Shown here: one piece after another, positions 1 through 64,000 of the stretch
How the letters are laid out: each line of letters opens with the position of its first letter
Numbering within the stretch: the first letter of the stretch is position 1
NCBI GenBank assembly: GCA_021778515.1
Contig: JAJYCJ010000005.1
Location: forward strand, 1,341 to 65,340
DNA: 64,000 bases
Reading direction: 5' to 3'
From: Acidobacteriota bacterium
GTDB lineage: Bacteria; Acidobacteriota; UBA4820; DSQY01
Position numbers and translations under genes: made by a program
The notes under the pieces: generated by a model
Seen by the model: only the letters and a program-made list of their open reading frames with translations
Database searches by the model: none
Told to the model about the DNA's origin: nothing

Positions 1-1391
1 GGAGTGGCGGCCTGGAGTTGGCCGCGCGGGGTGATTACGCCGCTGACCCCCCCGTTGGCGCTGCGGATCAGATAGCGATCGTTCTCCACCGCCCGGACCC
101 GCTGCATGAGAAAGTCCTGGTCGGGTCCGGGCGTGCCCCGGTACCAGGCATCGTTGGTCATGTTCACCAGGAGCTGGGCCCCGTTTCGGACCTCCCGGCG
201 CACGAGGGACGGGAAAATGCCTTCGTAACAGATGGTGACTCCCACCTTTCCCTCCGGCAGGGAGAGGGGCTGAAGGCTGTGGCCCGGAGCGAACTCCCCG
301 ACCTCCTCCACGATGGGTCTGGCGAAGAAGAGCCACTGGCGAAGGGGCACGTACTCGCCGAAGGGCACGAGGTGGGTCTTGGCGTAGCGCCCCGCCTCCT
401 TGCCGTCGGGCATGACCAGCACGGCGCCGTTCTGGTAGCCGCCGGAGGAAGAGAGGACGCTCCCCACCAAGATCGGGGAGTTGATGGCTCCGGCCACCTT
501 CGCCACGGCCAGGCGGTAGGTGGCGTCGGCGTCCCATTCGAAGGGCGTGCTGGATTCGGGCCAGACCAGGAGCTTCAGGCCATAGTGTTGAAAGGCCATG
601 GAGAGATCCAACGTCCGCTTCAGGATCATGCCGGAGAATTGGGGGTCCCACTTGCGGTTTTGCGGGATTTGGGGCTGCAGATAGCCCACCGGCATGGCCG
701 GCCTTGGCTCCACGGGCTGGGCGTTCCACCACGCACCCGCCACATAGGAACCCACGAGGAGGACCAGCGCGACGGGAACGGTCACCAGGGCGACCGTGCT
801 ATGCCGATCCCTGAGGTACAGGGTGACGGCGGCAGAGCCGAGGAGAGCCAGGAAGGAGAGCCCCAGAATTCCGAAGAGCCGGGTTCCTTGCAGGAAAGCG
901 GGGTAGAGGCTCAGCGCGTATCCTGGTCCCCACCACGGAAAGCCGCTGAGGAGGACGCCGCGGAGCCACTCCCAGAGGACCCAGGCGAAGGGAGCCAGGA
1001 CGATGGCCCAATCGCCGCGCCGCTTCACCAGAAAGGCCATGGTCCCAAGAAAACCCGCCATGTAGAGCCCCAGGACCCCGCACATGCCCAGGACCAGAAG
1101 GAGCGCCAGCGGCTCGGCGATGTTCCCGTATCGGACCAGCGTTGGAATGAGCCACCAGAGGGTGCTGAACTCCCACAGGGTCCCCGCCAGCCAACCCTTC
1201 GACAGCACTTTGGCCATGGGGACACCGGGAAGCGAATACAGCAGGGGCACGAAAGCCAGGACGGCCAGGATCCCGATCCCGTACGGAGGAAGGGAGGCGG
1301 CCCAGAGCAGAACCCCAAGAAGCAGGGAGAGCGGCCACCTCAGCCGATCCGACCCAAGGAACCCCAGCGCGCTTGCCACTCTTCGATCCAT
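1..1391 (-). CDS. lnt: Apolipoprotein N-acyltransferase (Lnt); C-terminal end runs off the window start
   Basis: Minus-strand translation gives a polytopic N-terminal TM region followed by a CN-hydrolase domain (..VTICYEGIFP.., ..NMTNDAWY..PDQDFLMQRVRAVEN..). Absent from the ORF track because it is truncated by the window edge. ATG at complement 1389-1391 overlaps the recG 3' end by ~50 bp; a downstream alternative start is possible. Confidence 0.85.
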   Translation of the reverse strand, partial: MDRRVASALGFLGSDRLRWPLSLLLGVLLWAASLPPYGIGILAVLAFVPLLYSLPGVPMAKVLSKGWLAGTLWEFSTLWWLIPTLVRYGNIAEPLALLLVLGMCGVLGLYMAGFLGTMAFLVKRRGDWAIVLAPFAWVLWEWLRGVLLSGFPWWGPGYALSLYPAFLQGTRLFGILGLSFLALLGSAAVTLYLRDRHSTVALVTVPVALVLLVGSYVAGAWWNAQPVEPRPAMPVGYLQPQIPQNRKWDPQFSGMILKRTLDLSMAFQHYGLKLLVWPESSTPFEWDADATYRLAVAKVAGAINSPILVGSVLSSSGGYQNGAVLVMPDGKEAGRYAKTHLVPFGEYVPLRQWLFFARPIVEEVGEFAPGHSLQPLSLPEGKVGVTICYEGIFPSLVRREVRNGAQLLVNMTNDAWYRGTPGPDQDFLMQRVRAVENDRYLIRSANGGVSGVITPRGQLQAAT

Positions 1392-3520
1392 TGGTTGAAT
1401 CGCTCCTTCTCGTCCGCATCCCACGTGAAATCCTGGGCGGCCAGCCGGGCCGCCCAATTCCTGGCCTTCTGAAGCATATCAAAATCTTGCAGCGGATTGG
1501 CCAGCCGGAACCCCCCCCCTCCCCACTGCTGGGTACCCGCCGGCTCTCCGGCCCCGCGGAGCTGCAGGTCAGCCTCCGCGATGGCGAACCCGTCGCGGGT
1601 GCCCTCCAGGACTTTGAGGCGCTTCAGCGCATCCTCTCCGGCGTCCGGACCCTGCATCAGGATGCAGTACCCTTTGTGGCCGGCCCGGCCGACCCGGCCC
1701 CGGAACTGATGGAGCTGGGCCAGACCGAAGCGTTCGGCGTGTTCGACCATCATGACGGAGGCCTCGGGCAGGTCCACTCCCACCTCGACCACGGATGTGG
1801 CCACCAGGAGCCGGATCTCGCCGCTCCTCAATCGCTCCATCACGGCTTCCTTTTCCCGCGGCTTCATGCGGCCGTGGAGGAGGGCCGCCGGGTAGCCCCG
1901 GAACGGCCCCGCCGTCAGCCGCTGGAATCCCTGCGTGGCGGCCTGGAGGTCGGTGGCCGCCGACTCCTCCACCAGCGGGTAAATGACGAAGACCTGGCGC
2001 CCCGCGTCCATCTCGCGCCGCAGGAACTCCTCCACCCGGTGGCGCGCCGATGGGCCTCGGACCGCCGTCACCACCTCCCGGCGCCCGGGCGGCAGCTCAT
2101 CCAGGACGCTCAGATCCAGATCGCCGTAGAGGGTCAGGGCCAGGCTCCGCGGAATGGGCGTGGCCGACATGACGAGGACGTTGGGCTCCCTCCCCTTCGC
2201 CACCAGCCGCGAGCGCTGAACCACGCCGAAGCGGTGCTGCTCGTCGATGACGACCATGCCCAGAGAGGCGTAGTCCACTCCCTCCTGAAAGAGGCTGTGC
2301 GTACCGACGATCAGCCGCAATTCTCCGGAGGCGAGGTCGGCCAGGAGATCCCTGCGCGCCTTCCCCTTCACGGCGGCCGTCAGGAGCCCCACGGGCATCC
2401 CTGAGGGCCCGGCCATAGATTGCAGCTTCTTGAACTGCTGGCCGGCGAGCACCTCGGTGGGCGCCATGAAGGCCGCCTGGAAGCCCTGGTGCGCGGCCAT
2501 GATCATGGCCAGAAACGCCACCACCGTCTTCCCGCTTCCCACGTCCCCGTGCAGGAGCCGGTACATGGGCGCGGGCGACTCCAGGTCCGAGACGATCTCC
2601 TTGAGCACGCGGCGCTGGGCCCCCGTCAGGTGGAAGGGAAGGAGCCTGCGCAGGAGATCGCCGGTGGCGGGATCGGGGCGGATGACCACTCCGCTCAGGC
2701 TCTTCCTCTCCTGCCGCGCCGCCATGAGGGAGGATTGAAGCCCGAGCATCTCCTCGAAGGCCAGCTGCCTGAAGGCGGGCGTCTTGAGGGCCGCCAGATC
2801 CTTCAGTGACTCGCCGTCATCAGGGAAATGGGCCTTGAGAAATGCCTCTCCGCGGCCCGCCCAGCCCTCCTCCCGAAGCAGGGCCCTCGGGAGCACCTCC
2901 GGAATGGACCGGCCCGCTTCGAAAACCCTGAACATGAGCGTGCGGAAAGCCTTGCTGGGCAGGTTCCCCACCTTTCTATAGACGGGGACGATCCGATCCA
3001 AGTGGATGGCGGCCTCGCCCGGCGAGGGCACCTTCTCCACCTCCGGGCTCTCCATCTGGAGCCTCAGCCCACCTCGGACGGAAAAGAGTTCGACCCTCCC
3101 GAAGAGGAAAAGCTCCGTGCCTTGAGGGAGGGATTCCTTGAGCCAGGGCTGGTTGAACCAGACCACGTGGACGCTTCCCGTGGCGTCCGCCACCAGAGCC
3201 TCCGTGACGTGCACCCCCCTGCGCCTGGCGCTTCGCGAGGTGACGGCGAGGAGCTTGGCCCTCACGCAAACCGTCCCGCCTGGGCTGAGGGAGGCGATGG
3301 GGACGGGATGGCGGCGGTCTTCGAACCGGAGGGGAAGCCACCACAGCAGATCGTCGCGGGTGACGAGCCCCGCGGCCGCCAGGCTCCGCGCCGTGGCAGG
3401 GCCGACACCCGGCAGTCCTTGGAGGCCCTGGCCGGGCGGGGCCCGCCTGGAGGGCGTATCAGTCGCAGCGCTCTTCGTGGTTCCCGTTCGCCGCGTAGAG
3501 CTCTTCGATGAGATGGGCAT
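1340..3520 (-). CDS. recG: ATP-dependent DNA helicase RecG
   Basis: 726-aa ORF. N-terminus ..LPGVGPATARSLAAAGLVTRDDLLWWLPLRFEDR.. matches the RecG wedge region. Walker A GDVGSGKT, DEQHRFG box and helicase C motifs are present. The true start may be internal (GTG/TTG), since the ORF overlaps the acyl-CoA ligase 3' end by ~60 bp. Confidence 0.9.
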   Translation of the reverse strand: MPISSKSSTRRTGTTKSAATDTPSRRAPPGQGLQGLPGVGPATARSLAAAGLVTRDDLLWWLPLRFEDRRHPVPIASLSPGGTVCVRAKLLAVTSRSARRRGVHVTEALVADATGSVHVVWFNQPWLKESLPQGTELFLFGRVELFSVRGGLRLQMESPEVEKVPSPGEAAIHLDRIVPVYRKVGNLPSKAFRTLMFRVFEAGRSIPEVLPRALLREEGWAGRGEAFLKAHFPDDGESLKDLAALKTPAFRQLAFEEMLGLQSSLMAARQERKSLSGVVIRPDPATGDLLRRLLPFHLTGAQRRVLKEIVSDLESPAPMYRLLHGDVGSGKTVVAFLAMIMAAHQGFQAAFMAPTEVLAGQQFKKLQSMAGPSGMPVGLLTAAVKGKARRDLLADLASGELRLIVGTHSLFQEGVDYASLGMVVIDEQHRFGVVQRSRLVAKGREPNVLVMSATPIPRSLALTLYGDLDLSVLDELPPGRREVVTAVRGPSARHRVEEFLRREMDAGRQVFVIYPLVEESAATDLQAATQGFQRLTAGPFRGYPAALLHGRMKPREKEAVMERLRSGEIRLLVATSVVEVGVDLPEASVMMVEHAERFGLAQLHQFRGRVGRAGHKGYCILMQGPDAGEDALKRLKVLEGTRDGFAIAEADLQLRGAGEPAGTQQWGGGGFRLANPLQDFDMLQKARNWAARLAAQDFTWDADEKERFNQWIEEWQARWGSLGRIG

Positions 3521-5291
3521 ACCGTTCGTCGATCACCCGCCGCTTGACCTTCAGGGTGGGCGTCAGCTCCCCCTCCTCCTGGCTGAGCTCCCTGGGCAGC
3601 AGTTTGCAGCGCTTCACCTGCTCGTAGCGAGAAAGGTCGGCGTTGGCTCGTTCGATGACGTGGCCGAACAGGTGCTTTACCACCGGCTCCTCCACCAGGT
3701 CCCGCGGGTCGATCTTGTGCACGCCCTTGGAGCGGGCGTAGTCGATGACGTTGTCCCAGTTGGGAACGATCAGGGCGGTGATGTACGGGCGCCGATCGCC
3801 GATCAGGACGGCCTGCGAGACGTACTTGTTCATCTTGAGCAGGTTCTCGATGGGTTGCGGCGCCACGTTCTTGCCACCCGCCGTGACGATGAGCTCCTTC
3901 TTCCGGTCCGTGATGAATAGGTAGCCGTCCTCGTCGAGGCGGGCGATGTCGCCCGTGGCGAACCAGCCGTCCTCCGTGAGCACCTCGCGCGTTTCCGCCG
4001 GCATCTTGTAATAGCCGCTCATCACATTGGGGCCCCGCACCCAGAGCTCTCCGTCCTCGGCGATGCGGACCTCCACGTTGGTGAGGGCGCGCCCGGGCGA
4101 GCCGAAGCGGATCTGGTCGGTGCCGTCGGCATCCACCTCGTTCACGGTGACGACTGGCGTCGTCTCCGTCAGGCCGTAGCCCTCGGCGATGGGGAGGCCG
4201 CAGCCGTAAAAGAACACCGCGAGGTGCCGAGGGAGCGGGGCTCCGCCCGAGACGAAGAAGCGGATCCGCCCGCCGACCTTCTCCCGCAGCTTCTTCGCCA
4301 GGATCTTGTCGGCGATGGACCTTTTGAAGGCCAACCCGGCCGGGACCTTCCCGGCCTTCTTCGCTTCGGCCCACGCGCTCAGGGTGTCCATGCTCCAATG
4401 GATGAGGCCCTTCTTGATGCGGGAGGAGTGAGCGGCCTGCTCCATGAGGCGCGCGTAGACCTTCTCGTAGAGGCGAGGAACGGCCGCCATGACCGTGGGC
4501 TTCACCTCGGCCAGGTTCTCGGCGACCTTGTCGATGCTCTCCGCGTAGGCGATGCTCATTCCCTTCCAGAAGAAGCAGTAGTCGATCATGCGCTCGAAGG
4601 AGTGGCTGAGCGGAAGGAAGACGAGGGCCCGGTCGTTCTGGTCGATGGCCAGGTACTCCATCCCCGCGCGGCAGTTCTCCACGAAGCATTTGTGTTCGAG
4701 CAGGACGCCCTTCGGCACGCCCGTGGTTCCAGAGGTGTAGATGATCGTCGCCAGGTCTTCCGGCTTCACGGTCCCTGCCACCCTGCGGTGCGCCCCCGGG
4801 TTCTTGGCCGCGAAGTCCTGTCCCCACTGAAGGATGGTGTCCCAGGGGAGCAGCTCGCCCGGCCCCTTCGGAGGGGGATCCATGATCACGATGTTCCGAA
4901 GGCGCTTGAGCGAGTCTTTCTGGGAGAGGAGTTTGTTGGCCTGGTCCTCGCTGGAGACGATCGCCACCTCGGCGTCCGAGTTCGCCACGATGTAGGCGCT
5001 CTCGACCGCGTTCAGCGTGGCGTAGAGGGGCACGTTGACCGCCGCGGCGGTGAGGATGGCGTAGTCGGCCATGAGCCACTTGGGGCGGTCCTCCGAGATC
5101 AGGGCCACCTTGTCCCCCGGCTTCACCCCCAGGGCGATGAGGCCGCAGGAGAACCGCTCCACCGTCCGGGCCACCTCCTCGGAGGAAACCACCTCCCAAA
5201 GCCCCTTCTTCTTGCGCATCAGGAGGTCCGGCCTTTTCAGGTTGTCCACGGTGTTGAAATACAGGTCACACAGGGTCCGAATTTCCGCCAT
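3459..5291 (-). CDS. Long-chain fatty-acid--CoA ligase (AMP-dependent synthetase/ligase, FadD-like)
   Basis: AMP-binding motif IIYTSGTTGVPKGV, ..GYGLTETT.. and ..TGDIARLDEDGYLFITDRKKELI.. Start taken at MAEIRTL (ATG at complement 5289-5291). Confidence 0.85.
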   Translation of the reverse strand: MAEIRTLCDLYFNTVDNLKRPDLLMRKKKGLWEVVSSEEVARTVERFSCGLIALGVKPGDKVALISEDRPKWLMADYAILTAAAVNVPLYATLNAVESAYIVANSDAEVAIVSSEDQANKLLSQKDSLKRLRNIVIMDPPPKGPGELLPWDTILQWGQDFAAKNPGAHRRVAGTVKPEDLATIIYTSGTTGVPKGVLLEHKCFVENCRAGMEYLAIDQNDRALVFLPLSHSFERMIDYCFFWKGMSIAYAESIDKVAENLAEVKPTVMAAVPRLYEKVYARLMEQAAHSSRIKKGLIHWSMDTLSAWAEAKKAGKVPAGLAFKRSIADKILAKKLREKVGGRIRFFVSGGAPLPRHLAVFFYGCGLPIAEGYGLTETTPVVTVNEVDADGTDQIRFGSPGRALTNVEVRIAEDGELWVRGPNVMSGYYKMPAETREVLTEDGWFATGDIARLDEDGYLFITDRKKELIVTAGGKNVAPQPIENLLKMNKYVSQAVLIGDRRPYITALIVPNWDNVIDYARSKGVHKIDPRDLVEEPVVKHLFGHVIERANADLSRYEQVKRCKLLPRELSQEEGELTPTLKVKRRVIDERYAHLIEELYAANGNHEERCD

Positions 5292-5335
5292 CACCCCCTC
5301 CTCCGTTGAATGACAGTCTAACACGGCGCCCGGGC

Positions 5336-5944
5336 TCAGCGGCCCAGGCCTCCGGCGGGAACGTTGATTCCCAGGACCCCGTCCACCCAGTGGTCCCCCT
5401 CCCTGATGAAAGGCACCGCCACGTAGGCCAGGCCGGTGGGTTCGAAGAAGCCCTCCACTCCCGTGACGTCGCCGGCCCTGTCCAGATAGGCCAGCCAGGT
5501 CAGGCGGGCCATTTCGGGGAGGTCCGCCGGATCCAGCACTCCCTCCTGAACGGGGGCCTCCCCCGGCGCCAGGATGATGTTCGCCGGAGCCAGGGCGTAC
5601 CGGAGCGTCAGGTTATCGTAGAGCGCCGCCCGCGGGCTCCAGAAGGCCGGGAAGAACAGGGGCCCCAGAGGGGTCAGGCGATCGTAGGCCCTCCCGCGCT
5701 CCTCGTCCGGCGCGCGCCAGCTCGCCTTGCCCTCCAGCCGCCAGAAGGGGACGTAGATCGGCTCTCCCGAACCTATGCCCGCCGAGGGTTTGGCGTACAG
5801 GAGGGGGAAGGGTCTCGGAGATCGGTGCATGGAAACCGCCAGGCGGCATGGGTGGCAGAGAAAGACGAGGGCCCGGCCGCCGCCCGCCAGCTCGCCCCCG
5901 CACCGAGGACAGGCCAGGGGAACCAGCAGGGCCTCGCCGGTCAT
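5336..5944 (-). CDS. Zn-ribbon protein, paralog 3 of a triplet (function unknown)
   Basis: Real start at MTGEALLVPLACPRCGGEL..FLCHPCRL (C-x2-C-x14-C-x2-C) inside a longer Arg/Pro-rich frame-shadow ORF. Shares the ..YVPFWRLEGK.. motif with the two upstream genes. ATGA start/stop overlap with the upstream gene at 5941-5944. Confidence 0.5.
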   Translation of the reverse strand: MTGEALLVPLACPRCGGELAGGGRALVFLCHPCRLAVSMHRSPRPFPLLYAKPSAGIGSGEPIYVPFWRLEGKASWRAPDEERGRAYDRLTPLGPLFFPAFWSPRAALYDNLTLRYALAPANIILAPGEAPVQEGVLDPADLPEMARLTWLAYLDRAGDVTGVEGFFEPTGLAYVAVPFIREGDHWVDGVLGINVPAGGLGR

Positions 5945-7110
5945 AGGCCCCACCGTTCCAGCCCCTTGGCGGCTCCGCCCAGGATGGCCCCCAAGAAGAA
6001 TCGCAACAGCGCATTGACGGGAGCCATGGGGCTCCTGGGCACGGGCCCCGCGGCATCCACCTTCATGCCGCCGCCTCCCAGCCGGACCTCGAGCGGGGCC
6101 CGGATCATCAGCCAGGCCGCGTTGAGTCCCAGCGCGATGAGGAAGAAGAGGAGCACGCCCACTACCGCCAGGACGCGCACCACGACCCAGCGTCCCTGGC
6201 CCTGCGCGAGCTCCTGGCCGGCGCTGACGGCGCCGGCGATGACCGAGAGGAACTGGCCGACAAAAAAGCCCAGGCCCGCGGTCATGACGAGGCCGGCCAG
6301 GACCGCGTAGTCCCTGCGGAAGGGGAGGTGGCCCGACACCCATCGCCCTCCCACCTCTTCGATAGTCACGGTGTAGAACTGGCCGCCGTAACGGAAGGTC
6401 AGGGTCTGAACCGGAATGTAGAGAAGGGTCGTCTGGAGCTGCATGACCTTGAGCTCGCCCGCCGCCGATTGGACGGCCTTCACGCCGATATCGAGGATCC
6501 TCTCGATAGGAATGTCCACGTCCACCACCTCGCCCTGGCCCGCCAGCTCCTCGATATCGGCCGGGACCGCACGGTCCAGGCTCTCCTTCACAGCGTCCCG
6601 GAGGTCCACGTCCAAGAGGTCCCAGTTGGAGAGGGCTGCCGCGGGGTACAGGTAACGGAAGTCGCCCAGGATCACGCGGCTGTCCTCCTCCACGCGGACC
6701 TCGGTCTTCTGTCGTTGGAAGGTGCGCTGATACGGCCCGCGGAGGGCGGCCGCGTCCAGTCTGGGAAGGCCGGCCCCGGGCTCTTGCACAATCCTCTCCC
6801 TGCCGGTGGCCAGCACGCCGCCCCTCTTGCCGGTGAGGAGATAGAAGGGGAGATAGCTCCTCTGCCGCCTCACGAGGAGAGCCCTGCGGCTGAGGTCCGA
6901 GGGGAGCCAGCGGCCGCGCAGCAGATCCCGCGCCGCGGCCTGCAGGTCCTGCTCGCTCATGGAAGGCGGGAGCAGGTATCGCGGGAGAAAGCCCGGTTCA
7001 CGGTAGAAGAGCGGCTTGCCGCAGAATTCGCAGATGGTCTTTCGGGCGGCCAGCGGCGGGCCGACCGTTCCCCCGCACGCGGGGCAGCTCAGCGCCCTTG
7101 GTCCGCTCAT
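5941..7110 (-). CDS. Zn-ribbon membrane protein, paralog 2 (function unknown)
   Basis: Start MSGPRALSCPACGG..ICEFCGK (C-x2-C-x15-C-x2-C) at complement 7108-7110. ..SYLPFYLLTGKRGG.. motif. Two to three C-terminal TM helices. ATGA overlaps on both sides. Confidence 0.55.
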   Translation of the reverse strand: MSGPRALSCPACGGTVGPPLAARKTICEFCGKPLFYREPGFLPRYLLPPSMSEQDLQAAARDLLRGRWLPSDLSRRALLVRRQRSYLPFYLLTGKRGGVLATGRERIVQEPGAGLPRLDAAALRGPYQRTFQRQKTEVRVEEDSRVILGDFRYLYPAAALSNWDLLDVDLRDAVKESLDRAVPADIEELAGQGEVVDVDIPIERILDIGVKAVQSAAGELKVMQLQTTLLYIPVQTLTFRYGGQFYTVTIEEVGGRWVSGHLPFRRDYAVLAGLVMTAGLGFFVGQFLSVIAGAVSAGQELAQGQGRWVVVRVLAVVGVLLFFLIALGLNAAWLMIRAPLEVRLGGGGMKVDAAGPVPRSPMAPVNALLRFFLGAILGGAAKGLERWGL

Positions 7111-7823
7111 GGCCCGCCCTCCTGGAAGAATCGTCGCGCGGCGGGATAGGCTGCCGCCGCGCTCCCCGCCACCAGAGCGAGGCTCCAGATGCCCTGCAGG
7201 AAGAAGGCCTCGGCGGTGAAGACCAGGAACAGAAGAGTCAGCATCGTCCAGAAGCGCCTGGAAATCTGCTTGGTCTGCGGGGGCGGGCCCTCCCCCAGAT
7301 GGACCTTGCCCGTGACTCCGTCGATCCACGCCGCGTAGGTCTTGTCCGCACCGTAGGTCACCCGGTAAAAGGGCACCATGACCAGGCTGAACCGGCCCGA
7401 TGCCTCGCGCCCGTGCCACTGGGCCGAGGCGCTCTCGGCGCACGGCAGCACCGCGAAGCCGCTGGCGGCCTCGTCGGAGAAGTAGACGGCGCCGGCCGAA
7501 GGCAGGCTGAAACCGTGCAGGGCGGGAGGCTGGGGGCTGAAGGCGGCGACGGTCCTCCGTCCGCCCTCCCCCTGAACGCTCCAAAACGGAAGGAACTCTG
7601 GATTCACGGACTGGACGGGAAGGGAGGGCATCTCCGCCTCGGCCAGCGCCTCCCGCAGGAGGAGATCCACCCTGGCCCGGGGCACGGCGGGCGGAATCAG
7701 GAACCGCTGGAAGGTCTGGGCCCGATCCAGGTAGAGCGTGGAACCGCAGAAGGGGCAGCGAAGGAAGGGCTCGTCCCGTTCAAGCGCGATCTTCCCGGCG
7801 CAGTTCGCGCACTGGACCTCCAT
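7107..7823 (-). CDS. Zn-ribbon membrane protein, paralog 1 (function unknown)
   Basis: MEVQCANCAGK..LRCPFCGSTLYLD (C-x2-C-x15-C-x2-C), ..EFLPFWSVQGEGG.. and a C-terminal hydrophobic helix (FWTMLTLLFLVFTAEAFFLQGIWSLALVAG). Confidence 0.55.
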   Translation of the reverse strand: MEVQCANCAGKIALERDEPFLRCPFCGSTLYLDRAQTFQRFLIPPAVPRARVDLLLREALAEAEMPSLPVQSVNPEFLPFWSVQGEGGRRTVAAFSPQPPALHGFSLPSAGAVYFSDEAASGFAVLPCAESASAQWHGREASGRFSLVMVPFYRVTYGADKTYAAWIDGVTGKVHLGEGPPPQTKQISRRFWTMLTLLFLVFTAEAFFLQGIWSLALVAGSAAAAYPAARRFFQEGGP

Positions 7824-7902
7824 CGTCCCTCTCCACGGCCCTGGAAACCTAGACCGCTCTCCCGATCATGGCGGGAAGCTCAAATCGGCCTCGAACGCCA
7901 TC

Positions 7903-9309
7903 TTACCGCCCCTTCCGTCTTCCTTCCAGCACCCCGGCCAGCCTCCGCGGCAGGTCGTAGAAACTCCCGCTGGAAAAGAAGGCCACGAGATCCCCGCCCC
8001 TCAGCCGGCCGGCGAACCACTCCAGGTACTCCTCCGGCGAGGCCATGACCTCGGCCTCCTTTCCCGCCGACCTCAGCGCGGAGGCCACGAGGACGAGGTC
8101 GAGCCGCTCCTCCGCGGGGATCTTCCCCGGGCCCGGCATGGGACCGAGAAGGACGGCCTGGGCCAGCGGAAAGGCCATGGGCAGGGAATCCTGATGCTGC
8201 CGGGTCTGGCACGTGAAGGAGCGGGGTTCGAAACAGGCCACGATGCGGCGGCCCGGGTAACGCTGGGCCAGTGCGGCGAGCGTCTCGCGGATGGCCGTCG
8301 GGTGATGCGCGAAGTCATCCACGATGGTGATTCCGCCGCCGTCGAACACCACCTCCTGCCGACGGCGGACCCCCGGGAAACCGGCTAGCGCCTCGCGCAA
8401 TGCCTCCAGTGGGGCGCCGGCCTCCAGGCAGGCCGCGAGCGCGGCGATGGAGTTCCTGAGGTTGTGGGCGCCGCTCAGGGGGCTGGCGAATGGGCCCAGC
8501 CGCACTCCCGCTCGGACCAGGACGAATCGCGCGCCCGCCGGAGTGAAGGCCACCTCGTCCGCGGTCCACTCCTCCCTTCCGGAGAGGCCGAAGCTCTGTG
8601 CCCGCCGCCCCGCCAGGGGCGCGAGCTTCCTCACCGAGGGGCTCTCCACGCCGAGGAGGACCAGTCCCTCCGGGCGCACCGCGCCGAAGAGGCGCACGAA
8701 GGCCGTTTCGAGCTCGCCCAGGGTCTTGAAATTGTCCAGGTGGTCCATCTCGATGTTATTCACGATCAGGAGGCTGGGAGCGTAATGCAGAAACTTGGGT
8801 CCCTTGTCGAAGTAGGCCGTCTCGTACTCGTCGCCCTCGAGGACGGTCCACTCTCCTCCGCCCCAGAGGAAGGAACTCTCCAGGCCCTTCACGACGCCGC
8901 CCACGATGAGGTTGGGCGCGAGTCCGGCCCTCTCCAGAAGGTAGCCGCAGAGGGCCGTGGTGGTCGTCTTGCCGTGGGTGCCCGCCACCACGAGGCTCCT
9001 GCGCCCCTGCACCGCGAAGCGCCCGATCGCCTCGGCCATGGAGAGATAGTCGATGCCCTCATCCACCGCGGCCCGCGCTTCAGAGTTGTCCGAGTGAATC
9101 GCGTTGCCGATGATCACGAGATCCGGCCTCGGATTCAGGTGTGCCGGATCAAACCCCAGGGCCACGGGGATGCCGTAGCGCGCCACCATCTCGCTCATGG
9201 GCGGGTAGAGGGCCGTGTCGCAACCCGTCACCTCGTGTCCCTGCGCCTTCAGGAGGCCCGCGAGAGCCCCCATCCCCGTGCCGCCCACGGCCATCATGTG
9301 AATCCTCAT
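7903..9309 (-). CDS. mpl: UDP-N-acetylmuramate:L-alanyl-gamma-D-glutamyl-meso-diaminopimelate ligase (Mpl) / MurC family
   Basis: Starts MRIHMMAVGGTGMGALAGLL. Mur ligase motifs GTHGKTTTT and ..IVNNIEMDHLD.. are present. ATG at complement 9307-9309. Confidence 0.8.
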   Translation of the reverse strand: MRIHMMAVGGTGMGALAGLLKAQGHEVTGCDTALYPPMSEMVARYGIPVALGFDPAHLNPRPDLVIIGNAIHSDNSEARAAVDEGIDYLSMAEAIGRFAVQGRRSLVVAGTHGKTTTTALCGYLLERAGLAPNLIVGGVVKGLESSFLWGGGEWTVLEGDEYETAYFDKGPKFLHYAPSLLIVNNIEMDHLDNFKTLGELETAFVRLFGAVRPEGLVLLGVESPSVRKLAPLAGRRAQSFGLSGREEWTADEVAFTPAGARFVLVRAGVRLGPFASPLSGAHNLRNSIAALAACLEAGAPLEALREALAGFPGVRRRQEVVFDGGGITIVDDFAHHPTAIRETLAALAQRYPGRRIVACFEPRSFTCQTRQHQDSLPMAFPLAQAVLLGPMPGPGKIPAEERLDLVLVASALRSAGKEAEVMASPEEYLEWFAGRLRGGDLVAFFSSGSFYDLPRRLAGVLEGRRKGR

Positions 9310-9491
9310 CGCCCCTCCCTCCCAGCAGGTCCGAGCCGGCGTCCCGCTCCTCGCTCGCAGAATGAGCATGATAATCCAGGGACCGCCAAAATGCAGTGCA
9401 GCCGCCGTCATGAACGGAGGCCTCCCGCGCGAGGGCCGACCGGGGCCGACGTGCGCAACCCGCTGCGGACGCGAGTTCGGGCGTGTCTTCC

Positions 9492-9520
9492 TTGAAATCG
9501 GCTGGGCTTCTTGCTACCTT
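9492..9520 (+). promoter_or_regulatory. Putative sigma70-type promoter for the pduS-like gene (TTGAAA-N17-TACCTT)
   Basis: TTGAAA at 9492-9497 and TACCTT at 9515-9520 with 17-bp spacing. GGAGG RBS 5 nt before the ATG at 9538. By-eye match only. Confidence 0.25.
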
Positions 9521-9537
9521 GGCGCAGCGGAGGCCCC

Positions 9538-10836
9538 ATGCGGGAAGCGGCTAGGATTGCTTTTGAAAATGGTGTGGTGGGCGCCGGAGGGGCCGGCTTT
9601 CCTACCCACGCCAAACTCTCGGCCTCCGCGGACACCTTCGCTGTCAACGCCGCCGAGTGCGAGCCCCTCCTCTACAAGGACCAGCAGATCCTCGAGCACT
9701 TCCTTCCGGAGTTCGCACAGGGGCTTCTCCTTTGCGGCGAGGCCGTGGGCGCGGGGCGTCTGATCGTGGGGATCAAGGACAAGCACCACGAACTCATCGA
9801 ACGGCTCCGCGACGAGCTTCCCCGCCAGGTGGAGGTGTGTCCCCTGCCCGACACCTACCCCTCCGGCGACGAGCACCTGCTGGTCTTCGACGCCACGGGC
9901 CGCGCCATTCCGAAGGGCGGAATTCCCCTGGACGTGGGCGTCGTCGTCAACAACGTCGAGACGGTCTTGAACGTGGGCCTGCAAAGACCGGTTACGCATA
10001 AATTCCTCACCGTTTCGGGGGAGGTGCCCGAGGCTCTCACCTTTCGGGTGCCCATCGGGGTGAGCCTCCGAGAGGTGCTGCACGCCGCCGGCGCCCCCAC
10101 GGGAGGGATGGGCTTCATCGTCAACGGCCCCATGATGGGAACGGTCACGGACGACCTCGAACAGCCGGTCACCAAGACCACCTCGGGAGTGCTGGTTCTT
10201 CCTTCGGACCACTCGCTCATCCTCCGGAAGGGCCGCAGGACACGGGATGTCCACAAGATCGCCTACACCTGCGACCAGTGCATGCGGTGCTCCGACCTGT
10301 GCCCGAGGGACCTCCTGGGCCACTTCGTCAAACCCCACAAGGCCATGATCTCCATCGGCTTCGCGGCGGAAGAAAAGATGGCCTGGCAGCAGACGGCCCT
10401 CTACTGCTGCGAATGCGCCCTCTGCACCCTCTACGCCTGCCCCGAGGACCTGGACCCCTTCCGCATGATGGTGGAGAGCAAGCGCGCCCTCATGGCCCAG
10501 GGGATCCGCCCTCTGAAGCAGGCGGTGGAACCCAGCCCCCTGTACGACTTCCGCCGCACGCCGACGAGCCTGCTCATCCGCCGGCTGGAGCTGGCGCCCT
10601 ATCAGCATCCCCAGAAGTATGTGGAGATGGACCTGCATCCGCGCCGCCTCGAACTGCCTCTCAAACAACACACCGGAGCCCCCTCCACTCCGTCGGTCGG
10701 GAAGGGACGATCGCTGCGCGGCGGGGACCTGGTGGCGGACGTCCCCGAGGGGAGCCTGGGCGCCAAGATCTTCTCTCCCCTCGCGGGCCGCGTGGGCGAG
10801 GTTTCAACGGACCGCATCGTCGTGGAGGTCGCATGA
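9538..10836 (+). CDS. pduS: PduS-like cobalamin reductase / RnfC-family Fe-S flavoprotein
   Basis: N-terminal ..ENGVVGAGGAGFPTHAKL.. motif. Two 4Fe-4S ferredoxin motifs (CDQCMRCSDLCP and CCECALCTLYACP). Immediately followed by, and overlapping ATGA with, a PduT-like BMC-T gene, which is the canonical pduS-pduT order. Confidence 0.7.
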   Translation: MREAARIAFENGVVGAGGAGFPTHAKLSASADTFAVNAAECEPLLYKDQQILEHFLPEFAQGLLLCGEAVGAGRLIVGIKDKHHELIERLRDELPRQVEVCPLPDTYPSGDEHLLVFDATGRAIPKGGIPLDVGVVVNNVETVLNVGLQRPVTHKFLTVSGEVPEALTFRVPIGVSLREVLHAAGAPTGGMGFIVNGPMMGTVTDDLEQPVTKTTSGVLVLPSDHSLILRKGRRTRDVHKIAYTCDQCMRCSDLCPRDLLGHFVKPHKAMISIGFAAEEKMAWQQTALYCCECALCTLYACPEDLDPFRMMVESKRALMAQGIRPLKQAVEPSPLYDFRRTPTSLLIRRLELAPYQHPQKYVEMDLHPRRLELPLKQHTGAPSTPSVGKGRSLRGGDLVADVPEGSLGAKIFSPLAGRVGEVSTDRIVVEVA

Positions 10837-11528
10837 GCCCCAAAATCCACCAAATCCGCGGGGCGGATCGTGGGCGCGGCCCCGCGCCGAAGAAGCCCAA
10901 GACGGACGCCGCTCCGATCCAGCCGCCGAAGGACAGCTACGGCGGCCAGAGGCGCGGGCCCGCCGTCAAAGACGCCATCGGCCTTCTGGAGCTGACTTCC
11001 ATCGCCAAGGGAATCGAGGCCACGGACCTGATGCTCAAGGCCTCCGACGTGGAACTCCTGGCCAGCCGGTCCATCTGCTCGGGCAAGTACATGGTTCTGG
11101 TGCGAGGCGACGTGGCCGCCTGCACCTCCTCCGTGGCCGCGGGCGAAGAGGTGGCTCGGGAGACCCTGGCCGACTCCGTCGTGATCCCGCACCTCCATCC
11201 CGAGATCTTTCCGGCCATCGCGCAGGCCTCGCTGGTGGAGGAGGTGGGGGCGCTGGGCATCCTCGAGTCCTTCAACGTGGCCAGCCTGATCGAGGGCGCC
11301 GACACCGCCGTGAAGTCCTCCGAGGTTCACCTCCTCGAGATCCGCCTCGCCATGGCCCTGGGGGGCAAGGCCTTCTGCGTGCTCACGGGACAGGTGGCCG
11401 CGGTGCGCTCGGCCGTGGAGGCCGGCAAGTCCGTGATCGGAGCCAAGGGCGCATTGACCAACTGGTCGGTCATCCCCTCCCCCGATCGCGCGCTCGTCAA
11501 GGAAATTCTGGGTGGCCGCCTGATCTAG
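10833..11528 (+). CDS. pduT: Bacterial microcompartment shell protein, tandem-BMC-domain (BMC-T), PduT-like
   Basis: Two PF00936-like domains (AIGLLELTSIAKGIEATDLMLKASDVELLASRSICSGKYMVLVRGDVAA.. and ..ALGILESFNVASLIEGADTAVKSSEVHLLEIR..GGKAFCVLTGQVAAVRSAVEAG) closely matching the PduT pattern. A ~45-aa basic low-complexity N-terminal extension is present. ATG at 10833 overlaps the pduS stop. Confidence 0.75.
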   Translation: MSPKIHQIRGADRGRGPAPKKPKTDAAPIQPPKDSYGGQRRGPAVKDAIGLLELTSIAKGIEATDLMLKASDVELLASRSICSGKYMVLVRGDVAACTSSVAAGEEVARETLADSVVIPHLHPEIFPAIAQASLVEEVGALGILESFNVASLIEGADTAVKSSEVHLLEIRLAMALGGKAFCVLTGQVAAVRSAVEAGKSVIGAKGALTNWSVIPSPDRALVKEILGGRLI

Positions 11529-11555
11529 GGCGGCCCAAGCCATGGGAGACACGAG

Positions 11556-12908
11556 ATGAGATCGAGCACCGTCCCGAACGGACCAACGGCCGGGGAAGGC
11601 CGGGCCTTTCCCCTCCTCCTCGTAGCTCTGGCTCTTTTCTCGACCTGCACCGCCGTTGCGGCCCAGACCCCTCCGCCCGCTCCTCCCGAGAAGCAGATCA
11701 CGGGGGTCATCACATCGAGCGGCTTCACCCAGCTCTCCATCGCGATTCCGCCGAGCAAGACGGAGGCCACCACGGCCGTCCAGGCCCAGGAGATCCTCTC
11801 CACGGTGACGGGCGATCTGGAGTTCTCGGGCTACTTCCAGCTCGTGGACCCATCCCTTTTCGCCGGGATGAATCCGAACGACACCAAGGTCGACTACGAT
11901 GCATGGACGGGGATGAAGGCGGACTATCTCCTCCTCACCAACGTCTATGCCTCCGGGAACCAGCTCACCCTCGAAGGCCGGCTCTATGACATCAAGCGCA
12001 AGGAGATGGTGACGGGCAAGCGCATCAAGGGCCCCGCCCAGGACGTGCGGGTCCTGGCCCACAACCTCTCTTCCGTGATCCTCGACTACCTCTTCGGCGC
12101 GGGGAGCTTCCCCACCAGCCAGATCCTCTTCACCTCGCACCTGGCCACCACGGAGGACATCTTTCTCTGCGATTACGACGGGAAGAACATCCTCCGCCTC
12201 ACGGCCATGGGCCAGCTCAACGTGACCCCCGACGTGAACCCCCAGGGCAACCTCATCGTCTTCACCTCCATCCTGAAAGACAGGCAGGAGATCTTCCTGC
12301 TGGATCGCCAGGGGCGGCGGAGGAAACTCTACGGGGACGGCGAGGGACTCAACTCCAACCCGCGATTCTCCCACGACGGCAAGACCGTGGCCTTCTGCTC
12401 CTCCCGGTCCGGGAACCCCGACATCTGGACCATCGGCGTGGATGGCAAGAACCTGACGCGGCTCACCTTCTCCTACGCCATCGACACCGCGCCCTGCTGG
12501 TCGCCCAACGACCAGCAGATAGCCTTCACCTCCGACCGCTCGGGCTCTCCCCAGATCTACATCATGGACAGGGACGGCGCCAACGTGAGGCGGTTGAGCC
12601 CACTGGACAGCGGGCGCTGCGATCAGCCCATCTGGTCCCCCCGCGGCGACAAAATTGCTTACAGCTCCTACAAGGACGGCCACTTCAACATCGCCGTGGC
12701 GGACCTGACCACCGGCGAGGTCACCTTTCTGACCCACGGGGAGGGAGACAACGAGGCGCCCTCCTGGTCGCCCGACGGGCGGTACCTGGCCTTCGCCAGC
12801 AACCGCTCCGGGAGCTATCAGATCTACATCATGCGTTGGGATGGGTCGGGAGTGACCCGGATCACGAACCAGCCGGACTGCTATTCGCCCTGCTGGTTCA
12901 AGGGCTGA
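11556..12908 (+). CDS. tolB: TolB-like periplasmic beta-propeller protein
   Basis: Signal peptide. Repeated ..SP.WSPDG..IAF.S.RSG...I... beta-propeller blades (..NPRFSHDGKTVAFCSSRSGNPDIWT.., ..APSWSPDGRYLAFASNRSGSYQIYIM..). No tolQRA or pal genes nearby. Confidence 0.75.
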   Translation: MRSSTVPNGPTAGEGRAFPLLLVALALFSTCTAVAAQTPPPAPPEKQITGVITSSGFTQLSIAIPPSKTEATTAVQAQEILSTVTGDLEFSGYFQLVDPSLFAGMNPNDTKVDYDAWTGMKADYLLLTNVYASGNQLTLEGRLYDIKRKEMVTGKRIKGPAQDVRVLAHNLSSVILDYLFGAGSFPTSQILFTSHLATTEDIFLCDYDGKNILRLTAMGQLNVTPDVNPQGNLIVFTSILKDRQEIFLLDRQGRRRKLYGDGEGLNSNPRFSHDGKTVAFCSSRSGNPDIWTIGVDGKNLTRLTFSYAIDTAPCWSPNDQQIAFTSDRSGSPQIYIMDRDGANVRRLSPLDSGRCDQPIWSPRGDKIAYSSYKDGHFNIAVADLTTGEVTFLTHGEGDNEAPSWSPDGRYLAFASNRSGSYQIYIMRWDGSGVTRITNQPDCYSPCWFKG

Positions 12909-13057
12909 GTAGGACCTGCGGGGGAGGAAATCATGCACTCGCGGGGGAATCGGCGGATCGGGGCTGGCAGGACGGCCCGCGGCCTCCGGGCCGAGCTGGC
13001 CGCGGCGGCTCTGGTCCCCGGGCGAACCCGTCCATCGGCCTCCTGGCCGGTACTGCG

Positions 13058-14746
13058 GTGATCGCCAGCCTACGCCTGAAGGATTACGCCCTGGTGGACG
13101 AGCTCGTGTTGGAGCCGGGGGGCAAGCTGTGCCTTCTCACCGGCGAGACGGGCGCGGGGAAATCCATACTGGTCGATGCCGTGGGACTGCTGGCCGGGAA
13201 CCGCGCCGAGACCGAGATGGTGAGGACCGGAACCGAGGAGGCCGTGATCGAAGGCTCCTTCCGGCCGTCCCTGAAAGCCGCCGACGTGGCCGCGCTCATG
13301 CGGGGCTGGGATCTGGCCTTCGAGGGCGAGCTGGTGATCCGGCGCCGGATCCAGCGCTCGGGAAGGAACACCGTGACCCTCAACGGCGCCGCCATCACGC
13401 TGGCCCAGCTTCGCGAACTGGGCGCCCTCCTCGTGGAGATCCACGGGCAGAACCAGAGCCAGACGCTCCTCGACGAGGAGACCCACCGCCGCATCCTCGA
13501 CGCGCTGCCCTCGGTGTCCCCGGCGGCCGACGCCCTTATCGCCGCATCGGCAGATCTAGCCCAGGCCCTGTCCCGCTGGCGGGCGCTCAGCCGCAGCGAG
13601 GCGGAGAGGGCCCAGCGGCTGGATCTCCTCCGCTTTCAGATGGAGGAGATCGACCGGGCGGCCCCGAGGGCGGGTGAAGAGGAGGAGCTGCTGGCCTCCA
13701 AGAGCCGGCTGCAGAACGTGGAGCGCATCGCGGAGGCGGCCGGTTCGCTTCACCAGATCCTTGCCGAAGGCGACCCCTGCGTGCGGATGCTCCTATCGGA
13801 TGCGACCCGATGGATCGAGGCGCTGAAGGAGGCCGATCCGGACTGGGGGGCCTACCTCGCCGACCTCCGCCAGGCGTCCGGCGTGCTCTCCAGCATCGCC
13901 TCGGAGGCGGAGCGCACGGCCTCCACCATCTCGTTCGATCCCGAAGCCCTGGAGAGAACCCTTCAGCGCCTCGCCGACCTGGACCGCCTCAAACGCAAGT
14001 ACGGCCCAACCCTCGATGACCTCCTCGCTCACCGGGCGGCCATAGGGGAGGAGGCGGCCCAGCTCTCCGGCGGCGAAGCCACCGCCGACGGGGCTCGCGG
14101 GCGGGTCGAGGCCACCTTCGGGCAGTACATGCGGCGCGCCCTGGAGCTCAGCTCCGCTCGAAAGGCCGCCGCCGTTGAGTTCGGGAACGCCGTCGAAGCG
14201 GAGCTCAAGCCCCTGGCCATGGAGCGGGCCCGCTTCCTGGTCGAACTGGTCCCGCATCCCGTGGGCCGCGCGGAGGAGGCCACGGAGGCGGGCCTGGAAG
14301 CGATCCAGTTCCTCTTTTCGAGCAACCCCGGCGTGCCCCCCAAGCCCCTGGCCAAGATCGCTTCGGGCGGAGAGCTGAGCCGGACGCTCCTCGCCCTCCT
14401 CACGGCCACGAGGCAATGGATGGGGACCGACACGATCATCTTCGACGAGGTCGATGCGGGCATCGGCGGGCGGCCCGCCGAACGGGTCGGCAGGCGGCTC
14501 CGCAGGCTGGCGGAACACCACCAGGTCCTCTGCATCACCCACCTGCCGCAGATCGCCGCGTTCGCGCACCAGCACATCACCATCGAGAAGGTTCAGACGT
14601 CCAGGCACACCACCGTCACCGCCAAGACCCTCGGACCCGAAGATCGCGAGAGGGAGTTGGCCAGGATGCTGGCCGGGGAAAGGATCCAGGAGACCGCGCT
14701 GGGCCACGCCAGAACCCTGCTCGCCTCGGCCTCGGACGCGGAGTAG
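13058..14746 (+). CDS. recN: DNA repair protein RecN
   Basis: GTG start giving (M)IASLRLKDYALVDELVLEPGGKLCLLTGETGAGKSILVDAVGLL.. Coiled-coil middle, and a C-terminal ABC signature region ..ASGGELSRTLLAL.. followed by ..IIFDEVDAGIGG.. Confidence 0.85.
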   Translation: MIASLRLKDYALVDELVLEPGGKLCLLTGETGAGKSILVDAVGLLAGNRAETEMVRTGTEEAVIEGSFRPSLKAADVAALMRGWDLAFEGELVIRRRIQRSGRNTVTLNGAAITLAQLRELGALLVEIHGQNQSQTLLDEETHRRILDALPSVSPAADALIAASADLAQALSRWRALSRSEAERAQRLDLLRFQMEEIDRAAPRAGEEEELLASKSRLQNVERIAEAAGSLHQILAEGDPCVRMLLSDATRWIEALKEADPDWGAYLADLRQASGVLSSIASEAERTASTISFDPEALERTLQRLADLDRLKRKYGPTLDDLLAHRAAIGEEAAQLSGGEATADGARGRVEATFGQYMRRALELSSARKAAAVEFGNAVEAELKPLAMERARFLVELVPHPVGRAEEATEAGLEAIQFLFSSNPGVPPKPLAKIASGGELSRTLLALLTATRQWMGTDTIIFDEVDAGIGGRPAERVGRRLRRLAEHHQVLCITHLPQIAAFAHQHITIEKVQTSRHTTVTAKTLGPEDRERELARMLAGERIQETALGHARTLLASASDAE

Positions 14747-15017
14747 ACGGCCATGAACTCCAGGAGGCAAAGAACGTGAGGGCCGTCACAAAAGCCGCTT
14801 CCAGCAAGCCTTTAGCCTTGCATCGCTGGAAACGCCGCAATACACTGTATTTGAATGTCATTTTTCCGCCACGAGAGGAGTCTGCTCGCAATTCCCCGGG
14901 AGGCGGCATGAGGAAGGCTCCATGGATCATAGACCATCCCCATCCACCCGCGACCCGGCCTTGCACCGTGGGCGGAGACCCGGACCGATGAGACGAGAGC
15001 CGGGCTCGGAGGGAATC

Positions 15018-18000
15018 ATGGAACACGTCAAAGGACGAGCTGGCACGCAGTTTCGGTGTCTGGTGCTGGCGTTGGGTTGCCTTCCCCTTCTGCATGCGTT
15101 ACCCGCGCGCGCTTCGGGGCCCACGCCCCTCTCCGGCGAGGCGGGTCCGCGGCTGGAGAAGGCCTACGGCGCCGTTTCGCTGCATTTCGAACCCAACCGG
15201 GGGCAGAGCGATCCCCGGGTCGAGTATCTCGCCCACGGACGCGGTTTCGGGCTCTACCTCAACAGGACGGGGGCGACCCTCGTCCTGAGCGCCCCGACAG
15301 GCGCCCAGGCGCGGGGCTCCCGGCGGACCCCCCTGGATTCCTGCCCTCAGGCCTGCTCCACGATCCGCCTGTCTCTGGAGGGCGGCAATGCGGCTCCCGC
15401 GCTGGTGGGCCTCGACCGCCTCGCCGGCACCTCCAGCTACTTCCTGGGGAATGACCCCTCTCGGTGGATCACGGCCATCCCCACCTTTGGGCGCGTCGCC
15501 TGCAAGCAGGTCTACCCGGGCGTGGACATGGTCTACTACGGAGACGGGAGGGCCCTGGAATACGACTTCCTGCTTGCCGCGGGGACGAATCCCCGAACGA
15601 TCAGGCTCCGGTACGAGGACGGGGCGGGGAAACCCGTCCCCTTGCAGATCGGTTCCAACGGCGATCTTCTCCTCCCGACTCCATTCGGCCGACTCGTCCA
15701 GCGCGCCCCCGCCGTCTTCCAGGTGCGGAACGGGGCGAAGATCGCGCTCTCTGGCCGCTACGAGATCCTGGGACCTGGGCGCGTGGGGCTCGCCGTGGCC
15801 GGTTACGACCCGGCTCTCCCGCTGACCATTGATCCGATTCTCAGCTACTCCACCTACCTCGGCGGCAGCGGCCTGGATCAGGGCCAGGGCATCGCCGTGG
15901 ACGCCAACGGGAACGCCTACGTGACCGGCTTCACCGAATCCGCAGACTTCCCGGTTTCGGCCGGAAAGGGGCCCTACGGGCAGAAGGACGCCTTCGTGAC
16001 GAAGCTCTCTCCCGACGGCAAGAGCCTCGTTTACTCGGTCTATTTCGGTGGAACCGGCGACGACATCGCCCGCGGCATCGCGGTGGACGCTCAAGGCGAC
16101 GCCTTCATCGTCGGAGGGACGACCTCCTTCGACCTCCCCGTTCTCAACGGCTTTCAATCCACCCACGGCGGCTCGCCCACGGCGCCCAACTCGGACGCCT
16201 TCATCGCCGAACTGGGCCCCGGCGGCACCTCGCTCGTCTACTCCTCCTATCTCGGTGGGAGCGGCAACGACGAAGCGACGGCCGTCGCCCTCGATGCGGC
16301 CGGCAATGCCTTCATCACCGGCGACACCTCCTCTGCCGACTTCCACTCGTCGGGCAACGCTTACCAGCCGGCCTACGGGGGAGGTTTTAGAGACTCCTTC
16401 CTGTGCGAGGTGGCCCCAGGAGGGAGCACGCTGCTCTACTCCACCTATCTGGGAGGAGATGCGGACGACTACGGAAACGGCGTCACCGTGGACGCGCTGG
16501 ATCACGTCTTTGTCACCGGCGGTACGTCCTCGGTCGCTTTCCCTATCTCCTCGAACGCCCTTCAACCTGCGCTGCGGGGCTCCACCAACGCCTTCGTGAG
16601 CGCCTTCGACTTCAGCGCTCCGGCCGGCACGACTCCGGGCCTGCTCTATTCCACCTACCTGGGGGGAAGCGGGAGCGATGCAGGCCAAGCCATCGCCTCC
16701 GATGCAAGCGGCGACGCCTATGTGACGGGCTACACGACCTCCACGGATTTTCCCGTCACCCAGGGTTCATTCCACGGCGGGGCGGACGCCTTCGTGGCCA
16801 AGCTCGATCCCACGGGGGGTTCCCTCCTCTTCTCCACCTATCTCGGCGGCTCCGCCTACGACGCCGGGTACGCCATCACCGTGGGGGGCGACGGCAGCGC
16901 CTACGTGACCGGCGTTACCTACTCCACGGACTTTCCGACCGCCTCCCCGGTCCAGGCGGCCAACGCAAGCGCTTCCACCAGCAACAGCGACGCCTTCGTG
17001 AGCAAGCTGTCGCCCTCGGGCTCGGCCCTCTCCTTCTCCACCTACCTGGGAGGCGGCGATAACGACCAGGGGCAGGCCATTGCCCTGGACTCGGCTGGCG
17101 GCGTCTATGTCGCTGGCACTACCTATTCCAGTAATTTTCCGGTGCAGAACCCGTTTCAAGGCAGCTATGGCGGTAACGGCGACGTCTTCATCTCCAAGAT
17201 CCTCCTGGCCGACTGCACCCTCACGTGCACCGCCGTGGCCTCCCCCAGCACCGGTGCGGCCCCCCTCTCCGTCGCCTTTTCGGCCACCGCCACGCCGAGC
17301 AACTGCGGAAGCGGCACGGCGGCCTACGACTGGGACTTCGGGGACGGCACGCCCCACTCGAGCGCGCAGAACACCAGCCACACCTACACCCAGCCGGGGA
17401 GCTACACCTGGACGCTGACCGTGAGCCTCGACGTCACCACGTGCACCCAGAGCGGCACCATCGTCGTCACCCCCGGCTGCACCGTGAGCTGCTCGGCCAA
17501 CGCCACCCCCACGGCGGGTCCGGCGCCGCTGGCGGTGGCGCTCACCGCCTCCGCCTCCTCCTCGGACTGCGGAACGGCGGCCACCTACCTGTGGAACTTC
17601 GGTGACGGCACGGCCTCTTCCACGGCCCAGAACCCGAGCCACACCTACCTCCAGCCGGGCACCTACACCTGGACCGTGACGGCCACCATCGGCGGCAGCA
17701 CGTGCACTCAGAGTGGCTCGGTGACGGCGCTGGCGACCCCGGGAAGCCTCTCGGGCATGGTGGCTATCTCCGCGGGAGACCAGTTCTTCTCCCTCGACGG
17801 GCCGGGCATCGTCTCGGGCAGCGTCACGGCGGTGGACTCCACGGGCAACGCGATTACGGCGCCTCTGTCGGGAGGTCACTTCTCCTTCACGGGGCTCGCC
17901 CAGGGGAGCTACCAGCTCACCGCCACGGTGACGTACGCGGACAACGTCCTCTTCGACGCCGATCTGCTGAGCTATGGCTGCACGGCGCCTTCGAACATGC

Positions 18001-20729
18001 AGATTCAGAAGACGGCCGTCTCCGCACCGGTCGCGGTGAACACGTCCAACACCGCCTATGTGGTGCTCTCCTTCCCGCCGCCGCTGGTCATGATCCACGG
18101 CATGTTCGACTGCTATCAGAAGTGGTACGACCCCAACGCCTCGGACTCCAACGCCGCCCTTTACTGGGACAACGACGCGCGGGCCCACGGCCTTATCAGC
18201 TTCACGCCCAACTACGCCTGGTGGGGAGGGACTTCGAGCTGGCCCACCATGGCCGACGAGGTGGCCCAGCAGATCGGGCAGGACCTCTCCGGACTGAACT
18301 CCAGCGGCGCGGGAACGGGCTCCGCCGTCCCGCCCATCCCCACCGTCTGGATCGCCCACGACATGGGGGGCCTCGTGGCGCGGGTGCTGGCCTCGGGCGA
18401 GCACCAGAACGACGCGCTGGTGCAGAACGTCTGGAAGATCTACCTGCTCGGCGTGCCCAACAGCGGCACGAACCTCCAGCTGGCGGGGAGCGACAACGGC
18501 ACCCTGAGCACCGACACCATCCTGCGGCGCTTCAACGCCGTCTATCCCGACTTCGGGAGCCTGGAAGGACGAGTCTACGCCATCGCCGGGGACAGCGGCC
18601 TGTGGGGGCTCCAGAACGACGACGGCCTGGTCTCCCTGGCCTCGGCCTTCACCATCTCGCGGGAGCTGTGCACGACGACCTTCGGCTACCCCGTCTGCCA
18701 GCAGTACCCCGCGGTGAGCTTCGCCGCCGGGACGGGCCACATCTTCGATTTCTCCCATGCGGAGCTCGGCGGTCCCGCTTCCACCCAGGCGATCCTCGAT
18801 GGGATCATCCTGCCTGGCGTGGCGGCCCTGGCGAAGAGCGGCCTGCTGCCGGAGCACGTGCCTGAAGGGCCTGCAGGTGGTGTCATTTGGGGCACCACCA
18901 ACCGCACGTCGGGAACCAAGCGGCAACGCATCAAGGCCACCCTCAGCCGCGCCGAGGCGGGCCAGTCCTTCTCCTACCCTTTCACCGTTTCGGACACCGA
19001 TGGGATGGCGCTACTGGCTACCGTTACCGACGGTTCCGCCGATTTCCAGGTGCTCGACCCCACGGGCCAGGTGGTGCAGAGCAGCCTCTCGGTGGACGGC
19101 CTCTTCTCCTTCTCCACCCTCAATCCGGCCCCGGGCGCCTGGACGCTCGTCGTGACCCCCGGCAGTTCGGGGGTCTCCTTCACCGCCACGGCGCAGGAAG
19201 ACAGCCCCTTCGGCATCCGCGGGAGCCTGGACGCGGGCTACTACCTGCCCGGCTCCACGGCGGTCCTCCGGGTGGACCTGGAGGGCAGCCCCCAGGTGAC
19301 CCCGCAGCAGGTCAGCGCCTCCCTGTACGATACGGCCGGCAACCTCATCGAGGGGCCCGTCACCCTCTACGACGACGGTCAGCACGAGGACGGCGCTCCG
19401 GGCGACGGCTCCTACGGCGCCCTCCTCGCCGTCTTCCCGAATCCTGGAGACTATCCCGTCGTCTTCACCGCCACCGGCGCCTACCAGGGAGAGGCCTTCT
19501 CCCGGCTCGCCTTCGCCACCCTGACGGTGGTGCCCTCCACCCACCTGCTGACGGGCGCCTTTGCCTTCTCGCCCGTGAGCGCCTCCGGCGGAAGCACCAT
19601 GGACGCCATCCAGATGACCGCCGGCGTCACTCTGCCGGCGGCGGGGAGCTACGCCCTCTCGGCGGACTTGATGGATGCGGGCGGCCTCTTCGTGGCCCAC
19701 GCCTCCACGGCCCTCACGGCCACCGCGGCGGGCCTCACCACCGCGACCCTGGTCTTCCCGCTGGACGGCGCCACCTGTAGCCAGCTCGATGCCCCGCTGA
19801 CGGTGGCCGGCCTCCAGGTCCTGGACGGAGCCACCCTGACGCCCGAGGACGTCTGGGGTTCTCCCCTCTACACCCCGGCCTACCCCTCCGGCACCTTCTC
19901 CTGCCAGAGCGGTACCCCCGAGCCCACGCCCACGGCCCTCCAGCCCTCCCTGGCCGTGACGGGTACCTCCATCAGCCTTCTGGTGGCGGGCACCGGCTTC
20001 CAGAGCGGCGCCACCCTCACCTTCGACTCGGGGATCCAGGTCAACAAGGTGGTCCAGCTCTCGCAGAACCTCCTGTCGGCCTCCATCACCATCCTCTCGA
20101 ACGCGGCCGCGGGCGGCCACACGCTGACCGTCACCAATCCCAACGGCACTTCGGGGAACCTGGTTTCGGCCCTGACCATCACGCCGAACCTGCCGCCCAC
20201 CGTCACCCTCTTGACCCCCGCCAGCGGCACCAGCTATACAAGCTCCCCCCCCACCCAGGTGAGTGTCTCGGCCTCCGCGAGCGACGACATCGGAGTCACC
20301 CAGGTGGTCTTTCTGCTGGACGGCACGCCCTTCGCCAACGTGAGCCAGTTCCCCTTCATCTGGAGCTTCCCCTCCTCCGTCCTGACCCATGGCGCCCACA
20401 CCCTGACGGCCGTGGCCTACGACCCCAGCGGCCTGACCGCCCAGGCCTCCGTGACAATCTACAAAGACCCGCCCACCATCACGGCCATCAGCAAGCTGAC
20501 AAACCCCTTCCGGCTGAAAGTCACGGGGACCAACTTCCTCCCGGGCCTCTCGGTCACCATCGGGAATGATGCGGCCCCCTGGCCCGGCGTCACTGTCAAA
20601 TCGGACACCAAGCTGATCCTTAAGAAGGGGGCCGGCCTCAAGGCGCTCTTCCCGAAGGGTCAGGCTGTACCCATCCGCATCGCCTACCCCGACGGCACCG
20701 AAGGAACGGCCAGCTACACCAGGCCCTGA
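15018..20729 (+). CDS. Giant secreted multidomain protein (1903 aa): SBBP beta-propeller repeats, two PKD domains, LipA-like alpha/beta-hydrolase domain, Ig-like and IPT/TIG C-terminal domains
   Basis: Signal peptide MEHVKGRAGTQFRCLVLALGCLPLLHALPARA. Repeated YSTYLGGSG.D.G.GIAVDA.GNAYVTG.T.S.DFP units (SBBP). Two PKD units (..PSNCGSGTAAYDWDFGDGT.. and ..SSDCGTAATYLWNFGDGT..). Lipase-like block PLVMIHGMFD..WIAHDMGGLVARVL. C-terminal Ig-like repeats. Confidence 0.75.
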   Translation: MEHVKGRAGTQFRCLVLALGCLPLLHALPARASGPTPLSGEAGPRLEKAYGAVSLHFEPNRGQSDPRVEYLAHGRGFGLYLNRTGATLVLSAPTGAQARGSRRTPLDSCPQACSTIRLSLEGGNAAPALVGLDRLAGTSSYFLGNDPSRWITAIPTFGRVACKQVYPGVDMVYYGDGRALEYDFLLAAGTNPRTIRLRYEDGAGKPVPLQIGSNGDLLLPTPFGRLVQRAPAVFQVRNGAKIALSGRYEILGPGRVGLAVAGYDPALPLTIDPILSYSTYLGGSGLDQGQGIAVDANGNAYVTGFTESADFPVSAGKGPYGQKDAFVTKLSPDGKSLVYSVYFGGTGDDIARGIAVDAQGDAFIVGGTTSFDLPVLNGFQSTHGGSPTAPNSDAFIAELGPGGTSLVYSSYLGGSGNDEATAVALDAAGNAFITGDTSSADFHSSGNAYQPAYGGGFRDSFLCEVAPGGSTLLYSTYLGGDADDYGNGVTVDALDHVFVTGGTSSVAFPISSNALQPALRGSTNAFVSAFDFSAPAGTTPGLLYSTYLGGSGSDAGQAIASDASGDAYVTGYTTSTDFPVTQGSFHGGADAFVAKLDPTGGSLLFSTYLGGSAYDAGYAITVGGDGSAYVTGVTYSTDFPTASPVQAANASASTSNSDAFVSKLSPSGSALSFSTYLGGGDNDQGQAIALDSAGGVYVAGTTYSSNFPVQNPFQGSYGGNGDVFISKILLADCTLTCTAVASPSTGAAPLSVAFSATATPSNCGSGTAAYDWDFGDGTPHSSAQNTSHTYTQPGSYTWTLTVSLDVTTCTQSGTIVVTPGCTVSCSANATPTAGPAPLAVALTASASSSDCGTAATYLWNFGDGTASSTAQNPSHTYLQPGTYTWTVTATIGGSTCTQSGSVTALATPGSLSGMVAISAGDQFFSLDGPGIVSGSVTAVDSTGNAITAPLSGGHFSFTGLAQGSYQLTATVTYADNVLFDADLLSYGCTAPSNMQIQKTAVSAPVAVNTSNTAYVVLSFPPPLVMIHGMFDCYQKWYDPNASDSNAALYWDNDARAHGLISFTPNYAWWGGTSSWPTMADEVAQQIGQDLSGLNSSGAGTGSAVPPIPTVWIAHDMGGLVARVLASGEHQNDALVQNVWKIYLLGVPNSGTNLQLAGSDNGTLSTDTILRRFNAVYPDFGSLEGRVYAIAGDSGLWGLQNDDGLVSLASAFTISRELCTTTFGYPVCQQYPAVSFAAGTGHIFDFSHAELGGPASTQAILDGIILPGVAALAKSGLLPEHVPEGPAGGVIWGTTNRTSGTKRQRIKATLSRAEAGQSFSYPFTVSDTDGMALLATVTDGSADFQVLDPTGQVVQSSLSVDGLFSFSTLNPAPGAWTLVVTPGSSGVSFTATAQEDSPFGIRGSLDAGYYLPGSTAVLRVDLEGSPQVTPQQVSASLYDTAGNLIEGPVTLYDDGQHEDGAPGDGSYGALLAVFPNPGDYPVVFTATGAYQGEAFSRLAFATLTVVPSTHLLTGAFAFSPVSASGGSTMDAIQMTAGVTLPAAGSYALSADLMDAGGLFVAHASTALTATAAGLTTATLVFPLDGATCSQLDAPLTVAGLQVLDGATLTPEDVWGSPLYTPAYPSGTFSCQSGTPEPTPTALQPSLAVTGTSISLLVAGTGFQSGATLTFDSGIQVNKVVQLSQNLLSASITILSNAAAGGHTLTVTNPNGTSGNLVSALTITPNLPPTVTLLTPASGTSYTSSPPTQVSVSASASDDIGVTQVVFLLDGTPFANVSQFPFIWSFPSSVLTHGAHTLTAVAYDPSGLTAQASVTIYKDPPTITAISKLTNPFRLKVTGTNFLPGLSVTIGNDAAPWPGVTVKSDTKLILKKGAGLKALFPKGQAVPIRIAYPDGTEGTASYTRP

Positions 20730-20797
20730 GTCTTCGTAATCTCGACCGATGCACAGGGGCGGCCTCCGGGCCGCCCCTCTTCGTCACCCCTCCAAAG

Positions 20798-20948
20798 CTG
20801 TCACCCTGAGGCCCCCCCCAGAGGGCTCCCCTGGAAGGGTCTCAGGCGTGGGCCTGGAGTAACGCCGGTGGGCTCCGGGGCCGTTGGGCGCACTCCCGCG
20901 CCTGAGATCCCTCGGGGGCTCTGCTTCGAAGGAGCCCTCAGGATGACG
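20798..20948. mobile_element. MITE/REP-like element copy 1 (~151 bp) with imperfect terminal inverted repeats
   Basis: tgtcaccctgagg...cctcaggatgacg. About 85% identical to the copy at 21369-21521. Internal inverted repeat gtctcaggcg / cgcctgagatc. Confidence 0.6.
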
Positions 20949-20976
20949 ACGACGACGCGGCGAGGGTGGTTCGTTG

Positions 20977-21294
20977 TCAGTGGGGCGGCAGCGTCCGCTC
21001 ACTCCTCAGGTCCGGCGTGAGATCGCTCCAGCCGGGATTCACCGATTCCACGAGGGCGATCTTGCGTGCTCTCAACCAACCCTTGATCTGCTTCTCACGG
21101 GCGATGGCTCCCAAAGCTCTCTCGCCGACCTCGTAGTAGACTAGTTTCTTCACGTTGTAACGGGAGGTGAACCCATCCTGCTTTCCTCGCCGGTGCTCCT
21201 CCATCCTCCGGATGAGATCGGAGGTCACGCCCACGTACAGCGTCTTGGTGCGGCTAGGCAGGATGTACACGAAGAACAGCTTCTTTCGCGCCAT
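20977..21294 (-). CDS. GIY-YIG nuclease superfamily protein (UPF0213/YhbQ-like)
   Basis: ..KLFFVYILPSRTKTLYVGVTSDLIRRMEEHRRGK..RYNVKKLVYYE.. matches the GIY-YIG motif. Local GC (~56%) is clearly below the surrounding ~68%. Flanked by two copies of a 150-bp repeat. Confidence 0.75.
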   Translation of the reverse strand: MARKKLFFVYILPSRTKTLYVGVTSDLIRRMEEHRRGKQDGFTSRYNVKKLVYYEVGERALGAIAREKQIKGWLRARKIALVESVNPGWSDLTPDLRSERTLPPH

Positions 21295-21368
21295 GATTCA
21301 CGCTTTCATCCTTTTCGCCTTCGGTCTCGTTCACGGTGCGGCCAGTCAAGCCCCCACCCTCCCCATAG

Positions 21369-21521
21369 CTGTCACCCTGAGGGCACCCCCAGAGGGCTCC
21401 CCTGGAAGGGTCTCAGGGGTGGGCCTGGAGGAACCCCAGTGAGGGCTCCGCTGACGTTTTGCCTGGTCCCGCGCCTGAGATCCTTCAGGGGCTCCGCTGC
21501 GAAGGGGCCTTCAGGATGACG
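21369..21521. mobile_element. MITE/REP-like element copy 2 (~153 bp)
   Basis: Same termini as copy 1 (ctgtcaccctgagg ... cttcaggatgacg) and the same internal palindromic structure. Same orientation, on the other side of the GIY-YIG gene. Confidence 0.6.
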
Positions 21522-21740
21522 GGAAAGCGGGGGGCGGATCTCCTTGACAAGTCGCGGGGGGGGGTAGCCTTGAGCCACCTTGACAGGAGGTGTTCGATGT
21601 GTACGATCCTCTTCCTCATTACGGTCCTGGTCTGTTCTCCTTCCGGCGGCGTTGTCTGGGGCACGACGAGCTGAGCGGCACCGGGGCCCGAAGCCCGGGG
21701 ATGCCCTGGCTGGGCCTCCCTGGGCCTCCCCCCTTCCGTG

Positions 21741-24700
21741 TCATCCCGCGGGCGTCCCGGCCCGAAGCGCCCGCACCTCCGGGAGAGCGGCCAGGGCGTT
21801 TCGGATGGCTGGGTCGGTGTTCCGCGCTTCTAGCTCTCCCAATAGATTTTCCGCTGCCTTCCGCCAATAGTGGGCCGAGCCGCGTTGTCCTGTCCCTTTC
21901 GCCGCCAGATACCTCAGGTTACGATACCGCACGCCAGCAAGACCCCGGTCCAGACTGCGAGCATACCTTTGCAGCCGATGAATAACCCCGTCAAGATGCC
22001 TTGCGCGCCCAGTCTTATGGAAGACCGCACCAAGAGTGAGAAGGAAAGGAGCCATCTTGAAGGGACTATGGTGGCACGCCGTTGTGGAAAGTACATTTAG
22101 TCCCCTTTCGGCTGCTTCATCTAGCCTCCCCGCGTCGGCAAGAACGCGAAGAACCGCTTCGCCGATCTCGGCCGCAAGCCAACGACTTCCTACGACCTGA
22201 GCGGCATTGAGGAGTGCTTCAAGCTCCTGGCATGCCTGATTGGAGTCTATTTCGCCCTTTAGGCTCCTGTAAAGAGTCCACTGAGTCTTGAAGCCTATCG
22301 TCCATGTCTTCGACTCGCTCCCTAACATGGGCACCATTTTCGGCAACCATTTCTCCACGTGAGGCTTGGTCAAGACAGGTTCATGCAGTTGATTGGCTAG
22401 GCTGAGGATCTCCGCAAGACACGCCAAGGCCCACTCATCGTATCCAGCCGCCTGATGCGCTTCCAGTGAAATGGTCTGGCATTTAAGTGCTTCCTGGAAG
22501 TTGCCATTGACGCCGTGGAGCATGCCAAGGAACTGCATATTGAGCGCCGCATAGTACTCCTGGCCATAATGCTGGGCTGTCCTCAGGGCTGATCTGGCAG
22601 ACAGTTCTGCCTCGTCCCAATACCCCAACATGGTTTGGTAGAGTGCTTGGTTGGAGAGAGCGACGACGTGCGGATCCCTGTAGCCGAACTGCCGGGCCAC
22701 CAATAGGCCCTCCTGGTCTATCAACAACGCCTTCCGATAGTCGCCGAGTTCATAGAGAACCAAGGCCAGGTTGATGGTGATGGAGACCATGTTGGGTCTC
22801 AAGCCATAGACCCGAGCCTGTTTCAGTGAGGCCTGAAGGATCCGCTTGGCCTCTCTCAATTGGCCTTGATAGTAGAGCGCGAGCCCCTGGTTCATCAGGG
22901 CATAGACGAGGGAGCCATGGGCCCCGATTCGCCTGGCGAGCCGCTCCGCCCGTTCGAACTGCTCCATGGCCTCGTCCATGCAACCTGACATGGCCAGGGG
23001 AACGGCCGAATCCAAGAGGATTCTGCACTCGAGGGTGGCGTCATGGAGTTTTCTGGCCGACTCCAGAGCCTTTGCATACTGCTGCAAGGAGCCGGTCAAT
23101 TCTCCTCTCCGGCGGAGATTATTGGCGATACAGGTCAGCGCCACGACACTCTCCTGGGACTCGGCTGGCGGAAGATCGATCGCTCTCCGGCTGAGTCTGT
23201 CCGCCTCATCGAAGCGTCCGAGGCCGTTACAGACTTCAGCCAGGTCACACAGGGCCTTTTTCAGGTTGGAGACCTTCAATATGGGATTTCGTTCGGCCAA
23301 AGAGATGAAGCGTGTCAATAGGTTGAACGCGGCGCCGTTGTCGTAGCGGTCGCGGGCGTCCTGGGCGGCGAGCCAGAGGTAGCGGGCGGCTTTCTCGTCG
23401 TCGCCGGCGGCCTCGAAGTGGTGGGCCAGGTAGGGCCACGTCCGGCGCTCGCCGCCTTCCTGGTCCTCCAGAAAAGCGGCCACCTGGGCGTGCACGGCCC
23501 GCTTGACCGAGAAGGTGAGCGACTCGTAGAGGGCATCGCGCAGGAGCGAGTCGGCAAAGGTGGCGTAGGGGCGTCGCCCCGACGCGTCCAGGCGCAGGAG
23601 CCCCTTCTCGGAGAGGGCCCTCACCCGCCCCTCGACGTCAAGCGCCTTCAGCCCCAGGACCCTGGCCAGCAGGCTGACGGAGAAGGAGGCGCCCAGCACG
23701 GAAGCCGTTTTCAGAAGCTGACGCTCCTGATCGGGAAGGCCCTCGACCTGGGTCAGGAGCACGCCCTCGAGGGTGTCCGGGAAGGCCGAGGCCGTCAGGC
23801 GGTCCTCGTCCACCTCGAGCAGCCCGGAGGGGCCCTGGGCCAGCAGACCCTGGTGGGCCAGCACGGCCAGCACCTGCTGGATGAACTTGGGGTTGCCCCG
23901 CGTCTTCTCCATGACGAAGCGGGTGAAGGCCTCGGGGGGCGCGGCCATGCCGCCGGCCCGCGTCAGGAACTCGCCCACCTCCTCCTCGCCCAGGGGTTCG
24001 AGGCGGACCGTCCGAAGGCCGGCCACCGCCTCTCCCACCGCCGCGGGGGCACTGGAGCGAAAGGCCAGGAGAAGCTTGAGAGGGGCCTCCTCCACCTCGG
24101 CCAGAAGAGCCGCCAGGAACTCCAGCGAGGCGGGATCGGCGTGCTCCAGGTGATCCACGAAGAGGCCGTACGGCTCCTGTGCGGCCTGACGCAGGAAGAG
24201 CCGGGCCAGCATGGCGAAGGCGGCCTCCTTGCGCTCCTTGGCCGCGAGGGCCTTGACGGCGGCCGTTTCCTCCATCGCGAGACCGAGGAGGGGCGCCATG
24301 AGGCAGAGGAAGTCCTGGTCTTCTTGAGACATCCCCTGCCGGAGGGCCTCGAGGCGCAGGGCCTCGCCGGAGGTGCGGCTCACGCCGAGAGAGGAGAAGA
24401 GCACCGGGGTCCAGGCGGAGAGGTAGCTCTCGCTGCTGTAGGGGACGAGCGGCACCGTGATGTGGCGGATTCCCGCCGCATCCAGCCCCAGCCCGAGCCG
24501 GTGCAGGAGCGCGCTCTTCCCAACCCCGGCCTCGCCCGTCACGGCCAGCGCCAGAGGCTTCGACGGATCGGCCAGGAGCGGTCCCAGCTCCCCGAGCAGC
24601 TCCTCCCGCCCCACGTACTCCGCGAGGCGCTCCTCCTCCGCCTGCCGCTCGCCCTCGGGCCTGAAGACGCGCACCCGCTCGCCGATGCCCTTGACGAAGA

Positions 24701-26024
24701 CGGGGTCCAGCTCTCGGAAGACGAGCGCCCCTCCCGCCTCCTCGGCCACCTCTCTGGAGGCCAGGACCCTCCAGGCGTGGGCGTTCTGCATCAGCCGGGC
24801 CGCCAGGTTGATGCCGGCGCCCATGACCGTGTACTCCCGCCGCGCCTCGCAGCCCACGAAGGCCGCAAAAAGCCTGGAGACGGTGATCCCGATGCGCACC
24901 TCGGCGAGGAGTTCTCGCAGCGTGGCGGAACCCACCAGCTCCAGGGCCGCCCGGCAGGCCATCTCCTCCTGGCGCTCCAGGGCGTAGGGAACGCCGAAGC
25001 AGCAGATCGCCTTGCTCCCCTTGTCGCCCATGTCCAGCTTGTTCACGTGGCCGCCGTACTTTCGCACCGTTTCGGCGATGATCCGGTAGACCCGGCGGCA
25101 ATGGTCCACCGCTTCGGCGTCGAGGTCGTAGTCGATGCCCCGGAAGGCGAGGAAAAGGACCGCCGTCCGCCGGTGCTCGGCCACCGCGTGGCCGCTTCCG
25201 GTCCCAGCCCTGGCCTGGACGAAGGGCGGCAGGAAGGTTTCGAGACTCTCCCGGCTGGGCAACGGCGCACGGCCGGTGGCGGCAGGTTCGGGCGTCCGAT
25301 GCAGCCCATCGAGGCCCGCGAGAAGCAGGAAGCCGTCGCCGGCCTCCTCCACCCGGCAGTCCACGGGGAGCCCGGCCCGGCAGGAAGGCCCCAGGAGGAT
25401 CCGCCCCCGCGAGGCGCGGTGCTCCGCCTCCGCAGCCTCGTCCAGCGCCGAGCCGGCGGCGAAGTAGTCGCGTCCCGCCTCCTCGTCCCCCACCGTACCG
25501 ATCAGGAGGGAGCCGACGGAGATGCCCGTCTTCATGGCGAGCGAGAACTCGCCCCCGCGGGTGGGGATGGACTGGAAGCGGCGTATCTCCTCGTGCATCC
25601 GGAGCGCGGCCCGCAGCCCTCCCGACAGGTCCGGAGGGAAGAGCAGCGTCATCGCGTCGCCCCCGAACCGGAGAACGTCTCCGCCCTCCTCGTGGACGAT
25701 CGCGATCATGGCCGCGAAGAAGTCGTTCAGAACGCGGGTGAGTTCCTCCGCCCCCTCCCTGCCGATGGCCGCCAGCCGCTCGGTCATGGCCGTGAAGCCG
25801 GCCAGGTCCGCGAAGAGCAGGCAGCCTTCCATCCGCCGGGCGCCCTCCGCGGAGCCCAGGAGAGGCCAGAGGCTCCTGGGCACGAAGGCGGCCAGATCCC
25901 GTCTGAACTCGTTCAAGAGCGCCCCCGAAGCAGTTGAAATCGGGTTTCGACGGTCTGAGCCGCCGGCACCAGGACCCCAGGATGGACCAGGAGGAGCTCC
26001 GCTGTCCACGGTGGCACCGGCCAC
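21741..26024 (-). CDS. STAND-like signalling protein: tandem class III nucleotidyl cyclase domains + AAA/NB-ARC-like ATPase + long TPR C-terminal region (1427 aa)
   Basis: CHD1 ..LLFADLAGFTAMTERL..RFGGDAMT.. and CHD2 ..KLDMGDKGSKAICCFGVP..GAGINLAARLMQ.. P-loop VTGEAGVGKSALLHRLG. C-terminal ~450 aa of TPR-like helical repeats. Confidence 0.8.
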   Translation of the reverse strand: MAGATVDSGAPPGPSWGPGAGGSDRRNPISTASGALLNEFRRDLAAFVPRSLWPLLGSAEGARRMEGCLLFADLAGFTAMTERLAAIGREGAEELTRVLNDFFAAMIAIVHEEGGDVLRFGGDAMTLLFPPDLSGGLRAALRMHEEIRRFQSIPTRGGEFSLAMKTGISVGSLLIGTVGDEEAGRDYFAAGSALDEAAEAEHRASRGRILLGPSCRAGLPVDCRVEEAGDGFLLLAGLDGLHRTPEPAATGRAPLPSRESLETFLPPFVQARAGTGSGHAVAEHRRTAVLFLAFRGIDYDLDAEAVDHCRRVYRIIAETVRKYGGHVNKLDMGDKGSKAICCFGVPYALERQEEMACRAALELVGSATLRELLAEVRIGITVSRLFAAFVGCEARREYTVMGAGINLAARLMQNAHAWRVLASREVAEEAGGALVFRELDPVFVKGIGERVRVFRPEGERQAEEERLAEYVGREELLGELGPLLADPSKPLALAVTGEAGVGKSALLHRLGLGLDAAGIRHITVPLVPYSSESYLSAWTPVLFSSLGVSRTSGEALRLEALRQGMSQEDQDFLCLMAPLLGLAMEETAAVKALAAKERKEAAFAMLARLFLRQAAQEPYGLFVDHLEHADPASLEFLAALLAEVEEAPLKLLLAFRSSAPAAVGEAVAGLRTVRLEPLGEEEVGEFLTRAGGMAAPPEAFTRFVMEKTRGNPKFIQQVLAVLAHQGLLAQGPSGLLEVDEDRLTASAFPDTLEGVLLTQVEGLPDQERQLLKTASVLGASFSVSLLARVLGLKALDVEGRVRALSEKGLLRLDASGRRPYATFADSLLRDALYESLTFSVKRAVHAQVAAFLEDQEGGERRTWPYLAHHFEAAGDDEKAARYLWLAAQDARDRYDNGAAFNLLTRFISLAERNPILKVSNLKKALCDLAEVCNGLGRFDEADRLSRRAIDLPPAESQESVVALTCIANNLRRRGELTGSLQQYAKALESARKLHDATLECRILLDSAVPLAMSGCMDEAMEQFERAERLARRIGAHGSLVYALMNQGLALYYQGQLREAKRILQASLKQARVYGLRPNMVSITINLALVLYELGDYRKALLIDQEGLLVARQFGYRDPHVVALSNQALYQTMLGYWDEAELSARSALRTAQHYGQEYYAALNMQFLGMLHGVNGNFQEALKCQTISLEAHQAAGYDEWALACLAEILSLANQLHEPVLTKPHVEKWLPKMVPMLGSESKTWTIGFKTQWTLYRSLKGEIDSNQACQELEALLNAAQVVGSRWLAAEIGEAVLRVLADAGRLDEAAERGLNVLSTTACHHSPFKMAPFLLTLGAVFHKTGRARHLDGVIHRLQRYARSLDRGLAGVRYRNLRYLAAKGTGQRGSAHYWRKAAENLLGELEARNTDPAIRNALAALPEVRALRAGTPAG

Positions 26025-26054
26025 GTGAGGTCGGGTGGGCCCCGTGGAAGCCCG

Positions 26055-26843
26055 TCAGGGATTGGGCGGCGGAGAGGATCCCGAGGCCGGCTGCGTGTAC
26101 GCCAGCAGGAAGCGCCGGGTCTCGGGGTTCATTTCCAGAAAGACGATTCCGTAACCGACCCTGGTCTTCCGCACCACCCGGGCCTTGAATTCCACGACCT
26201 TGAGCGGCACCGTTCCCGGCACCCCCACTCGGAGGCTGACCATGCTCTTGTGCGGAAGCTCTTCTTCCAGGGAAACCTGGGCTCCGGTCAGTGAGATGTC
26301 GCGGAGCACCCCGCGCAGCTTCTGCCCTCCGCCCGATACCAGGCAGGCGGTCTGGAGGGCGCGCCGCGGCGCCCTTCGCAGGTCCCAGCTCGCGGAGCCT
26401 TCATCGGTCTGCCTTTCGACCAGGCCGGGAGGAGGCGGGCCGGTGGGCGGCTTGCGGGGGACCGCCTCCGCGGGAAGGTTGCTCAGGAGATGGACCAGCG
26501 AGCTTTCCAGTTGATCCCTTCGGACGGGCTTGGCCAGGACGAGGGTGCGCTGCCCCGTCGAGGCCTCCACGTTCATCCCTTCTTCCGTGAGGATGAGGAC
26601 TGGAAGGTCGCGAAAGGCGGCCTCGGAGCGAAGCGCGCTCAGGGTCCGAAAGCCCCCGACGGTGGGAAGCGAGAAGTCAATCACCAGGAGGTCGGGGAGG
26701 CCCGAGAGGTACATGGCCTGGATGGCCGACATGTCACTCGCGAACACCTGGCAACTCAGGCGCACGCCGCCCAGCCTCTCGAAGGGATCGGCGAAAAGCA
26801 ACAATTCCGCTTCGGCCAGGACGGCCGACACCCGGTACGCCAT
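26055..26843 (-). CDS. Receiver-like (REC) domain + PilZ domain protein
   Basis: Start MAYRVSAVL. ..DLLVIDFSLPTVGG..LPVLILT.. receiver-like fold. C-terminal PilZ signature ..RRAPRRALQTACLVSGGGQKLRGVLRDISLTGAQV...VEFKARVVRKTRVGYGIVFLEM.. Sits 31 bp upstream of the cyclase gene. Confidence 0.65.
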   Translation of the reverse strand: MAYRVSAVLAEAELLLFADPFERLGGVRLSCQVFASDMSAIQAMYLSGLPDLLVIDFSLPTVGGFRTLSALRSEAAFRDLPVLILTEEGMNVEASTGQRTLVLAKPVRRDQLESSLVHLLSNLPAEAVPRKPPTGPPPPGLVERQTDEGSASWDLRRAPRRALQTACLVSGGGQKLRGVLRDISLTGAQVSLEEELPHKSMVSLRVGVPGTVPLKVVEFKARVVRKTRVGYGIVFLEMNPETRRFLLAYTQPASGSSPPPNP

Positions 26844-26972
26844 CTGTCCCCGCCCTATTGGGCCGCCCATCCAGGCGACGCGGCACCCCACCCGTTCCTC
26901 AAATGCCAGATTATGTTATCACGGGCCACGCGGGGGAGGGAACGGGGCGAGGCCCTTCGGCAAAACCCGAGG

Positions 26973-27731
26973 TCAGGCCGCCTGTTCGGGGACGGGCTTG
27001 CGTCTGAAGAGGTAGGAGATGAGAATGCCCAGGCCATAGAGCACGATGATCGGCACGGCCACGATGGTCTGGTTCACCGGGTCGCCGGAGGGTGTGATGA
27101 CCGCCGCGATGATGAAGGCGATCAAGACGGCCCACTTGAACTTCCGCAGCAGGAAGCCCGGGCTGACGATGCCCAGCCGGGTGAGGAAGAGAATGAGGAT
27201 GGGGGTTTCGAAGGTCAGGCCGATGCCCAGGAGGAACTTCATTTCGAAGTCCCAGAAATAGGAGACCGTCACCACGTTGGTGAACCCCTCGTTGAACTGG
27301 AAGAAGAACCGGAAGGTGTAGGGCAGAACCACGTAGTAGCAGAAAGCCACGCCGGCGAGAAAAAAGAGGGAGGTTCCCAGCACGAAGGGGAGGGCCATCC
27401 TCTTCTCCCTGGACTTGAGGCCGGGGGCGATGAAGCGCCAGAGCTGGTAGAAGATCCAGGGGGCGGAGATCACGAGGCCCACGACGAAGGCCACCTTCAT
27501 GTAGAGGAAGAAGACCTCCGTGATCTCCGTATAGGCCAGGCTCTGCTGGCCCTTGGGCAGGTATTTGAAGTAGGGGGCCACCAGAAATCTCATGATCTTG
27601 TCCAGGAACAGGGTGGCCACCCCGAAGGCTACGGCCAATCCGACGAGGGCGAAGTAGATGCGCCGCCTGAGCTCCTCGAAGTGATCGAGGAAGCTCATCT
27701 CTCCCGTTCCCTGGGTCCCCTTTCCGGCCAT
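26973..27731 (-). CDS. tatC: Sec-independent protein translocase TatC
   Basis: Six-TM TatC pattern (..FEELRRRIYFALVGLAVAF.., ..PGLKSREKRMALPFV..). Start overlaps the tatA stop at 27731. Confidence 0.9.
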   Translation of the reverse strand: MAGKGTQGTGEMSFLDHFEELRRRIYFALVGLAVAFGVATLFLDKIMRFLVAPYFKYLPKGQQSLAYTEITEVFFLYMKVAFVVGLVISAPWIFYQLWRFIAPGLKSREKRMALPFVLGTSLFFLAGVAFCYYVVLPYTFRFFFQFNEGFTNVVTVSYFWDFEMKFLLGIGLTFETPILILFLTRLGIVSPGFLLRKFKWAVLIAFIIAAVITPSGDPVNQTIVAVPIIVLYGLGILISYLFRRKPVPEQAA

Positions 27732-28147
27732 CAGCGCGGCTCCACCGGTGGGGGCGGCGGTTCGTCACGGCGCTCCGGCTCGCCGGCGGGGGGCGAGGCG
27801 GACTGCGGCGCTTGCGCCGGCGGTTGGGAGCCGGGCACGGCGAGGGGATCGCGCCGCTCCTGATCCACGGGCGAGGCGGCCGGAGCGAGCGCCGTTTCGG
27901 CCGGCGGCCGGTAGGCGGGCGCTGGGAGGGCGCCGCTGGGACGCTCGGCGGGAGGCTCCACCGTGGCCGTGCGCTTGATGTCATCCACCTCCCGTTCGAT
28001 GGTGTCCTGCAGCTCCTGCGTGGCGCGCTTGAACTCGCGCATGGCCCGGCCCAGCGACTTGCCCAGCTCGGGGAGCTTCTGGGGCCCGAAGAGGAGGAGG
28101 GCGATGACCAGGATGAGCAGGAGCTCGCCGGGGCCGATGTCAAACAT
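27731..28147 (-). CDS. tatA: Twin-arginine translocase TatA/TatB-family subunit
   Basis: [42 protein letters not shown].. followed by a Pro/Ala-rich C-terminal tail. Confidence 0.8.
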
Positions 28148-28967
28148 GGCGTTCCTCCAGAGGTCCCTGGCTCAGGCTTCCGGAGCGGAAGCCCTCCAGG
28201 TCCAGCGTGATGAAGCGAAATCCCAACTCCTTCATGTGGCGGCAGAGCGCCTCCCTGAAAGCCGGCTCCAGGAGTCGGCCCATCCCCTCCCCTTCAACCT
28301 CGATACGGGCCGCGTCGTCCAGCAGGCGGACGCGCACCTGGCGAAAACCGTGGGCCTTCAGAAATTGCTCAGCCCTCTCCACGCGCGACAGGTCTCCCAG
28401 AAGGATGGGCCGGCCCGCCGGGAACCGAGAGGAGAGGCACGCCGCAGCCGGTTTGTCCCAGGTCTCCAGGCCGAGCTCTCTGGATCGCTCCCGCACCTCC
28501 GCCTTGGTGAAGCCCGCCTCCAGGAGCGGGGCCCGTGTTCCGCGCTCTTCGGCGGCCTTCATGCCTGGCCGCCACTCGCCCACGTCGTCGGCGATGGCTC
28601 CGAACAGAAGCCAGCGCATCCCCTGCGCCGACGCCACCTCCTCCATCCGGGCAAAGAGTTCGCTCTTGCAGTGGTAGCATCGGAAGGCGTCGTTGGCCAC
28701 GAAGGCGGGATTGTCCATCTCGCGGGAATGGACCACCTGATGCCGGATCCCCCGCCGCCGGGCGAAGGCCACGGCGGCCTCGAGCTCTTCGCGGGGAAGG
28801 GTGGGCGAGTCGGCCGTGACGCCCATGCAACGCTCACCCAGGACGGCCGCGGCCTCCACCAGGAGAAGGGCCGAATCGGCGCCTCCGGAAAAGGCCACGA
28901 GCGCCCCCTCCCTGAACGGATCCAGGATCGTGCGAAGCCGGGCGACCTTCTCTTCCAGCGCATTCAC
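28140..28967 (-). CDS. PP-loop ATP pyrophosphatase family protein (LarE-like / TIGR00268-type)
   Basis: ..[14 protein letters not shown].. PP-loop, ..CYHCK.. and ..AACLSSRF.. motifs. Overlaps the tatA start by 8 bp. Confidence 0.55.
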
Positions 28968-29049
28968 GGGGGGCTCACCTCGATACCTCCAGACAGGTGT
29001 CCACTGTAGTCCAGATGAGGCGTGAGGACAACGCCTGTCCGATCGAAGC

Positions 29050-31617
29050 TCAGTGGCACTCTCCTTCTTGCCGGTCCCGTTTCCTTCGGTCCACGACGGT
29101 CAGGAGCGCCACGAGCACGGTGAGGGTTCCGATCATGCAGAACAGGCTGCCCAGAAGGCTCACGTAGCCCATGCTGCGGAGGCCGGGGTAGGACGACAGG
29201 GACATGGACCCGAAGCCGGCGATGGTGGTGAGCGCGGCGATGGCGATGGGGTTGCCCGTCTCCTGGATGACCCGGACCATGTCGTGTCCGTCCTCCTCCA
29301 GGTACCTGTGAACGAGATAGATGCCGTAGTCCGAGCCGATGCCGAGTATCATCGTGGTCACGAAGATGTTCATCATGTTGAGCGACTCCCCCATCAGGCG
29401 GAGGCTCCCCAGCATCCAGACGAGGCCAACTGCCAGCGGAACGAGCGAGTACACCGCGGGCCAGAAGGCCCGGAAATCGAACACGATGATCAGGAAGACC
29501 AGGAGGGTTCCCACGAGGAAGGCGAGGAGCGCGTCGTGGCGCACCTGCCTCCGCAGCACCTTGCTGAGGACGTTGATGCCCACCACCTTTGCCTGAGGGT
29601 CGGTCGCGTGCACGGCCCGGATCAGCCCCTGGGGCTCGAACCGCTTGAATTCGTCCGGAATGTAGAGATACGCCACTCCCCGGTAATGGTCGGGGCCCTT
29701 CTGGACGATGTATTTTCTGAGGATGGGGGCCAGGGGGCCCTTCATGAGGTGGGCATAGGTCACCGGACCGGTGGGATCCAGCATGCGGTGGAGGGTCTTG
29801 AGGTAGGGATCGAAATAGGCTTGATTGAAGTTGTTGGCTTGGCAGGCGGAATCGAAGACCGCCCGGATCCGGTCGTAGGAGAAGGCCTCGCCCTTGTCCT
29901 CGTGAAGCACTCGAAGCACCGCTTCCTGGCTCTTTTCAGTCGGGAGGTAGGTGGAGATGCTGTCGGTGAAGAGGATGTCCCCCGCCTTCACGAAGGGCTG
30001 CACGGCCTCAACGACTTTCTTGGAAGCCCGGACCACCCCGTCCGGCGTGGGGGCATCCACGACCACCATCATGTAGGTGAGCGATGCCCCGAACTTCTTC
30101 GCCACCTCGGTACTCACGTTTATCCCCTCGTTCTTCGGGCTCCTGAGGTTCTGGACGTTGTCGTCCAGGCGAACCCCCAGCGCCAGTACGCCCATCGCCA
30201 CCGTCACGATGGCCGCCACCGAGAGGGTCCACCTGGGATGGCGGTGGGCCCACCGCGCCATTCGCTCGAACCCGAAGCTGTGCATGTGAAAGGTGGGTTC
30301 GATCCCCTTGCGCGTCTTGTGGATCTGGTGGAAGTACAGCATGGCCGGAAGCAGGACGAACACGCTGGCGCAGCAGAACAGGATGCCCACGGCCGTGTAG
30401 ATGCCCACCTGGCGCATGCCGTTGAACTTGGTCAGGATCATGGCGCCGAAGGTGCAGGCCGTGGTGGCGGCTCCGACCATGACGCCTTTGCCCGTATTGC
30501 CCATGATGGAGGCCAGGCTCTCCTCGGCGGTCCGGCCCCGGTTGCGCTCCTCGATGTAGCGCCCGTACATGACGGTCGAGAAGTCGATCCCGAGCCCCAC
30601 CAGGAGGGCACCGAAGCCGGCGGTGGCGCTGTTGAGCGTCACCCCCAGCAGGTGCGCGATTCCGAAGGTCAGGATCAGGCCCAGAAGGAGCGGAGCCCAT
30701 CCGTAGACCAGGGCGCTCTTGCGCCGGAACGCCCACAGGAACACGAACATGACGAGGACCACCGAGGTCACTGTGTTGATGAGGGCATCGTGCTTGATCA
30801 GGTTGGCGTCGTCCTGGGCGATCGGATAGCCGCCGCCGTAACTCACCTTGAGGAACTTGACCTCCTCGGGGTTCTCCTGGCCCCACTGGGCGCGCACCTT
30901 GGCCTCCAGGGAGCGGACGGTGCTCATCAGCTTCTTTCCGTAGGTGATGTCCTGCGCGGGGTGATCGGGGCGCACGATCATGAGGAGGGAGCTACCGTCC
31001 TTGGAGAGGTAGTAGCCGTCGGAGAGGTCCACGTTGAGCTGCCGCGTCTTGCCCATGAAGTGGCGCTTGAGGACGGAGAACAGCCCGAACGGGTCGTACT
31101 GGATCAGCTCCTTGGTCATCAGCGACGCCGGATTGGAAAGGAACCGCCGGTTGTCCGCCACCTGCTTGCGGATCTGGGCGTCCGTGAACCGCGAGGCCAC
31201 CTCGGGAAGGTCCGACTGGTTCAGATAGAGGAGCGTGTAGGGAAGCATCTCCTGGATGACGCCCTCGTAATCCTGAAGGCGGTACTCCACGCCCTCCACC
31301 ATTCCGCTCTTGCGCAACCCCGAGGCCATGTCGTCGGCGAATTCCTCGTAGTTGTCTATGGGGTGGCCCTTGGGGTCCTTGGTCTGCACGAGGATGAACA
31401 GGTAGTCCAGGCTCTTGAAGTCGTGCGTGGCCTCCCGGAAGTTCTCGACGGTCGGATTGTGACGCGGCAGGAGGTCGAGGATGTCGGAGTCGATCCGGGG
31501 AGGCTTGACGATAAAAAGGACCACGACGGACGCCGCGAGAAGCAGGGCGATGCTGAACACCCACCGGTAGTGCACGGCGCAAACGCTGGCCAATTTGCGC
31601 AGCAGGGTCTCTCTCAT
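29050..31617 (-). CDS. MMPL/RND-superfamily transporter (HpnN-like)
   Basis: 855 aa. Two 6-TM bundles each followed by a large periplasmic loop. MMPL-type sequence throughout. Confidence 0.75.
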   Translation of the reverse strand: MRETLLRKLASVCAVHYRWVFSIALLLAASVVVLFIVKPPRIDSDILDLLPRHNPTVENFREATHDFKSLDYLFILVQTKDPKGHPIDNYEEFADDMASGLRKSGMVEGVEYRLQDYEGVIQEMLPYTLLYLNQSDLPEVASRFTDAQIRKQVADNRRFLSNPASLMTKELIQYDPFGLFSVLKRHFMGKTRQLNVDLSDGYYLSKDGSSLLMIVRPDHPAQDITYGKKLMSTVRSLEAKVRAQWGQENPEEVKFLKVSYGGGYPIAQDDANLIKHDALINTVTSVVLVMFVFLWAFRRKSALVYGWAPLLLGLILTFGIAHLLGVTLNSATAGFGALLVGLGIDFSTVMYGRYIEERNRGRTAEESLASIMGNTGKGVMVGAATTACTFGAMILTKFNGMRQVGIYTAVGILFCCASVFVLLPAMLYFHQIHKTRKGIEPTFHMHSFGFERMARWAHRHPRWTLSVAAIVTVAMGVLALGVRLDDNVQNLRSPKNEGINVSTEVAKKFGASLTYMMVVVDAPTPDGVVRASKKVVEAVQPFVKAGDILFTDSISTYLPTEKSQEAVLRVLHEDKGEAFSYDRIRAVFDSACQANNFNQAYFDPYLKTLHRMLDPTGPVTYAHLMKGPLAPILRKYIVQKGPDHYRGVAYLYIPDEFKRFEPQGLIRAVHATDPQAKVVGINVLSKVLRRQVRHDALLAFLVGTLLVFLIIVFDFRAFWPAVYSLVPLAVGLVWMLGSLRLMGESLNMMNIFVTTMILGIGSDYGIYLVHRYLEEDGHDMVRVIQETGNPIAIAALTTIAGFGSMSLSSYPGLRSMGYVSLLGSLFCMIGTLTVLVALLTVVDRRKRDRQEGECH

Positions 31618-31645
31618 GGACCTCTCCTGTTGTGGCTCCCAGGCT

Positions 31646-32285
31646 TCATGAGAGGGCCTCTCCCTTGATGCGCATGGGCGTGTTCACCGCACCCGCCGAC
31701 ATGATGAAGGTGAGACCCTCCTCCACGCTGATGTCCAGCGGAAGGACCTCCTCGGCCGGCAGGATCACGAGGTATCCGGAGGTGGGATTGGGGGTCGTGG
31801 GGACGAACACGTTGTAGTGCTCCCGCTGGCAGCGGGCGTTGAGATCTCCCTGGCTTGCGCTGGTGATGAAGCCCATCGTCCAGCACCCCTTCCTCGGGAA
31901 TTCCACCAGGACGACCCGCTGGAAGCCCTTCTCCCGCTGGAAGGTTTCGAGCAGTTGTTTGGTGGCCGAATAGATGGGCTTGGCCAGCGGCAGGCTCATG
32001 AGGAGGCGTTCGAACCCCTGCCACGCCTTCTTGCCCAGATAGGACCGCACCAGCAGGCCCAGGATCACGAGCAGGGCGACGGTTATGACCAGGGAAGCGG
32101 CCTCCGTCACTCCCGCCACGGGTTCCCGTCCGATCCACCGGAAGGCCAGGGTCACGAAGGGGGCGCTCACGGACACGAGCAGCTTGAAGCCGGTGTAGAG
32201 GATCCAGGCGGTGACGGCCAGCGGCAAAACCAGGACCAGCCCCGTCAGAAATGAGCGCCGAAGGGCGATCCAGAAACCCCTCACG
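31646..32285 (-). CDS. DUF502-family membrane protein
   Basis: GTG start near 32283. ..GFWIALRRSFLTGLVLVLPLAVTAWIL.. and ..GYLVILPAEEV..LDISVEEGLTFIMSAG.. Earlier part of the listed ORF is frame-shadow. Confidence 0.5.
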
Positions 32286-32874
32286 CCTGGTCCCCGCGGA
32301 AGAGGTCTATGCGGCGGGCGAACTTCACGAAGTACTCCACCATGGATACGATGGCGATGAGGGCGACGAAGTAGAGGAGTCCCACGCCCGTGAACTTGAC
32401 CCACTCCCAGTCCCGTTGATTGCCCCAGATGATGAAGGAGATGGCCAGCACCTCCACCACCATCTTCCACTTGCCCAAGACCCCCGCGGGAATGGCCACC
32501 TGGTGAATGGCGGCGATCATCCTGAGGCCCGTCACCGTGAACTCGCGGCCGATGATGATCACCACCACCCAGGCCTGCGCCAAGTGCAGCTCCACCAGCG
32601 ATATGAGGACCGAGGCAATCAGAAGTTTGTCGGCGATGGGATCGAGGAGCTGTCCGAGGGTGGTCACCTGGTTGCGCTTGCGGGCCAGGTAGCCGTCCAG
32701 AAGGTCGGTGAGAGAGGCCAACACGAAGATCCCGACGGCCAGTTCCTCGCGGTTGAAGAAGAACCACTTCTCAAAGTGGAATTCGGTGAGCAGAACGACG
32801 ACCACCAGGGGCACCAGAAAGATCCGGAACCCCGTGAGGGTGTTGGGGAGATTGAGGGCTGGATTGCTCTTCAT
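32281..32874 (-). CDS. pgsA: CDP-diacylglycerol--glycerol-3-phosphate 3-phosphatidyltransferase (PgsA)
   Basis: CDP-alcohol phosphotransferase motif ..DLLDGYLARKRNQVTTLGQLLDPIADK.. Confidence 0.8.
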   Translation of the reverse strand: MKSNPALNLPNTLTGFRIFLVPLVVVVLLTEFHFEKWFFFNREELAVGIFVLASLTDLLDGYLARKRNQVTTLGQLLDPIADKLLIASVLISLVELHLAQAWVVVIIIGREFTVTGLRMIAAIHQVAIPAGVLGKWKMVVEVLAISFIIWGNQRDWEWVKFTGVGLLYFVALIAIVSMVEYFVKFARRIDLFRGDQA

Positions 32875-32985
32875 GGCCGGCCGCTGATCCCGCCGATCTC
32901 CGAGGGGATATCGCCCTGATCGAAGGGCCTTCGCCCGTCGTGGTCGCGCCGACCCGTTCGCCCGAACAGCGGGGTATTCACGAGG

Positions 32986-34533
32986 CTACCTCGGCCGCTT
33001 CCGGCGGTCCAGGTCGAACCGCTCAATCATCTTGATCAGCCCCCGGCGCGTGATGCCCAGGTCCTCCGCGGCACGGGTCTTGTTCCAGCGGTACTTCTGG
33101 AGGGCCTCCAACAGCATCTTCCGCTGGATGGCGTCCAGCGACTCCTTCAGGCGGTTGCCGCCGGCCGCGCTGGAGAGGAGCGCGGCCTGCTGGATGACCT
33201 CCGAGAGGTGGTGGGCCGTCACCATCTCGCCGTCGTTCAGGAGGATGGCCAGGCGCTCCATCTCGTTCTTGAGCTGGCGCACGTTCCCGGGCCAGTGATA
33301 GGCCGTGAGCACGTCCACCGCGTCCTTCTCAAACCCCACGTGCCGCCTGCCCAGCTTGCCCGCGAACAGGGTCAGGAAGTGCCTGGCCAGGAGGGGGATG
33401 TCCTCCTTGCGGTCCCTCATGGGCGGAAGCTTGATGGTGACCACGTTGAGGCGGTAGAAGAGGTCCTCCCTGAACAGACCTCGCTGGATCTGGTCCTGGA
33501 GGTCCTTGTTGGTGGCCGACAGAATGCGCACGTCCACCTTCCGCGACTGGTTGTCCCCTATCCGGCGGATCTCGCCCTCCTGGAGCGCCCGCAGGATCTT
33601 GGCCTGCGAGGAGAGGGAGAGGTCTCCGATCTCGTCCAGGAGGAGGGTCCCCCCGTCGGCCACCTCGAAGAGGCCGGGCTTGTCGTGGGTCGCCCCCGTG
33701 TAGGAGCCCTTCTTGTAGCCGAAAAGCTCGCTCTCGAGCAGGGTCTCCGGGAGGGAGGCGCAATTCTGGGTGATGAACTTCTTGTCGCGCCGTGGAGATT
33801 TGTAATGGATGGCCCTGGCGATGAGCTCCTTGCCCGTGCCGCTCTCGCCCATGATCAGGACGGACACGTTGCTGGCGGCCACCAGCTCCACGGTTTCGAG
33901 GATGGAGATGATCTTCGGCGAATTCGAAATGATCTCGGGGAACCCCTGTTCCGCCGAGGCGATCTGGCGGAGGTAGCTGTTCTCCAGGCGGAAGCTCTCG
34001 CGCTCCTGCGCGGTCTGGACGGCCGAGGAGGAGAGGTCGACGAAGGACTTCAGGAAGAGGTAGTCCCGCTCGGTGAAGGCTCCCGGGAGCTTGCCGTGGT
34101 CCACGTACAGCGCGCCCAGGAGGGTCTCCCCGTGGATCAGCGGCAGGCAGAGCACGGAGAGGATGTTGTAGTGGATCGCGCTCTCGCTCTGGAATCGGGG
34201 ATCGGTCTGGGCGTTCGCGGCGAGGATCCCCTCCTTCCGGTTGATGGCGGATTGAACCACCGACAGGGCCACCTTCTGGGCATCCACCAGCTCGTCGGGA
34301 TACAGGGACCGCGCGACCGTCGGATAGAGATCCCCGTGCCGGTCCCGCAGGAACACCACCCCTCTCTCGGCGTGGAGGTGTTGGATGGCCAGGTCGACCA
34401 GGTTCTGGAGGAGGGGTTCCAGTTCGGTGAAGGAGTGGACCACGTAGGCCAGACGGTACAGCGTCTCCAGATCCTGGCGGCCTTCTGGAATGGGCGGCTC
34501 TTCCGCTGTCTGGCCCAGGGTCTCCTCGGTCAT
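32986..34533 (-). CDS. Sigma54-dependent transcriptional activator with N-terminal GAF-like sensor domain (no receiver)
   Basis: Start MTEETLGQ (ATG at complement 34531-34533). AAA+ sigma54-interaction domain (GESGTGKELIARAIH, GAFTGA-type loop ..ESELFGYKKGSYTGA..). C-terminal Fis-type HTH. Confidence 0.85.
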   Translation of the reverse strand: MTEETLGQTAEEPPIPEGRQDLETLYRLAYVVHSFTELEPLLQNLVDLAIQHLHAERGVVFLRDRHGDLYPTVARSLYPDELVDAQKVALSVVQSAINRKEGILAANAQTDPRFQSESAIHYNILSVLCLPLIHGETLLGALYVDHGKLPGAFTERDYLFLKSFVDLSSSAVQTAQERESFRLENSYLRQIASAEQGFPEIISNSPKIISILETVELVAASNVSVLIMGESGTGKELIARAIHYKSPRRDKKFITQNCASLPETLLESELFGYKKGSYTGATHDKPGLFEVADGGTLLLDEIGDLSLSSQAKILRALQEGEIRRIGDNQSRKVDVRILSATNKDLQDQIQRGLFREDLFYRLNVVTIKLPPMRDRKEDIPLLARHFLTLFAGKLGRRHVGFEKDAVDVLTAYHWPGNVRQLKNEMERLAILLNDGEMVTAHHLSEVIQQAALLSSAAGGNRLKESLDAIQRKMLLEALQKYRWNKTRAAEDLGITRRGLIKMIERFDLDRRKRPR

Positions 34534-35276
34534 GCCTTCGCCTTGAGATCCTGCAGTTTGGTGTCCACCCGCTTGACCAGGGGGTCGTCCTTGGCCTTGT
34601 CGCCCGTGACGGTCTTCTGGACCATTTGATAGGCCTCTATGGCTTTCGCCTTCTCCGCGCGCCGCTCGTAGAACTGACCCAGCTCCCAATATCCCTCGCC
34701 CTTCGGCCACGTGGGGTTGTTCAGGGTAGCCAGCGTCTTCCAGTCCTGCTCCGCCTTGTCCCACTGCTTGGAGGCCTCGTAGAGGCGCGCGCGCAGGTTC
34801 AGCGCCAGCGGGGCCAGGCTACCTTGCGTGAGAGGAGAGAGAGTGGCGATGGCCTCGGGAAGGCTTCCCGAATCGGCCTGGGCCAGGGCCTTGTAATAGG
34901 CGGCCAGCCCGCCGGTGGCCCCGAAGCCCACCTGGTTCTGAAGGGCTTGAAGGCGCGTCTCGACCTCGTTGAGCTTCTGGGCCTCCGAGGTAAAGGAGAG
35001 CTGGCCCGCGGGGGCGCTCTTGCCCTTCTCCTCGATGGGCGCGGTGTACGCCTCCATCACCCGGGCCATGAGATAGGAGGCCTTGGCCTGCCGGCTTTCG
35101 TGACGGGACCAGAGCGCGAAGGCTCCCAAACCCACCGCCAGGACCGCGAGGAGGGCCGCCGCGTAAACCTTCCAGTGCCGTTCCATGTTGGCGATGGTGC
35201 CGAAATAGAACTCCGACAGCAGGTCGCGGAATTCGTCCTCTCTCATGTCCCGTTTGGTGAGTTTCTTGCTGACCAT
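34530..35276 (-). CDS. YfgM-like membrane-anchored TPR-like protein (UPF0070-like)
   Basis: Start MVSKKLTKRDM. Single N-terminal TM (VYAAALLAVLAVGLGAFALW) followed by a helical-repeat periplasmic domain. ATGA overlap with the sigma54 activator start. Confidence 0.5.
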   Translation of the reverse strand: MVSKKLTKRDMREDEFRDLLSEFYFGTIANMERHWKVYAAALLAVLAVGLGAFALWSRHESRQAKASYLMARVMEAYTAPIEEKGKSAPAGQLSFTSEAQKLNEVETRLQALQNQVGFGATGGLAAYYKALAQADSGSLPEAIATLSPLTQGSLAPLALNLRARLYEASKQWDKAEQDWKTLATLNNPTWPKGEGYWELGQFYERRAEKAKAIEAYQMVQKTVTGDKAKDDPLVKRVDTKLQDLKAKA

Positions 35277-35296
35277 TTCTTCTCCTCTGAGTGTGA

Positions 35297-35373
35297 TGGT
35301 GTGCCTGGCGGGAGTTGAACCCACGACCCCCTGCTTAGGAGGCAGGTGCTCTATCCAACTGAGCTACAGGCAC
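35297..35373 (-). tRNA. tRNA-Arg (anticodon CCU), CCA encoded
   Basis: Minus-strand read: GUGCCUG-UA-GCUC-AGUUGGAUA-GAGC-A-CCUGC-CUCCUAA-GCAGG-GGGUC-GUGGG-UUCAACU-CCCGC-CAGGCAC-A-CCA. All four stems pair. 7-nt anticodon loop with CCU. Confidence 0.9.
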
Positions 35374-35393
35374 ATACCAGGCCAAAAGGCCGC

Positions 35394-35681
35394 TCAGTAT
35401 TCTATAGTAAAGCTCCCGGCCTTTTCAAGGGATTTTGAAGGAGCGAAGGACTCCAGCCGGTCCACCCGGGCGTGGCCGGGTCCCGCGCGCAGGGCGGTCT
35501 CCAGCGCCGCGACGGCATCCAGCGCGCCCCGCGCCTGGACTTCCACCGTCCCATCCATGAGATTGCGGGTCCAGCCCGTGAGGCCCAGGGAGAGGGCCGT
35601 GCGCGCCACGAAATAGCGGAAGCCCACCCCTTGAACCCTGCCGTGCACGTACCAGGCCGCCGAGCGCGGCTGATCGCCCAT
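35394..35681 (-). CDS. acyP: Acylphosphatase
   Basis: 95 aa MGDQPRSAAWYVHGRVQGVGFRYFVARTA..LTGWTRNLMDGTVEV.. matches the acylphosphatase signature. Located at the end of a longer spurious ORF. Confidence 0.75.
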   Translation of the reverse strand: MGDQPRSAAWYVHGRVQGVGFRYFVARTALSLGLTGWTRNLMDGTVEVQARGALDAVAALETALRAGPGHARVDRLESFAPSKSLEKAGSFTIEY

Positions 35682-35694
35682 GGCACGATTGTAC

Positions 35695-36330
35695 CCAAAT
35701 CCCGCGATTGGAGATGCACCTATCGATGAAAGGCCAGCGTGGCCATCTTCCCCTGGGAAACGGAGTTCACCCCCCAAGGGATTTCGGGCGCCTCCGACCC
35801 CGGACTTGATCCGGGGGAGGAAGCCCCAAGGGTGGGGTGGGGCCCCAACGGGCTTTGCCCGTGGGGTGGGGCCCCGGAGGACAACACGACGATTCGGCAG
35901 GCTTGGCCTGCGAATCGGAAAGCCCAAATCCCGCGATTGGACATGGGAGTGGCTCCGAAAGACAGATGGAGGGTAGTTCCCGTGAAAGACGGTCTTCACC
36001 CGCGAAGGGATTTGGGTGGCCTCCGAACCCGGCCCAGGCCGGGCGAGGAAGCCCCAAGGGTGGGGCGGGGCCCCGGAGGACAACACGACGATTCGGCAGG
36101 CTTGGCCTGCGAATCGGAGGAGGAAGCCCATGGCCCTCCCCGTCCAAGAGACAATGCCTTTCCCCCGTGTGTCCGAAACCTGGCCGAAGCCACCCGTATT
36201 TCAATCGCGGAATTTGGGGAAAGAGAAGCCCTTGGCCCTCCCCACCCAAGAGACAAAGCCCTTCCCCGTACACCCGAAACCCGGCCGAAGCCTCCCGCGG
36301 TTCAATCGCGGAATCTGGGTTGCAGGATCC
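35695..36330. repeat. Mosaic of REP-like repeats: two direct ~200-230-bp units (35695-35918, 35923-36117) plus two tandem ~102-bp inverted-family units (36118-36219, 36220-36320)
   Basis: cccaaatcccgcgattgga recurs at 35695 and 35923. gaggaagccccaagggtgggg(c/t)ggggcccc...cgattcggcaggcttggcctgcgaatcgg hairpin recurs at 35890-35918 and 36089-36117. Unit 1 carries a 29-bp internal tandem duplication. The units at 36118-36320 are a related sequence in inverse orientation. Confidence 0.6.
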
Positions 36331-36349
36331 CGCCTTTCGGGAGGCAACG

Positions 36350-36386
36350 GCACACCGCTTACCCCCGGCGACGGAGTGTTATAATG
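36350..36386 (+). promoter_or_regulatory. Extended -10 promoter (TGtTATAAT) for the lptM-like gene
   Basis: tgttataat at 36377-36385 (perfect TATAAT with upstream TG). GGGAGG RBS 8 nt before the GTG at 36407. Confidence 0.4.
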
Positions 36387-36406
36387 CCTCTGGGAGGTCC
36401 GTTGCC

Positions 36407-36586
36407 GTGCGGAATCGGCTCTTTGCCCTCATCCTGCTGGCGATCTTCGTCATCCTGCTTTCCTCCTGCGGACGAAAGGGGGATCCTAGCCCCAGGCGGG
36501 ACCTGCACCGCCAGGTGAACCCGCCCTCCTCTGCCGCTCCGCTGGCCAAACCCTCCGATGGCCCCCAATCCCGCGGTGGAGCATGA
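36407..36586 (+). CDS. lptM: Small lipoprotein, LptM(YifL)-like, upstream of dapF
   Basis: VRNRLFALILLAIFVILLSSCGRKGDPSP.. has a lipoprotein signal peptide and a lipobox Cys followed by GRKG, like E. coli LptM CGLKG. Conserved position immediately upstream of dapF. Sits at the 3' end of a longer junk ORF (35837-36586). Confidence 0.5.
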   Translation: MRNRLFALILLAIFVILLSSCGRKGDPSPRRDLHRQVNPPSSAAPLAKPSDGPQSRGGA

Positions 36587-36683
36587 GGCTAGCTGCGGAA
36601 GGCCGGACAGGCCAGGGACCGGCGAGAACGGCGTTTCACTCGCCAAGGGATTGGTGGCCCCCGTGCCGAAGGCAAAGAGGGCT

Positions 36684-36800
36684 CCAAGGGAGAGGTGGGG
36701 TCCCATCGGGCTTTGCCCGTGGGGCGGGGAGGGAATGCCCCTCCCCGTCTAGGAGAAAATGGCTCTCCCCCGTGAACCCGAACGGCCGCCGGAGGTACCC
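36684..36800. repeat. Additional partial copy of the REP-like repeat family between lptM-like and dapF
   Basis: ggagaggtggggtcccatcgggctttgcccgtggggcggggaggg and ggaatgcccctccccgtctaggagaaaatggctctcccccgtgaacccgaac resemble units at 35830-35870 and 36130-36190. Confidence 0.45.
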
Positions 36801-36823
36801 ATGTTTCCACCGGGGAATTTCCG

Positions 36824-37666
36824 ATGGCTGAGGACCTCGAGTTCTACAAGATCACGGGAGCCGGCAACGACTTCATCTTGGGCGACAACCGCCACGGGCG
36901 ATGGGCCGCTCATCCCCTCGAACGGCTCTCCCGTGGGCTGTGCCGTCGCGCCCTGTCGGTGGGCGCGGACGGCCTGATCCTCATCGAGAACTCCAACCGG
37001 GCCCGCTTCCGGATTCGGATCTTCAACAGCGACGGCACGCAGACCCGCATGTGCGGGAACGGCGCCCGCTGCGCGGCCCGATTCGCCTTTCTCAAGGTCA
37101 TCGCCGGCCGTCAGATGACCATGGAGACGCCATCGGGCGTCCTGGAGGCCGAAATTCTCCCCAACGGCGCCGTCCGCGTGGAGATCCCGGGCTTGGCGGA
37201 GAACCCGCGCAGGCTGGAGATCACCGGCGGCGGGCGGCGAATTCCTTGCCTCCTGACCCACACCGGCGTGCCACACGCCGTGGTGTTCGTGAAAGACGTG
37301 GAGAAGGTCCCGGTCGCGAGCCTGGGAGCCTTGCTTCGACGGGCCCCCGAATTGGGCGCCGAGGGCGCCAACGTGGATTTCGTTTCCGCAGAAGACGGCC
37401 CCCCCTTCCCCTTGCGGACCTTCGAACGGGGAGTGGAGGGCGAGACGCTGGCCTGTGGCACGGGCGTCACGGCGGCGGCGTGGGTCCTGCGACACCTCGG
37501 CAGAGCTGGGGACCGAGTGGAGATGAGAGTTCGCTCGGGCCAGGTGCTCGCCGTCGAGATCGATCCATCCAGGGTGGGCAAGCCCCTGTTCCGGCTCACC
37601 GGGGAGGCGCGCGTGGTCTACCGGGGCTACCTCTCGCAAGAATCCCTCTTGGAGGCGCTGGCATGA
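36824..37666 (+). CDS. dapF: Diaminopimelate epimerase
   Basis: ..FYKITGAGNDFIL.., ..NSDGTQTRMCGNGARC.. and ..ETLACGTG.. match the DapF active-site motifs. Confidence 0.85.
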   Translation: MAEDLEFYKITGAGNDFILGDNRHGRWAAHPLERLSRGLCRRALSVGADGLILIENSNRARFRIRIFNSDGTQTRMCGNGARCAARFAFLKVIAGRQMTMETPSGVLEAEILPNGAVRVEIPGLAENPRRLEITGGGRRIPCLLTHTGVPHAVVFVKDVEKVPVASLGALLRRAPELGAEGANVDFVSAEDGPPFPLRTFERGVEGETLACGTGVTAAAWVLRHLGRAGDRVEMRVRSGQVLAVEIDPSRVGKPLFRLTGEARVVYRGYLSQESLLEALA

Positions 37667-38391
37667 CGTTCGGACGGGTGTTCTGGCTCGGGCGTGAACT
37701 GGACGTGACTCGGGACGAGGAGGGCAGGATCTGGACGGTGGATCACCGGGAGGTGCCGCTCTCCGAGGCCGAACTCATGGCACCCGTGGTTCCAAGCAAG
37801 ATCGTGTGCATCGGCCGCAACTACCGCGAGCACGCCAAGGAGCTGGGCAATCCGATGCCCTCGGAACCCCTTCTCTTTCTCAAGGCCCCCTCGTCGGTCC
37901 TCGCACCCAACGGGACCATCGAACTCCCTCCCGAGTCCGGCCAGGTGGAATACGAAGGCGAGATAGCCCTGGTCATGGCCCGCGCCTGCCGAAGACTTGG
38001 CCCCCAGGAGGACCCCCTGGCCTACGTCGCGGGAGTGACTCCATTGAACGACGTCACCGCCAGAGACCTGCAGAAGAGGGACGTGCAGTTCACCCGCGCG
38101 AAATCCTTCGACACCTTCTGCCCCTTCGGCCCGTGGGTGGTGCCCATCGCGGATCCGCAGGAGCTCTCGGTGCGGACCACCCTCAATGGGGCCGTGGTTC
38201 AGGAAGGATGGGCGCGGGACATGGCCTTTTCCATTCCTCTCTTGATCCGCACGATCTCCCACGTGATGACGCTGTTTCCTGGCGACGTGATCGCCACCGG
38301 GACTCCTTCGGGTGTCGGCAGGCTGGCCGCGCGGGACCGGGTCTGCGTGGAGGTCGCCGGGGTCCGCCTGGAGAACGTCGTGGGGGGCTGA
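37663..38391 (+). CDS. Fumarylacetoacetate hydrolase (FAH) family protein
   Basis: ATG at 37663 overlaps the dapF stop (ATGA). ..KIVCIGRNYREHAKE.., ..EGEIALVM.. and ..GDVIATGTPSGVG.. are typical FAH-fold motifs. Confidence 0.75.
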   Translation: MTFGRVFWLGRELDVTRDEEGRIWTVDHREVPLSEAELMAPVVPSKIVCIGRNYREHAKELGNPMPSEPLLFLKAPSSVLAPNGTIELPPESGQVEYEGEIALVMARACRRLGPQEDPLAYVAGVTPLNDVTARDLQKRDVQFTRAKSFDTFCPFGPWVVPIADPQELSVRTTLNGAVVQEGWARDMAFSIPLLIRTISHVMTLFPGDVIATGTPSGVGRLAARDRVCVEVAGVRLENVVGG

Positions 38392-38394
38392 GGC

Positions 38395-39942
38395 ATGGTG
38401 CGAGCCAGAACCGGGCCCCACGGCACGATAGACCCATACGCCCACCTCCAGGCTCTGGCGGACGCCTGCGATTGCGCCGTCATGGCCTGCCTGGGTGACG
38501 GGAAGGTCGCGGCCGCCAACGGCGAGGCGGAGAGGCTTCTGGGATGGGCCCGGCACGAGCTGATCGGCCGCCGCCTGGCCTCGGAACTGGCCCTCTTGCC
38601 GGAGGAACCGTCCCATCCGGGCGGCACCGCCGCCCCTACCGAGGAGCGCCTCCCGCTGAAGCTGAGAGACGGGACCCGCAGGACCTTCTCGGTCCGGATC
38701 GCCTCCCTGCCGGCAGAGGTTTCGGGGGGGGCAGCCATACTCTGGATCGGCATTCGGGATCCCGACACGGCGGGGCTGAAGGAGCGGTTGCGGGACCTCA
38801 ACGGCCAGCTCGGCGTCTTTCTCGACCACACGACGGACGTGATCTTTCGGCTGGATCCTCGCGGGCGCCTGACCTTCGCTAATCCAGCCGCACGAACCGT
38901 CCTGGGCCATGACCCCGCACTGTGGATAGGCCGTGAGCTGGAGCTCGCGCAGTTTCTCCCTCCCGAGGAGATTCACCGACTCAACCTGGACCGGTCCGTC
39001 CGGCTTCTTCGGGAGGGATTCAAGAACCGCCTCCTCCAGGTTCGCCGGAGGGACGGGAGCATCTTCTGGGGGCTTCTCACGCTGGCCCCGACGCGGTACA
39101 GGAACCGCCGCTCGCTCCTGGGCATACTCCGGGACGTCAGCGAGTTCTACCACACCCGGGAGGCCCTCGTGCAGCAGCACTTGGAGCTCCAGCAGACGGT
39201 CGCCCAGCTGGAGGAGGCGGGCCGCCTGCAGGAGCAGTTCGTGGCGAATGTCACTCACGAGCTGCGCACGCCGGTCACGGCGATCCTCATCGCGTGCGAG
39301 GTTCTCCAGCGGGACCTCCGCGAACCTCCGAGGGATCAGGAGGGGCGCCACCTCGCCCTCATTCACCGAAACGCCACCACCCTCCTGGGCACCATCAACG
39401 GCCTGCTGGACCTGGCCAAGCTCAAGAGAAACGCCTTCCTGCCCCGACCCTATCCCTTTCCGCTGCGGCCATTCCTCGATGGGGTCGCTGAGGAGGTGGA
39501 ACCGCTCTTCGTGCAGAAGGGGCTGGCACTCAGCCGCGATTTCCCGCTCGATCTGCCCGAGCAGATCTCGTCCGACCCGGAACTGTTGCACAAGGTGCTG
39601 ATCAATCTGCTGAGCAACGCCTTCAAGTTCACCCGGCAGGGCGGAGCCGCTTTCTCCGTGCGATGGAGCGACCGCCTCCTGCGCGTGAGCGTGGCCGATT
39701 CGGGCCCTGGCATCCCCAGGGATCAGCTCGGCCTCATCTTCCAGGAATTTCGCCAGGTGGACGGGTCCGACTCCAGGGCCTACCCCGGAAGCGGCCTGGG
39801 GCTCGCCATCGCGGATAGCCTCACGCGGCTGCTGGGCGGGACCATCGAGGTGACTTCCGTTCCGGGCGAGGGGTCCGTCTTCACGGTCATTCTGCCGCTG
39901 GCGCCTCCGGCCCGGAGGCGCCTGGTCCAGGAGACCGCATGA
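38395..39942 (+). CDS. Sensor histidine kinase with PAS domains (orphan)
   Basis: HisKA H-box ..VANVTHELRTPVTAI.. HATPase_c N, G1 and G2 boxes (..LLSNAFKFT.., ..DSGPGIP.., ..GSGLGLAI..). No response regulator adjacent. Confidence 0.8.
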   Translation: MVRARTGPHGTIDPYAHLQALADACDCAVMACLGDGKVAAANGEAERLLGWARHELIGRRLASELALLPEEPSHPGGTAAPTEERLPLKLRDGTRRTFSVRIASLPAEVSGGAAILWIGIRDPDTAGLKERLRDLNGQLGVFLDHTTDVIFRLDPRGRLTFANPAARTVLGHDPALWIGRELELAQFLPPEEIHRLNLDRSVRLLREGFKNRLLQVRRRDGSIFWGLLTLAPTRYRNRRSLLGILRDVSEFYHTREALVQQHLELQQTVAQLEEAGRLQEQFVANVTHELRTPVTAILIACEVLQRDLREPPRDQEGRHLALIHRNATTLLGTINGLLDLAKLKRNAFLPRPYPFPLRPFLDGVAEEVEPLFVQKGLALSRDFPLDLPEQISSDPELLHKVLINLLSNAFKFTRQGGAAFSVRWSDRLLRVSVADSGPGIPRDQLGLIFQEFRQVDGSDSRAYPGSGLGLAIADSLTRLLGGTIEVTSVPGEGSVFTVILPLAPPARRRLVQETA

Positions 39943-40002
39943 TGCACCTCCTTCTGGAGTGGCTGAAGCGGTAGGAGCGGTGGTTCGCGATGGAGGGCTG
40001 GC

Positions 40003-40788
40003 GTGGCCGGAGAGCGAAGGGTGACGGCGGTGGAGGTGGCGGCTGAGGCCGGGCCCTCAGAGGGCGGCTTTCTGACGCTCGTGCGGTTGATGTACAGGAA
40101 TCGTTACGACGACGGCACCCGCTCCAGGCCCTACCTTTACGAATACATCCACCGGCGAGGCTTCGACGCCGTGGCCATGGCGCTCTATCACGAACGGGGC
40201 GGGCATCCCCAGATGGCCTACCGGCCGGGCATCCGCGTGCCGGTTTACTTCCGGAAGGATCTTCCCCTTCCCCTGCCGGACCGGCGCGGCTATCTCTTCA
40301 TCCCCGAGGCCGTGGCCGGAAGCCTTGAACCGCAGGATCGGGGACTGGAAGGCTTCCTCGCGCGGGTGGTGGCCGAGGTCTGGGAGGAGGCCGGGCTTCG
40401 CATCGCGCCCGGCCAGGTTGAGCCGCTGGGCGGTGGGTTCTTCCCCTCGCACGGGCAATCCTCCGAGAAGATCCACCTCTGCGCGGTCCGAGTCGATCCG
40501 GACGCGGCCTCTGTGCCCGAAGGCGACGGCTCGGTGAACGAGACAGACGCGCCGCCCATCCGCTTCGAGCCGGTCCGCGAGATCCTTCTCGGGTGCGCCA
40601 GGGGGGAGATCGAAGACCCCAAGGTGGAGGTGCTCGCGTGGCGCCTCTGCCTGAGGCTCGGTTACCTGCCCGTCGAGGGGCGGTACGCGAATGCGGCGGA
40701 GCGAGCCTCTGTGGTAGGATTCCAGGACGCGATCCGTGCCGGCGGTTGGTCGGGGGGCCCGCCTGAGGAGAGAGAACCAGGGACTTGA
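40003..40788 (+). CDS. Possible NUDIX-family hydrolase (weak call)
   Basis: GTG start. Nudix-box-like stretch ..GSLEPQDRGLEGFLARVVAEVWEEAGL.. Start position uncertain. Confidence 0.4.
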   Translation: MAGERRVTAVEVAAEAGPSEGGFLTLVRLMYRNRYDDGTRSRPYLYEYIHRRGFDAVAMALYHERGGHPQMAYRPGIRVPVYFRKDLPLPLPDRRGYLFIPEAVAGSLEPQDRGLEGFLARVVAEVWEEAGLRIAPGQVEPLGGGFFPSHGQSSEKIHLCAVRVDPDAASVPEGDGSVNETDAPPIRFEPVREILLGCARGEIEDPKVEVLAWRLCLRLGYLPVEGRYANAAERASVVGFQDAIRAGGWSGGPPEEREPGT

Positions 40789-40804
40789 CTGGGAAAGGGC
40801 GCCC

Positions 40805-41776
40805 ATGAAGGACAACGTCATCTGCCGATTGCTCAAGATACGCTATCCCATCCTCGTGGGAGGGATGACCTGGGTCTCGGAGGCCGTCCTCGCGGCCGCC
40901 GTTTCCGAGGCCGGTGGGCTCGGGACCATCGCCACCGGCAACATGCCGGGGGAGCTCCTCCGAGATGAGGTGCGCAAGCTGCGCACGATCACGGACAAGC
41001 CGTTCGCGGTCAATCTGATCATGCTCTCCCCCAATTTCCGCGACTGCCTGGAGGTCGTCAAGCAGGAGAGGGTACCCGTCATCACCCTGGGCGCCGGCAA
41101 CTCGGGGCCTTTCATCGCCGATCTGAAGAAGGCGGGCGTCATCGTGATCCCCGTCGTCAACTCGGTGGCCCTGGCCAGGCGGCTGGAGCGCTCCGGCGCC
41201 GATGCGATCGTGGCCGAGGGCGAGGAGGCGGGGGGCCACATCGGCGACACCTCGACCATGCCCCTCATCCCGCAGATGGCGGACGCCCTCTCCATTCCGG
41301 TGGCGGCGGCGGGGGGGATCGCCGACGGGAGGGGCATGGCCGCGGCCTTCGCCCTCGGGGCCCAGGGCATCCAGCTGGGAACGGCCCTCGTTGTGGCCCA
41401 CGAATCGCGGGCCCACGACAATTACAAAGAGATCATCGTCAAGGCCTCCGACCGCGCCACGGCCGTGACGGGCCGGTCCATCAACAAGCCGGTCCGCGCC
41501 CTCAAGAACATGCTCACCCAGGAATTCCACGAGATGGAGGGCCAGGGGGCGCCGTGGGAGGAGATCGAGGGCCTGGCCGTGGGCAGGCTGCGCGCCGCCG
41601 TCATGGAGGGCGACGTCACGCGCGGCTCCGTGATGATGGGCCAGGTGGCCGGTCTCGTGAAACGGCGCGCGAGCGCGAAGGAGATCCTCGACGGCGTGGT
41701 GGCGGAGTTCAACGAGGTCATGGAGAAAATCGGAGGCTACCGGATCCCGGCCGGCGGCTTCCCCGCCGACCCTTGA
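40805..41776 (+). CDS. Nitronate monooxygenase / enoyl-ACP reductase II (NMO/FabK) family flavoprotein
   Basis: ..YPILVGGMTWVSEAVLAAAVSEAGGLGTIA.. and ..IVAEGEEAGGHIG.. are NMO-family motifs. Confidence 0.7.
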   Translation: MKDNVICRLLKIRYPILVGGMTWVSEAVLAAAVSEAGGLGTIATGNMPGELLRDEVRKLRTITDKPFAVNLIMLSPNFRDCLEVVKQERVPVITLGAGNSGPFIADLKKAGVIVIPVVNSVALARRLERSGADAIVAEGEEAGGHIGDTSTMPLIPQMADALSIPVAAAGGIADGRGMAAAFALGAQGIQLGTALVVAHESRAHDNYKEIIVKASDRATAVTGRSINKPVRALKNMLTQEFHEMEGQGAPWEEIEGLAVGRLRAAVMEGDVTRGSVMMGQVAGLVKRRASAKEILDGVVAEFNEVMEKIGGYRIPAGGFPADP

Positions 41777-41818
41777 TCACGACCTAGAACCCTCCGCCCA
41801 CCATCGAAGGCATGCGCC

Positions 41819-42796
41819 ATGGCTCTCTACCCCTCCTATTTGAACCTCCTCTCGAACGGAGAACTGGACGGGCGGGTGCGCCTCCTGCTGGGCCGCCTGG
41901 GCCAGTGCGTCGTCTGCCCGCGCCACTGCCGGGTGAAACGCCTGAGGGACATGAAGGCCGTCTGCAACACGGGCCGCCGCGCGGAGGTGGCCTCATGGTG
42001 CGTCCATCGGGGCGAGGAGCCCTGCATCAGCGGGCAGAGGGGCTCGGGCACGGTCTTCTTCGCGCACTGCAACCTCTCCTGCCTCTTCTGCCAGAACTGG
42101 CAGATCAGCCAGGCCTGGGAGGCGGGCGAGCAGATCAAGAGCGCAAATGAGCTGGCGGAGATCTACCTCGACCTCCAGGCACAGGGGGTCCATAACCTCA
42201 ACTGGGTGAGCCCCAGCCACGTGGTCCCCCAGGCCGTCGAGGCCCTGGCCGTGGCGGCGAGGCGGGGCCTGCGGCTGCCGGTGGTCTACAACTCCAACGG
42301 GTACGACGAGCTGGACACCCTTCGCCTGCTGGACGGGATCGTGGACCTCTACCTTCCCGACCTGAAGTACACCGACGACGCGGCCGCCGACGAGCTCTCC
42401 CGCGCAGTCGGCTACGCGGCCAACGCCCAGGCTGCCATCGCCGAAATGTGGAGGCAGGTCGGCGCGCTGGAACTGGACGAGGAGGGCCAGGCCGTACGGG
42501 GCCTGTTGGTGCGCCACCTCGTCCTGCCCAACGGCCTCAGCCAGACGCGCGAGGTGTTGAGGTTTCTCGCCTCCCTCGGCCCGGACGTGGCGGTGAGCCT
42601 CATGGCCCAGTACTCGCCGCAGGGGCGGGCTTTCGACCACCCCCTCCTGGGGCGTCCGCTCCACACAGGTGAATATGCCAGCGCAGTGGAGGCTCTCGAA
42701 GAGAGCGGCATCACCGAAGGCTACGTCCAGGAGCTGACCGCCCAATCCACCTATTTGCCCGATTTCTCGGTGGAGGGGCACCCCTTCGAGCGGTAG
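41819..42796 (+). CDS. Radical SAM protein, PflX-type (pyruvate formate-lyase activating enzyme-like)
   Basis: CNLSCLFC (C-x3-C-x2-C) motif plus an N-terminal Cys cluster CVVCPRHC. Confidence 0.65.
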   Translation: MALYPSYLNLLSNGELDGRVRLLLGRLGQCVVCPRHCRVKRLRDMKAVCNTGRRAEVASWCVHRGEEPCISGQRGSGTVFFAHCNLSCLFCQNWQISQAWEAGEQIKSANELAEIYLDLQAQGVHNLNWVSPSHVVPQAVEALAVAARRGLRLPVVYNSNGYDELDTLRLLDGIVDLYLPDLKYTDDAAADELSRAVGYAANAQAAIAEMWRQVGALELDEEGQAVRGLLVRHLVLPNGLSQTREVLRFLASLGPDVAVSLMAQYSPQGRAFDHPLLGRPLHTGEYASAVEALEESGITEGYVQELTAQSTYLPDFSVEGHPFER

Positions 42797-42805
42797 GCCC
42801 CACCT

Positions 42806-43654
42806 TCACCCGCCCTTTTCGGTCTCGTGACGGAACGAGTTCTTGCCCTCGCGCTTGGCTTCGTACATCAGCTGGTCCACCCTTTTAAGCATGGCCGTGT
42901 AGGAAGAAGGGGGGCATTCGAAGGTGACCGCTCCCACGCTCAGCGTGACCGGCCAGCCCCGAGCCTGCACCGTCTCCTGAAGGTGGCGGTGGAGGCGCGT
43001 GAGGACGAAGGGGGCCGCGTTGCCGCCGCACTCCGGAAGCAGGAGCGCGAATTCGTCCCCGCCCAGCCTCGCGAAGGCGTCGCTGGAGCGGACGCTTTCC
43101 ATCACCACTCCTGCCACGGTCTGCAGAACCGCGTCGCCGGTGGCGTGGCCAAAGCGGTCGTTGATCGCCTTGAAGTTGTCCAGGTCGGCGAAGGCCACGG
43201 TGAACGGCCGTCCGTTGCGGCCGGTGCGCCCCATTTCCCTCTCGGCCACCTCCTCGAAGGCGCGTGCGTTGAGGGCGCCGGTGAGGTGGTCGGTACGGGC
43301 GTAGCTCCGCTCCCTCTCCAGGGTCTTCCTCAGGCTGGTGGTGAGGGCCACCGCGGCGAGGAACAGCAGCAGCTCCAGAACGGCGTTCAAGAGGGGCAGG
43401 AGGCTGTGCTGGCCGGGTGCGAGGGCCAGGAACTCCGATGCGAACAGGTCCAGCACCGTGAGCACCAGGGCCAGCAGCCCGGCCCAGAGACCGACGAACC
43501 AGGAGAGCAGGACGATGGGGACGAGGTAGAGGGCCGAGAGGGAGAGGAGGGAGCCCGTCACGTAGTCCACGAAACCGACGGCCAGCAGGAGGAGGAGCCC
43601 CACGATCAACCAGACGACCTTGGCGCGCTTGCGCAGCGCCTTCTTAAGGTTCAC
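42806..43654 (-). CDS. Diguanylate cyclase (GGDEF) with N-terminal membrane domain
   Basis: ..RLGGDEFALLLPE.. Four or five N-terminal TM helices. Confidence 0.85.
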   Translation of the reverse strand: MNLKKALRKRAKVVWLIVGLLLLLAVGFVDYVTGSLLSLSALYLVPIVLLSWFVGLWAGLLALVLTVLDLFASEFLALAPGQHSLLPLLNAVLELLLFLAAVALTTSLRKTLERERSYARTDHLTGALNARAFEEVAEREMGRTGRNGRPFTVAFADLDNFKAINDRFGHATGDAVLQTVAGVVMESVRSSDAFARLGGDEFALLLPECGGNAAPFVLTRLHRHLQETVQARGWPVTLSVGAVTFECPPSSYTAMLKRVDQLMYEAKREGKNSFRHETEKGG

Positions 43655-44330
43655 GCTCTTCCCCCAATATGCCCCAGGATACCTCCGCCGCCGCGAAGCG
43701 CGCCATGAGCTCCGCCATCCTTCCGGCCGCCGCCTTCGCCTCCGCGGCGAGCGCGTTCGGCGCGTAGATGATCCCCATGGCGCGCCGGGTCCCGGCGTGG
43801 GTCTTCGTGGCCTGGCTGTCCTTCACCGGCGACGCGCAGGGAAGATCCGACGGCAGCCGGGCCACCAGCAGGAGATCGCGCAGGTCGATCACCTGTCCCG
43901 ACGGATTGAACGCGTACGACTCGCCCTCGCGCCCCCGCCGAACCCTGAAGGCGCATCCGCCCGCCGCGTCCACATCGACGAGGGAGATGGGGAGCAGGGT
44001 CTCCAGGGAAACCAGGTTGTTGATGTCGGCGAGGATGTTGATCCGCGGAAACCGCCCCTCCACCGCTTCCCGCAGGAGATACTCGCTCGCCGGCTTGGCC
44101 CGTCCCGTCGGCTTGTAAGCGCCGAAGCGCAGGAGATCCCTGACGGCGGCCTTGCGGGCGCCGTTCGCCGACCGCGCTTCCCCCTCGACCGCTTGCGCCA
44201 CGGCCAGGTCAAGTTGAGAAAGCAGGGGCGCGGGCGAAACGGTGACGAGGCATTCCCGGGCCTCCACCCAGCCCACGGCAACTCCTTGCTCGGCCAGTTC
44301 CAGAGAGAGCGCGTCCATGTCCTCAGCCAT
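43644..44330 (-). CDS. B3/4 domain-containing protein (tRNA-binding-like, COG3382-type)
   Basis: Start MAEDMDAL (ATG at complement 44328-44330). ..RFPRINILADINNLVSLETLLPISLVD.. is B3/4-domain-like. Confidence 0.5.
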   Translation of the reverse strand: MAEDMDALSLELAEQGVAVGWVEARECLVTVSPAPLLSQLDLAVAQAVEGEARSANGARKAAVRDLLRFGAYKPTGRAKPASEYLLREAVEGRFPRINILADINNLVSLETLLPISLVDVDAAGGCAFRVRRGREGESYAFNPSGQVIDLRDLLLVARLPSDLPCASPVKDSQATKTHAGTRRAMGIIYAPNALAAEAKAAAGRMAELMARFAAAEVSWGILGEEREP

Positions 44331-44413
44331 TGTAAGACCTTCGCGGCCGCGAAGGAACGTCTGTGGAACGGGCGGTGCGTCGCGCGGGCTGCCCACGGCC
44401 GCGGTGAGGGTCT

Positions 44414-45589
44414 CTAGAGTTCCCTCAGGGCCGTCGCCACGGGCATCCGGGCCGCGCGCAGGGCCGGCAGGAGGCCGCCGAGGAAGCCCATGACCAGGGC
44501 GAAGAGCAGCCCTTTCGCCAGAAGATCCGGCGTCACCCTGAAGGCGAAGGCGATCTGCGAAAAGCTCTGCCAGTTGAGGGTAGAGGTGGTCAACCCGTTG
44601 ACGGGCAGCACCACGACGCAGCCCAGCAGGCCGCCGATCAGCGCGATGAAGAGGGCCTCCACCATCCAGGAAAGCACCACGCTCGCGCCTGAGAAGCCCA
44701 GCGCCCTCAGGGTGGCGATCTCCCGGGCCCTGGCTGCCACGGAGGAGTACATGGTGTTGAAGGCGCCGAACACTGCGCCGATGCCCATGACGGAGGCCAC
44801 CAGAAATCCCAGGACCCGTATCATGGTCGAGACGGCCCTGGACTGCTTGGCGTAGTAGTCCGTCTCGCGGTCGGCCTGCACCGTGAGGCGGGGATCGGAG
44901 GCCAGCGCCCTCTTGAAGTCACCCAGGGCGGCAGGAGAGGTCAGGCGAACCGTGACCGATGAGAAGATGTCCTCGGGACGCTTGTAGGTCTGGCTCAGCA
45001 CGGGCTGATCCGCCCAGACTTCCGAATCGAAGGCGCTTCCGCCCGAGTCCATGATCCCCACCACGCGCCAGGTCCGTCCCCCGAAGCTGGGGGTGTCCCC
45101 CAGGCCGAAGCCCGAGTACATCGTGGAGGCGCTCTTCCCCGCTACCAGCTCGGCCAGCCCCGGCCGAAGGAATCGCCCGCTCACGATGCGGACGCTGCGA
45201 TGGACCTTGAGGGCCTGCTCCGACACGCCGCGGACGGGCGCCAGCGCGTCCGAGTCGGAGGCGCGATGGTGGAAGGCCGCCACCACGAACACCTCGCCGC
45301 TCACCAGGGGGTGGCCCTCCTCGTCGTGGGCCACGCCGGGCGCTCCGGCGATCACCTGGAGCTGCTCCCGCGTCACCACCGATTCCATCTCCGTCGTGGC
45401 CCCCCCTCTCATGACGATGGCGTTCGAGGGTGAACCGGAGTCCACGAGGGTGAGCTGAAATCCCCTGGCCATGGAGAGCATGGCCACGAAGACCGCCACC
45501 ACCCCGGCGATGCCGAGGACCGCCACGAGGTTGCTGCGCCAGCGGGCCCTGACGCTGCGGACGTTGTAGATCAGGGGAATGGCGCTCAC
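44414..45589 (-). CDS. ABC transporter permease, FtsX/MacB-like (permease 2)
   Basis: N-terminal TM, large periplasmic domain, C-terminal three TM helices with the FtsX pattern. Confidence 0.75.
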   Translation of the reverse strand: MSAIPLIYNVRSVRARWRSNLVAVLGIAGVVAVFVAMLSMARGFQLTLVDSGSPSNAIVMRGGATTEMESVVTREQLQVIAGAPGVAHDEEGHPLVSGEVFVVAAFHHRASDSDALAPVRGVSEQALKVHRSVRIVSGRFLRPGLAELVAGKSASTMYSGFGLGDTPSFGGRTWRVVGIMDSGGSAFDSEVWADQPVLSQTYKRPEDIFSSVTVRLTSPAALGDFKRALASDPRLTVQADRETDYYAKQSRAVSTMIRVLGFLVASVMGIGAVFGAFNTMYSSVAARAREIATLRALGFSGASVVLSWMVEALFIALIGGLLGCVVVLPVNGLTTSTLNWQSFSQIAFAFRVTPDLLAKGLLFALVMGFLGGLLPALRAARMPVATALREL

Positions 45590-45710
45590 GGAAGAGGCCC
45601 TCCGGGCAGGGTCGCGAATGGCGGAATGCGAGCGGTCAGCTGAAGGAACGGGGAGCCTCTTCTCGCTTCCTCCCGCTCGACCTTCGCCCCTCGGCCTTCG
45701 CCACGCATGG

Positions 45711-46850
45711 TCACACCCTCCGCAGCGCTTCCACGATCTTGAGCCGCATGGCCAGGAGGGCGGGAATGATCCCCGAGACCACGCCGACCGCCACCGTGAG
45801 CGCCAACCCCAGGGCCATCTTCCCGGGGCTCAGGTAGAAGACCGGCAGGAGGCCTCCCGTGGGGTCTCCCCGAAGCGTGAAGAGCTTCACGGCCGCCAAT
45901 CCCAGCACTCCTCCCTGGAGGGCGTAGGCCACCGATTCTCCGAGCACCAGCCACAGCACCGATGCGTCGGTAAATCCGATGGTCTTGAGCACCGCGAGCT
46001 CCGCGGTCCGCTCGCGGACGGCCATGGCCATGGCGTTGCCGGTCACGAGGAGGAGGGTGAAGAAGACCACGCCCCCGATGACGAGAATGAGGAGCTGGAT
46101 GTTTCCCACCTGTTTGACGAATCCCGCGGCAAAGGCCTTCTCGCTCTCCGCCGACGTCTCCCACGGGGAATTGGCGAAGCGGCCGTCGATGGCCTCGGCC
46201 ACGCGGGCGGCCTCGTTCGGGTCGGCCACCTGCACCACGTACCAGCCCACCATGCCCTTGCCCCAGGCGCGGCGTTCTTCGAGATAGTCGCTCCGGAACC
46301 AGAACTGCGTGGTGTCGTCCTCGCTGCGCGCGGCGTCGTAAATGCCCCGGATGTTGAACTCCCAGACGCCCCCGAAGATGGAGGCCACCAGGGGAACCCG
46401 GTCTCCGATCTTCCAGCCGAACCTCTCTGCGGTCTTGCGCCCCACGATGCATCCCTCCCGGTCCTGGAGGAAGGCCTCCCACTCCCCCCGCGGCACCTTG
46501 AACTCGGGATAAATCTTGAGCCAGGTCTCCTTGTACACCGCGAACTGGGGGAAGAAGTTCTTTGGATCCTGGTAGTACCCGCCGAACCAGGTCGCATAGG
46601 TCACCGCCTTGACGCCGGGGATCTGGAGCATCCGCTCCCTGTACGAAACGGGAAGGGGCATGATGAGGGAGACCTTGTTGCGGACCACCAGGCGGTCGAC
46701 GCCGGCCACCTCCACGCCCTGGTTGAAGGCCGTCTGAATGGCCGCCAGAAGGCCGTACAGGAAGAGGGCCACCGCGAAGGAGCCTATGGTCAGCGTGGTG
46801 CGGACCTTCTTCCTGCGCAGGTTCGACCAGATCAGGGCGAAGTACTTCAT
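45711..46850 (-). CDS. ABC transporter permease, FtsX/MacB-like (permease 1)
   Basis: Start [18 protein letters not shown]. Same architecture as its neighbour. ATGA overlap with the ATPase gene. Confidence 0.75.
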   Translation of the reverse strand: MKYFALIWSNLRRKKVRTTLTIGSFAVALFLYGLLAAIQTAFNQGVEVAGVDRLVVRNKVSLIMPLPVSYRERMLQIPGVKAVTYATWFGGYYQDPKNFFPQFAVYKETWLKIYPEFKVPRGEWEAFLQDREGCIVGRKTAERFGWKIGDRVPLVASIFGGVWEFNIRGIYDAARSEDDTTQFWFRSDYLEERRAWGKGMVGWYVVQVADPNEAARVAEAIDGRFANSPWETSAESEKAFAAGFVKQVGNIQLLILVIGGVVFFTLLLVTGNAMAMAVRERTAELAVLKTIGFTDASVLWLVLGESVAYALQGGVLGLAAVKLFTLRGDPTGGLLPVFYLSPGKMALGLALTVAVGVVSGIIPALLAMRLKIVEALRRV

Positions 46851-47596
46851 CTCTCCGCCGGCTTGCTCGCGGGCCCGCTGCGCTCCGGCCCGCTCGTGGT
46901 TCCCTCCACGAGCGCGCCCTTCTCCATGTGGAGCACCACTTCGGCCCTCTCGGCCGCCCTGGGATCGTGGGTGACCATGAGCACCGTCTTGCCGTAGCGC
47001 GACGAGAGGGCCGACAGCAAGGCCAGGACCTCGTCGGCGCTTCGCCGGTCCAGGTCTCCCGTGGGCTCGTCGCACAACAGGAAGGTGGGGTCCGCCACGA
47101 TGGCCCTAGCTATGGCCACGCGCTGCTCCTGGCCGCCCGAGAGCTGGCGGGGGTAATAGTCGGTCCGGTCACCAAGCCCCACGAGGGCCAGGGCCGTCTC
47201 CACGTGCCGGCGCCGCTGGGGCTTGGTGAGGCGGGTCAGCATGAGCGGCAGCTCCACGTTCTGAAAAGCCGTCAGCACGGGCAGGAGGTTGTACATCTGA
47301 AAGATGAACCCCACGTGGCGGGCCCGCCAGTTGGCGAGCTTGGGCCCAGAGAGGCGCGTGATCTCGTCGCCGGCGACGGTGATGCTCCCCGCCGTCGGCA
47401 GATCCAGCCCCCCCAGGAGGTTGAGCAAGGTCGTCTTTCCCGAGCCGCTGGGGCCCATGAAGGCCACGAAATCCCCCTCATCCACGCAGAGGTTCAGGCC
47501 CTGCAGGACGTGCACGTCCTGGCCGCCCCGGCGGTAGGTCTTATCGAGGTTGCGGACCCGGATGAGCGCATCGCCGTTATCGTCAAGTCTGACCAT
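46847..47596 (-). CDS. ABC transporter ATP-binding protein (MacB/LolD-type)
   Basis: Walker [10 protein letters not shown], signature [14 protein letters not shown], Walker [12 protein letters not shown]. Confidence 0.85.
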
Positions 47597-47704
47597 CGAA
47601 GCGGCCCCCTCGTTGCTTCCATTGAAAGGGAATCCGAGGCGGGCCGGGGAAAGATCTGGCACCCCGCGGTCCGAGCGTCACTCGAACCGCTTCCCCAGCC
47701 CCGC

Positions 47705-48931
47705 TCAGGACCCCTTCACCTTGACGCGCTGGCCGTCTCTCAAGTGATCCACCCCCGAAACGGCCACCACGTCTCCCGGTGAGAGGCCTTCGAGGATCTC
47801 AACCTCGGAGCCCCGCTTCTCGCCCAGCTTCACCGGCGTGATCCGGAGCCTGCCGTCGAGCACCTTGAACGCCACTGGGCCTCCGTTCCCGGCCCGCACC
47901 GCGGCGGCCGGCACGAGGGCCTTGGCCTTGCCCGGCTTCAGGGCTTCGGGATTCAGGAAGGCCACCTTCGCCCCCATGTCCGGCAGGATCCTAGGGTCCA
48001 GGCGGTCGAACGCGATGCGCACCTTCACCGTGGCCTTCTGACGGTCCGCCGTAGGAATGACCGTTCGCACCTTGCAGGGAATCTGCCAGTCGGGGTAGGC
48101 ATCCAAGGTCGCCACCACCTCCTGGCCGGGCTCGACCTTGGCGATGTAGGACTCGTTCACGTCCACTTCGATTTCCAGGGAGGACATGTCGACGATGGTG
48201 GATATGCCGGTTCGCGTGAAACCTCCTCCGGCCGAGACGGGGGAGACGATCTCCCCGGGCTGGGCGTCCTTGGACACCGCCACGCCCGCGAAGGGGGCCC
48301 GGATGACGCAGTTGTCGAGGTCCCTCCGGGCGACGGCCATCCGGGCCACGGCGGCCTGGACCTGGTCCCGCTGGAGGACGACCTGGGCCTTGAGGCCGTC
48401 CACGGAAGCCCGCGCCTGATCGAGGCTCTGCTGGTCGGCGTAGCCGCTGGCGGCCAGCGCGCCGGTCCGGCGCAGCTCCCGCTCCGCCTCGGCCAGGTCC
48501 ACCCGGAGCTTGGGGATGGCCGCGGCCGCCACCAGGCGGTCCGCCACGGCGGCCTGGTAGGCCGCTCGCGCGTCCGAGTCGTCCAGCCGCGCGAGCACCT
48601 GGCCCGCGGTCACGTGCATCCCCTCCTCCACCAGGACCTCGCTGACCCTGCCGGTGACCTTGGCCGCCACCGTGGCCTTGCGCCTGGCCGTCACGTAGCC
48701 GCTGGCGTTGAGCACCGTCGCGGCCTCCACGCCCGAGGCCGGACGGACGGCCGCGGTCTCCACGGACACCGTTCGAGTGGAGGCCCAGGCCGCGATGAGC
48801 AGGAGGATCAGCACCGCGACGGCGCCAGCGGCGATCCACCAACGCCGCGAAAGGCGGCCGCTTCCCCGCTCCGCCGGATCGATCTTCAAAGCCGATAGGT
48901 CCGGCGCGCCGGACTCCCGCTCTTCGTTCAT
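47705..48931 (-). CDS. Efflux transporter periplasmic adaptor subunit (HlyD/MacA family)
   Basis: N-terminal TM anchor, coiled-coil hairpin, beta-barrel and MP domains. Start MNEERES. Confidence 0.8.
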   Translation of the reverse strand: MNEERESGAPDLSALKIDPAERGSGRLSRRWWIAAGAVAVLILLLIAAWASTRTVSVETAAVRPASGVEAATVLNASGYVTARRKATVAAKVTGRVSEVLVEEGMHVTAGQVLARLDDSDARAAYQAAVADRLVAAAAIPKLRVDLAEAERELRRTGALAASGYADQQSLDQARASVDGLKAQVVLQRDQVQAAVARMAVARRDLDNCVIRAPFAGVAVSKDAQPGEIVSPVSAGGGFTRTGISTIVDMSSLEIEVDVNESYIAKVEPGQEVVATLDAYPDWQIPCKVRTVIPTADRQKATVKVRIAFDRLDPRILPDMGAKVAFLNPEALKPGKAKALVPAAAVRAGNGGPVAFKVLDGRLRITPVKLGEKRGSEVEILEGLSPGDVVAVSGVDHLRDGQRVKVKGS

Positions 48932-49007
48932 CGCCCTTCCTTCCCCCAGGCCTTTCAACCTTCCGTTCTTCCTTCGGCCGCCAACCTTGCCACGCAGAGG
49001 CCGCGGG

Positions 49008-49526
49008 TTACGCAACGCCTCCGCCCAGCCCGAAGGACTCCCAGCCGCCCCTGAGGGTGCGCACCCTCAAGAGACACTCCGGCAGGTCGAAACGGAGGGT
49101 CCGGCCCTGGCTCCCCCCCGTCAGTTCGAGCGCCAGCGGCACGGCGCCTTCCGCAAGCAGGGCCCTGAGTCGCTCCACATTCCTGGCCCCTATGCCCGTG
49201 TCCAGGAGCTCCGCTCCCTGGAACAGCCGGGCACCGCCCACCAGGGCCGCCCTCATTCGAGCCGGTCTCGCTCCTACGCCCACGAGGGCCTTGGACAGGG
49301 AGGGTAGCGCCTCCACTCCGTACTTGGCCGGCAGGCCTGCCCGCTCGGTCCCCCGGGGGGGTTCGCCGGGCAGCAGCACGTGGGCCAGCCCGCCGACCCC
49401 GGCCTCGGAGTCGTACAGGAGCAGCGCCACGCAGGAACCGAGCCCGTACACCGCCAGCGAACAGGCCCCGGTTTGAACGCAGAGCTGGCCGATGAAGACG
49501 GTGTGTACCGGCCTGTTATCCTCCAA
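49008..49526 (-). CDS. cheD: Chemoreceptor glutamine deamidase CheD
   Basis: ..AVYGLGSCVALLLYD..GGLAHVLLP.. CheD core. No cheC or other che genes nearby. Confidence 0.75.
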   Translation of the reverse strand: MEDNRPVHTVFIGQLCVQTGACSLAVYGLGSCVALLLYDSEAGVGGLAHVLLPGEPPRGTERAGLPAKYGVEALPSLSKALVGVGARPARMRAALVGGARLFQGAELLDTGIGARNVERLRALLAEGAVPLALELTGGSQGRTLRFDLPECLLRVRTLRGGWESFGLGGGVA

Positions 49527-49782
49527 GGAACTCCCTCACGCCGGGTTTCAGGAAGAGCTCCTCCAGGTTCGCGCCGGCCACCTCCCGGCGGACGAGCTCG
49601 GCCTTCTCCTCGGCATCCAGGTACCGGTTCACGATCAGCACCTTTCGGCCCCTGACCACGCAGAGGGCGCCGGCGCTCCGTATCCGGGAGGTCTCGCGGA
49701 AGTCGATCCCCATCTTGCGAAGAGCCTCCTTGAGCTCCTCGAGGAACGCCTCCCACTCCTTCCGGTTCCAGCGGCGGCTCAC
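49516..49782 (-). CDS. Small hypothetical protein (88 aa), coupled between the LeuA-like gene and cheD
   Basis: Overlapping start and stop codons with both neighbours. No recognisable motif. Confidence 0.3.
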   Translation of the reverse strand: MSRRWNRKEWEAFLEELKEALRKMGIDFRETSRIRSAGALCVVRGRKVLIVNRYLDAEEKAELVRREVAGANLEELFLKPGVREFLGG

Positions 49783-51026
49783 GACTCCTCCATCCGCTGC
49801 AAGATATCCCGGATCTCATCGTCCGAGAGCATGTGGTCGGATTCCTTCGCGGCGCGGCAGATCTGGGTCACCTTCTCCGGCGCGGGCTCCACGCCGTGCT
49901 GGTGGAGCCAGAAGACCACGTTGGACTCGCCCGACATGGGCCCCACCTCGATGGTCTGCTGCCGGCCCACCCACGAGGCAGGCACCGACGAGTAGACCAG
50001 GTCCACGAGCTCCTTGTTCCCCATGTTGAGGGCCTTGAGCAGGGCTGAAGCGTGCACGCCCGTGCCGGTGCGGTAGGCGTCCCTGCCGAACACGGGGTAG
50101 TTCCAGGGGATGGATATCCCCACCCAGCGAGCCACCCAGTCCACATAATCGACCAGCGGCGTGAGCTCACCATCCCACAGGCCCATGAGCTTCAGGTTGA
50201 CCAGGATGAGGTCCATGGGCGTGTTGCCCACGCGCTCCCCCACTCCGAGGGCCGACCCGTGCAGCCGGTCCGCCCCGGCCTCCAGCGCCGCCAGTGTGGA
50301 GATCAGCCCGAGGCCCCGGTCCATGTGGCCGTGCCAGTCCACCTGGACGGGCTCCCCGGTCTCCTCGATCAGGTTCCTGAGGAACCGGACAATCCGGTAG
50401 GCACCGCCGGGCGTCGCGAACCCGACCGTGTCGGCGACGCAGATCCGGCGGGCGCCGCACTCGATGGCCGCCAGGTAGAGATCCCGGAGGATTTCGGGCC
50501 GGGCCCTGGTGGTGTCCTCCGTGACGTACATGACGGGCATCTTCTCCCGCGCCGCCAGCGAGACCGATTCGCGGGTGGCCTTGAGGAGAAAGGGAAGATC
50601 CCATCCCTCGGCGTAGTGGCGCACGGGGCTCGAACCGAGAAACACCGCCACCTCGATGGGCATCCCCACCTTCTGGGCGATCTTGAGAATGGGCCGGATG
50701 TCCCTCTCGAGGGTGCGCGCCGCGCAGTTGGGCGCCAGCGGGAGCCCACCGCGGTGCACCTCCCTGGCGAGAAAGAGGGTGTCCTCGTAGGCCTGGGGGC
50801 CGGCCGCGGGGAGGCCGATGTTCAGGGAATGAATGCCCAGGCGCACCAACAGATGAAGAAAGTCTCTCTTGGCCTGAAGTGGAGGAGCCTTGGCCGATGG
50901 GCTCTGGAGGCCGTCCCGCAGGGTCTCGTCGTTCAGCTGGACCCTGGAGGGAAACTTCGCCGGATTTCCGCTGAAACCGTCGCGGCCGTTCCAGTCGTAG
51001 ATCCACTCCTCGTGCCTGCCCGGCAT
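49779..51026 (-). CDS. DRE-TIM metallolyase: 2-isopropylmalate/homocitrate/citramalate synthase-family protein
   Basis: ..LNDETLRDGLQSP.. pyruvate-carboxyltransferase motif, ..HGHMDRGLG.. and a C-terminal LeuA-like subdomain. Confidence 0.7.
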   Translation of the reverse strand: MPGRHEEWIYDWNGRDGFSGNPAKFPSRVQLNDETLRDGLQSPSAKAPPLQAKRDFLHLLVRLGIHSLNIGLPAAGPQAYEDTLFLAREVHRGGLPLAPNCAARTLERDIRPILKIAQKVGMPIEVAVFLGSSPVRHYAEGWDLPFLLKATRESVSLAAREKMPVMYVTEDTTRARPEILRDLYLAAIECGARRICVADTVGFATPGGAYRIVRFLRNLIEETGEPVQVDWHGHMDRGLGLISTLAALEAGADRLHGSALGVGERVGNTPMDLILVNLKLMGLWDGELTPLVDYVDWVARWVGISIPWNYPVFGRDAYRTGTGVHASALLKALNMGNKELVDLVYSSVPASWVGRQQTIEVGPMSGESNVVFWLHQHGVEPAPEKVTQICRAAKESDHMLSDDEIRDILQRMEES

Positions 51027-51055
51027 TCGACCAATCCCTCCCTCCAGGGGCTACC

Positions 51056-51838
51056 TCAGCGTCCCCGGAAGCTGGGCTTCCGCTTTTCCAGGAAGGCCTT
51101 GGTCCCCTCCTTCATGTCCTCGCTGGCGCAGCTCAGGGCGAAGAGGGTCGCCTCCAGGTAGCAGCCCTCTTCCATCGGCATCTCCACGCCGGCCTGGACC
51201 GCCTCGAGGATGTATCGCGCCGCGAGCGGGGCCTTGGAGGCCAGGCGCGCTCCCAGGGCGAGGGCCCTGCTCACCAGCTCTTCCTTCGGCACTACGGCGT
51301 TCACCAGCCCGATCTCGTAGGCCCTCTGGGCGGGGACACGATCGCCCGACAGGAGGACCTCCAGGGCCAGCCCCCGGCCCACGAGTCGGGACAACCGCTG
51401 CGTCCCGCCGTACCCGGGGATGATCCCGAGGTTGATCTCGGGCTGGCCGAACTGAGCCGTCTCCGAGGCCAGGCGCATGTGGCACGCCATGGCCAGCTCG
51501 CATCCCCCGCCGAGGGCGAAGCCGTTGATCGCCCCGATGACGGGCTTGGGGAAGGTCTCGATGCGCCTGAAGAGGTTCTGGCCGAAGAGGGCGAACCGGC
51601 GGCCGGCGGAGGCGTCCAGCTCGGCGATCTCCCCGATGTCGGCGCCCGCGACGAAGGCCTTATCTCCCGACCCGGTGATCACCAGGGCGCCCACCGAGCC
51701 GTCCAGCTCGGCCTCGTCCAGGGCTAGGCCGATCTCCTCCAGGGTCGCCCGGTTCAGGGCATTGAGCTTGTCCGGACGGTTGACCGTCAGGAGGGCCACG
51801 CCCTCCTTCACTTCGTAAGTCGTGTTGTGCAGGTCCAT
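51056..51838 (-). CDS. Enoyl-CoA hydratase (crotonase family)
   Basis: ..ALVITGSGDKAFVAGADI.. and ..AINGFALGGGCELAMACH.. Confidence 0.85.
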   Translation of the reverse strand: MDLHNTTYEVKEGVALLTVNRPDKLNALNRATLEEIGLALDEAELDGSVGALVITGSGDKAFVAGADIGEIAELDASAGRRFALFGQNLFRRIETFPKPVIGAINGFALGGGCELAMACHMRLASETAQFGQPEINLGIIPGYGGTQRLSRLVGRGLALEVLLSGDRVPAQRAYEIGLVNAVVPKEELVSRALALGARLASKAPLAARYILEAVQAGVEMPMEEGCYLEATLFALSCASEDMKEGTKAFLEKRKPSFRGR

Positions 51839-51898
51839 GCTCTCTCCTCTTTCGAGCAGGCCGAAATCGGGGCGCTCCGACGGTGCGCCTCGGGCGGA

Positions 51899-53083
51899 TC
51901 AGGCGCGTTCGAGCAGGAGCGCCATGCCCTGGCCTCCGCCGATGCAGGCCGACGCAACGCCGAATCGCACCCCGCGCCGGCGCATTTCGTACAGCAGGGT
52001 GATCACGAGCCGCGTTCCCGTGGCCGCGAGCGGGTGTCCGAGGGCGATGGCGCCCCCATTCACGTTCACCTTTTCGCGGTCCAGTTCCAGGGCCTTCTCG
52101 CAGGCGAGATACTGCGCGGCGAAGGCCTCGTTGATCTCGAAAAGATCGATCTGATCCTTCGTCAGGCCCTCGGCCTTGAGGAGCTTCTGGATGGCCGGAA
52201 CGGGACCGAATCCCATGATGGAGGGCTCCACCGCCGAATAGGACCAGCCCCTCAGGAATCCCAGCACGGGCCATCCGTGGCGTGCCGCCGTCTCCTCCTT
52301 GGTGACGACGGTGGCCGCGGCGCCATCCACGATCCCGGAGGCGTTGCCCCCCGTCACGCTCCCCTCCTTTCGGAAGGCGGGCCGGAGCTTCGAGAGGGCC
52401 TCGAAGGTGCTCTCCGGCTTTCGATGCGTGTCCTCGTCGAAGAGGACCTCTCCCTTCCGCTTGTCTTTGAGCGGAACGGGCGCCACTTCGTCGGCCAGCC
52501 TGCCCGCCCGGCGCGCCTCCTCGGCGGTCCGCTGGGAGCGGATCGCGAGGCGGTCCTGATCTTCCCTGGATATGGACCAGCGCTCGGCCAGGTTCTCCGC
52601 CGTGACGGCCATGGGGAGTTTGCAGTAGCTGTCGGTCAGGGATTCCATGAGGGTGTCCACGAAGGGCGCGTGCCCCAGGCGCAGCCCCTGCCTGGCGCCG
52701 CGCACCGCGTAGGGGGCCTGGCTCATGCTCTCGGTGCCCCCCGCGAGCACCACGGAGGCCTCGTCGAGCAGGAGCATGTGGGCCCCGCTCACGATGGCCT
52801 GGAAGCCCGAACCGCAGAGGCGGTTCACGGTCAGGGCGGGAACCTCCACGGGGATCTCCGTCCTCAGCCCGATGTGGCGCGCCAGGTAGATGGCATCCTC
52901 GCAGGTCTGCAGGACGTTCCCGAAGACGACGTGGTCCACCTGGCCGGGCTCCACCCCCGTCTGGTCGAGGACGGCCCTGGAGGCGTGCACGCCGAGGTCC
53001 ACGGCCGAGAGATGAGCCAGCTCCCCGTTGTATTCCGCCATGGGAGTCCGCCGGCCTCCCACCAAGACGAGTCCCTTTCTCAT
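51899..53083 (-). CDS. Acetyl-CoA C-acetyltransferase (thiolase II)
   Basis: ..NRLCGSGFQAI.. active-site Cys and ..NVNGGAIALGHPLAATG.. thiolase signatures. Confidence 0.9.
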   Translation of the reverse strand: MRKGLVLVGGRRTPMAEYNGELAHLSAVDLGVHASRAVLDQTGVEPGQVDHVVFGNVLQTCEDAIYLARHIGLRTEIPVEVPALTVNRLCGSGFQAIVSGAHMLLLDEASVVLAGGTESMSQAPYAVRGARQGLRLGHAPFVDTLMESLTDSYCKLPMAVTAENLAERWSISREDQDRLAIRSQRTAEEARRAGRLADEVAPVPLKDKRKGEVLFDEDTHRKPESTFEALSKLRPAFRKEGSVTGGNASGIVDGAAATVVTKEETAARHGWPVLGFLRGWSYSAVEPSIMGFGPVPAIQKLLKAEGLTKDQIDLFEINEAFAAQYLACEKALELDREKVNVNGGAIALGHPLAATGTRLVITLLYEMRRRGVRFGVASACIGGGQGMALLLERA

Positions 53084-53886
53084 GCGTCACCCCCCTTTTT
53101 CTGGCTCGGCTCCACGAATTTCACCCGCAGCGTGCCGAAGCCCACGTGGCTTCCGGACTTGATCGGCGTGAGGATGCCGGTCGGGATCCTCTTGCCGTTC
53201 ACGAAGGTCCCGTTGAGCGTCCCCACCTCTTCGACGATGTAGAACTGCCCGTTGCTGTGAATCAGCTTGGCGTGCCGCCGGGAAACGCTTCGCTTCACGT
53301 CCTCGTCCGTGAGGTCCACGTCGGGAACCACCCCCGTCACGGGGTCGCGTCGCCCGATCAGGGAGATGTCCCTGTGGATGGGGAAGACCTTGAGCGATCC
53401 CTCCATCAGGAACTGCGCGATCACGGGGGGCCTCTCCTGTTCACCGGCCGCCTCTTCGTGGGAGGCCGGCGCCACCTCGTCGCCCGCAGGGGGCATGGCC
53501 TTCCCCTCCTCCAGCAGGTGCTTCTGGAACTGGTCCGTCGTCTCCCTGAGCCGGGCCGAGAGCTTCCTCAGCATGCGGACCGCGATCTCGATGTTGCTCT
53601 TGATCATCTGATCGAAGGTGGCGCCGTTGATGACGATAACCTCGGCGTCTTCCACCACCTCCGCGGTGGCGGTCCTGGGAATCCCTTCGAGGAGGCTCAT
53701 CTCGCCGAAGAAGTCGCCCTTCTCCATGACCCGGAGAAACCGCTTCTCACCGCCCACGAGCTTATAGATCTCGACGCGGCCGGACTGGACGATGAACATC
53801 TCCGCCCCCGGCTCTTCCTCGTAGAAGATGATCTCTCCCTTGCGGTAAGGGACCATGAAATCCTTGAGAGGATGGGCCATGTACAC
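53080..53886 (-). CDS. Cyclic-nucleotide-binding (CAP_ED) + FHA domain protein
   Basis: N-terminal ..FFGEMSLLEGIPRTATAEVVEDAEVI.. cNMP-binding signature. C-terminal FHA (..ISLIGRRDP..SRRHAKLIHSNGQFYIVEEVGTLNGTFVNGKRI..). Stop overlaps the thiolase start. Confidence 0.7.
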   Translation of the reverse strand: MYMAHPLKDFMVPYRKGEIIFYEEEPGAEMFIVQSGRVEIYKLVGGEKRFLRVMEKGDFFGEMSLLEGIPRTATAEVVEDAEVIVINGATFDQMIKSNIEIAVRMLRKLSARLRETTDQFQKHLLEEGKAMPPAGDEVAPASHEEAAGEQERPPVIAQFLMEGSLKVFPIHRDISLIGRRDPVTGVVPDVDLTDEDVKRSVSRRHAKLIHSNGQFYIVEEVGTLNGTFVNGKRIPTGILTPIKSGSHVGFGTLRVKFVEPSQKKGGDA

Positions 53887-53942
53887 CCCCGTCTTGGACC
53901 CAATCTACCCCAGCGCCCGGCTGTTAATCAATTGCGCGGCGC

Positions 53943-56900
53943 TCACGGCCCCTTGAGCACGAGCTGGCCCGACTCCGCCTCATCGATGGCCCGCAGGAAC
54001 TGGGCGAAGGCTTGGTAATGGTCGGGCCACACGATCTCGTACGGGATCTCCACGCGCCTTTGGATCACCAGCCGGCCTCCCTCCATGCGGCCCTTCAAAA
54101 GGTAGCTGCCGAACGGGGTCTTGAGATCGAGATCCTGCAGTCGGTAGTCCGTGCTGAATCCGGGCGGCAGGACGATGGTTATCTCCTGGTTGATGAAGAC
54201 GGGGCCGCCCGTGGTCAACGGGAGCGTGCGATCTTTCAGGCTTGCGAAGGCCTGCGCCAGGTGCAGCGCCGGCAGCGGGTCGGCCACGGTGAGACGGCCA
54301 CCCACCTCATCGGCGTAGGCTCTTACGAGAAGCCTGTAGTTCCAGTGCAGAGGCTTCAGGATGTCGTCCAGCCCCTCCAGGTGATATTCCTTCAGGTCGA
54401 TGTCCCCGTAGCGCTTGGACAGGGCCACCTGCATGACGCGCTGCCACTGGTCCTTGGCGATCTTGTTGAGGCTGGAGCGAAGGTTTTCGGAGACCTCGGG
54501 GTCCAGGGAGGACAGGTAGTCCAGCTCCATGTCCCCGTTGGGCTGGAGGGTTCTCACCTCGGTCTCTTTGGCCGACTTCCAGGGAGAGAAGTCCGCGGGA
54601 ATGGTCACGCGCTTCCAAGGCTCGTCGGAGGTGATGTCCAGCGCCCGGGCCCCCTGGAGGTACCAAGGGAGGACGTCGGGAGCCCTGAAGGGGCTGGAGA
54701 GCACCATGTACCGGGGCGGTGCTCCCTTGAGATCCACCTCCAGGACGGGATAGCCGAACTGTCCGAGGCGCGGCAGGTTGTCCCCCGCCCGGTCCGGCAC
54801 GGCCTCGGCTATGAGCACGCGGAAGGGAATCCCCGCCAGCCGGAGGAATGCGCACATCACGGGCAGGCGGCTCCCCTGTCGGGTCAGCAGGGTCTGCGTC
54901 GGGTCCTGCCACGAGGTCTGATTCTCGCCGTCGATCGCCTGGAGGACGTACTTCACCATGCGGCCGAGCTTCTGCTCGGGGGTGGACGCGTCGCCCACGG
55001 CCTCCCTGTATCGCTGCTCCAATTCGGGGGTCACTTGAAAGGCGCCGGTGATTCCGTCCTTGAGGAAGAGCCCCACGTCCTTCCAGTCGATGCCTCCCAC
55101 CGCCTCCACCATGGGCAGGAAGAGCATGCGGTTGGGCGTGTCGGGCTCGCGCGGCGCCCGCGGCATGTCCCGATAATCCCAGTCCCTGTAGAGGAGGTTC
55201 CCGACGGTTCCCGAAGTCCCCGGCGAAGGCAGGTGCTTCTCAGCGAACTGCATGGGGATGGACTTGGGGTACTCGATGAACCACTGGGTCCTGTGGAACG
55301 GCTTGTCGATGTCTTGGAACAGCCACACCTGGGAGGTGACGTAGGCGTTCTTCTTGACGAAAGTGGGTGGCTTCAGGGTGATGTACTCGTACTCCACCAG
55401 GTCGCCCGGTTCGAGCCCCTGAAGGCTGATGGTGCTCTTGTCGGGGATCTGCTCGGGCTCCAGGATCCTGCCGTCGGGCTTGATGGTGCGTATGGAGAGG
55501 ATCACCTGCCCCGGAAGCGACTGCTCGCCCTCCCGGTCCACCCCCTCCTTGTCGTTGATCCTGAGGATGCCGTGGTAGCGCTCGAGGGAGGAGCCGTCCG
55601 GTTCGACCCGCGTGAACATCTGGTCCAGGAGCATGGATGAGGGCGCCTTGTCCGGCGCGGAAGACTTGTCCTCCTTGAGGACCTGCTCCAGGGAGACGTG
55701 CTTGTCCTGGAACGGCCACGGCTGGCCGAGGGCCATGCGCGCAAGGTCCACCTGGAAGGCGTCGGGCTTGGCCTTCTTCAACTCCTCCCACACCTTGAAC
55801 CCCGCCGCGCGATCTCCCATGAGGAAATCGCACCGCGCGAGCTGCAAAGCCACGTCCACGTCCGATCGGTCCAGGGCCAGGAGCCCATCCAGACGGGTTT
55901 TCGCGGCCGCGTACCGGCCCAGACGCACGTCCACGCCGGCCAGCCTGTAGTCGAACTGGCGGTCGCGGTCCCCGAAGCGCTTGGCCTCCTCCAGCAGGAG
56001 CGCGTGGAGCTGGGGCCACTGCCGGGTGCCCGAGTAGAACTCCTCGAGCTCGGGGTCGGCGTCGCGCAGCTTTTCCAGCCGGCGGATCGCCTCCATCTGT
56101 CCCCTGGGATCCGGGAGCTGCTGGAAATAGGAGATCCACGCCGTCTCGACGCTCTCGCATTCGGGATGGTAGGAGGAGGCCTCCTCCAGGACCTTGCGTG
56201 CATCCACGATCCAGCCGCGCCCTTCGAGTCTCTGTGCGAGGGCAACGAACCACCGGGGATCGGTGGGCGCGTCGTGCACGAGCTTCCGCAAGGCGATCAG
56301 GTCGTCGTCCGAATCTGAGTTCGCCCCCTGAAGGACGGCCTTGAAGTAGGTCGCCATGGGGGTGTTCGGCGCAAGCTCCAGGCACCGGTCCACGAACCGT
56401 TCGGCCCTGCTCTGCGCGATCTTCTGCGGAAGGTCGTCGGCTTCGAGCAGGTAGAAGCGGGCCGCCAGCAAGTTCCACAGGAAGCACTTGGGGGCCTGGT
56501 CGGCGGCCGCCTCCATGGTGAGGCGCCCGCTGGCCACGTCGCCCTGCCACCGCTGCCAGAGCGACAGGAATGCCTGGCGGCGGGGATCGTCCTTGGGGAA
56601 GGCGGCCGGGAAGGCACCCTGCCAGTCCCCTTCGTCCTTGAATCCCGCCGTCGGACCCGCGGGGGGCTGGGCTCCCTGCGGCACCACGATGGCGAGCGGG
56701 TCGCCCTCCGCGTCGAGGAGCGCCAGGTGGATCCCCTGGTCGCCGCCCGTGGCGTGGACCTTGATGAGCAGCCGGTGCGCCCCGGCAGAGAGGGCCACAC
56801 GGCGCACCACCGTCGGATTCTCCTGAATGTTGAACACGTCCTTGGTCAGCAGGACCTTGTCGTCCAGGATCACGCGGAAGCTCTTGGAGGCGTTGAAGTA

Positions 56901-57620
56901 GAGCAGCGCCTCCTGGGGCTTGTCCACGGTGAACGGCACGAGAATGTAATAGTTGGATTCCCGGTTGCGCACCGTGGCGTACAGGGGCGGGCGGACGTCG
57001 ACCGTGCGGAAGGTGGTCCGCGTCCACTTCTCCGAATCGAGCTTGCCCTGCTCCGCAGGAGAGGCCTTGTAGAAGTCGATCCGGCTCAGCGTCGTTTCAG
57101 GGCGGGAGTAGTAGGCCGCCGAAACGAATCCGGACTCGGCCATGGCCTTCTTACTCGACTCCGGATCGCCCGAGCGGGCGGCGAGCTGGAAGCCCAGCCA
57201 GCGCAGGTTGAACCGCACCAGCGGGTCCAATCCCTTCTCCTCGGCCAACTGCGGGATGGAGTCCCTCACGAGGCGGGTGCTGGCCTGGTCGAAGGTGGCG
57301 TCGTCGCTGATGAAATCCTGGAGCAGGAAAGTCAAGGGGCTGGAGGGGGCGTTGCGGAGCCCCTCAACCGCCGTCACGAGAGACTTTTCACGCTCTCCCT
57401 TGGCCTCCTCCAGGAGGGCCAGGGCGTAGCTGGTCGAAGCATCGCTGTGGTCACGCTCCAGGTCCCTCCTCAGGGCCGCCTCCGCCTCGGCGGGGCTCTT
57501 CCCCTCCAGCAGAGCCTGCCACCCGGGGGTCAGTCCGGAGCCCCAGACGGCCGGGGAGAGAGAGATCCCGATGGTCAGTGCGACGGCCCAGAAGCTCGGA
57601 CGGATGTTGCGGCGCGTCAT
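53943..57620 (-). CDS. Large secreted TPR / DUF3857 / transglutaminase-like / DUF3858-type protein, paralog B (1225 aa); catalytic Cys apparently absent
   Basis: Signal peptide. Same architecture as the upstream paralog, but the core aligns as ..TRQGSRLPVMCAFLRLAGIPFRV.. against ..FGDCKDKAILTAAMLRQAGLDA.. in paralog A, so the G-x-C nucleophile is not conserved. Confidence 0.65.
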   Translation of the reverse strand: MTRRNIRPSFWAVALTIGISLSPAVWGSGLTPGWQALLEGKSPAEAEAALRRDLERDHSDASTSYALALLEEAKGEREKSLVTAVEGLRNAPSSPLTFLLQDFISDDATFDQASTRLVRDSIPQLAEEKGLDPLVRFNLRWLGFQLAARSGDPESSKKAMAESGFVSAAYYSRPETTLSRIDFYKASPAEQGKLDSEKWTRTTFRTVDVRPPLYATVRNRESNYYILVPFTVDKPQEALLYFNASKSFRVILDDKVLLTKDVFNIQENPTVVRRVALSAGAHRLLIKVHATGGDQGIHLALLDAEGDPLAIVVPQGAQPPAGPTAGFKDEGDWQGAFPAAFPKDDPRRQAFLSLWQRWQGDVASGRLTMEAAADQAPKCFLWNLLAARFYLLEADDLPQKIAQSRAERFVDRCLELAPNTPMATYFKAVLQGANSDSDDDLIALRKLVHDAPTDPRWFVALAQRLEGRGWIVDARKVLEEASSYHPECESVETAWISYFQQLPDPRGQMEAIRRLEKLRDADPELEEFYSGTRQWPQLHALLLEEAKRFGDRDRQFDYRLAGVDVRLGRYAAAKTRLDGLLALDRSDVDVALQLARCDFLMGDRAAGFKVWEELKKAKPDAFQVDLARMALGQPWPFQDKHVSLEQVLKEDKSSAPDKAPSSMLLDQMFTRVEPDGSSLERYHGILRINDKEGVDREGEQSLPGQVILSIRTIKPDGRILEPEQIPDKSTISLQGLEPGDLVEYEYITLKPPTFVKKNAYVTSQVWLFQDIDKPFHRTQWFIEYPKSIPMQFAEKHLPSPGTSGTVGNLLYRDWDYRDMPRAPREPDTPNRMLFLPMVEAVGGIDWKDVGLFLKDGITGAFQVTPELEQRYREAVGDASTPEQKLGRMVKYVLQAIDGENQTSWQDPTQTLLTRQGSRLPVMCAFLRLAGIPFRVLIAEAVPDRAGDNLPRLGQFGYPVLEVDLKGAPPRYMVLSSPFRAPDVLPWYLQGARALDITSDEPWKRVTIPADFSPWKSAKETEVRTLQPNGDMELDYLSSLDPEVSENLRSSLNKIAKDQWQRVMQVALSKRYGDIDLKEYHLEGLDDILKPLHWNYRLLVRAYADEVGGRLTVADPLPALHLAQAFASLKDRTLPLTTGGPVFINQEITIVLPPGFSTDYRLQDLDLKTPFGSYLLKGRMEGGRLVIQRRVEIPYEIVWPDHYQAFAQFLRAIDEAESGQLVLKGP

Positions 57621-60600
57621 GGCTTACCTCCAGCCAGCTGAACCCGCAAGCGCTCTCCCGCGGCCTTGTCGGCCGCCTGGCAGAAGGCCCTGAAAGCCGG
57701 ATAGTCCTGGGGGCTCACCTCGCGGACGCCGAGTTCCACCGTAAGTTTCACCGACACCTGCCTCTCTCCCCCGCTGAAGGTCCTGGTGACCGACCCGAAG
57801 GGCGTATGGATGGACACCGGTGCCATGGCCTTGGCGGTGGCTCCTCGAGGCAGCGTGAAGGTGACGTCGTACTCCTGCACCCAGGGGTAGTCGATCTCGA
57901 GCGGATAGTGCCGCTGGGCCAACGCGGCGAAGCCGGCGAAGAGATTGAGCTGGCCCATCCAAACCGGAAGCGAGACCTCGTGCTCCCCGTCGGGGCTGAC
58001 CACCTGGCCCAGCGTGCCATCGAAGGAGAAGGTGACGGGCGAGGAGAGGTCCGCCAGGTCGCTCGCGGTGGCGCTCGAAAGGTGCGTCCCCGGAAAGGCG
58101 CCCGAGATGTCCTTTTCGAGCTGCTCCCTCAGCTTGTCCTTGTCCTGAAAGCGCCGCCGGAGCCAGGCGCACTGCTGGCCGATCACGGTGACCGCGCCCC
58201 GCGCCTCGGCCGAGGTTCCCGAGGCCGGGACCTCCACCCGGTAGACGGCACGGTATTGATTGTCGGCCGCCTTGTCCACGGGCGTCTCCATCCGCTTGGT
58301 GCGGCCGTCGGGCCATACGAGCTGCACCCAGACGCCCTGATCCTGGTAGGGCAGCTCGTGGAGACCCGAGTACTCCGCGGTCCCATCCAGAAAGAGGTTC
58401 AGCTCAGGCACGTAGGTGATGGCGTGGTTGAAGATCGCCAGGGACGCCGGCGTCGGGTAGATGCTCCCCAGGTCCCGCGTCCGGACGAGCACCATGCAGG
58501 CGTCCAATCCGGCCTGGCGGAGCATGGCCGCCGTCAGAATGGCCTTGTCCTTGCAGTCGCCGAACCGACGCTCGAAGATCTGGCCCACCTTGTACGGACG
58601 GAACCCGTGGACCCCGAACTCCAGGCCAACGTAGTGCGTCTGCTGGACCACCCAGCGGTGGATGGCCGACACCTTGGCCTCCGTGGTGGTGGCGCCCTGA
58701 ATCAGCTCGGCCACCTTGGCCTTCACCTCGGGCGTCACCTGCCACTGGTCGCTGATGAACTTGGCGTACCAGGCCCCCATCGCGTCCCAATCCTGGAAGG
58801 TGGAAACGTGGAGGTAGGGAAGGACGTCCGTGAAGCCAGGCATGTCCGGCTCCTGCTCCACCTGCGGGATGTCCCGCACCACCCACCGGTAGATCTTCTC
58901 CGAACTGCGGGTCACGACAATGGGCTCGGTGCTCAGCCGCTCGGCATGAACGTAGAGGGGCAGGTCGGACGGCATGATCAGGGTGTACTGCTTCAGGAGG
59001 ATGGGGCTCTGCCCGGCGAAGGTCTCGATGTCGCCGAAGTACCGTCCGTACTCGTTGCGCTCGCCGATGTCCGAGATCTTGTATTCGATCCAGAGGCGGT
59101 CGCCGGCGCTGAGCGAAGGGAAGGAGAGCACCATGTTCCGATTGCGGTAGTAGAGGCGGTACCGGGGATCGGAGAGCGCGTCCGTCACCATGACGTCGGC
59201 GTGAACCTTCGTCCCGTCGGGCTTCAGGATGGAGGCATCCAGGATGCGCACCTCCTGCCGGTCGGGGTCGAAGGTGATGGGCCAGGTCTGAAGCTGCTGC
59301 GCGGCCGCAGGCTGGAGGACCTGTATCACCATCTGCACGTAGCGGCTCGACAGTCCGCTGGGCTGGACCTTGATGGCCGTGTTGTCCAGCAGCACCACCG
59401 CCTGCTGCCCGGAGAAGGTGCCTAGGGCCGTGGGAAGGTCCTTCGGCTCAACCCTGTACTGGCTCTCGAACCCCTCCCCCTGCGGGCTCAAAAAGGACAC
59501 CTTTCGCTTGACGGATTCCATTTGCGGTCGCAGGGTCAGCGCTGCCTGGTACTCGGCGAGCGCCTTGGAGGAGTCGCCCAGGGCCCTCAGCAGATCGCCC
59601 TGCAGGTCATGCCCCTCGGGCCAGTCGGGGCACCATTTCAAGGCGGCGGCTACCAGTCCTTCGGCCTCCTTCGGCTGGTTCTGCGCGAGAAGGTAGGAGG
59701 CATGCCGGTAGATCAGCATGCGGTCCAGGGGGAACCGGGCCTCCATCTGGGTGAAGAGTTCGAGAACCCGGCCGGTGTGTCCCGTTCGGACCTCATCGGC
59801 GATGGCATCGTACCAGGCGCCCGTGTCTTCTTGATGGGTCTCGCGGTAACGCTCCATCGTCTCGGTTTCCTGCGCCGGGTCGCCCAGCTTTCTGAGGGAG
59901 GCCAGGTAGGCCAGCTGGACCACGGCGCAGCCCGGATGGGCCGAATAGAGCGCCTGAAGATCGGCGTCGCCGATGCCTTCGCTGGCGAACTGTAGCCGGA
60001 CCTGGCACTGCAAGGCCCTGGTGGGCAGACAGTCGGGTTCGGCCGCCACGGCGCGGTCGAGGTACTGGAGGGCAGGAAAGGGCATGCCCCGATCCAGGTA
60101 GTGGCGGGCCATCCGCTCCAGGGCCAGGGGGTTCTTGGGAGCGACGTCCAGGGCCTTCTGGTAATCGGCCCTGCGCTTGTTGTGATCCCGTTCGGCATCT
60201 CCCAGCACCAGCCAGGGAACGGGGTCGCTTGAGGAGGCCTCGGCAGCCTTGCGCAGGATCTCCAGGTGGGAGGTATCGCCTCGGTCGAACGTCCTCATGG
60301 CCAGGAGGTACTGGCCGTAGTCTTCCAGGCTTCCGGCATCGGGGTGAGATTCCGAACGGGCCTTCAGCGCCTCGCCCGGATCGTTCACCTCCATGCCCTT
60401 GGGAGGCAGACCGTTCTTGGCCAGGACCTTGTCCAGCGGCTCCTTCACCGCCGCCGGGTCGGAGGTCGAGGTCCATCCGGAGAGCGGCCGCCCCTTTTCA
60501 TCCGTGAGGCGAAGCTCGAAGTTCCATCCCCCGTCGCTGTTGCAGACCTTCACGAGCAAGGCATTCCAGCCCTTGCGAAGGGTGCACCCGTCGGCGAATT

Positions 60601-61282
60601 GGTCAAAGGCCCTTCCGTTGTATCGCTTCCGGCTGGCGACCAGGTCGCCGTCGACCCACAGCTTGTAGGCCTCGTTGTAGCCGCCCCGCAAGACGCACGG
60701 CGTGTCCTTCGGCACTCTGATGAAGGTGAGGGCGTAGCCCGCCACGTTTTCCGTGGGGTCCATGACCTGGTCCAGGGGGACTACGCCGTTCACCAGCCGC
60801 TCGGGGACGGCCCTCCAGCTCACGGGGTGGGACTTGGCCACGTAGGAGGCCCCCATGTCGAGCTTGGTCTCGGGGGGATAGACGGCGTCGAAGCCCTGCT
60901 TGTTCTCGTCGTCGAAGGGGCCGATGACCCGCCAGGAGAGGACGTAGCCCATCTGCGCCTCCAGGCGTTGCGCCTCCTGGACCTTCCCGAGGTCGCGGTC
61001 CTGCCGGGCGAGAAGGTGCGCCACCTGGGCTTTCACCTCCGGCGCCGCATCGGGGGCATTCAGGACCTGCTGGAGCGCTTTTTCGAAGGCCGCCGGCGAA
61101 TCCGTCGCATCCAGGTACCCATAGGCGCGATAGAGGGCCACGATGGCCCGGGCCTGGCCTCGCCAGGCCCACAGGTCCGCCAGGGCGGCCCGCTGGAGGT
61201 CTTGAACGGTGTCGGCTCGGGCGACCAATCCCAGCGCGAGCGCGACGAGAAAAAGGACGGAGACGCGACGACGGCGCATCAA
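57617..61282 (-). CDS. Large secreted TPR / DUF3857 / transglutaminase-like / DUF3858-type protein, paralog A (1221 aa); Cys-containing core
   Basis: Signal peptide MMRRRRVSVLFLVALALGLVARA. TPR region. Transglutaminase-like core ..RRFGDCKDKAILTAAMLRQAGLDACMVLVRT.. Confidence 0.7.
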   Translation of the reverse strand: MMRRRRVSVLFLVALALGLVARADTVQDLQRAALADLWAWRGQARAIVALYRAYGYLDATDSPAAFEKALQQVLNAPDAAPEVKAQVAHLLARQDRDLGKVQEAQRLEAQMGYVLSWRVIGPFDDENKQGFDAVYPPETKLDMGASYVAKSHPVSWRAVPERLVNGVVPLDQVMDPTENVAGYALTFIRVPKDTPCVLRGGYNEAYKLWVDGDLVASRKRYNGRAFDQFADGCTLRKGWNALLVKVCNSDGGWNFELRLTDEKGRPLSGWTSTSDPAAVKEPLDKVLAKNGLPPKGMEVNDPGEALKARSESHPDAGSLEDYGQYLLAMRTFDRGDTSHLEILRKAAEASSSDPVPWLVLGDAERDHNKRRADYQKALDVAPKNPLALERMARHYLDRGMPFPALQYLDRAVAAEPDCLPTRALQCQVRLQFASEGIGDADLQALYSAHPGCAVVQLAYLASLRKLGDPAQETETMERYRETHQEDTGAWYDAIADEVRTGHTGRVLELFTQMEARFPLDRMLIYRHASYLLAQNQPKEAEGLVAAALKWCPDWPEGHDLQGDLLRALGDSSKALAEYQAALTLRPQMESVKRKVSFLSPQGEGFESQYRVEPKDLPTALGTFSGQQAVVLLDNTAIKVQPSGLSSRYVQMVIQVLQPAAAQQLQTWPITFDPDRQEVRILDASILKPDGTKVHADVMVTDALSDPRYRLYYRNRNMVLSFPSLSAGDRLWIEYKISDIGERNEYGRYFGDIETFAGQSPILLKQYTLIMPSDLPLYVHAERLSTEPIVVTRSSEKIYRWVVRDIPQVEQEPDMPGFTDVLPYLHVSTFQDWDAMGAWYAKFISDQWQVTPEVKAKVAELIQGATTTEAKVSAIHRWVVQQTHYVGLEFGVHGFRPYKVGQIFERRFGDCKDKAILTAAMLRQAGLDACMVLVRTRDLGSIYPTPASLAIFNHAITYVPELNLFLDGTAEYSGLHELPYQDQGVWVQLVWPDGRTKRMETPVDKAADNQYRAVYRVEVPASGTSAEARGAVTVIGQQCAWLRRRFQDKDKLREQLEKDISGAFPGTHLSSATASDLADLSSPVTFSFDGTLGQVVSPDGEHEVSLPVWMGQLNLFAGFAALAQRHYPLEIDYPWVQEYDVTFTLPRGATAKAMAPVSIHTPFGSVTRTFSGGERQVSVKLTVELGVREVSPQDYPAFRAFCQAADKAAGERLRVQLAGGKP

Positions 61283-62148
61283 ACACCCCTCAAATAGGCG
61301 GGCCGCAGCGGGAGCGACCCACGCTCGGCGGCCCTGATGGCGGAGAGAATCTTGAGTGTGTCACGCGAGAGACGGCCGCCTATGGGAAGCGGGTTGGACG
61401 CGTGATTGGCCCTGAATACCGTGTCTTTGAGATCCAGCGCCCCCACCAGCAGCCCCAGTTCGCGGATGAGGGCGAGATCGCCGGGCAGCGAGAACGCCGA
61501 GGCGGCCATCTGACGGAATAGCGGCGCCTCGGGAACGGGGAACCACGCCAGCACGGAGAGGTAGTGGGGTTGAATGGCGTTCACCGCGCGGGCCGTCGCC
61601 AGGGCGTGTTCCTCCGATCCCTCGCTCCCGCCCAGCCCCAGCAGAACCATCACCGAGGAGCGCAGCCCGGCATCCTGTCCGCGGCGAATGGCCTCCACCG
61701 CAGATGCGGCATCGATCCCCTTGGCCGCGCGGCGGAGCACCGCATCGCTCCCCGATTCCAGCCCTACGTAGAAGAGGGTCAACCCCGCGCCCGCAAGCGC
61801 CCTCAGCTCCTCCGGAACCTTGGACAGGAGGTTCAGGGGCGTGGCGTAGAGGCTCACCCGCCTCAGCTTCGGGAAGGCCGCGGAGAGAGAGCGCAGGATC
61901 TCCATCAGGTGCTCGGTGGGCGCCGCCAGGGCGTCCCCGTCCGCCAGGAAGACCCTCGCCGTCTCGGGCCAGAGACGTCCTGCTTCGGCGATTTCATCCA
62001 GCATCTCGTCCAGGGGCCGTACCTCGAAGCGCTTGTTGCGGTACATGGCGCAGAAGGTGCACGTGTTGTGGGAGCAGCCGACGGTGGCCTGGAAAATAAG
62101 GCTGTCGGCCTCGGAGGGGGGTCTGAAGACCGGTTCTTGGTAGCGCAT
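61279..62148 (-). CDS. Radical SAM protein
   Basis: Start MRYQEPVF (ATG at complement 62146-62148). CSHNTCTFC (C-x3-C-x2-C). ATGA overlap with the downstream transglutaminase-like gene. Confidence 0.7.
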   Translation of the reverse strand: MRYQEPVFRPPSEADSLIFQATVGCSHNTCTFCAMYRNKRFEVRPLDEMLDEIAEAGRLWPETARVFLADGDALAAPTEHLMEILRSLSAAFPKLRRVSLYATPLNLLSKVPEELRALAGAGLTLFYVGLESGSDAVLRRAAKGIDAASAVEAIRRGQDAGLRSSVMVLLGLGGSEGSEEHALATARAVNAIQPHYLSVLAWFPVPEAPLFRQMAASAFSLPGDLALIRELGLLVGALDLKDTVFRANHASNPLPIGGRLSRDTLKILSAIRAAERGSLPLRPAYLRGV

Positions 62149-62194
62149 CGTCCCTCGGCGACAGCTCGTAGTGTAGCCCCCCTCCCCCGGGCGG

Positions 62195-62857
62195 TCAAAC
62201 CTCCGCCGGAAGGCGGACGTCGGGCGGGCGCACATAAGTGGGGAGGAGCCTCGCGGTGGGCTCGCCCGAAGCCATGGCGGCGAGCGCCACCCGGGCGGCG
62301 GGTACGGCGAGGTTCGGGACTTCGCCGATGAGCCGGCACTCCCCAGGCCAACCTCGCACCAGCGCCACCCCGTCTCCTGCCGCCCACGTCGGCGACGGCA
62401 TCTCATCGAGTACCCGTTCCGCCGCCAGCGCCCCTGGCTCCCCCAGGGACATCACGTCCCCCTCTCTCCTGAGAAACCGCTGGCAGTAAACCTGGGAGCG
62501 GCGCGCATCCATGACCGCCAGCCCGGCCCCCTCGGCCTGCACGGCGAGGGCGATGGCCCTGAGGCTCTGAAGGCCGTACGCCGGAATGGAGAGGGCGCGG
62601 GAGAGGCCCAGGGCGGAGGCCAGGCCGATGCGCAGGCCGGTAAAGGAGCCGGGGCCCGTGACGGCACCGATGGCGCACAGATCCCCCCGCCCGGCTCCGC
62701 AGCCGGCGAGAAGGGATTCGAGGGCCGGGACGAGCCGCGTGGCATGGGTCGCGGTGGCCTCTTCGCGGGCCGCGACCACCGCCCCGCCCTCATCCACGAG
62801 GGCGAGGCCGAGCCTGCGGGTACTCGTATCCACTCCCAGCGCAAACCTTGGGTTCAC
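62195..62857 (-). CDS. tsaB: tRNA threonylcarbamoyladenosine biosynthesis protein TsaB (YeaZ)
   Basis: ..ALGVDTSTRRLGLAL..GPGSFTGLRIGLA.. is TsaB-like. Confidence 0.75.
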   Translation of the reverse strand: MNPRFALGVDTSTRRLGLALVDEGGAVVAAREEATATHATRLVPALESLLAGCGAGRGDLCAIGAVTGPGSFTGLRIGLASALGLSRALSIPAYGLQSLRAIALAVQAEGAGLAVMDARRSQVYCQRFLRREGDVMSLGEPGALAAERVLDEMPSPTWAAGDGVALVRGWPGECRLIGEVPNLAVPAARVALAAMASGEPTARLLPTYVRPPDVRLPAEV

Positions 62858-62950
62858 TGCAACACCCCTTCCGGCGACACTCTCCGCCAGATCAAAACGA
62901 AAAGGGGGCCTGACCAGCAGGCCCCCACCATTCTACCCTTTCGGGCCTTT

Positions 62951-63325
62951 TCAGTTGAACATCTGGGCGATCTTGGAAATGCCGGGCATCTCCCACTTCT
63001 GGCCGCCGAACGCCTTCACCCAGCCCATGATCATCATGACCAGGACCAAAATCCACCACACGCAGAGGATCAGTCCCACCAGGATGTTCAGGAACGGGAT
63101 GAACATGCCCACCATGCCGCAGATCCAGACGATCACGGCCACGATGGTCAGCCCGAGACCCTGACGCGAGTGCCAGTAGACGTACTCCTTCTGGGGATCG
63201 GAACGCTTATCCCGATACATGAAAAAGGGGATCAGCGAAAAGATCCCGAAGTACGCCAAGAAGAGGAAAATCTTGTCGTCGTCGGCATAGGGTTTCCCGC
63301 CACCCACAGACCCGGTTTCGCTCAT
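62951..63325 (-). CDS. DUF4870-like small membrane protein
   Basis: Start MSETGSV with GGGAGG RBS. Three hydrophobic helices. Confidence 0.5.
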   Translation of the reverse strand: MSETGSVGGGKPYADDDKIFLFLAYFGIFSLIPFFMYRDKRSDPQKEYVYWHSRQGLGLTIVAVIVWICGMVGMFIPFLNILVGLILCVWWILVLVMMIMGWVKAFGGQKWEMPGISKIAQMFN

Positions 63326-63414
63326 GCACGGCCTCCCTTGTTTTCCTGCCACCCATTATACCCAACGCCCTGCAAAACGCAACACACCCCCCCCGCAAGG
63401 TCGTCGAAAGCCCC

Positions 63415-64000
63415 CTACACCTCCTGGAAAATGAAGGGCCTCAGACAGTCCATGCGCTTCTCGTAGTCCTCCGGGTTCAGGAGCCACGTGGCCGCCGCCA
63501 CGCTGGACAGGAGGGAGTTGCCATCCTGGGGCGTGTAGCAGAAGCCGGTGATCTCGGTGCCCCTGTGGACCGCCAGGGAGTGGACGGGAAGCACGGTCTG
63601 GCTGAGGATCCGCCCGAAGTGGCCGTGGTCCCTCCCGAAGGAGAAGACCATGTTGGCCGATTTCTTGTAGGTCACCGCCACCCGCCGGTTTTCATCCACG
63701 GCGGCCAGGAGCTTCTCGCGGGTGACCGGCTTCCTCACCCTGAGCTGAAACCAGATGATGTGCATGTACTGCGTGTTCAGCTTGATGGCGGAGGAGAAGA
63801 GATCCAGGTCGAGGTCGAGGGTCTTGAAGAGGTGCCAGGCGTCCCGGGCGTGGTGGGTGCCGAAATCGGGGTCCTCGTGCTTCCCAGCCTGGGGCGAGGG
63901 CACGTAGGAGGAGTCCTGGCTGATGTCGTTGGCCCTCCGCATGCAGACGAAACGTCCCTCCACCAGGTTCTGCGGGCTGTTCCCGTTGTCCATCCCCAGG
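63415..64000 (-). CDS. Type II (archaeal-type) glyceraldehyde-3-phosphate dehydrogenase-like; C-terminal part only, gene continues beyond the window end
   Basis: ..THHARDAWHLFKTLDLDLDLFSSAIKLNTQYMHIIWFQLRV..REKLLAAVDENRRV.. resembles the SHHGPD...TTLMH..H region of archaeal-type GAPDH. The listed M at 63993 is probably internal. Confidence 0.45.
   Translation of the reverse strand, partial: LGMDNGNSPQNLVEGRFVCMRRANDISQDSSYVPSPQAGKHEDPDFGTHHARDAWHLFKTLDLDLDLFSSAIKLNTQYMHIIWFQLRVRKPVTREKLLAAVDENRRVAVTYKKSANMVFSFGRDHGHFGRILSQTVLPVHSLAVHRGTEITGFCYTPQDGNSLLSSVAAATWLLNPEDYEKRMDCLRPFIFQEV

What the first reader, a model, noticed from the sequence alone, without database searches (positions are those of the whole stretch)
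5336..7823. Three translationally coupled paralogous Zn-ribbon genes of unknown function (two membrane-anchored)
Three consecutive minus-strand genes (238, 389 and 202 aa) each open with a C-x2-C-x14/15-C-x2-C zinc ribbon and share a downstream (Y/F)(L/V)PF(W/Y)..G(E/K) motif. They are joined by ATGA start/stop overlaps at 7107-7110 and 5941-5944. Paralogs 1 and 2 end in TM helices; paralog 3 is soluble. They lie between mpl and an acyl-CoA ligase in a long co-directional run (mpl>P1>P2>P3>acyl-CoA ligase>recG>lnt). I cannot assign them to a named family; the fold-plus-motif combination suggests an uncharacterised membrane-associated module.
Basis: seen in the sequence. Interest (0 to 1): 0.7.

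Follow-up and report, generated by a model that had tools for sequence, protein, structure and literature searches.

The report
Conserved YdjG-like zinc-ribbon gene trio
Three overlapping genes encode related zinc-ribbon proteins (two membrane-anchored, one soluble) that are distant relatives of Bacillus YdjG/SamG, a membrane anchor of the PspA/flotillin-like stress system; I found the same ordered trio in at least four bacterial phyla and no description of it in the papers I searched.

Summary
There are three minus-strand genes: P1 at 7107-7823, P2 at 5941-7110 and P3 at 5336-5944. Each opens with CxxC-x14-CxxC, and they are joined by two ATGA overlaps. P1 and P2 carry C-terminal transmembrane hairpins; P3 has none. 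All three are under purifying selection (dN/dS 0.15-0.31).

Pfam, NCBIfam, PADLOC, PHROGs and PDB sequence and fold searches give nothing beyond generic zinc-ribbon noise. Profile comparisons show the three are paralogs.

The ordered triad P1-P2-P3, nearly always with 4-nt overlaps, recurs in every non-Firmicute context I read. These contexts span Acidobacteriota, a Myxococcales MAG, Ca. Lernaellota, CSSED10-310 and unnamed metagenome lineages, and the flanking genes are unrelated. In two related CSSED10-310-type loci the triad directly follows a YdjI-like SPFH gene.

Best reading: a hetero-oligomeric scaffold on the cytoplasmic face of the inner membrane that docks or regulates membrane-maintenance proteins. 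This is a new variant of a barely characterised kind. Function is inferred, not shown.

The parts
7107..7823 (-). P1: 238-aa YdjG-like protein, made of an N-terminal C4 zinc ribbon, an alpha/beta domain and a C-terminal 2-TM hairpin
   Evidence: ORF and translation. Family alignment A1. hhalign to the YdjG family 97.5%, E 8e-12, over 204 columns. dN/dS about 0.2.
7746..7811 (-). P1 zinc ribbon, C5-x2-C8-x14-C23-x2-C26
   Evidence: All four Cys are invariant in A1. Positions.
7581..7595 (-). P1 'FLPFW' strand motif (aa 77-81)
   Evidence: W81 is invariant. It aligns with P2 YLPFY and P3 YVPFW.
7137..7256 (-). P1 transmembrane hairpin (about aa 190-229), with invariant E205-A206
   Evidence: Hydropathy. 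Invariant columns. Flanking Arg/Lys suggest N-in/C-in topology (sequence, inference).
7107..7110 (-). ATGA overlap: P2 start codon and P1 stop codon
   Evidence: Sequence. The -4 junction is conserved in most loci.
5941..7110 (-). P2: 389-aa YdjG-like protein, made of a zinc ribbon, a larger alpha/beta cytoplasmic domain, a 2-TM helical hairpin, a juxtamembrane W-x3-R motif, a beta-hairpin and a C-terminal amphipathic helix
   Evidence: Alignments A2 and A6. AF2 model with pLDDT 76.5. hhalign of A6 against the YdjG family 99.7%, E 2.5e-25.
7021..7086 (-). P2 zinc ribbon, C9-x2-C12-x14-C27-x2-C30
   Evidence: Cys are invariant across 54 diverse P2-type sequences.
6841..6855 (-). P2 'YLPFY' strand motif (aa 86-90)
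   Evidence: P88 is invariant in A2, A4 and A6.
6100..6315 (-). P2 transmembrane helical hairpin (aa 266-337)
   Evidence: AF2 helices 266-301 and 306-337. Hydropathy.
5941..5944 (-). ATGA overlap: P3 start codon and P2 stop codon
   Evidence: Sequence. Conserved junction.
5336..5944 (-). P3: 202-aa soluble divergent paralog, made of a zinc ribbon and an alpha+beta domain with no PDB match
5846..5911 (-). P3 zinc ribbon, C12-x2-C15-x14-C30-x2-C33
   Evidence: Invariant Cys in A3.
5741..5755 (-). P3 'YVPFW' strand motif (aa 64-68)
   Evidence: P66, F67 and W68 are invariant.

Best explanation
P1, P2 and P3 are three ancient paralogs of the YdjG/SamG type. Each has a cytoplasmic C4 zinc ribbon followed by an alpha/beta domain framed by two conserved strands ('PFW' and 'P(V/F)(W/Y)...(D/N)G.xG').

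The genes overlap by 4 nt, so the proteins are probably made together by coupled translation. I propose that they assemble through their homologous N-terminal modules into a hetero-oligomer on the cytoplasmic face of the inner membrane. The N-in/C-in helical hairpins of P1 and P2 would hold it there, and P3 would be the soluble third subunit.

By analogy with B. subtilis YdjG(SamG)-YdjH, the complex would act as a non-enzymatic docking and regulatory platform. YdjG-YdjH anchor the SPFH protein YdjI(SamI), and through it PspA. The triad would similarly recruit or restrain soluble membrane-maintenance proteins of the SPFH/Band-7 or PspA-ESCRT-III type.

What is shown: the gene anatomy, the paralogy, the homology of P1 and P2 to YdjG, triad conservation across phyla, purifying selection, and the lack of conserved catalytic-type residues across the wide P2 family.

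What is inferred: the topology, hetero-oligomer formation, the identity of the client, and the stress-response role.
For: Homology to YdjG. A HMMER profile of the P2 family retrieves YdjG-type proteins from 1.84 billion representatives (P0161, E 2.2e-12). P0161 is 31% identical to B. subtilis YdjG over its full length (E 3e-65). YdjG itself was recovered through a published primer. Non-circular hhalign results: P2 type against YdjG type 99.7%, E 2.5e-25, 247 columns; P1 against YdjG type 97.5%, E 8e-12, 204 columns; the acidobacterial P2 profile alone against YdjG 89%.

Complex formation. The order P1-P2-P3 is kept, with each gene best matching its own profile, in all non-Firmicute contexts read. 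Stop/start overlaps are nearly universal.

Scaffold rather than enzyme. Across 54 diverse P2-type sequences only the four Cys, three Pro, and near-invariant Ala, Gly and Arg survive.

SPFH link. In L026 and L027 a Band_7_1 plus zinc-ribbon gene (YdjI-like, E 1.8e-64) sits 5-14 nt upstream on the same strand. In the P0099 locus three Band_7 genes and NfeD abut the triad.

Literature. YdjG and YdjH are required for membrane foci of YdjI and PspA (PMC8581546). SamG-SamH recruit SamI (bioRxiv 10.64898/2026.02.06.704340). YdjG is described as two zinc ribbons, a YpeB-related NTF2-like domain and a TM segment (PMC11237479).
Against: The 64-kb window holds no SPFH, PspA or TPM/YdjH homolog.

Most triad contexts show only unrelated housekeeping neighbours. 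The SPFH link therefore rests on two or three loci plus Firmicutes.

The YdjH partner that carries most of the B. subtilis phenotype is absent from every triad locus.

P3 matches YdjG only in the ribbon (79%).

The triad proteins have one ribbon, not two, and a 2-TM hairpin, not one TM.

No structural match supports the NTF2/PepSY assignment. The PepSY hits are weak, 2 of 60 members.

Hetero-oligomerisation was not modelled.
Confidence: 0.45

Rival explanations
1. The triad is a self-contained sub-membrane complex whose job is unrelated to SPFH or PspA. It could be, for example, a biogenesis, quality-control or localisation factor for some other inner-membrane or cytoplasmic client. The homology to YdjG would then reflect only a shared anchoring fold.
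For: Most contexts have no SPFH or PspA neighbour. The triad lacks YdjH (all loci). P3 has a confident model with no known fold match. The triad sits among core housekeeping genes and is vertically inherited.
Against: The only recurrent functional neighbour class seen is SPFH, and the only characterised homolog works with SPFH and PspA (PMC8581546).
Confidence: 0.25
2. The triad coordinates peptidoglycan synthesis or recycling, or cell shape, with membrane state, and works with the neighbouring Mpl ligase and Lnt.
For: The triad lies directly downstream of mpl in 17 acidobacterial loci. Envelope genes (lnt, tolB) are nearby. B. subtilis ydjG and ydjH deletions mislocalise peptidoglycan synthesis under alkaline shock (PMC8581546).
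Against: The mpl linkage disappears in L019-L021 and in all other phyla, while the triad stays intact. P1 and P2 expose almost nothing to the periplasm (sequence).
Confidence: 0.15
3. They are membrane-tethered regulators, either anti-sigma-like or zinc-ribbon DNA/RNA-binding proteins, that transduce a signal to transcription.
For: Zinc ribbon plus TM is a common regulator layout. Some distant members pass as TFIIB-type ribbons (8 of 60). SamGH is proposed to signal (bioRxiv 10.64898/2026.02.06.704340).
Against: None of the contexts read has a conserved sigma factor, two-component or HTH partner. The sigma-54 activator in L020 and L021 is three genes away and lineage-specific. The ribbon is C4, not the HxxxCxxC of ZAS anti-sigmas. 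The window proteins score below all ribbon-family cut-offs.
Confidence: 0.1
4. They form a mobile defence or toxin-type cassette.
For: Three small coupled genes of unknown function superficially resemble defence islands.
Against: There are no PADLOC hits and only a ribbon-level PHROG hit. tblastn finds no match in 72,556 plasmids or 50,697 phages. Base composition matches the surroundings. Synteny is stable and vertical, and selection is purifying.
Confidence: 0.02

Closest known systems
Bacillus subtilis YdjG (SamG) of the pspA-ydjGHI (pspA-samGHI) operon
   Same: Both have an N-terminal cytoplasmic C4 zinc ribbon with the same CxxC-x14-CxxC layout, then a helix, a 'PFW' strand, a central 'P(F)D...L' segment, a 'PVW...NGQTGK'-type strand and a C-terminal membrane anchor. 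Homology runs full-length for P1 and P2. In two related CSSED10-310-type loci the triad sits next to a YdjI-like Band_7_1 plus zinc-ribbon gene.
   Different: YdjG is a single gene with two ribbons and one TM, and it is paired with the TPM-domain protein YdjH and with PspA. Here there are three diverged paralogs with one ribbon each. Two carry 2-TM hairpins and one is soluble. No YdjH, TPM or PspA gene is seen in any triad locus. The carriers are Gram-negative or uncultured phyla.
PepSY/YpeB-type (NTF2-like) domains
   Same: Ravi et al. (PMC11237479) call the YdjG core 'related to YpeB, NTF2-like fold'. The helix-then-beta-sheet order and the terminal '...(D/N)G.TG.h' strand resemble PepSY. 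Two of 60 distant members give weak PepSY hits.
   Different: The window proteins do not reach any PepSY score. No structural hit to PepSY or NTF2 folds was obtained. PepSY domains are usually extracytoplasmic, whereas these are predicted to be cytoplasmic.
E. coli PspB/PspC membrane module of the Psp response
   Same: There is a functional analogy only: small inner-membrane proteins that tether or regulate a soluble membrane-protective protein.
   Different: There is no sequence or architectural similarity. No PspA or PspF was seen here.

Membership tests
YdjG/SamG family (no Pfam or NCBIfam model; defined here by B. subtilis YdjG and alignment A5) | N-terminal C4 zinc ribbon(s) | tested here: met
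   All three proteins carry CxxC-x14-CxxC, aligned to the second ribbon of YdjG. They have one ribbon rather than two.
YdjG/SamG family | Homologous core domain between ribbon and membrane anchor (PFW strand ... PVW...G.TG strand) | tested here: met
   P2 type 99.7%, E 2.5e-25, 247 columns. P1 97.5%, E 8e-12, 204 columns. HMMER E 2.2e-12 to the YdjG homolog P0161. For P3 only the ribbon aligns to YdjG (79%). P3's link runs through P1 and P2, so P3 alone is inconclusive.
YdjG/SamG family | Single C-terminal TM anchor | tested here: not met
   P1 and P2 have two-helix hairpins, and P3 has no TM. YdjG-type sequences have one TM. This is a variant architecture.
YdjG/SamG family | Operon partnership with TPM-domain YdjH, SPFH YdjI and PspA | tested here: not met
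   The window has none. No TPM or PspA gene lies in any triad locus. A YdjI-like Band_7_1 gene is adjacent only in L026 and L027. Band_7 and NfeD genes are adjacent in the P0099 locus.
YdjG/SamG family | Recruits SPFH/PspA proteins to the membrane | not testable with these tools
   This needs localisation or interaction experiments (PMC8581546 for B. subtilis).
PepSY (PF03413) | Score above the Pfam gathering threshold | tested here: not met
   There is no PepSY hit for P1, P2 or P3 at E<=1. Only 2 of 60 distant members hit, best E 0.0013.
TFIIB-type zinc ribbon (PF08271) | Score above the gathering threshold (29 bits) | tested here: not met
   P1 scores 10.9 bits. YdjG itself passes at 41 bits.
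ZAS anti-sigma factors | HxxxCxxC zinc motif and an adjacent ECF sigma gene | tested here: not met
   The ribbon is C4 only. No sigma-70/ECF gene neighbours the triad in the contexts read.
Known anti-phage defence systems (PADLOC-DB) | Match to any defence protein model | tested here: not met
   There are no hits at E<=1.

The most novel reading that the evidence does not exclude
The P1-P2-P3 triad is a previously unrecognised, self-contained heterotrimeric machine on the cytoplasmic face of the inner membrane. It arose by ancient triplication of a YdjG-like ancestor and is kept as a core housekeeping module in several mostly uncultured phyla. Its soluble subunit P3 has a fold with no solved relative. 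The machine performs a membrane-homeostasis function that does not depend on PspA or YdjH, and may act as the membrane receptor for SPFH cages in these lineages.
Probability: 0.3. Interest if true: 0.7.

Novelty: new variant of a known kind. Interest (0 to 1): 0.55.

Why it matters
YdjG/SamG is the least understood component of the Bacillus PspA-SPFH membrane-stress module. It has no family model in Pfam or NCBIfam.

This finding shows that its fold is far more widespread than Firmicutes. The P2 profile gives 1010 hits at E<=1e-3 among 50%-identity representatives.

Outside Firmicutes the fold exists as a strictly ordered, translationally coupled three-paralog cassette. This gives a concrete handle on how SPFH and ESCRT-III-type membrane-repair proteins might be tethered in Gram-negative and uncultured lineages.

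It also supplies three new protein families for annotation, and a confident structural model (P3) without a solved relative.

Tried and rejected
Pfam, NCBIfam, PADLOC and PHROGs scans of the three proteins gave only sub-threshold zinc-ribbon noise.

PDB sequence-profile searches with A2, A3 and A6 returned only small ribbon proteins, E >= 0.003.

The AFDB library was unavailable. A comparison with predicted structures could therefore not be done.

The promoter and terminator scan of 5000-9600 was at chance level.

tblastn of YdjH, YdjI, PspA and the L026 neighbours against the window found nothing relevant.

Plasmid and phage collections gave no match.

The LIMLP_15305 lead for the 175-aa neighbour in L026 led only to an sRNA table in a Leptospira paper.

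The 5-kb insertion in L019 holds S1, HIT and Kup genes and is uninformative.

I rejected the A4 versus YdjG result (99.5%) as evidence, because A4 contains YdjG-type sequences. I replaced it with the non-circular A6 versus A5 test.
Full report
**1. The observation**

The region 5336-7823 holds three consecutive minus-strand ORFs.
- P1 is 7107-7823, 238 aa.
- P2 is 5941-7110, 389 aa.
- P3 is 5336-5944, 202 aa.

The junctions read ...GGGCCATGAGCGG... and ...GGCCTATGACCGG.... Each downstream ATG therefore overlaps the upstream TGA by 4 nt, at 7107-7110 and 5941-5944, and purine-rich Shine-Dalgarno-like stretches lie just upstream.

The cysteines are P1 C5/C8/C23/C26, P2 C9/C12/C27/C30 and P3 C12/C15/C30/C33. 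This is CxxC-x14-CxxC in all three.

The PFW-type motif lies at P1 77-81, P2 86-90 and P3 64-68. Kyte-Doolittle windows give P1 one long hydrophobic stretch (about 191-229) and P2 two (about 267-300 and 304-340). P3 has none.

The flanks are as stated:
- a Mur-ligase (Mpl-type) gene upstream;
- an AMP-binding acyl-CoA ligase, recG and a truncated lnt downstream.

GC content is flat at about 0.68-0.70 across the region.

**2. They are real genes**

Each protein has orthologs in public data: six for P1, 42 for P2 and 35 for P3. All are unnamed or 'hypothetical', and the named ones come from Acidobacteriota MAGs.

Against three close relatives (L004-L006, 88-96% amino-acid identity), dN/dS is 0.15-0.31 for every gene.

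**3. No curated family**

Pfam, NCBIfam, PADLOC and PHROGs give only sub-threshold generic zinc-ribbon hits.

PDB sequence-profile searches find only ribbon proteins such as RpoP.

**4. Paralogy**

BLASTP is weak: P1-P2 E 3e-5, P1-P3 0.002, P2-P3 0.036.

Family profiles are clearer over the ribbon / helix / PFW-strand module:

| Pair | hhalign probability | E-value |
|---|---|---|
| P1-P2 | 96.7% | 4.6e-10 |
| P1-P3 | 85% | 6e-6 |
| P2-P3 | 89% | 2e-6 |

A second shared element is a C-terminal strand, 'h-h-P-(V/F)-(W/Y)...(D/N/E)-G-x-x-G'. On sliced alignments it also matches: P1 against broad P2 96.8%, and P1 against P3 82%.

The three are therefore diverged paralogs, and P3 is the most derived.

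**5. The triad is a conserved cassette**

In 19 genome loci from Acidobacteriota (labels include Thermoanaerobaculia and Aminicenantes), P1, P2 and P3 occur in that order wherever the contig allows.

Most of these share the mpl...acyl-CoA ligase-recG flanks. Three do not:
- L020 and L021 have RlmH-DksA-TPR upstream and an EpmA-like gene downstream.
- L019 has a 5-kb S1/HIT/Kup insertion.

The triad is intact in all of them.

A full HMMER scan of 1.84 billion representatives with the P2 profile gave 1010 hits at E <= 1e-3 and 111 at E <= 1e-10. I read the gene neighbourhoods of eight distant P2-type hits:

| Hit | Lineage |
|---|---|
| P0114 | Myxococcales MAG |
| P0102 | Ca. Alcyoniella australis, phylum Ca. 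Lernaellota |
| P0107 | candidate division CSSED10-310 |
| P0128 | 2.97-Mb ENA contig |
| P0099, P0138, P0105, P0112, P0124 | unnamed |

Every one sits between a gene of about 230-285 aa and a gene of about 205-220 aa. For the loci whose DNA was held, gene 1 scores best on the P1 profile, gene 2 on P2 and gene 3 on P3. For the P0099 locus no DNA was available, so only gene lengths and the 4-nt P2-P3 overlap could be read. The triplication therefore predates the split of these phyla.

Junctions are -4 nt in the great majority. The others range from -1 to -17 nt, or are gaps of 2-7 nt.

The ribbon spacing is identical everywhere. Two apparent ribbon losses were gene-calling truncations.

Flanking genes differ completely between lineages.

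**6. Link to a known protein**

Among the weaker hits of the P2 profile is a distinct class of about 25 of the top 150. These have two ribbons and one TM.

One of them, P0161 (E 2.2e-12), is followed by a TPM-domain gene. That is the layout of B. subtilis ydjG-ydjH.

I recovered the B. subtilis-type locus from a metagenome, using the ydjG primer printed in PMC8581546. It carries YdjG (341 aa), YdjH (TPM) and YdjI (Band_7_1 plus ribbon), confirmed by Pfam.

P0161 is 31% identical to YdjG over its full length (E 3e-65).

Non-circular profile-profile tests then gave the following.
- 54 P2-type sequences against 21 YdjG-type sequences: 99.7%, E 2.5e-25, 247 columns, running from the second YdjG ribbon to the TM.
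- P1 family against YdjG type: 97.5%, E 8e-12, 204 columns.
- The acidobacterial P2 profile alone against YdjG: 89%.
- P3 aligns to YdjG only in the ribbon: 79%.

YdjG itself carries nothing in Pfam beyond the TFIIB-type ribbon. Ravi et al. describe it as two ribbons plus an uncharacterised YpeB-related NTF2-like domain plus a TM segment (PMC11237479). This is consistent with the two weak PepSY hits among distant members.

**7. Structure**

The P2 model (pLDDT 76.5) shows the following elements:
- the ribbon;
- a helix;
- very long beta-hairpins;
- a disordered loop at 111-132;
- a helical insert;
- a final beta-meander;
- a 35+32-residue helical hairpin;
- a short beta-hairpin;
- a terminal helix.

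Arg/Lys clusters lie before TM1 and after TM2 of both P1 and P2, and the inter-helix loops are very short. By the positive-inside rule this suggests an N-in/C-in hairpin, with essentially no periplasmic exposure. This is inference from sequence.

**8. Function**

Across diverse P2-type proteins only the Cys ligands, three Pro and a few Gly/Ala/Arg residues are conserved. This argues for a scaffold rather than an enzyme.

In B. subtilis, YdjG and YdjH are both required for membrane foci of the soluble SPFH protein YdjI and of PspA. They interact with each other, and their loss causes shape and peptidoglycan-synthesis defects under alkaline shock (PMC8581546). A 2026 preprint renames them SamG and SamH and proposes a stress-sensor complex restrained by SamI (10.64898/2026.02.06.704340).

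Two related triad loci (L026, L027) place a YdjI-like Band_7_1 plus double-ribbon gene 5-14 nt upstream of P1, within a conserved seven-gene run. Another locus abuts three Band_7 genes and NfeD.

I therefore favour a hetero-oligomeric sub-membrane platform that docks or regulates SPFH/PspA-type membrane-maintenance proteins.

The weaknesses are as follows.
- No such partner lies in this window or in most contexts.
- YdjH is absent from all triad loci.
- No complex modelling was possible.

**9. Rivals**

- A peptidoglycan-linked role is suggested by mpl adjacency, but that linkage is confined to one clade.
- A regulator role lacks any conserved regulatory neighbour.
- A defence or mobile role is contradicted by PADLOC, the plasmid and phage searches, base composition and vertical synteny.
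- A function unrelated to SPFH cannot be excluded.

**10. Novelty**

The YdjG/SamG type is known but barely characterised and not modelled in the family libraries. I found no description of the three-paralog cassette in the papers searched. Nor did I find any description of its spread across Acidobacteriota, Myxococcota-labelled MAGs, Ca. Lernaellota and CSSED10-310.

I rate it a new variant of a known kind, of moderate interest.

Noticed in passing
window 9511-11528 (+), next to TolB-like gene 11556-12908: A PduS/RnfC-like flavo-iron-sulfur protein (Complex1_51K, Fer4_17, RnfC_N) is followed by a tandem BMC-domain shell protein. No other microcompartment genes are evident nearby. The same pair precedes tolB in L001.
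   Followed up: partly
L026 3385-10460 and L027 2711-9758: There is a conserved seven-gene run: a 712-714-aa multi-TM protein; a 175-aa helical protein weakly matching NCBIfam LIMLP_15305 (E 4e-13, below cut-off); a Band_7_1 plus double zinc ribbon gene; P1; P2; P3; and a zinc-ribbon plus FHA protein. It may be an extended version of the system.
   Followed up: partly
L021 5069-10712 (also L020): In Aminicenantes-like genomes the triad is translationally coupled by 4-8 nt overlaps to an upstream 456-aa TPR protein and a downstream EpmA/PoxA-like class II tRNA-synthetase paralog, after RlmH and DksA.
   Followed up: partly
window about 7206-7211 (P1 residues E205-A206): An invariant Glu-Ala pair lies inside the first transmembrane helix of P1, across orthologs down to 41% identity. 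A buried acidic residue is unusual for a pure anchor.
   Followed up: no
window about 6100-6112 (P2 W333...R337-x-P339): A juxtamembrane W-x3-R motif at the cytoplasmic end of TM2 is nearly invariant across 54 diverse P2-type proteins (R337 in at least 90%). It is followed by a short beta-hairpin.
   Followed up: no
L031 5892-7004; L033 about 2050-2718: Public gene calls truncate the N-terminal zinc ribbon of P1 (L031) and P3 (L033). The ribbon is present in frame upstream. Automated annotation probably under-reports these ribbons.
   Followed up: yes
window 3459-3520: The acyl-CoA ligase ORF overlaps the annotated recG start by about 60 nt. The same overlap appears in L001.
   Followed up: no
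P0099 locus (JGI 3300075153; no DNA held): The triad is convergent with a block of three Band_7 genes plus an NfeD gene. This is a second, independent SPFH neighbourhood.
   Followed up: no

Follow-up and report, generated by a model that had tools for sequence, protein, structure and literature searches.

The adjoining pduS-like and pduT-like genes in the stretch of DNA analysed here (64,000 nucleotides, referred to below as the window) are very probably the MNdh/BMC-T^SE electron-relay module of an ACI-type microcompartment, placed as a satellite to its main locus. PduS and PduT were renamed MNdh and BMC-T^SE in a PNAS paper of 2024 (PMC11626177), and their satellite arrangement is already known and ordinary: isolated pairs have been described for the ACI, PVM and FRAG types (PMC8217296 Suppl. 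Data 2; PMC11626177), and for ACI, five of seven occurrences of the module, which regenerates NAD+, are in satellite loci (PMC11626177). The features of the region are the following.

7903..9309, minus strand: mpl-like Mur ligase gene, a divergent neighbour (Mur_ligase, Mur_ligase_M, Mur_ligase_C)
9538..10836, plus strand: pduS-like gene (MNdh, metabolosome NADH dehydrogenase), 432 aa (Pfam domains, PDB match)
10270..10305, plus strand: first tetracysteine [4Fe-4S] motif of PduS, C245-x2-C248-x2-C251-x3-C255-P, CDQCMRCSDLCP at residue 245 (regular expression on the translation; inside the Fer4_17 match)
10405..10443, plus strand: second tetracysteine motif of PduS, C290/C291-x-C293-x2-C296-x4-C301-P, CCECALCTLYACP at residue 290 (regular expression on the translation)
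10824..10829, plus strand: GGAGGT Shine-Dalgarno sequence for pduT, inside the 3' end of pduS; 8 orthologous loci also have it, 4 nt before the ATG
10833..11528, plus strand: pduT-like gene (BMC-T^SE shell trimer protein), 231 aa (Pfam, NCBIfam, PDB, AlphaFold2)
10833..10973, plus strand: N-terminal tail of PduT, 47 aa, with the tip MSPKIHQI(K/R) and a variable, basic, Pro/Gly/Ala-rich linker (homologues, codons, model)
11076..11078, plus strand: Cys82 codon; the residue is predicted to bind a [4Fe-4S] cluster at the pore (invariant column)
11556..12908, plus strand: tolB homologue with signal peptide, 450 aa (TolB_N and PD40 repeats, Pfam)
13058..14746, plus strand: recN, last of the conserved pduS-pduT-tolB-recN block (SMC_N; the start is that of the MAG gene call)

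Matches in Pfam, NCBIfam and the PDB confirm the identities and positions that a preliminary description had assigned to pduS, pduT and the tolB-like gene. Pfam recognises Complex1_51K (E 3e-40), SLBB, Fer4_17 and a C-terminal RnfC_N in the PduS-like protein, and the full domain set of the MNdh family (pfam01512, pfam10531, a 4Fe-4S dicluster and C-terminal pfam13375) is present, along with a Gly-rich FMN/NADH motif, GAGGAGFP, at residue 15 (regular expression on the translation). The top PDB match is RnfC (7ZC6_C, E 7e-41), found as two permuted pieces: residues 4-311 of the query correspond to RnfC 123-424, and residues 360-423 to RnfC 22-84. RnfC of the Rnf complex thus resembles PduS over about 300 residues, where the FMN/NADH-binding and di-cluster domains align, but in PduS a circular permutation puts the barrel-sandwich domain at the C-terminal end, and the protein scores 202.9 on the RnfC family TIGR01945, under the cutoff of 245.95; no other rnf genes lie near pduS. 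This permuted order of four domains is the defining trait of PduS/MNdh (PMC11626177). By analogy, PduS would act as an NADH-dependent reducer of FMN and Fe-S clusters, in complex with the shell protein.

The neighbouring PduT carries two PF00936 BMC domains (Pfam, E 3e-45) as a non-permuted tandem fusion. Alignment to family models, one of the checks proposed at the outset, revealed no non-PduT family that fits better: eut_PduT (TIGR02526) is the top NCBIfam family at 137.7 bits, with EutM (69) and CcmO (60.7) far below, and since the score does not reach the equivalog cutoff of 250.3, the protein is best regarded as a divergent family member. The top solved structures are of PduT type (E values 3e-48 to 5e-41), among them 3NWG, 3PAC (E 3e-44) and 3N79 (E 5e-41). 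An AlphaFold2 model is confident for residues 48-231, which make up a pair of alpha/beta BMC domains; in blocks of 10 residues, pLDDT is 83 or higher almost throughout and falls to 72 in one block. The suggestion that the cysteine of SICSGKY is the Fe-S ligand of PduT has held up: Cys82 is invariant across 21 and across 42 aligned homologues, and aligns with Cys38 of TICPGKF in the solved Citrobacter PduT (3PAC) and with the corresponding Cys38 of what we take to be the Salmonella PduT sequence, to which the protein is 42% identical. The edge lysines K69 and K161 are likewise invariant in PduT alignments and align with K26 of the presumed PduA sequence. C82-S-G-K-Y also matches the published motif for pore cysteines of PduT type, C-P/S/A-G-K/R/S-Y/F (PMC6325248). 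A [4Fe-4S] cluster is predicted at the pore of the trimer, with one Cys82 per chain.

The genes of the pair are closely knit. The ATG of pduT overlaps the stop codon of pduS (ATGA), an overlap that points to translational coupling, and pduS adjoins pduT in 78 of 80 related genome loci. A gap of 27 nt separates the pduT stop from the tolB start, in keeping with the close downstream position first described, and this spacing suggests that tolB belongs to the same transcription unit; upstream, a divergent intergenic region of 228 nt separates pduS from the mpl-like gene. Across positions 9250-15000, terminator-like sites were no commoner than in shuffled sequences, and a sigma-70 scan of the same interval yielded no promoter-like site, both scans being uninformative for an acidobacterium of 67% GC. 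A gene call based on GC3 wrongly picked antisense ORFs inside pduT and tolB and was set aside for the MAG gene calls.

How far tolB and recN share in the function of the pair is a separate matter. The TolB homologue scores 333.7 bits on TIGR02800, short of the cutoff of 343.15, a hydrophobic N-terminal signal sequence can be read from its translation, and none of tolQ, tolR, tolA or pal was recognised among the genes of the window. Conservation of a pduS-pduT-tolB arrangement, raised earlier as a point to check, holds within one clade: tolB lies directly 3' of pduT in loci L007, L009, L012, L013-L019 and L021-L023, recN is conserved after it in the same loci, and the four-gene order is kept in a Thermoanaerobaculia/Aminicenantes-like clade. 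In 68 of the 80 related loci no tolB is seen beside the pair, and a functional link is unsupported. A coupling of TolB and/or RecN to the pair, connecting for example the redox state of the compartment to the envelope or to DNA repair, might account for the persistence of the gene order between lineages whose RecN proteins share only 36% identity, also where the outer flanks are different. The tight spacing (in some relatives the pduT stop and tolB start overlap by 4 nt), the lack of any terminator-like site between the four genes and the position of main BMC genes directly after recN in L009 point the same way. Such a coupling is nonetheless improbable: TolB bears a signal sequence, and in all the systems studied it is a periplasmic protein, whereas the compartments are cytoplasmic; in other lineages the pair is accompanied by different conserved genes, unrelated to these. 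We know of no biochemical link between TolB or RecN and a compartment. Given the signal peptide, the block is read as inherited gene order, in which tolB and recN would accompany the pair by descent within the clade and not through joint action with the compartment; the tight, cross-class conservation of tolB-recN behind pduT lies outside what the satellite model explains.

That model is supported by the remainder of the same genomes. Within the window, tblastn with PduA, EutN, CcmL and PduB recovered only the two BMC domains of PduT, and Pfam detected neither aldehyde dehydrogenase nor aldolase nor PTAC among the other genes. The statement that BMC genes are missing for 20 kb on either side stands for the downstream 20 kb and, upstream, for the 9.5 kb that the window contains. 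A search beyond the window, of the kind that the preliminary description had called for, located a main ACI-type locus on another contig of MAGs that carry this PduT and bears out its suggestion of a satellite shell locus. The exact PduT of the window is also encoded in GCA_027388615.1 (contig DAHYCP010000065) and GCA_027388645.1 (DAHYCO010000026), and the BMC-P protein P0257 is found on other contigs of these two MAGs (DAHYCP010000070 and DAHYCO010000028, respectively). Two further MAGs carry PduT and BMC-P under accessions of one series (MGA9751030/MGA9751649 and MGC8722523/MGC8723796). Co-binning of contigs from different organisms is possible in principle; four MAGs agree. The BMC-P variants P0180 and P0258 come from sibling MAGs or samples (GCA_027388675.1, GCA_021839685.1) and not from the MAGs of the window; the direct match is the one given by P0257.

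The main locus (L104, L106) encodes an Aldolase_II protein, a BMC-H, three EutN-type BMC-P proteins, a Cys-rich protein of 185 aa and a 2-hydroxyacid dehydrogenase (2-Hacid_dh, 326 aa, about 3 kb from the BMC-P genes and on the opposite strand); by eye, the aldolase ends in a C-terminal helix or tail, ...REELVQLLAEFARSRGNG, a candidate for the encapsulation peptide that ACI aldolases carry at this end. This content matches the published ACI description. Shared with the ACI type of Sutter et al. 2021 (PMC8217296) are an acidobacterial host, BMC-H, a BMC-P triplet, PduS/PduT placed elsewhere, a pfam00596 aldolase (here with an apparent helix at its C-terminus), a pfam00389/02826 hydroxyacid dehydrogenase and unknown proteins that include a Cys-rich one. 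The Cys-rich protein of the published type is about 80 aa long as against 185 aa here, and the ACI catalogue (PMC8217296) places the type mainly in subdivisions 4 and 6, whereas the relatives considered here are labelled Thermoanaerobaculia, Aminicenantes or unclassified Acidobacteriota. Loci 98-99% identical to the present one, as well as other relatives, are labelled Acidobacteriota or Thermoanaerobaculia.

These observations also bear on the further idea that the genes form an orphan pair, repurposed in a cell without a compartment, with free PduT trimers or sheets serving, for example, as a stand-alone redox scaffold. A 64-kb window devoid of shell or cargo genes beyond the pair, an operon shared with housekeeping genes and an extra tail that could signal a new role might all invite this view. 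It is unsupported and very improbable, since the same MAGs carry a complete locus of BMC-H, BMC-P triplet and aldolase, the tiling lysines K69 and K161 of PduT have been kept, and isolated pairs are documented satellites of three compartment types. The premise that pduS and pduT normally sit within large operons is likewise outdated for this lineage: of 45 loci from the nearest relatives at species level that extend for 5 kb or more to each side, 43 are free of BMC-H and BMC-P genes in the flanks retrieved (up to 10 kb), and the literature agrees.

As a satellite module, the pair resembles MNdh/BMC-T^SE in the order of the four PduS domains, the two tetracysteine motifs, the adjoining tandem-BMC protein with its pore cysteine and the ACI satellite position; it differs in the 47-residue basic tail of PduT, with its conserved tip, and in the putative co-transcription of tolB-recN. 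PduS and PduT of Salmonella and Citrobacter have the same folds and the same pore cysteine, but their genes lie inside an operon of about 20 genes with a B12-dependent enzyme, and no such enzyme is found here. The most likely function of the pair, by analogy with these systems, is NAD+ regeneration inside the shell. PduT trimers would tile into the shell, each central pore holding its [4Fe-4S] cluster through Cys82 of the three chains, and PduS would dock on the lumenal (convex) face of PduT. There it would oxidise NADH made by an encapsulated aldehyde dehydrogenase, and electrons would pass from FMN through the two [4Fe-4S] clusters of PduS to the pore cluster of PduT and on to a cytosolic acceptor, their export regenerating NAD+ within the compartment. 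It is comparison with related proteins that predicts Fe-S binding, the interaction of PduS with PduT, encapsulation and the direction in which electrons flow. Neither the window nor the 10 kb around the main locus encodes an aldehyde dehydrogenase; in the ACI type, the AldDh gene has a satellite locus of its own, and the published model links MNdh to AldDh-containing compartments (PMC11626177). The AldDh of locus L066 belongs to a different BMC type.

The classical Pdu role, that of a cobalamin reductase by which PduS keeps a B12-dependent enzyme supplied with regenerated adenosylcobalamin, was the first biochemical assignment of PduS (reportedly from the original work on the Salmonella and Citrobacter proteins) and has very little chance of applying here, as neither the window nor the main locus encodes a B12-dependent diol dehydratase, an ethanolamine lyase or an adenosyltransferase. 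The 2024 study considers a B12 role irrelevant outside the PDU and EUT types (PMC11626177).

One feature of the locus is modestly new, namely the clade-specific tail of PduT. The unusual basic N-terminal extension, put at about 45 aa when first noticed, is real and spans 47 residues (P8 K6 G6 R5 A5; pI 10.7; net charge +7). The possibility that it results from a mis-called start has been ruled out: an alternative ATG, GTG or TTG is missing in frame from 10833 up to the BMC domain, both the ATGA overlap and the Shine-Dalgarno sequence have been preserved, and the tip residues survive synonymous codon changes. An N-terminal tail is found in 43 of the 102 top PduT homologues, with positive net charge in all 43. 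Retention of the tip residues despite synonymous codon changes indicates, at the level of sequence, that MSPKIHQI(K/R) is under purifying selection. The AlphaFold2 model gives the tail no secondary structure (pLDDT 49-61). When the window and the main locus were scanned for the tip motif, it turned up in PduT only, which argues against a shared tag of the encapsulation-peptide kind. The main text of PMC11626177 makes no mention of an N-terminal extension on BMC-T^SE.

The orientation of non-permuted BMC domains in shells places such an N-terminus toward the cytosol, and the basic, disordered tail should therefore stick out on the concave side of the tile, which faces the cytosol. There it could conceivably act as an arm that captures the cytosolic acceptor to which the MNdh/BMC-T^SE relay passes its electrons, or as a tether to a surface that holds this acceptor, a speculative and rather unlikely proposal for which a very acidic ferredoxin of 77 residues (net charge -14), encoded near the main BMC locus of the same MAG (L104 18510-18743, minus strand), is a candidate partner.

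For annotation, the locus is to be recorded as an MNdh/BMC-T^SE (PduS/PduT) satellite of an ACI-type microcompartment and not as an anomaly, with little implied beyond that. Isolated PduS/PduT pairs are the norm among these relatives and not the exception, and Thermoanaerobaculia-like Acidobacteriota are among the bacteria that have ACI-like compartments with this redox module. The conserved basic tail that the shell tile has gained in one subclade could be used to seek the external electron acceptor; if the capture arm is real, the clade would offer a route to the question raised in PMC11626177 of which electron acceptor lies outside the shell.

The pduS-like and pduT-like genes open a row of four genes placed head to tail on the + strand (9538-14746), in a window of 67% GC:

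9538-10836, + strand: pduS-like gene, 432 aa; Complex1_51K, SLBB and Fer4_17 domains, C-terminal RnfC_N barrel
10833-11528, + strand: pduT-like gene, 231 aa; two BMC domains
27 nt after pduT, + strand: TolB homologue; TolB_N and PD40 repeats, N-terminal signal sequence
149 nt after tolB, + strand: recN, last of the four, ending at 14746

The pduT ATG overlaps the pduS stop codon (ATGA), with a conserved GGAGGT 4 nt 5' of it. The TolB-like gene that the preliminary description had placed close downstream is indeed there, scoring below the TIGR02800 cutoff (333.7; cutoff 343.15). Beyond PduT, the 64-kb window holds no BMC-H, BMC-P, PduB-type, aldehyde dehydrogenase, aldolase or PTAC gene, and the earlier observation of a pair without other microcompartment genes is therefore correct.

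The pair is not orphaned. The exact sequence of the window's PduT recurs on contigs DAHYCO010000026 (GCA_027388645.1) and DAHYCP010000065 (GCA_027388615.1). A more distant relative, locus L009 (PduT core 70% identical), has the pduS-pduT-tolB-recN block and, directly after recN, BMC-H, three BMC-P, a 126-aa unknown protein and a 2-hydroxyacid dehydrogenase; a search with its first BMC-P retrieved a cluster (90% identity) of BMC-P proteins 88 aa long. One member, P0257, is encoded on DAHYCP010000070 (GCA_027388615.1) and DAHYCO010000028 (GCA_027388645.1), the same two MAGs as the window's PduT but separate contigs, and two other MAGs have PduT and BMC-P accessions that fall in one NCBI numbering series (MGA9751030/MGA9751649 and MGC8722523/MGC8723796). 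This main locus encodes a TPR protein and a class II aldolase bearing a helix at its C-terminus, a 99-aa BMC-H and three BMC-P, then a 185-aa protein whose C-terminus is rich in Cys and, ~3 kb on, a 326-aa 2-hydroxyacid dehydrogenase. A main locus elsewhere in the genome thus bears out the suggestion of a satellite shell locus.

Other genes lie around the main locus. L104, the locus from one such MAG, encodes at 18510-18743 (-) a very acidic 77-aa ferredoxin-like protein (pI 4.05, net -14, Fer4_13/15), ~8 kb from the BMC-P triplet and adjoining a sigma-54 activator; on its opposite side the main locus is bordered by a type I restriction-modification system. A 134-aa PDDEXK_3 gene separates the first and second BMC-P in certain strains or samples (L093 10310-10714; L102 635-1039), an insertion absent from L094, L095, L104 and L106.

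The main-locus gene set agrees with the ACI type of the 2021 catalogue (PMC8217296). In that type an aldolase bearing an encapsulation peptide at its C-terminus is encoded together with a hydroxyacid dehydrogenase, BMC-H, a BMC-P triplet and proteins of unknown function, and the AldDh gene sits in a satellite locus. PduS/PduT pairs of this kind were renamed MNdh and BMC-T^SE in a 2024 study, which showed that NADH drives electrons from FMN along three [4Fe-4S] clusters and proposed that NAD+ is regenerated inside the shell with the acceptor outside; the model requires AldDh, and five of seven ACI occurrences of the pair are satellite loci (PMC11626177). The window locus is most probably such a satellite, the MNdh/BMC-T^SE pair belonging to an ACI-type compartment.

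Both proteins fit this assignment. The closest solved relative of the PduS-like protein is RnfC (7ZC6_C, E 7e-41), matched in two pieces (query 4-311 to RnfC 123-424, query 360-423 to RnfC 22-84), which shows a circular permutation; this permuted domain order is the published hallmark of PduS/MNdh (PMC11626177 section 6). It also carries two tetracysteine motifs, at residues 245 and 290, and a GAGGAGFP motif. For the PduT-like protein, the top-scoring family is eut_PduT, though under the equivalog cutoff (137.7 versus 250.3 bits), and among solved structures the PduT-type trimers 3NWG, 3PAC and 3N79 are nearest. The cysteine of SICSGKY, proposed earlier as the Fe-S ligand, is Cys82; unvaried in two alignments, it aligns with pore Cys38 of Salmonella PduT and of solved Citrobacter PduT, and is a predicted ligand. 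Edge lysines K69 and K161, which align with K26 of PduA, are likewise unvaried, as a tile still packing into a shell would need. CSGKY fits the pore motif C-P/S/A-G-K/R/S-Y/F of a GRM review (PMC6325248). A second cysteine, Cys97 (VAAC; window 11121-11123), is near-invariant in this acidobacterial clade and has no counterpart in Salmonella PduT or 3NWG; a third, Cys182 (AFC), is present in most members of the subclade that has the tail and in few other homologues.

Sampling a single genome from each species yielded 80 loci that encode a PduT relative (53-99% identical), PduS adjoining PduT in 78. Where at least 5 kb was available on both sides, BMC-H or BMC-P appeared in the fetched flanks of only two of 45 loci (L066, L088), so the PduS/T lineage occurs in main loci and, far more often, alone. 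In L066, a complete-chromosome MAG, the pair sits inside a full locus of DeoR, BMC-P triplet, RpiB-like, PduS, PduT, PTAC, AldDh, BMC-H, aldolase and acetate kinase.

Conservation of pduS-pduT-tolB held in part. The tolB-recN genes follow pduT in L007, L009/L010, L012, L013-L019 and L021-L023, labelled Thermoanaerobaculia, Aminicenantes or unclassified Acidobacteriota, and the order is kept even where outer flanks differ; in two relatives the tolB start overlaps the pduT stop by 4 nt. The other 68 of the 80 genome loci have no tolB beside the pair. A functional link with tolB, recN or both, to which this close spacing might point, is very improbable: the homologue has a signal peptide and TolB acts in the periplasm, whereas compartments are cytoplasmic; the 68 loci lack the neighbour; and Ignavibacteria-type loci keep a different, unrelated one. 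The block is read instead as a gene order that one clade has inherited. In 19 Ignavibacteria/Melioribacteraceae-type loci (L029-L092), a lineage-specific ~590-aa gene, its product's N-terminus FHA-like by eye, lies on the pduS strand, ~58 nt 5' of that gene. In L009 (8640-16316; also L010), tolB and recN separate the pair from the main BMC genes; all share one strand and the gaps are small, so that two housekeeping genes are embedded in a compartment locus.

Elsewhere in the window, 5336-7823 (-) holds three consecutive genes (238, 389 and 202 aa) with no Pfam family on record, each product having a CxxC...CxxC zinc ribbon at its start and two of them hydrophobic C-terminal stretches; the trio, beside mpl, is kept in L007 and L013-L018. 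The 389-aa protein is a weak paralogue of the 238-aa one; it also shows a weak match (23% over 273 aa, 36.6 bits) to another zinc-ribbon protein, of 378 aa, whose gene neighbours the main BMC locus in the same MAG (L104 12817-13953, -). Directly after recN, L007 has a PilZ response regulator, TatC, TatA and MMPL, whereas the window has extra genes at 14922-26024 (a 1935-aa PKD/SBBP surface-type protein, a GIY-YIG gene, a 1427-aa adenylate-cyclase/AAA/TPR protein) before the common order restarts at 26055; GC falls to 61.6% at 22-24 kb. At 53943-61282 (-), two adjoining ~1220-aa genes with DUF3857, one also with a transglutaminase core, come after a thiolase, enoyl-CoA hydratase and HMGL-like cluster.

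The basic N-terminal extension noted in the preliminary description is shared: 43 of the 102 closest PduT homologues have 30-49 extra residues, all net positive (+2 to +11), with a tip M-S-P/A-K/R-I/P-x-x-I-K/R and then a variable Pro/Ala/Gly/Lys/Arg linker. Across eight orthologous loci the tip residues are kept despite synonymous codon changes, which argues for selection on the protein. In the window and main locus the tip motif occurs in PduT only. AlphaFold2 is confident for core residues 48-231 and gives residues 1-46 no secondary structure (pLDDT 49-61). Non-permuted BMC domains have their termini on the concave, cytosol-side face, so the tail should be cytosolic. That face of the shell tile is termed outside-facing (PMC11626177). 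The tail may possibly act as an arm that captures an acidic redox partner, such as the net -14 ferredoxin near the main locus; in itself, it is a minor variant.

Follow-up and report, generated by a model that had tools for sequence, protein, structure and literature searches.

A putative Ssn/SRM module in Acidobacteriota: a predicted GIY-YIG nuclease gene between two head-to-head dimers of hairpin units

The stretch of 64 kb that was analysed here as a whole (the window) stems from an Acidobacteriota MAG and carries, between two copies of a repeat of about 150 bp, a minus-strand gene for a small GIY-YIG protein. Very probably, this locus represents an Ssn/SRM module in Acidobacteriota, that is, a GIY-YIG nuclease accompanied by its cognate hairpin units. 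The system is already known, having been described in 2025, and the window appears by its sequence to hold a divergent example of it. The Ssn family of site-specific ssDNA nucleases was founded on SsnA of Neisseria meningitidis (NMV_0044), a 94-aa single-domain GIY-YIG protein (CDD cd10448) (Chenal et al., Nat Commun 2025; PMC11893778). SsnA targets a hairpin repeat called NTS, CGTCATTCCCGCGMAVGCGGGAATCYRG, of which dRS3 is a part. The repeat has to be single-stranded, just one of its strands is bound, and the cut is made a few nucleotides upstream. Cutting requires the GTC that precedes the stem, and binding requires the C that follows it; transformation by NTS-bearing DNA is reduced by SsnA (PMC11893778). 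The cognate hairpin repeats that typically flank ssn genes are termed SRMs, and a degenerate SRM pattern located a repeat near 71% of the homologs and on both sides in 42% (PMC11893778).

The module in the window consists of the following features:

20798-20948, no strand: element copy A, 3' of the gene (28 nt past the stop codon); direct repeat, fold, covariance model 143.7 bits.
20799-20841, plus strand: unit A1, with a TGTC tag, an ACCCT...AGGGT stem and a C after it; unit-pattern match.
20906-20948, minus strand: unit A2, with a CGTC tag, an ATCCT...GGGAT stem (closing T.G wobble) and a C after it; sequence and alignment to copy B.
20977-21294, minus strand: ssn-family gene for a 105-aa single-domain GIY-YIG nuclease (predicted); ORF and Pfam PF01541.
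21369-21521, no strand: element copy B, 5' of the gene (74 nt ahead of the start codon); direct repeat, fold, covariance model 157.8 bits.
21370-21412, plus strand: unit B1, with a TGTC tag, an ACCCT...AGGGT stem and a C after it; unit-pattern match.
21479-21521, minus strand: unit B2, with a CGTC tag, an ATCCT...AGGAT stem and a C after it; unit-pattern match.

A preliminary description of this DNA had placed a 105-aa GIY-YIG gene between the two copies, and this was confirmed: the protein contains a single Pfam domain, GIY-YIG (PF01541, E 2e-13), and nothing further. It is 53% identical to the SsnA homolog of Neisseria gonorrhoeae (E 5e-30, residues 9-96), the numbering of which equals the Y6/Y17/E64 published for N. 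meningitidis SsnA. By alignment, Y10, Y20 and E67 of the window protein correspond to these residues, and their equivalents are invariant in alignments of 11 and of 34 sequences; the catalytic roles of the Tyr/Tyr/Glu set in the meningococcal enzyme are taken from Chenal et al. 2025 (PMC11893778). The conserved C-terminal region REKQIKGW...NP.W.DL is specific to the Ssn-like group. The motif within it reads KGWLRARK in the window and is of the KGWLRxKK type in homologs like those of the 80-locus sample described below, versus KKWNRxWK in proteobacterial homologs. This suggests that there may be two protein-repeat flavours, split by KGWLR versus KKWNR. The only solved structures detectable by sequence were those of UPF0213, 1zg2 (profile E 1.6e-7) and 1ywl (E 1.6e-4). 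The earlier label 'YhbQ-like' is accordingly an approximate one, which agrees with these two matches but passes over the SsnA homolog. NCBIfam and PADLOC searches gave no match.

The gene had also been described as poor in GC. It does lie below the background, but at 59.7% rather than about 56%, in a window of 66.7% rather than about 68%; just 4% of 318-nt windows are equally low. With a value of 0.80, compared to 0.81-0.87 in the neighbouring genes, its GC3 is host-like, and the low GC is therefore no sign of recent horizontal acquisition. We rejected it as evidence of horizontal transfer.

The two repeats of about 150 bp were indeed found in the same orientation at 20798-20948 and 21369-21521. 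Their similarity resides in two ungapped blocks, 20787-20870 versus 21358-21441 (84 nt, 89% identity) and 20870-20948 versus 21443-21521 (79 nt, 81%), which are parted by a 2-nt indel; the mean column identity of copies A and B is 88%. The near-palindromic, inverted ends noted before could be verified as well. On the left, GTCACCCTGAGG is located at 20800 in copy A and at 21371 in copy B; on the right, copy A ends with GTCATCCTGAGG (minus strand, 20936-20947) and copy B with its counterpart GTCATCCTGAAG (21508-21519). The ends are thus inverted: the left one reads GTCACCCTGAGG, the right one CCTCAGGATGAC or CTTCAGGATGAC.

All four units consist of an unpaired (C/T)GTC tag, an A(T/C)CCT...(A/G)GG(A/G)T stem and a C that follows it immediately. 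This makes each of the 150-bp elements a head-to-head dimer, and one correctly oriented unit is present at the 5' end of every element on each DNA strand. The earlier wording 'bounded by direct repeats' was correct for the copies, but missed this symmetry, as each repeat is itself an inverted dimer of hairpin units. Unit A2 falls outside the unit pattern that we designed because GAAGGAT became GAGGGAT. In unit A1, a C:G pair is self-consistent within the arm, while the opposite arm has T:A, and both window copies are T/C heterodimers at the variable base of GTCAYCC. The stems of the units are broken by insertions of about 30 nt. A covariance model (A4/R1) based on 8 orthologous and paralogous copies and run with filters off returned two copies only in the 64-kb window, which scored 158 and 144 bits; after these, the best score was 15.7 bits. 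A third copy had been considered near 44.5 kb, where near-matches to the 12-mer occur; these are located inside an ABC-permease ORF and were therefore dismissed as chance matches.

RNA folding, a check proposed in the preliminary description, produced one long imperfect hairpin for each whole copy (-86 to -92 kcal/mol; z between -3.6 and -5.4), and 0 of 200 shuffles were equally stable. With DNA parameters the signal of the whole copies was weaker (z -1.05 to -3.3), and that of single units folded alone was weak (z +0.5 to -1.9). We also followed base pairing through the related elements obtained from the genome scan described below. Among the matches listed there, 214 of 230 arms have the variable position of GTCAYCC in a Watson-Crick pair with a base of the same arm, compared to 58 of 122 elements in which this position pairs between the arms, 64 elements being T/C heterodimers. 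Double changes among close copies occurred in only 3 of 50 pairs. Based on the within-arm versus between-arm counts, the long 150-nt hairpin was rejected as the functional unit, and the data support the unit hairpin as the conserved structure. The internal long-range inverted repeat that had been reported for the elements thus does fold, but it is not the structure that is conserved.

Very stable predicted RNA folds (z to -5.4) and a position in the 5' and 3' flanks of the gene would also be expected of structured RNAs, such as UTR regulators, sRNAs or terminator/stabiliser hairpins, that act at the level of the transcript. We consider it highly unlikely that the 150-nt elements are of this kind. 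Scanned against Rfam (E to 10), the window, the locus, 20 homolog loci and a Bacteroidota locus returned no family and microRNA-like noise only, with E of at least 0.01, and an intrinsic-terminator signature was looked for and not found. A 'COG2827 RNA motif' reportedly goes back to Weinberg 2017; the term is absent from the main text of that work, and none of the Rfam models gave a match. What is conserved across phyla is the sequence, which is strand-symmetric, and not compensatory pairs, and the covariation favours the short arm hairpins, which are present on both strands. In addition, RNA is not bound by SsnA (PMC11893778).

The association of gene and repeat extends well beyond the window. 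Homologs of the window protein make up at least 7,991 clusters at E <1e-5. As a sample, we used 80 independent metagenomic loci, whose encoded homologs are 48-61% identical to the window protein. Of the 80 loci, 50 have the terminal 12-mer of the window (at most 1 mismatch) no more than 400 nt upstream of the gene and 46 no more than 400 nt downstream, and 35 have it on both sides. The 12-mer reaches a density of 2.32/kb in this 400-nt range and of 0.10/kb beyond it, a difference of about 22-fold across the 80 loci. The designed unit pattern was found on both sides in 47/80 loci, at 3.26/kb near the gene versus 0.081/kb far from it. As this pattern was designed after seeing these data, it is the 12-mer count that serves as the independent test of linkage. 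The proposed link between REP/MITE-like structured repeats and the GIY-YIG gene was hence borne out, and other copies do pair with such genes.

The published SRM search sequence, HGTCWYN(0-2)YYVSBRHN(0-5)WNVSBRGN(0-2)RNCYNB, which is a search tool and not a family definition, matched the controls from Neisseria, Azospirillum and Rhizobium. It had no match in the window, and around the genes of the 80 homolog loci there was none either. The window repeats are therefore SRM-like by their anatomy, not by the published consensus, and would form a divergent repeat class relative to the published SRM. Repeats of this non-published type accompany around 50-54 of the 80 sampled homologs per side.

The commonest layout among the 80 loci is TGTCATCCTGAG, a small hairpin (often GCGAAGC), GAAGGATC, the gene and then the reverse-complement arms. 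The flanking arms are complementary over 25-41 nt, locus-specific sequence included, and perfectly so in many homolog loci. In several homologs, the C-terminal tails are translated repeat, e.g. ILRFAQDD or SFAALRMT. A gene between two hairpin arms, as in many of these loci, might also have arisen if a free-standing GIY-YIG homing endonuclease had homed into a pre-existing repeat, and GIY-YIG domains are common among homing endonucleases. For the window, such an origin is extremely improbable: the protein is a single domain without a DNA-binding module, its gene is flanked by two complete elements and does not split a single one, and the family cuts ssDNA, not dsDNA (PMC11893778).

Flanking on both sides as in the window was also observed at the loci L210, L220, L117, L025, L213 and L217. 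Two of these, L117 and L025 (the latter from Chitinophagales), have the homolog gene with elements on both sides exactly as in the window. Among annotated replicons, a repeat-flanked homolog with lineage-specific repeats occurs in Planktothrix, Spirosoma, Azospirillum lipoferum, Rhizobium, Novosphingobium, Sinorhizobium and Neisseria gonorrhoeae, the repeats of the latter matching the published NTS motif. The homolog of A. lipoferum is inserted between sufB and sufC, and that of Planktothrix resides in a defence island, between the gene of an MmeI-type restriction enzyme and the DISARM gene drmA.

We also scanned species-representative genomes for both termini at the spacing of the element (GTCAYCCTGARG, 105-135 nt, CYTCAGGRTGAC), which yielded at least 120 stretches. 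Among the matches listed, the paired termini occur in Bradyrhizobium and Xanthobacteraceae, Acidobacteriota, Myxococcales and Bacteroidota, and further in Chloroflexia, Armatimonadetes, Gemmatimonadales and Phycisphaerales; terminal inverted 12-mers at element-like spacing are thus present in genomes of at least 8 phyla. The 122 elements extracted from the matches listed have a nested plan in common, in which an outer motif, GTCAYCCTGAGG / CCTCAGGRTGAC, is followed by a variable small hairpin, an inner part GAAGGRT(C/G) / (G/C)AYCCTTC and a variable centre. In these 122 elements the terminal inverted repeat reaches 2 nt past the 12-mer and measures 14 bp. No target-site duplication was found in 114 of 121 related elements among the matches listed, and 3 of 120 paired-termini loci among them have a GIY-YIG homolog.

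The history of the locus was followed in relatives, the search for an empty site being made with the PilZ response regulator as query; near-identical contigs carry the same locus as the window. In the MAG of the window, ssn lies at the junction between a cyclase gene and a PKD gene with one element per side. The C-terminus of the cyclase is TPR-rich. At the same junction, L210 (GCA_027388725.1) carries ssn, encoding a protein 92% identical to that of the window, with two full and additional partial copies per side (in total 4 full and about 4 partial element copies), and L220 (GCA_049591295.1) carries ssn with one element per side. L222 (GCA_053498015.1) has no ssn and one decayed remnant of 114 nt at the same junctions, which is 54-62% identical and mutated at its termini (GTCCTC..., ...GTAACAC), and L226 (ENA contig ERZ27236874:k141_751226) has no ssn and retains no more of an element than about 35 nt of a terminus. 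L223 (JGI metagenome 3300047584) lacks the cyclase's C-terminal portion, ssn and the PKD gene, and the distant relatives L224 and L225 lack the entire cyclase/ssn/PKD block. Among the relatives examined, none carried the gene without repeats, as it is flanked in the window, L210 and L220 alike.

The gene is hence found at the same cyclase/PKD junction in three related Acidobacteriota genomes, and since remnants occur at this site in two more, its residence there predates their divergence. The module is old at this site, the number of repeats has been changing, and the module was lost at least twice, leaving decaying repeats behind. A comparison with the empty site in relatives, as had been proposed, did not reveal one in L222 and L226: both sites are free of ssn, but keep their element remnants. 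An old site, a changing copy number and losses with remnants do not fit a recently acquired horizontal cassette. The preliminary description had interpreted the locus as a small mobile or horizontally acquired cassette; the host-like GC3, the common junction and the remnants speak against this, and the arrangement is very probably that of the published Ssn/SRM system and no new cassette.

In its stronger form, this interpretation would hold that the locus is a recently acquired and currently mobile IS- or MITE-like cassette, with the GIY-YIG protein as transposase. The architecture is IS-like with its 14-bp terminal inverted repeat, many homolog genes lie between perfectly complementary arms of 25-41 nt, the homologs between sufB and sufC in Azospirillum and in the defence island of Planktothrix are placed as insertions might be, and the copy number varies between sister species. 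The authors of the Ssn paper themselves raised the analogy: they noted that NTS-ssnA-NTS resembles an insertion sequence, compared it with IS200/IS605 and REP/BIME, and proposed domestication (PMC11893778). Nevertheless, we regard current mobility as unlikely. Next to the GC3 of the gene, the insertion site common to three species with remnants in two more and the absence of target-site duplication in 114/121 related elements among the matches listed, there are only two copies in 64 kb, both at the gene, and the sole activity tested in the family is ssDNA cleavage, strand transfer never having been demonstrated (PMC11893778).

If the locus is read as an Ssn/SRM module, the window protein would, by analogy with N. 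meningitidis SsnA, bind the units only when the DNA is single-stranded, a state that may be reached during replication, repair, or the uptake of transforming or conjugating DNA. It would be predicted to cut next to the element but outside it, a few nucleotides 5' of the tag, and to cleave ssDNA specifically. In the cell, this could serve the restriction or trimming of incoming ssDNA, the control of recombination, or the propagation of the repeats.

The sequence of the repeats also leads to a second body of work. Di Nocera et al. (BMC Genomics 2013; PMC3733652) described a superfamily of 'CGTC-tagged' REPs with the tag CGTC, TGTC or CCTC and a stem starting from AT, which mostly occur as head-to-head dimers. 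Their hosts include alpha-proteobacteria, Neisseria (dRS3), Bacteroidetes and others, and the authors emphasized that these REPs have no associated transposase (PMC3733652). This study is not mentioned in the main text of Chenal et al. (PMC11893778). A literature search on GIY-YIG together with REP, MITE, TIR or RAYT, or on the 12-mers, gave nothing relevant apart from the Ssn paper. The evidence presented here ties the Ssn system to this superfamily, which was reported in 2013 as enzyme-less.

A more far-reaching and rather doubtful possibility is that KGWLR-type Ssn proteins and GTCAYCCTGAG-type dimers make up a subfamily of their own that spans phyla and escapes the published SRM consensus, and that the nuclease in it still drives the copying or excision of the repeats. 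If so, foldback ssDNA would be set free by two cuts, placed just outside the two ends of a dimer and on different strands. The Ssn protein would then be the missing enzyme of the orphan CGTC-tagged REP superfamily, including the abundant repeats of Bradyrhizobium and Xanthobacteraceae, and the mechanism of mobilisation would be a GIY-YIG nuclease acting on ssDNA.

Taken alone, the locus is one more divergent nuclease-repeat pair in a family with thousands of members. Its wider relevance is that the published SRM pattern overlooks a large, mostly non-proteobacterial repeat class. Moreover, the five related loci represent a natural series, from an expanded array and a 1+1 arrangement to a lone copy in decay and the remnant of a terminus, which is useful for asking if the repeats depend on the nuclease. 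Finally, every new Ssn-repeat pair is a candidate sequence-specific ssDNA cutter for biotechnology.

With UPF0213/YhbQ and eukaryotic Slx1 (1zg2, 1ywl), the window protein has in common the minimal GIY-YIG fold without extra domains. It is, however, distant from UPF0213/YhbQ (profile E 1.6e-7), which does not share the REKQIKGW...NP.W.DL region. With regard to MITEs and insertion sequences, the window has the 14-bp terminal inverted repeat and no transposase. As in REP/REPIN-RAYT systems (REPtrons) and IS200/IS605, a nuclease gene is located amid palindromic repeats that are recognised as ssDNA hairpins, which for the window would hold by analogy. Further features in common with REPtrons are the inverted repeat dimers, a gene that is usually single-copy and vertically kept, and the lack of target-site duplication. 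Unlike REPtrons, the nuclease is of the GIY-YIG and not of the HUH/Y1 transposase type, and the resemblance is one of analogy, not of membership. To our knowledge, no strand-transfer activity is known for Ssn enzymes.

Like the CGTC-tagged REPs, the window elements carry a CGTC/TGTC tag at their termini, have stems that open with A(T/C) and are arranged head-to-head, and the superfamily takes in the repeats of Neisseria (dRS3), Bradyrhizobium, Azospirillum and Sinorhizobium (PMC3733652). In contrast to the 8-9-bp stems, 4-5-nt loops and CCA tail of these REPs, the window units are longer and interrupted and have no CCA tail. While the REPs were published with no enzyme, an ssn gene lies between such repeats in the window and in other records.

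Compared to the published Ssn/SRM systems, the window repeat, GTCAYCCTGAG...GAAGGRTC, falls outside the search pattern, its stems carry insertions of about 30 nt, and its units are fused into 150-bp head-to-head dimers. Compared to proteobacterial Ssn proteins, the C-terminal motif is KGWLRxRK instead of KKWNRxWK, the host belongs to the Acidobacteriota, and the activity is a predicted one. In common with Ssn/SRM, the module has a protein of about 95-105 aa with GIY-YIG as its one domain, which shares 53% identity with the Neisseria homolog and keeps the catalytic Tyr/Tyr/Glu residues. Also in common are the hairpins on both sides of the gene, in which an HGTC tag precedes a stem that starts with A and is followed by a C.

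The cyclase/AAA/TPR gene, the GIY-YIG nuclease gene ssn and the 1,900-aa PKD/SBBP gene behave as one block. In a relative of 90% identity from JGI metagenome 3300047584, this block is truncated or absent (L223 10931-12066), and distant Acidobacteriota are without it, the PilZ regulator there directly adjoining the SMC-like gene (L224 10726-10822).

Upstream of ssn, on the far side of element B (the repeat copy 5' of the gene), two further features were recognized in the window:

21557-21565: G/C homopolymer tract between the promoter region of the small ORF and element B
21597-21674 (+): small ORF for a 25-aa hydrophobic peptide, MCTILFLITVLVCSPSGGVVWGTTS

The small ORF is divergent from ssn and is preceded by a strong ribosome-binding site (GGAGGTG), and its start is overlapped by a sigma-70-like promoter match (21580-21607). 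The peptide is kept in the related loci L220 and L221, as MGTILFLITVLVCSPSGGVVWGTTN, and was not found when looked for in the sister species (L210). The G/C tract measures 9 nt in the window versus 13 nt in the L220 ortholog (about 4718-4730), and could be prone to slippage.

In the sister species, the TGA stop codon of ssn lies within the terminal motif GGTTATCCTGAAG of the downstream repeat unit (L210, about 6310-6330), so that gene and repeat overlap there. Gene calls of ssn homologs frequently extend into the repeats (proteins P0053, P0108 and P0079; ORFs of L168 and L202), and the extra residues that this adds at either end of the protein (ILRFAQDD, SFAALRMT and CHPERSEGS among them) are spurious, being translated repeat termini.

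Dimers of the form GTCAYCCTGAGG...CCTCAGGRTGAC are also numerous in Bradyrhizobium, Xanthobacteraceae and other alpha-proteobacteria without a nearby ssn (e.g. L016, L029 and L031, drawn from the matches listed for the terminal-motif scan, L010-L129). Among the matches listed, L129 is the only alpha-proteobacterial dimer locus with an ssn homolog, which is separated from the element by about 6 kb, with no flanking repeat on its visible side.

The neighbourhoods of ssn homologs elsewhere include the following:

L167 7975-8020 and 8165-8210 (-): two identical matches to the Acido-Lenti-1 RNA (RF01687), 190 nt apart, about 3.7 kb downstream of the ssn homolog
L213 1504-1788: Planktothrix ssn homolog, with an MmeI-type restriction-modification gene on one side and DISARM drmA on the other
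L215 1489-1782: Azospirillum lipoferum 4B ssn homolog with flanking repeats, between sufB and sufC

Follow-up and report, generated by a model that had tools for sequence, protein, structure and literature searches.

Organization of the locus

The window (the whole 64,000-nucleotide stretch that was analyzed) contains three co-directional genes on the minus strand, encoding a radical SAM (rSAM) protein of 289 aa (positions 61279 to 62148), a protein of 1220 aa here called paralog A (57617 to 61279), and one of 1225 aa called paralog B (53943 to 57620). Inspection of the open reading frames (ORFs) and of GC3 across the window gave the signature expected for such a trio. The two paralogs are built alike. 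A putative signal peptide and a beta-rich domain at the N terminus lead into TPRs and then into DUF3857, a transglutaminase (TGase)-like core, and DUF3858; the core has an intact triad in paralog A and is without the catalytic residues in paralog B.

The trio had been described in a first-pass annotation as a three-gene unit. The tight packing of the minus-strand ORFs is as described, but the trio is embedded in a longer co-directional run that extends from a tsaB-like gene to an HMGL-like gene. The tsaB-like gene (62195 to 62857, minus strand; 220 aa; Pfam TsaD family, E = 1.9e-21) lies 46 nt upstream of the rSAM gene, is syntenic in loci L001, L004, and L005, and probably opens the transcription unit. 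Directly upstream of it is a strong terminator-like hairpin (62904 to 62926). A sigma-70-like promoter match (TTGACC-17-TACACT, 62170 to 62198, minus strand) just upstream of the rSAM start is weak, as this single site compares with 0.7 expected by chance. On the other side, a gene for a 268-aa protein with cNMP-binding and FHA domains according to Pfam (53080 to 53886, minus strand) begins 56 nt downstream of paralog B and is followed by genes for a thiolase and an enoyl-CoA hydratase and by the HMGL-like gene. No terminator-like site was seen after paralog B. The cNMP/FHA protein has 64 to 95% identity among the loci of the window's clade, and its synteny is confined to that clade, as it is absent beside the A-B pairs found elsewhere.

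Both junctions within the trio had been reported as ATGA overlaps. This is borne out for the A stop and B start (57617 to 57620, minus strand), but at 61279 to 61282, between the rSAM gene and paralog A, the sequence reads TTGA. The overlap there is TTGATG (61277 to 61282, minus strand), in which the TGA stop shares 1 nt with the ATG at 61279, where paralog A likely starts.

Paralog A retains a complete catalytic triad

Pfam matches in paralog A comprise DUF3857 (E = 2e-28), Transglut_core (PF01841; E = 7e-9, with 36.3 bits where the gathering score is 23), and TPRs, along with a subthreshold match to DUF3858. Alignment places the triad region at 58376 to 58564 on the minus strand, with Cys909 in FGDCKDKA (58541 to 58564), His952 in FNHAI (58415 to 58435), and Asp965 in the LDGT of LFLDGTA (58376 to 58396), in the canonical order. 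This confirms the nucleophile motif that had been recognized by eye. The three residues are invariant in all 48 distinct A-type sequences and form invariant columns in A4 and A6 as well. The complete triad, with its nucleophile in an invariant RRFGDCKDKA motif, makes paralog A a candidate enzyme, either a cysteine peptidase, a transglutaminase, or an amidase.

Both large proteins are predicted to be secreted, as had been proposed, since in each a basic n-region at the start gives way to hydrophobic residues, which by inspection looks Sec-like. The beta-rich domain that follows (residues ~110 to 275 of paralog A) gave nothing significant in a profile search against PDB sequences (best E = 0.5), and Pfam gave three of 10 members a weak match to RhaB_D2 (E = 0.0012 at best). 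A jelly-roll or sandwich fold is thereby suggested, though not established. An Exo_endo_phos match in paralog A (E = 0.016) and a 12-bit match to the ProA anti-phage model in the Pfam/NCBIfam scans of A and B were treated as noise.

Paralog B has kept the fold and lost the active site

In paralog B, Pfam detects DUF3857 (E = 2e-8) and TPRs, and the TGase and DUF3858 matches are subthreshold; the score against PF01841 is 14.3 bits, which is under the cut-off (E = 0.05). The two paralogs are 22% identical by BLASTP (E = 5e-16 for the last 600 aa and E = 5e-5 for the N-terminal part), which indicates a long divergence. Structure prediction gives them the same module. The AlphaFold2 (AF2) model of residues 614 to 1220 of paralog A has a pLDDT of 90.7, and its best Foldseek match is PDB 3KD4 (E = 1.5e-34, TM 0.83), with 3ISR, a putative cysteine protease, also matched. 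The model of residues 641 to 1225 of paralog B has a pLDDT of 90.2 and the same best match (E = 4e-27, TM 0.71). In both cases, the match to 3KD4 spans the whole DUF3857-core-DUF3858 module. Pfam, BLASTP, and the predicted folds therefore agree on the common architecture claimed for the two proteins, and the AF2 and Foldseek results make paralog B a member of the TGase fold whose predicted structure is intact despite the lost triad.

The segment of paralog B that faces the nucleophile of paralog A is TRQGSRLPVMCAF (54846 to 54884, minus strand). It aligns as RQG---SRLPVMCAF, in keeping with the first reading of this site; a 3-residue deletion replaces D-C-K. The aligned His column is Tyr in the window's protein and the Asp column is Val. 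The Cys column is a gap in all 82 distinct B-type sequences, and when a search with the C-terminal half of paralog B (E <= 1e-30) was reduced to 299 B-like representatives at 50% identity, Cys was absent from every one of the best 147 of these. An aligned catalytic Cys was thus found in no ortholog or distant homolog examined.

The site does have a Cys 8 residues downstream, that of VMCAF, which the B-types of the window's clade have in common, and 54 of the 82 B-types still have Asp as the third triad residue. Paralog B might on these grounds be an enzyme with an alternative nucleophile or some other catalytic arrangement, but this is very improbable. The VMCAF Cys is not conserved across the family, its column being Lys in 45 B-types and Cys in 16, and any Cys at all between columns -12 and +15 of the site is found in only 20 of the 82. 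Furthermore, most B-types have Tyr, Ser, or Val in the His column, and a further 5 residues around it have been lost in the window's clade. Judged from these alignments, paralog B is a dedicated pseudoenzyme, in which the fold was kept, the nucleophile was lost through the 3-residue deletion, and the His was lost too.

The A-B pair is conserved across diverged lineages

Among 57 informative loci, 50 have paralog A upstream of paralog B, and when loci were picked via paralog A alone, B was also there in four of five. The junction is an NTGA or TGATG overlap in ~44 of 50 pairs of other loci. A-type proteins have diverged to ~35% identity and B-types to ~25%, yet the order and the overlap are still kept, and the two partners have in parallel retained their overall length and every domain. 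Named relatives are mostly from Myxococcota (the assignment of most pairs to this phylum comes from the names on A-type database proteins), and the pair is found in housekeeping neighborhoods of Myxococcota and of one Acidobacteriota (Thermoanaerobaculia-like) clade. Orthologs are present in Myxococcus, Corallococcus, and Anaeromyxobacter, which are genera with cultured members.

With the catalytic residues invariant in one partner, the Cys missing throughout the other, and their arrangement preserved across deeply diverged lineages, the proposal of an active enzyme/pseudoenzyme pair holds, and we are confident that paralogs A and B are a conserved active/dead pair that is old and widespread. 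The partnership is not absolute, however, because seven loci have a solo B-type gene, with 3 kb or more of sequence on its upstream side and no A-type gene for several kb, and at least one A-type gene, that of locus L167, has no adjoining B.

Such solo genes would fit a simpler history, in which A and B are tandem duplicates that work independently, B being a noncatalytic binding protein and the overlap nothing but the mark of a compact operon. The low identity between the paralogs is compatible with this, and so is 3KD4, a single protein of the same fold whose nucleophile position is also without Cys (YGTPLEIA), so that dead members of the fold can evidently function alone. However, independence does not readily account for the retention of A-then-B order and stop/start overlap at such low identities within each family, nor for the parallel maintenance of length and domains, and we consider it unlikely, although less so than the other alternatives discussed here. 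Since the stop of A overlaps the start of B in nearly all lineages, the two proteins are probably synthesized in fixed proportion.

The rSAM gene is a neighbor in one clade

The rSAM protein consists of the core domain only (Pfam Radical_SAM, PF04055; E = 1.4e-19, with 71.3 bits where the cut-off is 29.5). Its cluster motif, CSHNTCTFC (62050 to 62076), is a noncanonical Cx4Cx2C rather than CX3CX2C, and C25, C30, and C33 are the sole invariant Cys residues in the family. Classification into a subfamily had been called for; the Radical_SAM core was confirmed, but no NCBIfam model came near its cut-off (best, 40 bits against 578). The best partial NCBIfam matches are the cores of B12-type rSAMs, and a profile search of the PDB gave remote core matches only (9CCB, OxsB [E = 7e-7], NocN, and Elp3 [~7e-5]). 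The protein does not fit the class B cobalamin-dependent enzymes (HpnJ, PhpK, BchE, and similar), as scores were below cut-off and Pfam found no N-terminal B12-binding domain in the 289 aa. Nor does it fit the SPASM/twitch maturases such as anSME, as neither Pfam nor NCBIfam found such a domain and the linkage to A and B is limited to one clade.

The family is found in at least 596 confirmed stretches/species from many bacterial phyla and Archaea. Neither A nor B occurs within 10 kb at 79 of 83 rSAM loci, and the other four all have at least 61% rSAM identity and share the tsaB-to-thiolase block. All-versus-all clustering of the ORFs within 4 kb at the 83 loci was used to look for a conserved partner, and the largest cluster, a generic ABC ATPase, covered five loci; in a Pfam scan of the gene directly downstream at 55 loci, no family recurred in more than two, and a conserved partner was accordingly rejected. 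Downstream of the next-closest rSAM genes (52% identity) lies a Peptidase_M14 or Peptidase_S13 gene. The rSAM protein is thus a member of a ubiquitous stand-alone family.

From the side of the pair, the rSAM-A-B trio occurs in 6 of ~85 pair or B-type loci, and all but one of these belong to the Thermoanaerobaculia-like clade, in which the wider block (tsaB-rSAM-A-B-cNMP/FHA-thiolase) is syntenic. The exception is L161, an unrelated contig with a 49%-identical rSAM gene 1.1 kb downstream of a B-type gene. At least 40 A-B pairs lack such an rSAM gene, and the Myxococcota genomes L059 and L071 carry the family away from the pair. A HemW-like rSAM gene beside Myxococcota-type pairs was rejected as evidence for a general link, being of another family (HemN_C), transcribed convergently, and surrounded by a block of housekeeping genes. 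Conservation of the three genes as a unit therefore failed beyond closely related genomes, with L161 the only exception, and the rSAM protein is probably not a general component of the A-B machinery.

Within the clade, the linkage exceeds loose synteny. The rSAM stop and A start overlap as TGATG or TAATG in 9 of 10 loci, at rSAM identities of 59 to 98%, and a GAGGGG-like Shine-Dalgarno sequence is conserved inside the 3' end of the rSAM gene. Because the coupling is conserved in this way, it may reflect a clade-specific functional link. Such a link could take the form of a three-component system in which the rSAM protein, acting in the cytoplasm ahead of export, modifies A, B, or a substrate or cofactor that they have in common. 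Every contig of the clade that is long enough shows the trio, L161 would be a second, looser co-occurrence, and rSAM maturases of exported enzymes exist, such as the anSMEs, which mature sulfatases. However, the family is mostly found without A and B in other taxa and has no recurrent neighbor, most pairs in the comparison do without it, and in L059 and L071 the two are apart. The protein also has none of the SPASM/twitch or peptide-recognition domains that rSAMs acting on proteins typically carry, and the block that holds the trio includes the unrelated housekeeping genes for TsaB, thiolase, and enoyl-CoA hydratase. We consider a three-component system of this kind improbable. The rSAM-coupled system envisaged in the first-pass annotation is thus reduced to a translational coupling in one clade, the gene itself being of a stand-alone family with changing neighborhoods.

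A model for the A-B pair

The reading that we favor, with a probability of about 0.6, is that the conserved A-then-B pair is a functional unit, a secreted enzyme-pseudoenzyme complex that would work as a cysteine peptidase or transglutaminase, and that the rSAM gene is a clade-specific neighbor. A and B are ancient paralogs of ~1,200 to 1,300 aa with predicted export, each having its signal peptide, beta-rich domain, TPR solenoid, and 3KD4-like module. In this model, they would form a heteromer, located in the periplasm or on the cell surface, in which B, along with the TPR and DUF3857 surfaces, may provide substrate binding, scaffolding, or regulation for the active site of A. A protein or a peptide would be the substrate. 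In the one clade in which the rSAM gene is fixed directly upstream of A, it would be cotranscribed with the pair and most likely not be a component of it. The analysis shows the triad status, the architecture and fold, the conservation of the pair with its stop/start overlap, and the distribution of the rSAM family; from these we infer heteromer formation, catalytic activity, substrate, and cellular location, and for a physical complex of A and B in particular, the odds appear even.

A bolder version would make A-B a previously unrecognized heteromeric enzyme of the envelope, passed on vertically in Myxococcota and some Acidobacteriota, namely, a TPR-guided cysteine peptidase or protein cross-linker that needs an obligate pseudoenzyme subunit, with the rSAM protein recruited in the Thermoanaerobaculia clade as a maturase or partner. 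This combination is a long shot, less probable still than the three-component system, but if true, it would give the first functional handle on the ubiquitous orphan Cx4Cx2C rSAM family.

These results define a large DUF3857/TGase-like subfamily that nearly always consists of translationally coupled active and dead paralogs. What was a "domain of unknown function" now comes with a concrete hypothesis, one open to genetic testing, as cultured genera carry orthologs. The results also remove a false lead, in that this one lineage is no reason to annotate the rSAM protein as a component of a transglutaminase system.

Comparison with known systems

The closest structural relative is 3KD4 (BDI_1141, a "putative protease" from Parabacteroides distasonis), the prototype of the DUF3857 and DUF3858 Pfam families, which matches paralog A in sequence at E = 1.3e-7. 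Like A and B, it combines a DUF3857 beta-sandwich with a transglutaminase/papain-like core and DUF3858. However, it is a single protein of 506 aa that has no N-terminal beta domain, no TPR solenoid, and no known paired paralog, and in lacking the nucleophile it resembles B, not A. Paralog A is itself like the PF01841 transglutaminase-like cysteine proteinases in its profile match, Cys-His-Asp order, and predicted export. The bacterial members of this superfamily were reportedly described by Makarova, Aravind, and Koonin in 1999 and by Ginalski and colleagues in 2004, and to our knowledge, pairing with a Cys-less paralog is not among its described features. We know of no characterized member of the DUF3857-flanked, TPR-fused ~1,200-aa subfamily; DUF3857/transglutaminase-like proteins are frequent in soil bacteria, and none that we are aware of has a known function. 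Literature searches on DUF3857, DUF3858, and transglutaminase-like proteins with Myxococcus and TPR returned incidental proteomics mentions only and no relevant paper.

The rSAM protein shares a class-B-like core and the Cx4Cx2C motif with OxsB (PDB 5UL2) and Elp3. OxsB uses Cx4Cx2C (PMC9204698), and RadicalSAM.org lists a Cx4Cx2C megacluster (PMC9477430). The window's protein differs from OxsB in having no cobalamin-binding domain and from Elp3 in having no GNAT domain.

A-B adds a clean bacterial case of the long-term retention of a pseudoenzyme. Paralogous pairs of an enzyme and a pseudoenzyme are a general concept, and A-B is like them in that the two genes stand side by side and are coexpressed and the dead copy has long been retained; the likeness is a functional analogy, drawn for a pair that is known from its sequence.

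Organization of the locus

The genome has a G+C content of 65 to 68%, and the ORF listing and a GC3 frame test place the minus-strand genes of the region in an unbroken run. A tsaB-like gene (62195 to 62857, minus strand; Pfam TsaD) is followed on the same strand by the radical-SAM gene (rSAM; 61279 to 62148; 289 aa), by the genes for two large tetratricopeptide repeat (TPR)/transglutaminase-like proteins, paralog A (57617 to 61279; 1220 aa) and paralog B (53943 to 57620; 1225 aa), and directly thereafter by a gene for a cNMP-binding and FHA protein (53080 to 53886). Past the latter are minus-strand genes for a thiolase, then an enoyl-CoA hydratase, then an HMGL-like protein. Because tsaB is preceded by a strong terminator-like hairpin (62904 to 62926) and no terminator-like site was found 3' of paralog B, rSAM, A, and B belong to a longer codirectional unit. 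The A/B junction is an ATGA overlap, as claimed in the first-pass annotation, which misread the rSAM/A junction as another ATGA; the sequence there is TTGATG, in which TGA and ATG share one base (or TTGA).

Other genes in the window encode a 1427-aa protein with two adenylate/guanylate cyclase domains, a STAND/AAA_16 NTPase, and TPRs (21741 to 26024, minus strand) and a predicted 1935-aa surface protein with DUF7948, SBBP beta-propeller repeats, and PKD and Big_7 domains (14922 to 20729, plus strand). A MacAB-like export cluster (44414 to 49535, minus strand), with a CheD-like gene ahead of it and the same orientation as the A/B operon, comprises an HlyD-family adaptor, an ABC ATPase, and two FtsX/MacB permeases.

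Domain architecture and catalytic site

Paralog A has Pfam matches to TPRs, DUF3857 (E = 2e-28), Transglut_core (E = 7e-9), and DUF3858. Paralog B has accepted matches to TPRs and to DUF3857 (E = 2e-8); its matches to Transglut_core (E = 0.05) and DUF3858 fall below threshold. The two proteins are full-length paralogs, 22% identical over the C-terminal 600 residues (E = 5e-16) and aligned a second time (E = 5e-5) through their N-terminal beta-rich and TPR regions. Their N termini (MRRRRVSVLFLVALALGLVARA|D in A and MTRRNIRPSFWAVALTIGISLSPAVWG|S in B) have a basic n-region and then a hydrophobic stretch and, by inspection only, were read as putative Sec signal peptides. AlphaFold2 gave confident models of the C-terminal modules of A (residues 614 to 1220; pLDDT, 90.7) and B (residues 641 to 1225; pLDDT, 90.2). 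The best Foldseek match in the PDB is 3KD4 for both the A module (E = 1.5e-34; TM, 0.83) and the B module (E = 4e-27; TM, 0.71), and on the strength of the latter match the modeled fold is retained in B. The proposed common TPR/DUF3857/transglutaminase-like/DUF3858 build holds for A by Pfam and for the core of B by modeling and Foldseek, the Pfam matches of B to Transglut_core and DUF3858 being subthreshold. The N-terminal beta-rich domain (residues about 110 to 275 in A) had no significant PDB match and only weak RhaB_D2 matches.

In paralog A, a papain/transglutaminase-type triad is formed by Cys909 (FGDCKDKA), His952 (FNHAI), and Asp965 (LDGT), within an invariant RRFGDCKDKA motif. At the nucleophile position, paralog B reads RQG---SRL, a 3-residue deletion having removed the Asp-Cys-Lys segment, and neither His nor Asp is present at the other aligned triad positions; in the window's clade of Thermoanaerobaculia-like Acidobacteriota, 5 residues around the His are deleted as well. 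The same pattern is found in four orthologous pairs from related genomes and in distant pairs. Across all fetched loci, every distinct A-type sequence (48/48) has the C/H/D residues and every distinct B-type sequence (82/82) has the deletion at the Cys site, so the initial reading of a Cys-containing A and a Cys-less B was correct. An exhaustive phmmer search of 1.84 billion cluster representatives with the C-terminal half of B gave 2,331 matches at E ≤ 1e-3 and 299 at E ≤ 1e-30, and the Cys was absent from all 147 of the top representatives covering the core. That paralog B is a pseudoenzyme is well supported. Its VMCAF motif has a Cys 8 residues past the site of the lost nucleophile, but 45 of the 82 B-type sequences have Lys in that column, which rules this Cys out as a replacement.

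The A-B pair across genomes

A word-indexed search with B returned 23 close orthologs plus a small number of distant ones. On two contigs with distant B genes (L084 and L085; B identity, about 20 to 25%), an A-type gene lies directly upstream of B with a 4-nt overlap, and neither contig carries a 289-aa rSAM. Scanning metagenomes with a B profile yielded 80 loci. From the catalytic columns, A lies upstream of B in 50 loci, and a B-type gene occurs without A in 7 loci whose upstream region extends for 3 kb or more; 31 contigs were too short to show the presence or absence of A. The B-type genes with no A-type gene in the locus (L139, L142, L155, L131, L148, L149, and L140), together with an A-type gene without B (L167), indicate that pairing is common but not universal. 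Five loci were picked via A-type proteins only, hence without bias toward the presence of B, and four have a B-like gene directly downstream of A. The stop codon of A overlaps the start codon of B, as NTGA or TGATG, in about 44 of the 50 pairs, and this overlap persists despite divergence to about 35% identity among A-types and about 25% among B-types. The enzyme/pseudoenzyme pair first proposed for this locus is thus supported and is far more general than the window.

A profile of the A-type module matched 894 proteins at E ≤ 1e-10, the named matches being mostly from Myxococcota (Anaeromyxobacteraceae, Myxococcus, Corallococcus, Pyxidicoccus, Hyalangium, Vulgatibacter, and Polyangiales). Myxococcota-type pairs are in a housekeeping neighborhood, with proBA-rsfS-rlmH-gpmI-comF on the upstream side and convergent hemW-like and GST genes on the downstream side; a gene for a ComF-like phosphoribosyltransferase is upstream of A in 23 loci. 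The neighbors in the window's clade are metK, ahcY, tsaB, and thiolase. Given these neighborhoods, the pair has the appearance of a core function passed on vertically and not of a mobile accessory module.

The radical-SAM gene

The rSAM protein is a bare radical-SAM core (Pfam E = 1.4e-19) in which no B12-binding, SPASM, or GNAT domain was found, and no NCBIfam model came near its cutoff. The family is highly conserved (289 to 290 aa), with an N-terminal FRPPSEA motif and a C-terminal FR(S/A)NHASN motif. Its cluster motif, CSHNTCTFC (residues 25 to 33; 62050 to 62076), has a Cx4Cx2C spacing, invariant across the family, and not the canonical CX3CX2C. The same spacing is documented for OxsB (PMC9204698), and the rSAM profile matches the OxsB structure 5UL2. 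The family is very widespread, with at least 596 confirmed matches in a scan of one genome per species; those listed span Acidobacteriota, Planctomycetota, Bacillota, Pseudomonadota, Spirochaetota, Chloroflexota, and Myxococcota, along with the archaeal Nitrosocaldus, Ferroglobus, and Helarchaeota.

The first-pass annotation had coupled rSAM to the pair as one system. A and B adjoin rSAM in only 4 of 83 fetched rSAM loci, all from Acidobacteriota or Thermoanaerobaculia-like genomes with rSAM identity of at least 61%, and all four share the whole tsaB-rSAM-A-B-cNMP/FHA-thiolase block. In Holophaga and Geothrix, also Acidobacteriota, the pair is not near rSAM. Neither clustering of neighbors at the rSAM loci nor a Pfam search of the gene that follows rSAM, covering 55 loci, turned up a recurrent partner. 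Two of the next-closest loci (rSAM identity, about 52%) have peptidase genes after rSAM, encoding an M14 carboxypeptidase (Peptidase_M14; L002, 10855 to 12006) and an S13 D-Ala-D-Ala carboxypeptidase (Peptidase_S13; L172, 10980 to 12473). S13, M23, and U4 peptidases occur once or twice each among the 55 downstream genes, too sparsely for a theme. A system of rSAM with the pair is therefore unsupported beyond lineage synteny; the neighborhood of rSAM is different and nonconserved, and rSAM itself is uncharacterized and not a known housekeeping enzyme.

A functional link confined to the window's clade would fit the overlap of the rSAM stop codon with the start codon of A (TGATG or TAATG) in 9 of 10 clade loci and a GAGGGG-like Shine-Dalgarno sequence conserved inside the rSAM 3' end at rSAM identities of 59 to 98%. 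It would also fit L161, an unrelated high-GC contig and the only co-occurrence of rSAM and B outside the clade, where a B-type gene is followed, after 1.1 kb, by a window-family rSAM (49% identical). Given the scarcity of adjoining loci and the lack of a recurrent partner, we consider such a link improbable and prefer lineage synteny. The gene order in L161 (2 to 4988, one strand) is B-type gene, 216-aa ORF, inorganic pyrophosphatase, and 289-aa rSAM. In 38 pair loci of the Myxococcota type, B is closely followed by a convergent gene for a different radical-SAM protein (383 aa, HemN_C/HemW-like; identity, 41 to 100%), often with a GST gene next (L169, 14785 to 15936; L171, 15343 to 16482; L084, 13563 to 14723; and 35 further pair loci). 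This probably reflects synteny, the coincidence being otherwise unexplained.

Proposed function of the pair

A and B are exported-looking paralogs of the same multidomain build, with the site intact in A and deleted in B, and their gene order is fixed, with overlapping stop and start codons, across deep divergence of the pairs. The two proteins would be made in fixed proportion and may assemble into a periplasmic or surface complex. There, A could act on a protein or peptide as a peptidase, transglutaminase, or amidase, catalyzing peptide-bond or isopeptide chemistry, while the dead B subunit, the TPR solenoids, and the DUF3857 sandwiches may contribute recognition, scaffolding, or regulation. 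The pair provides a clear hypothesis that can be tested in myxobacteria amenable to genetics. A literature search found no paper addressing the A/B family. The top structural match common to A and B, 3KD4, is the "putative protease" that defines DUF3857/DUF3858, and what is new here is the arrangement of this known transglutaminase-like DUF3857 family as an obligate-looking pair of one active and one dead member.
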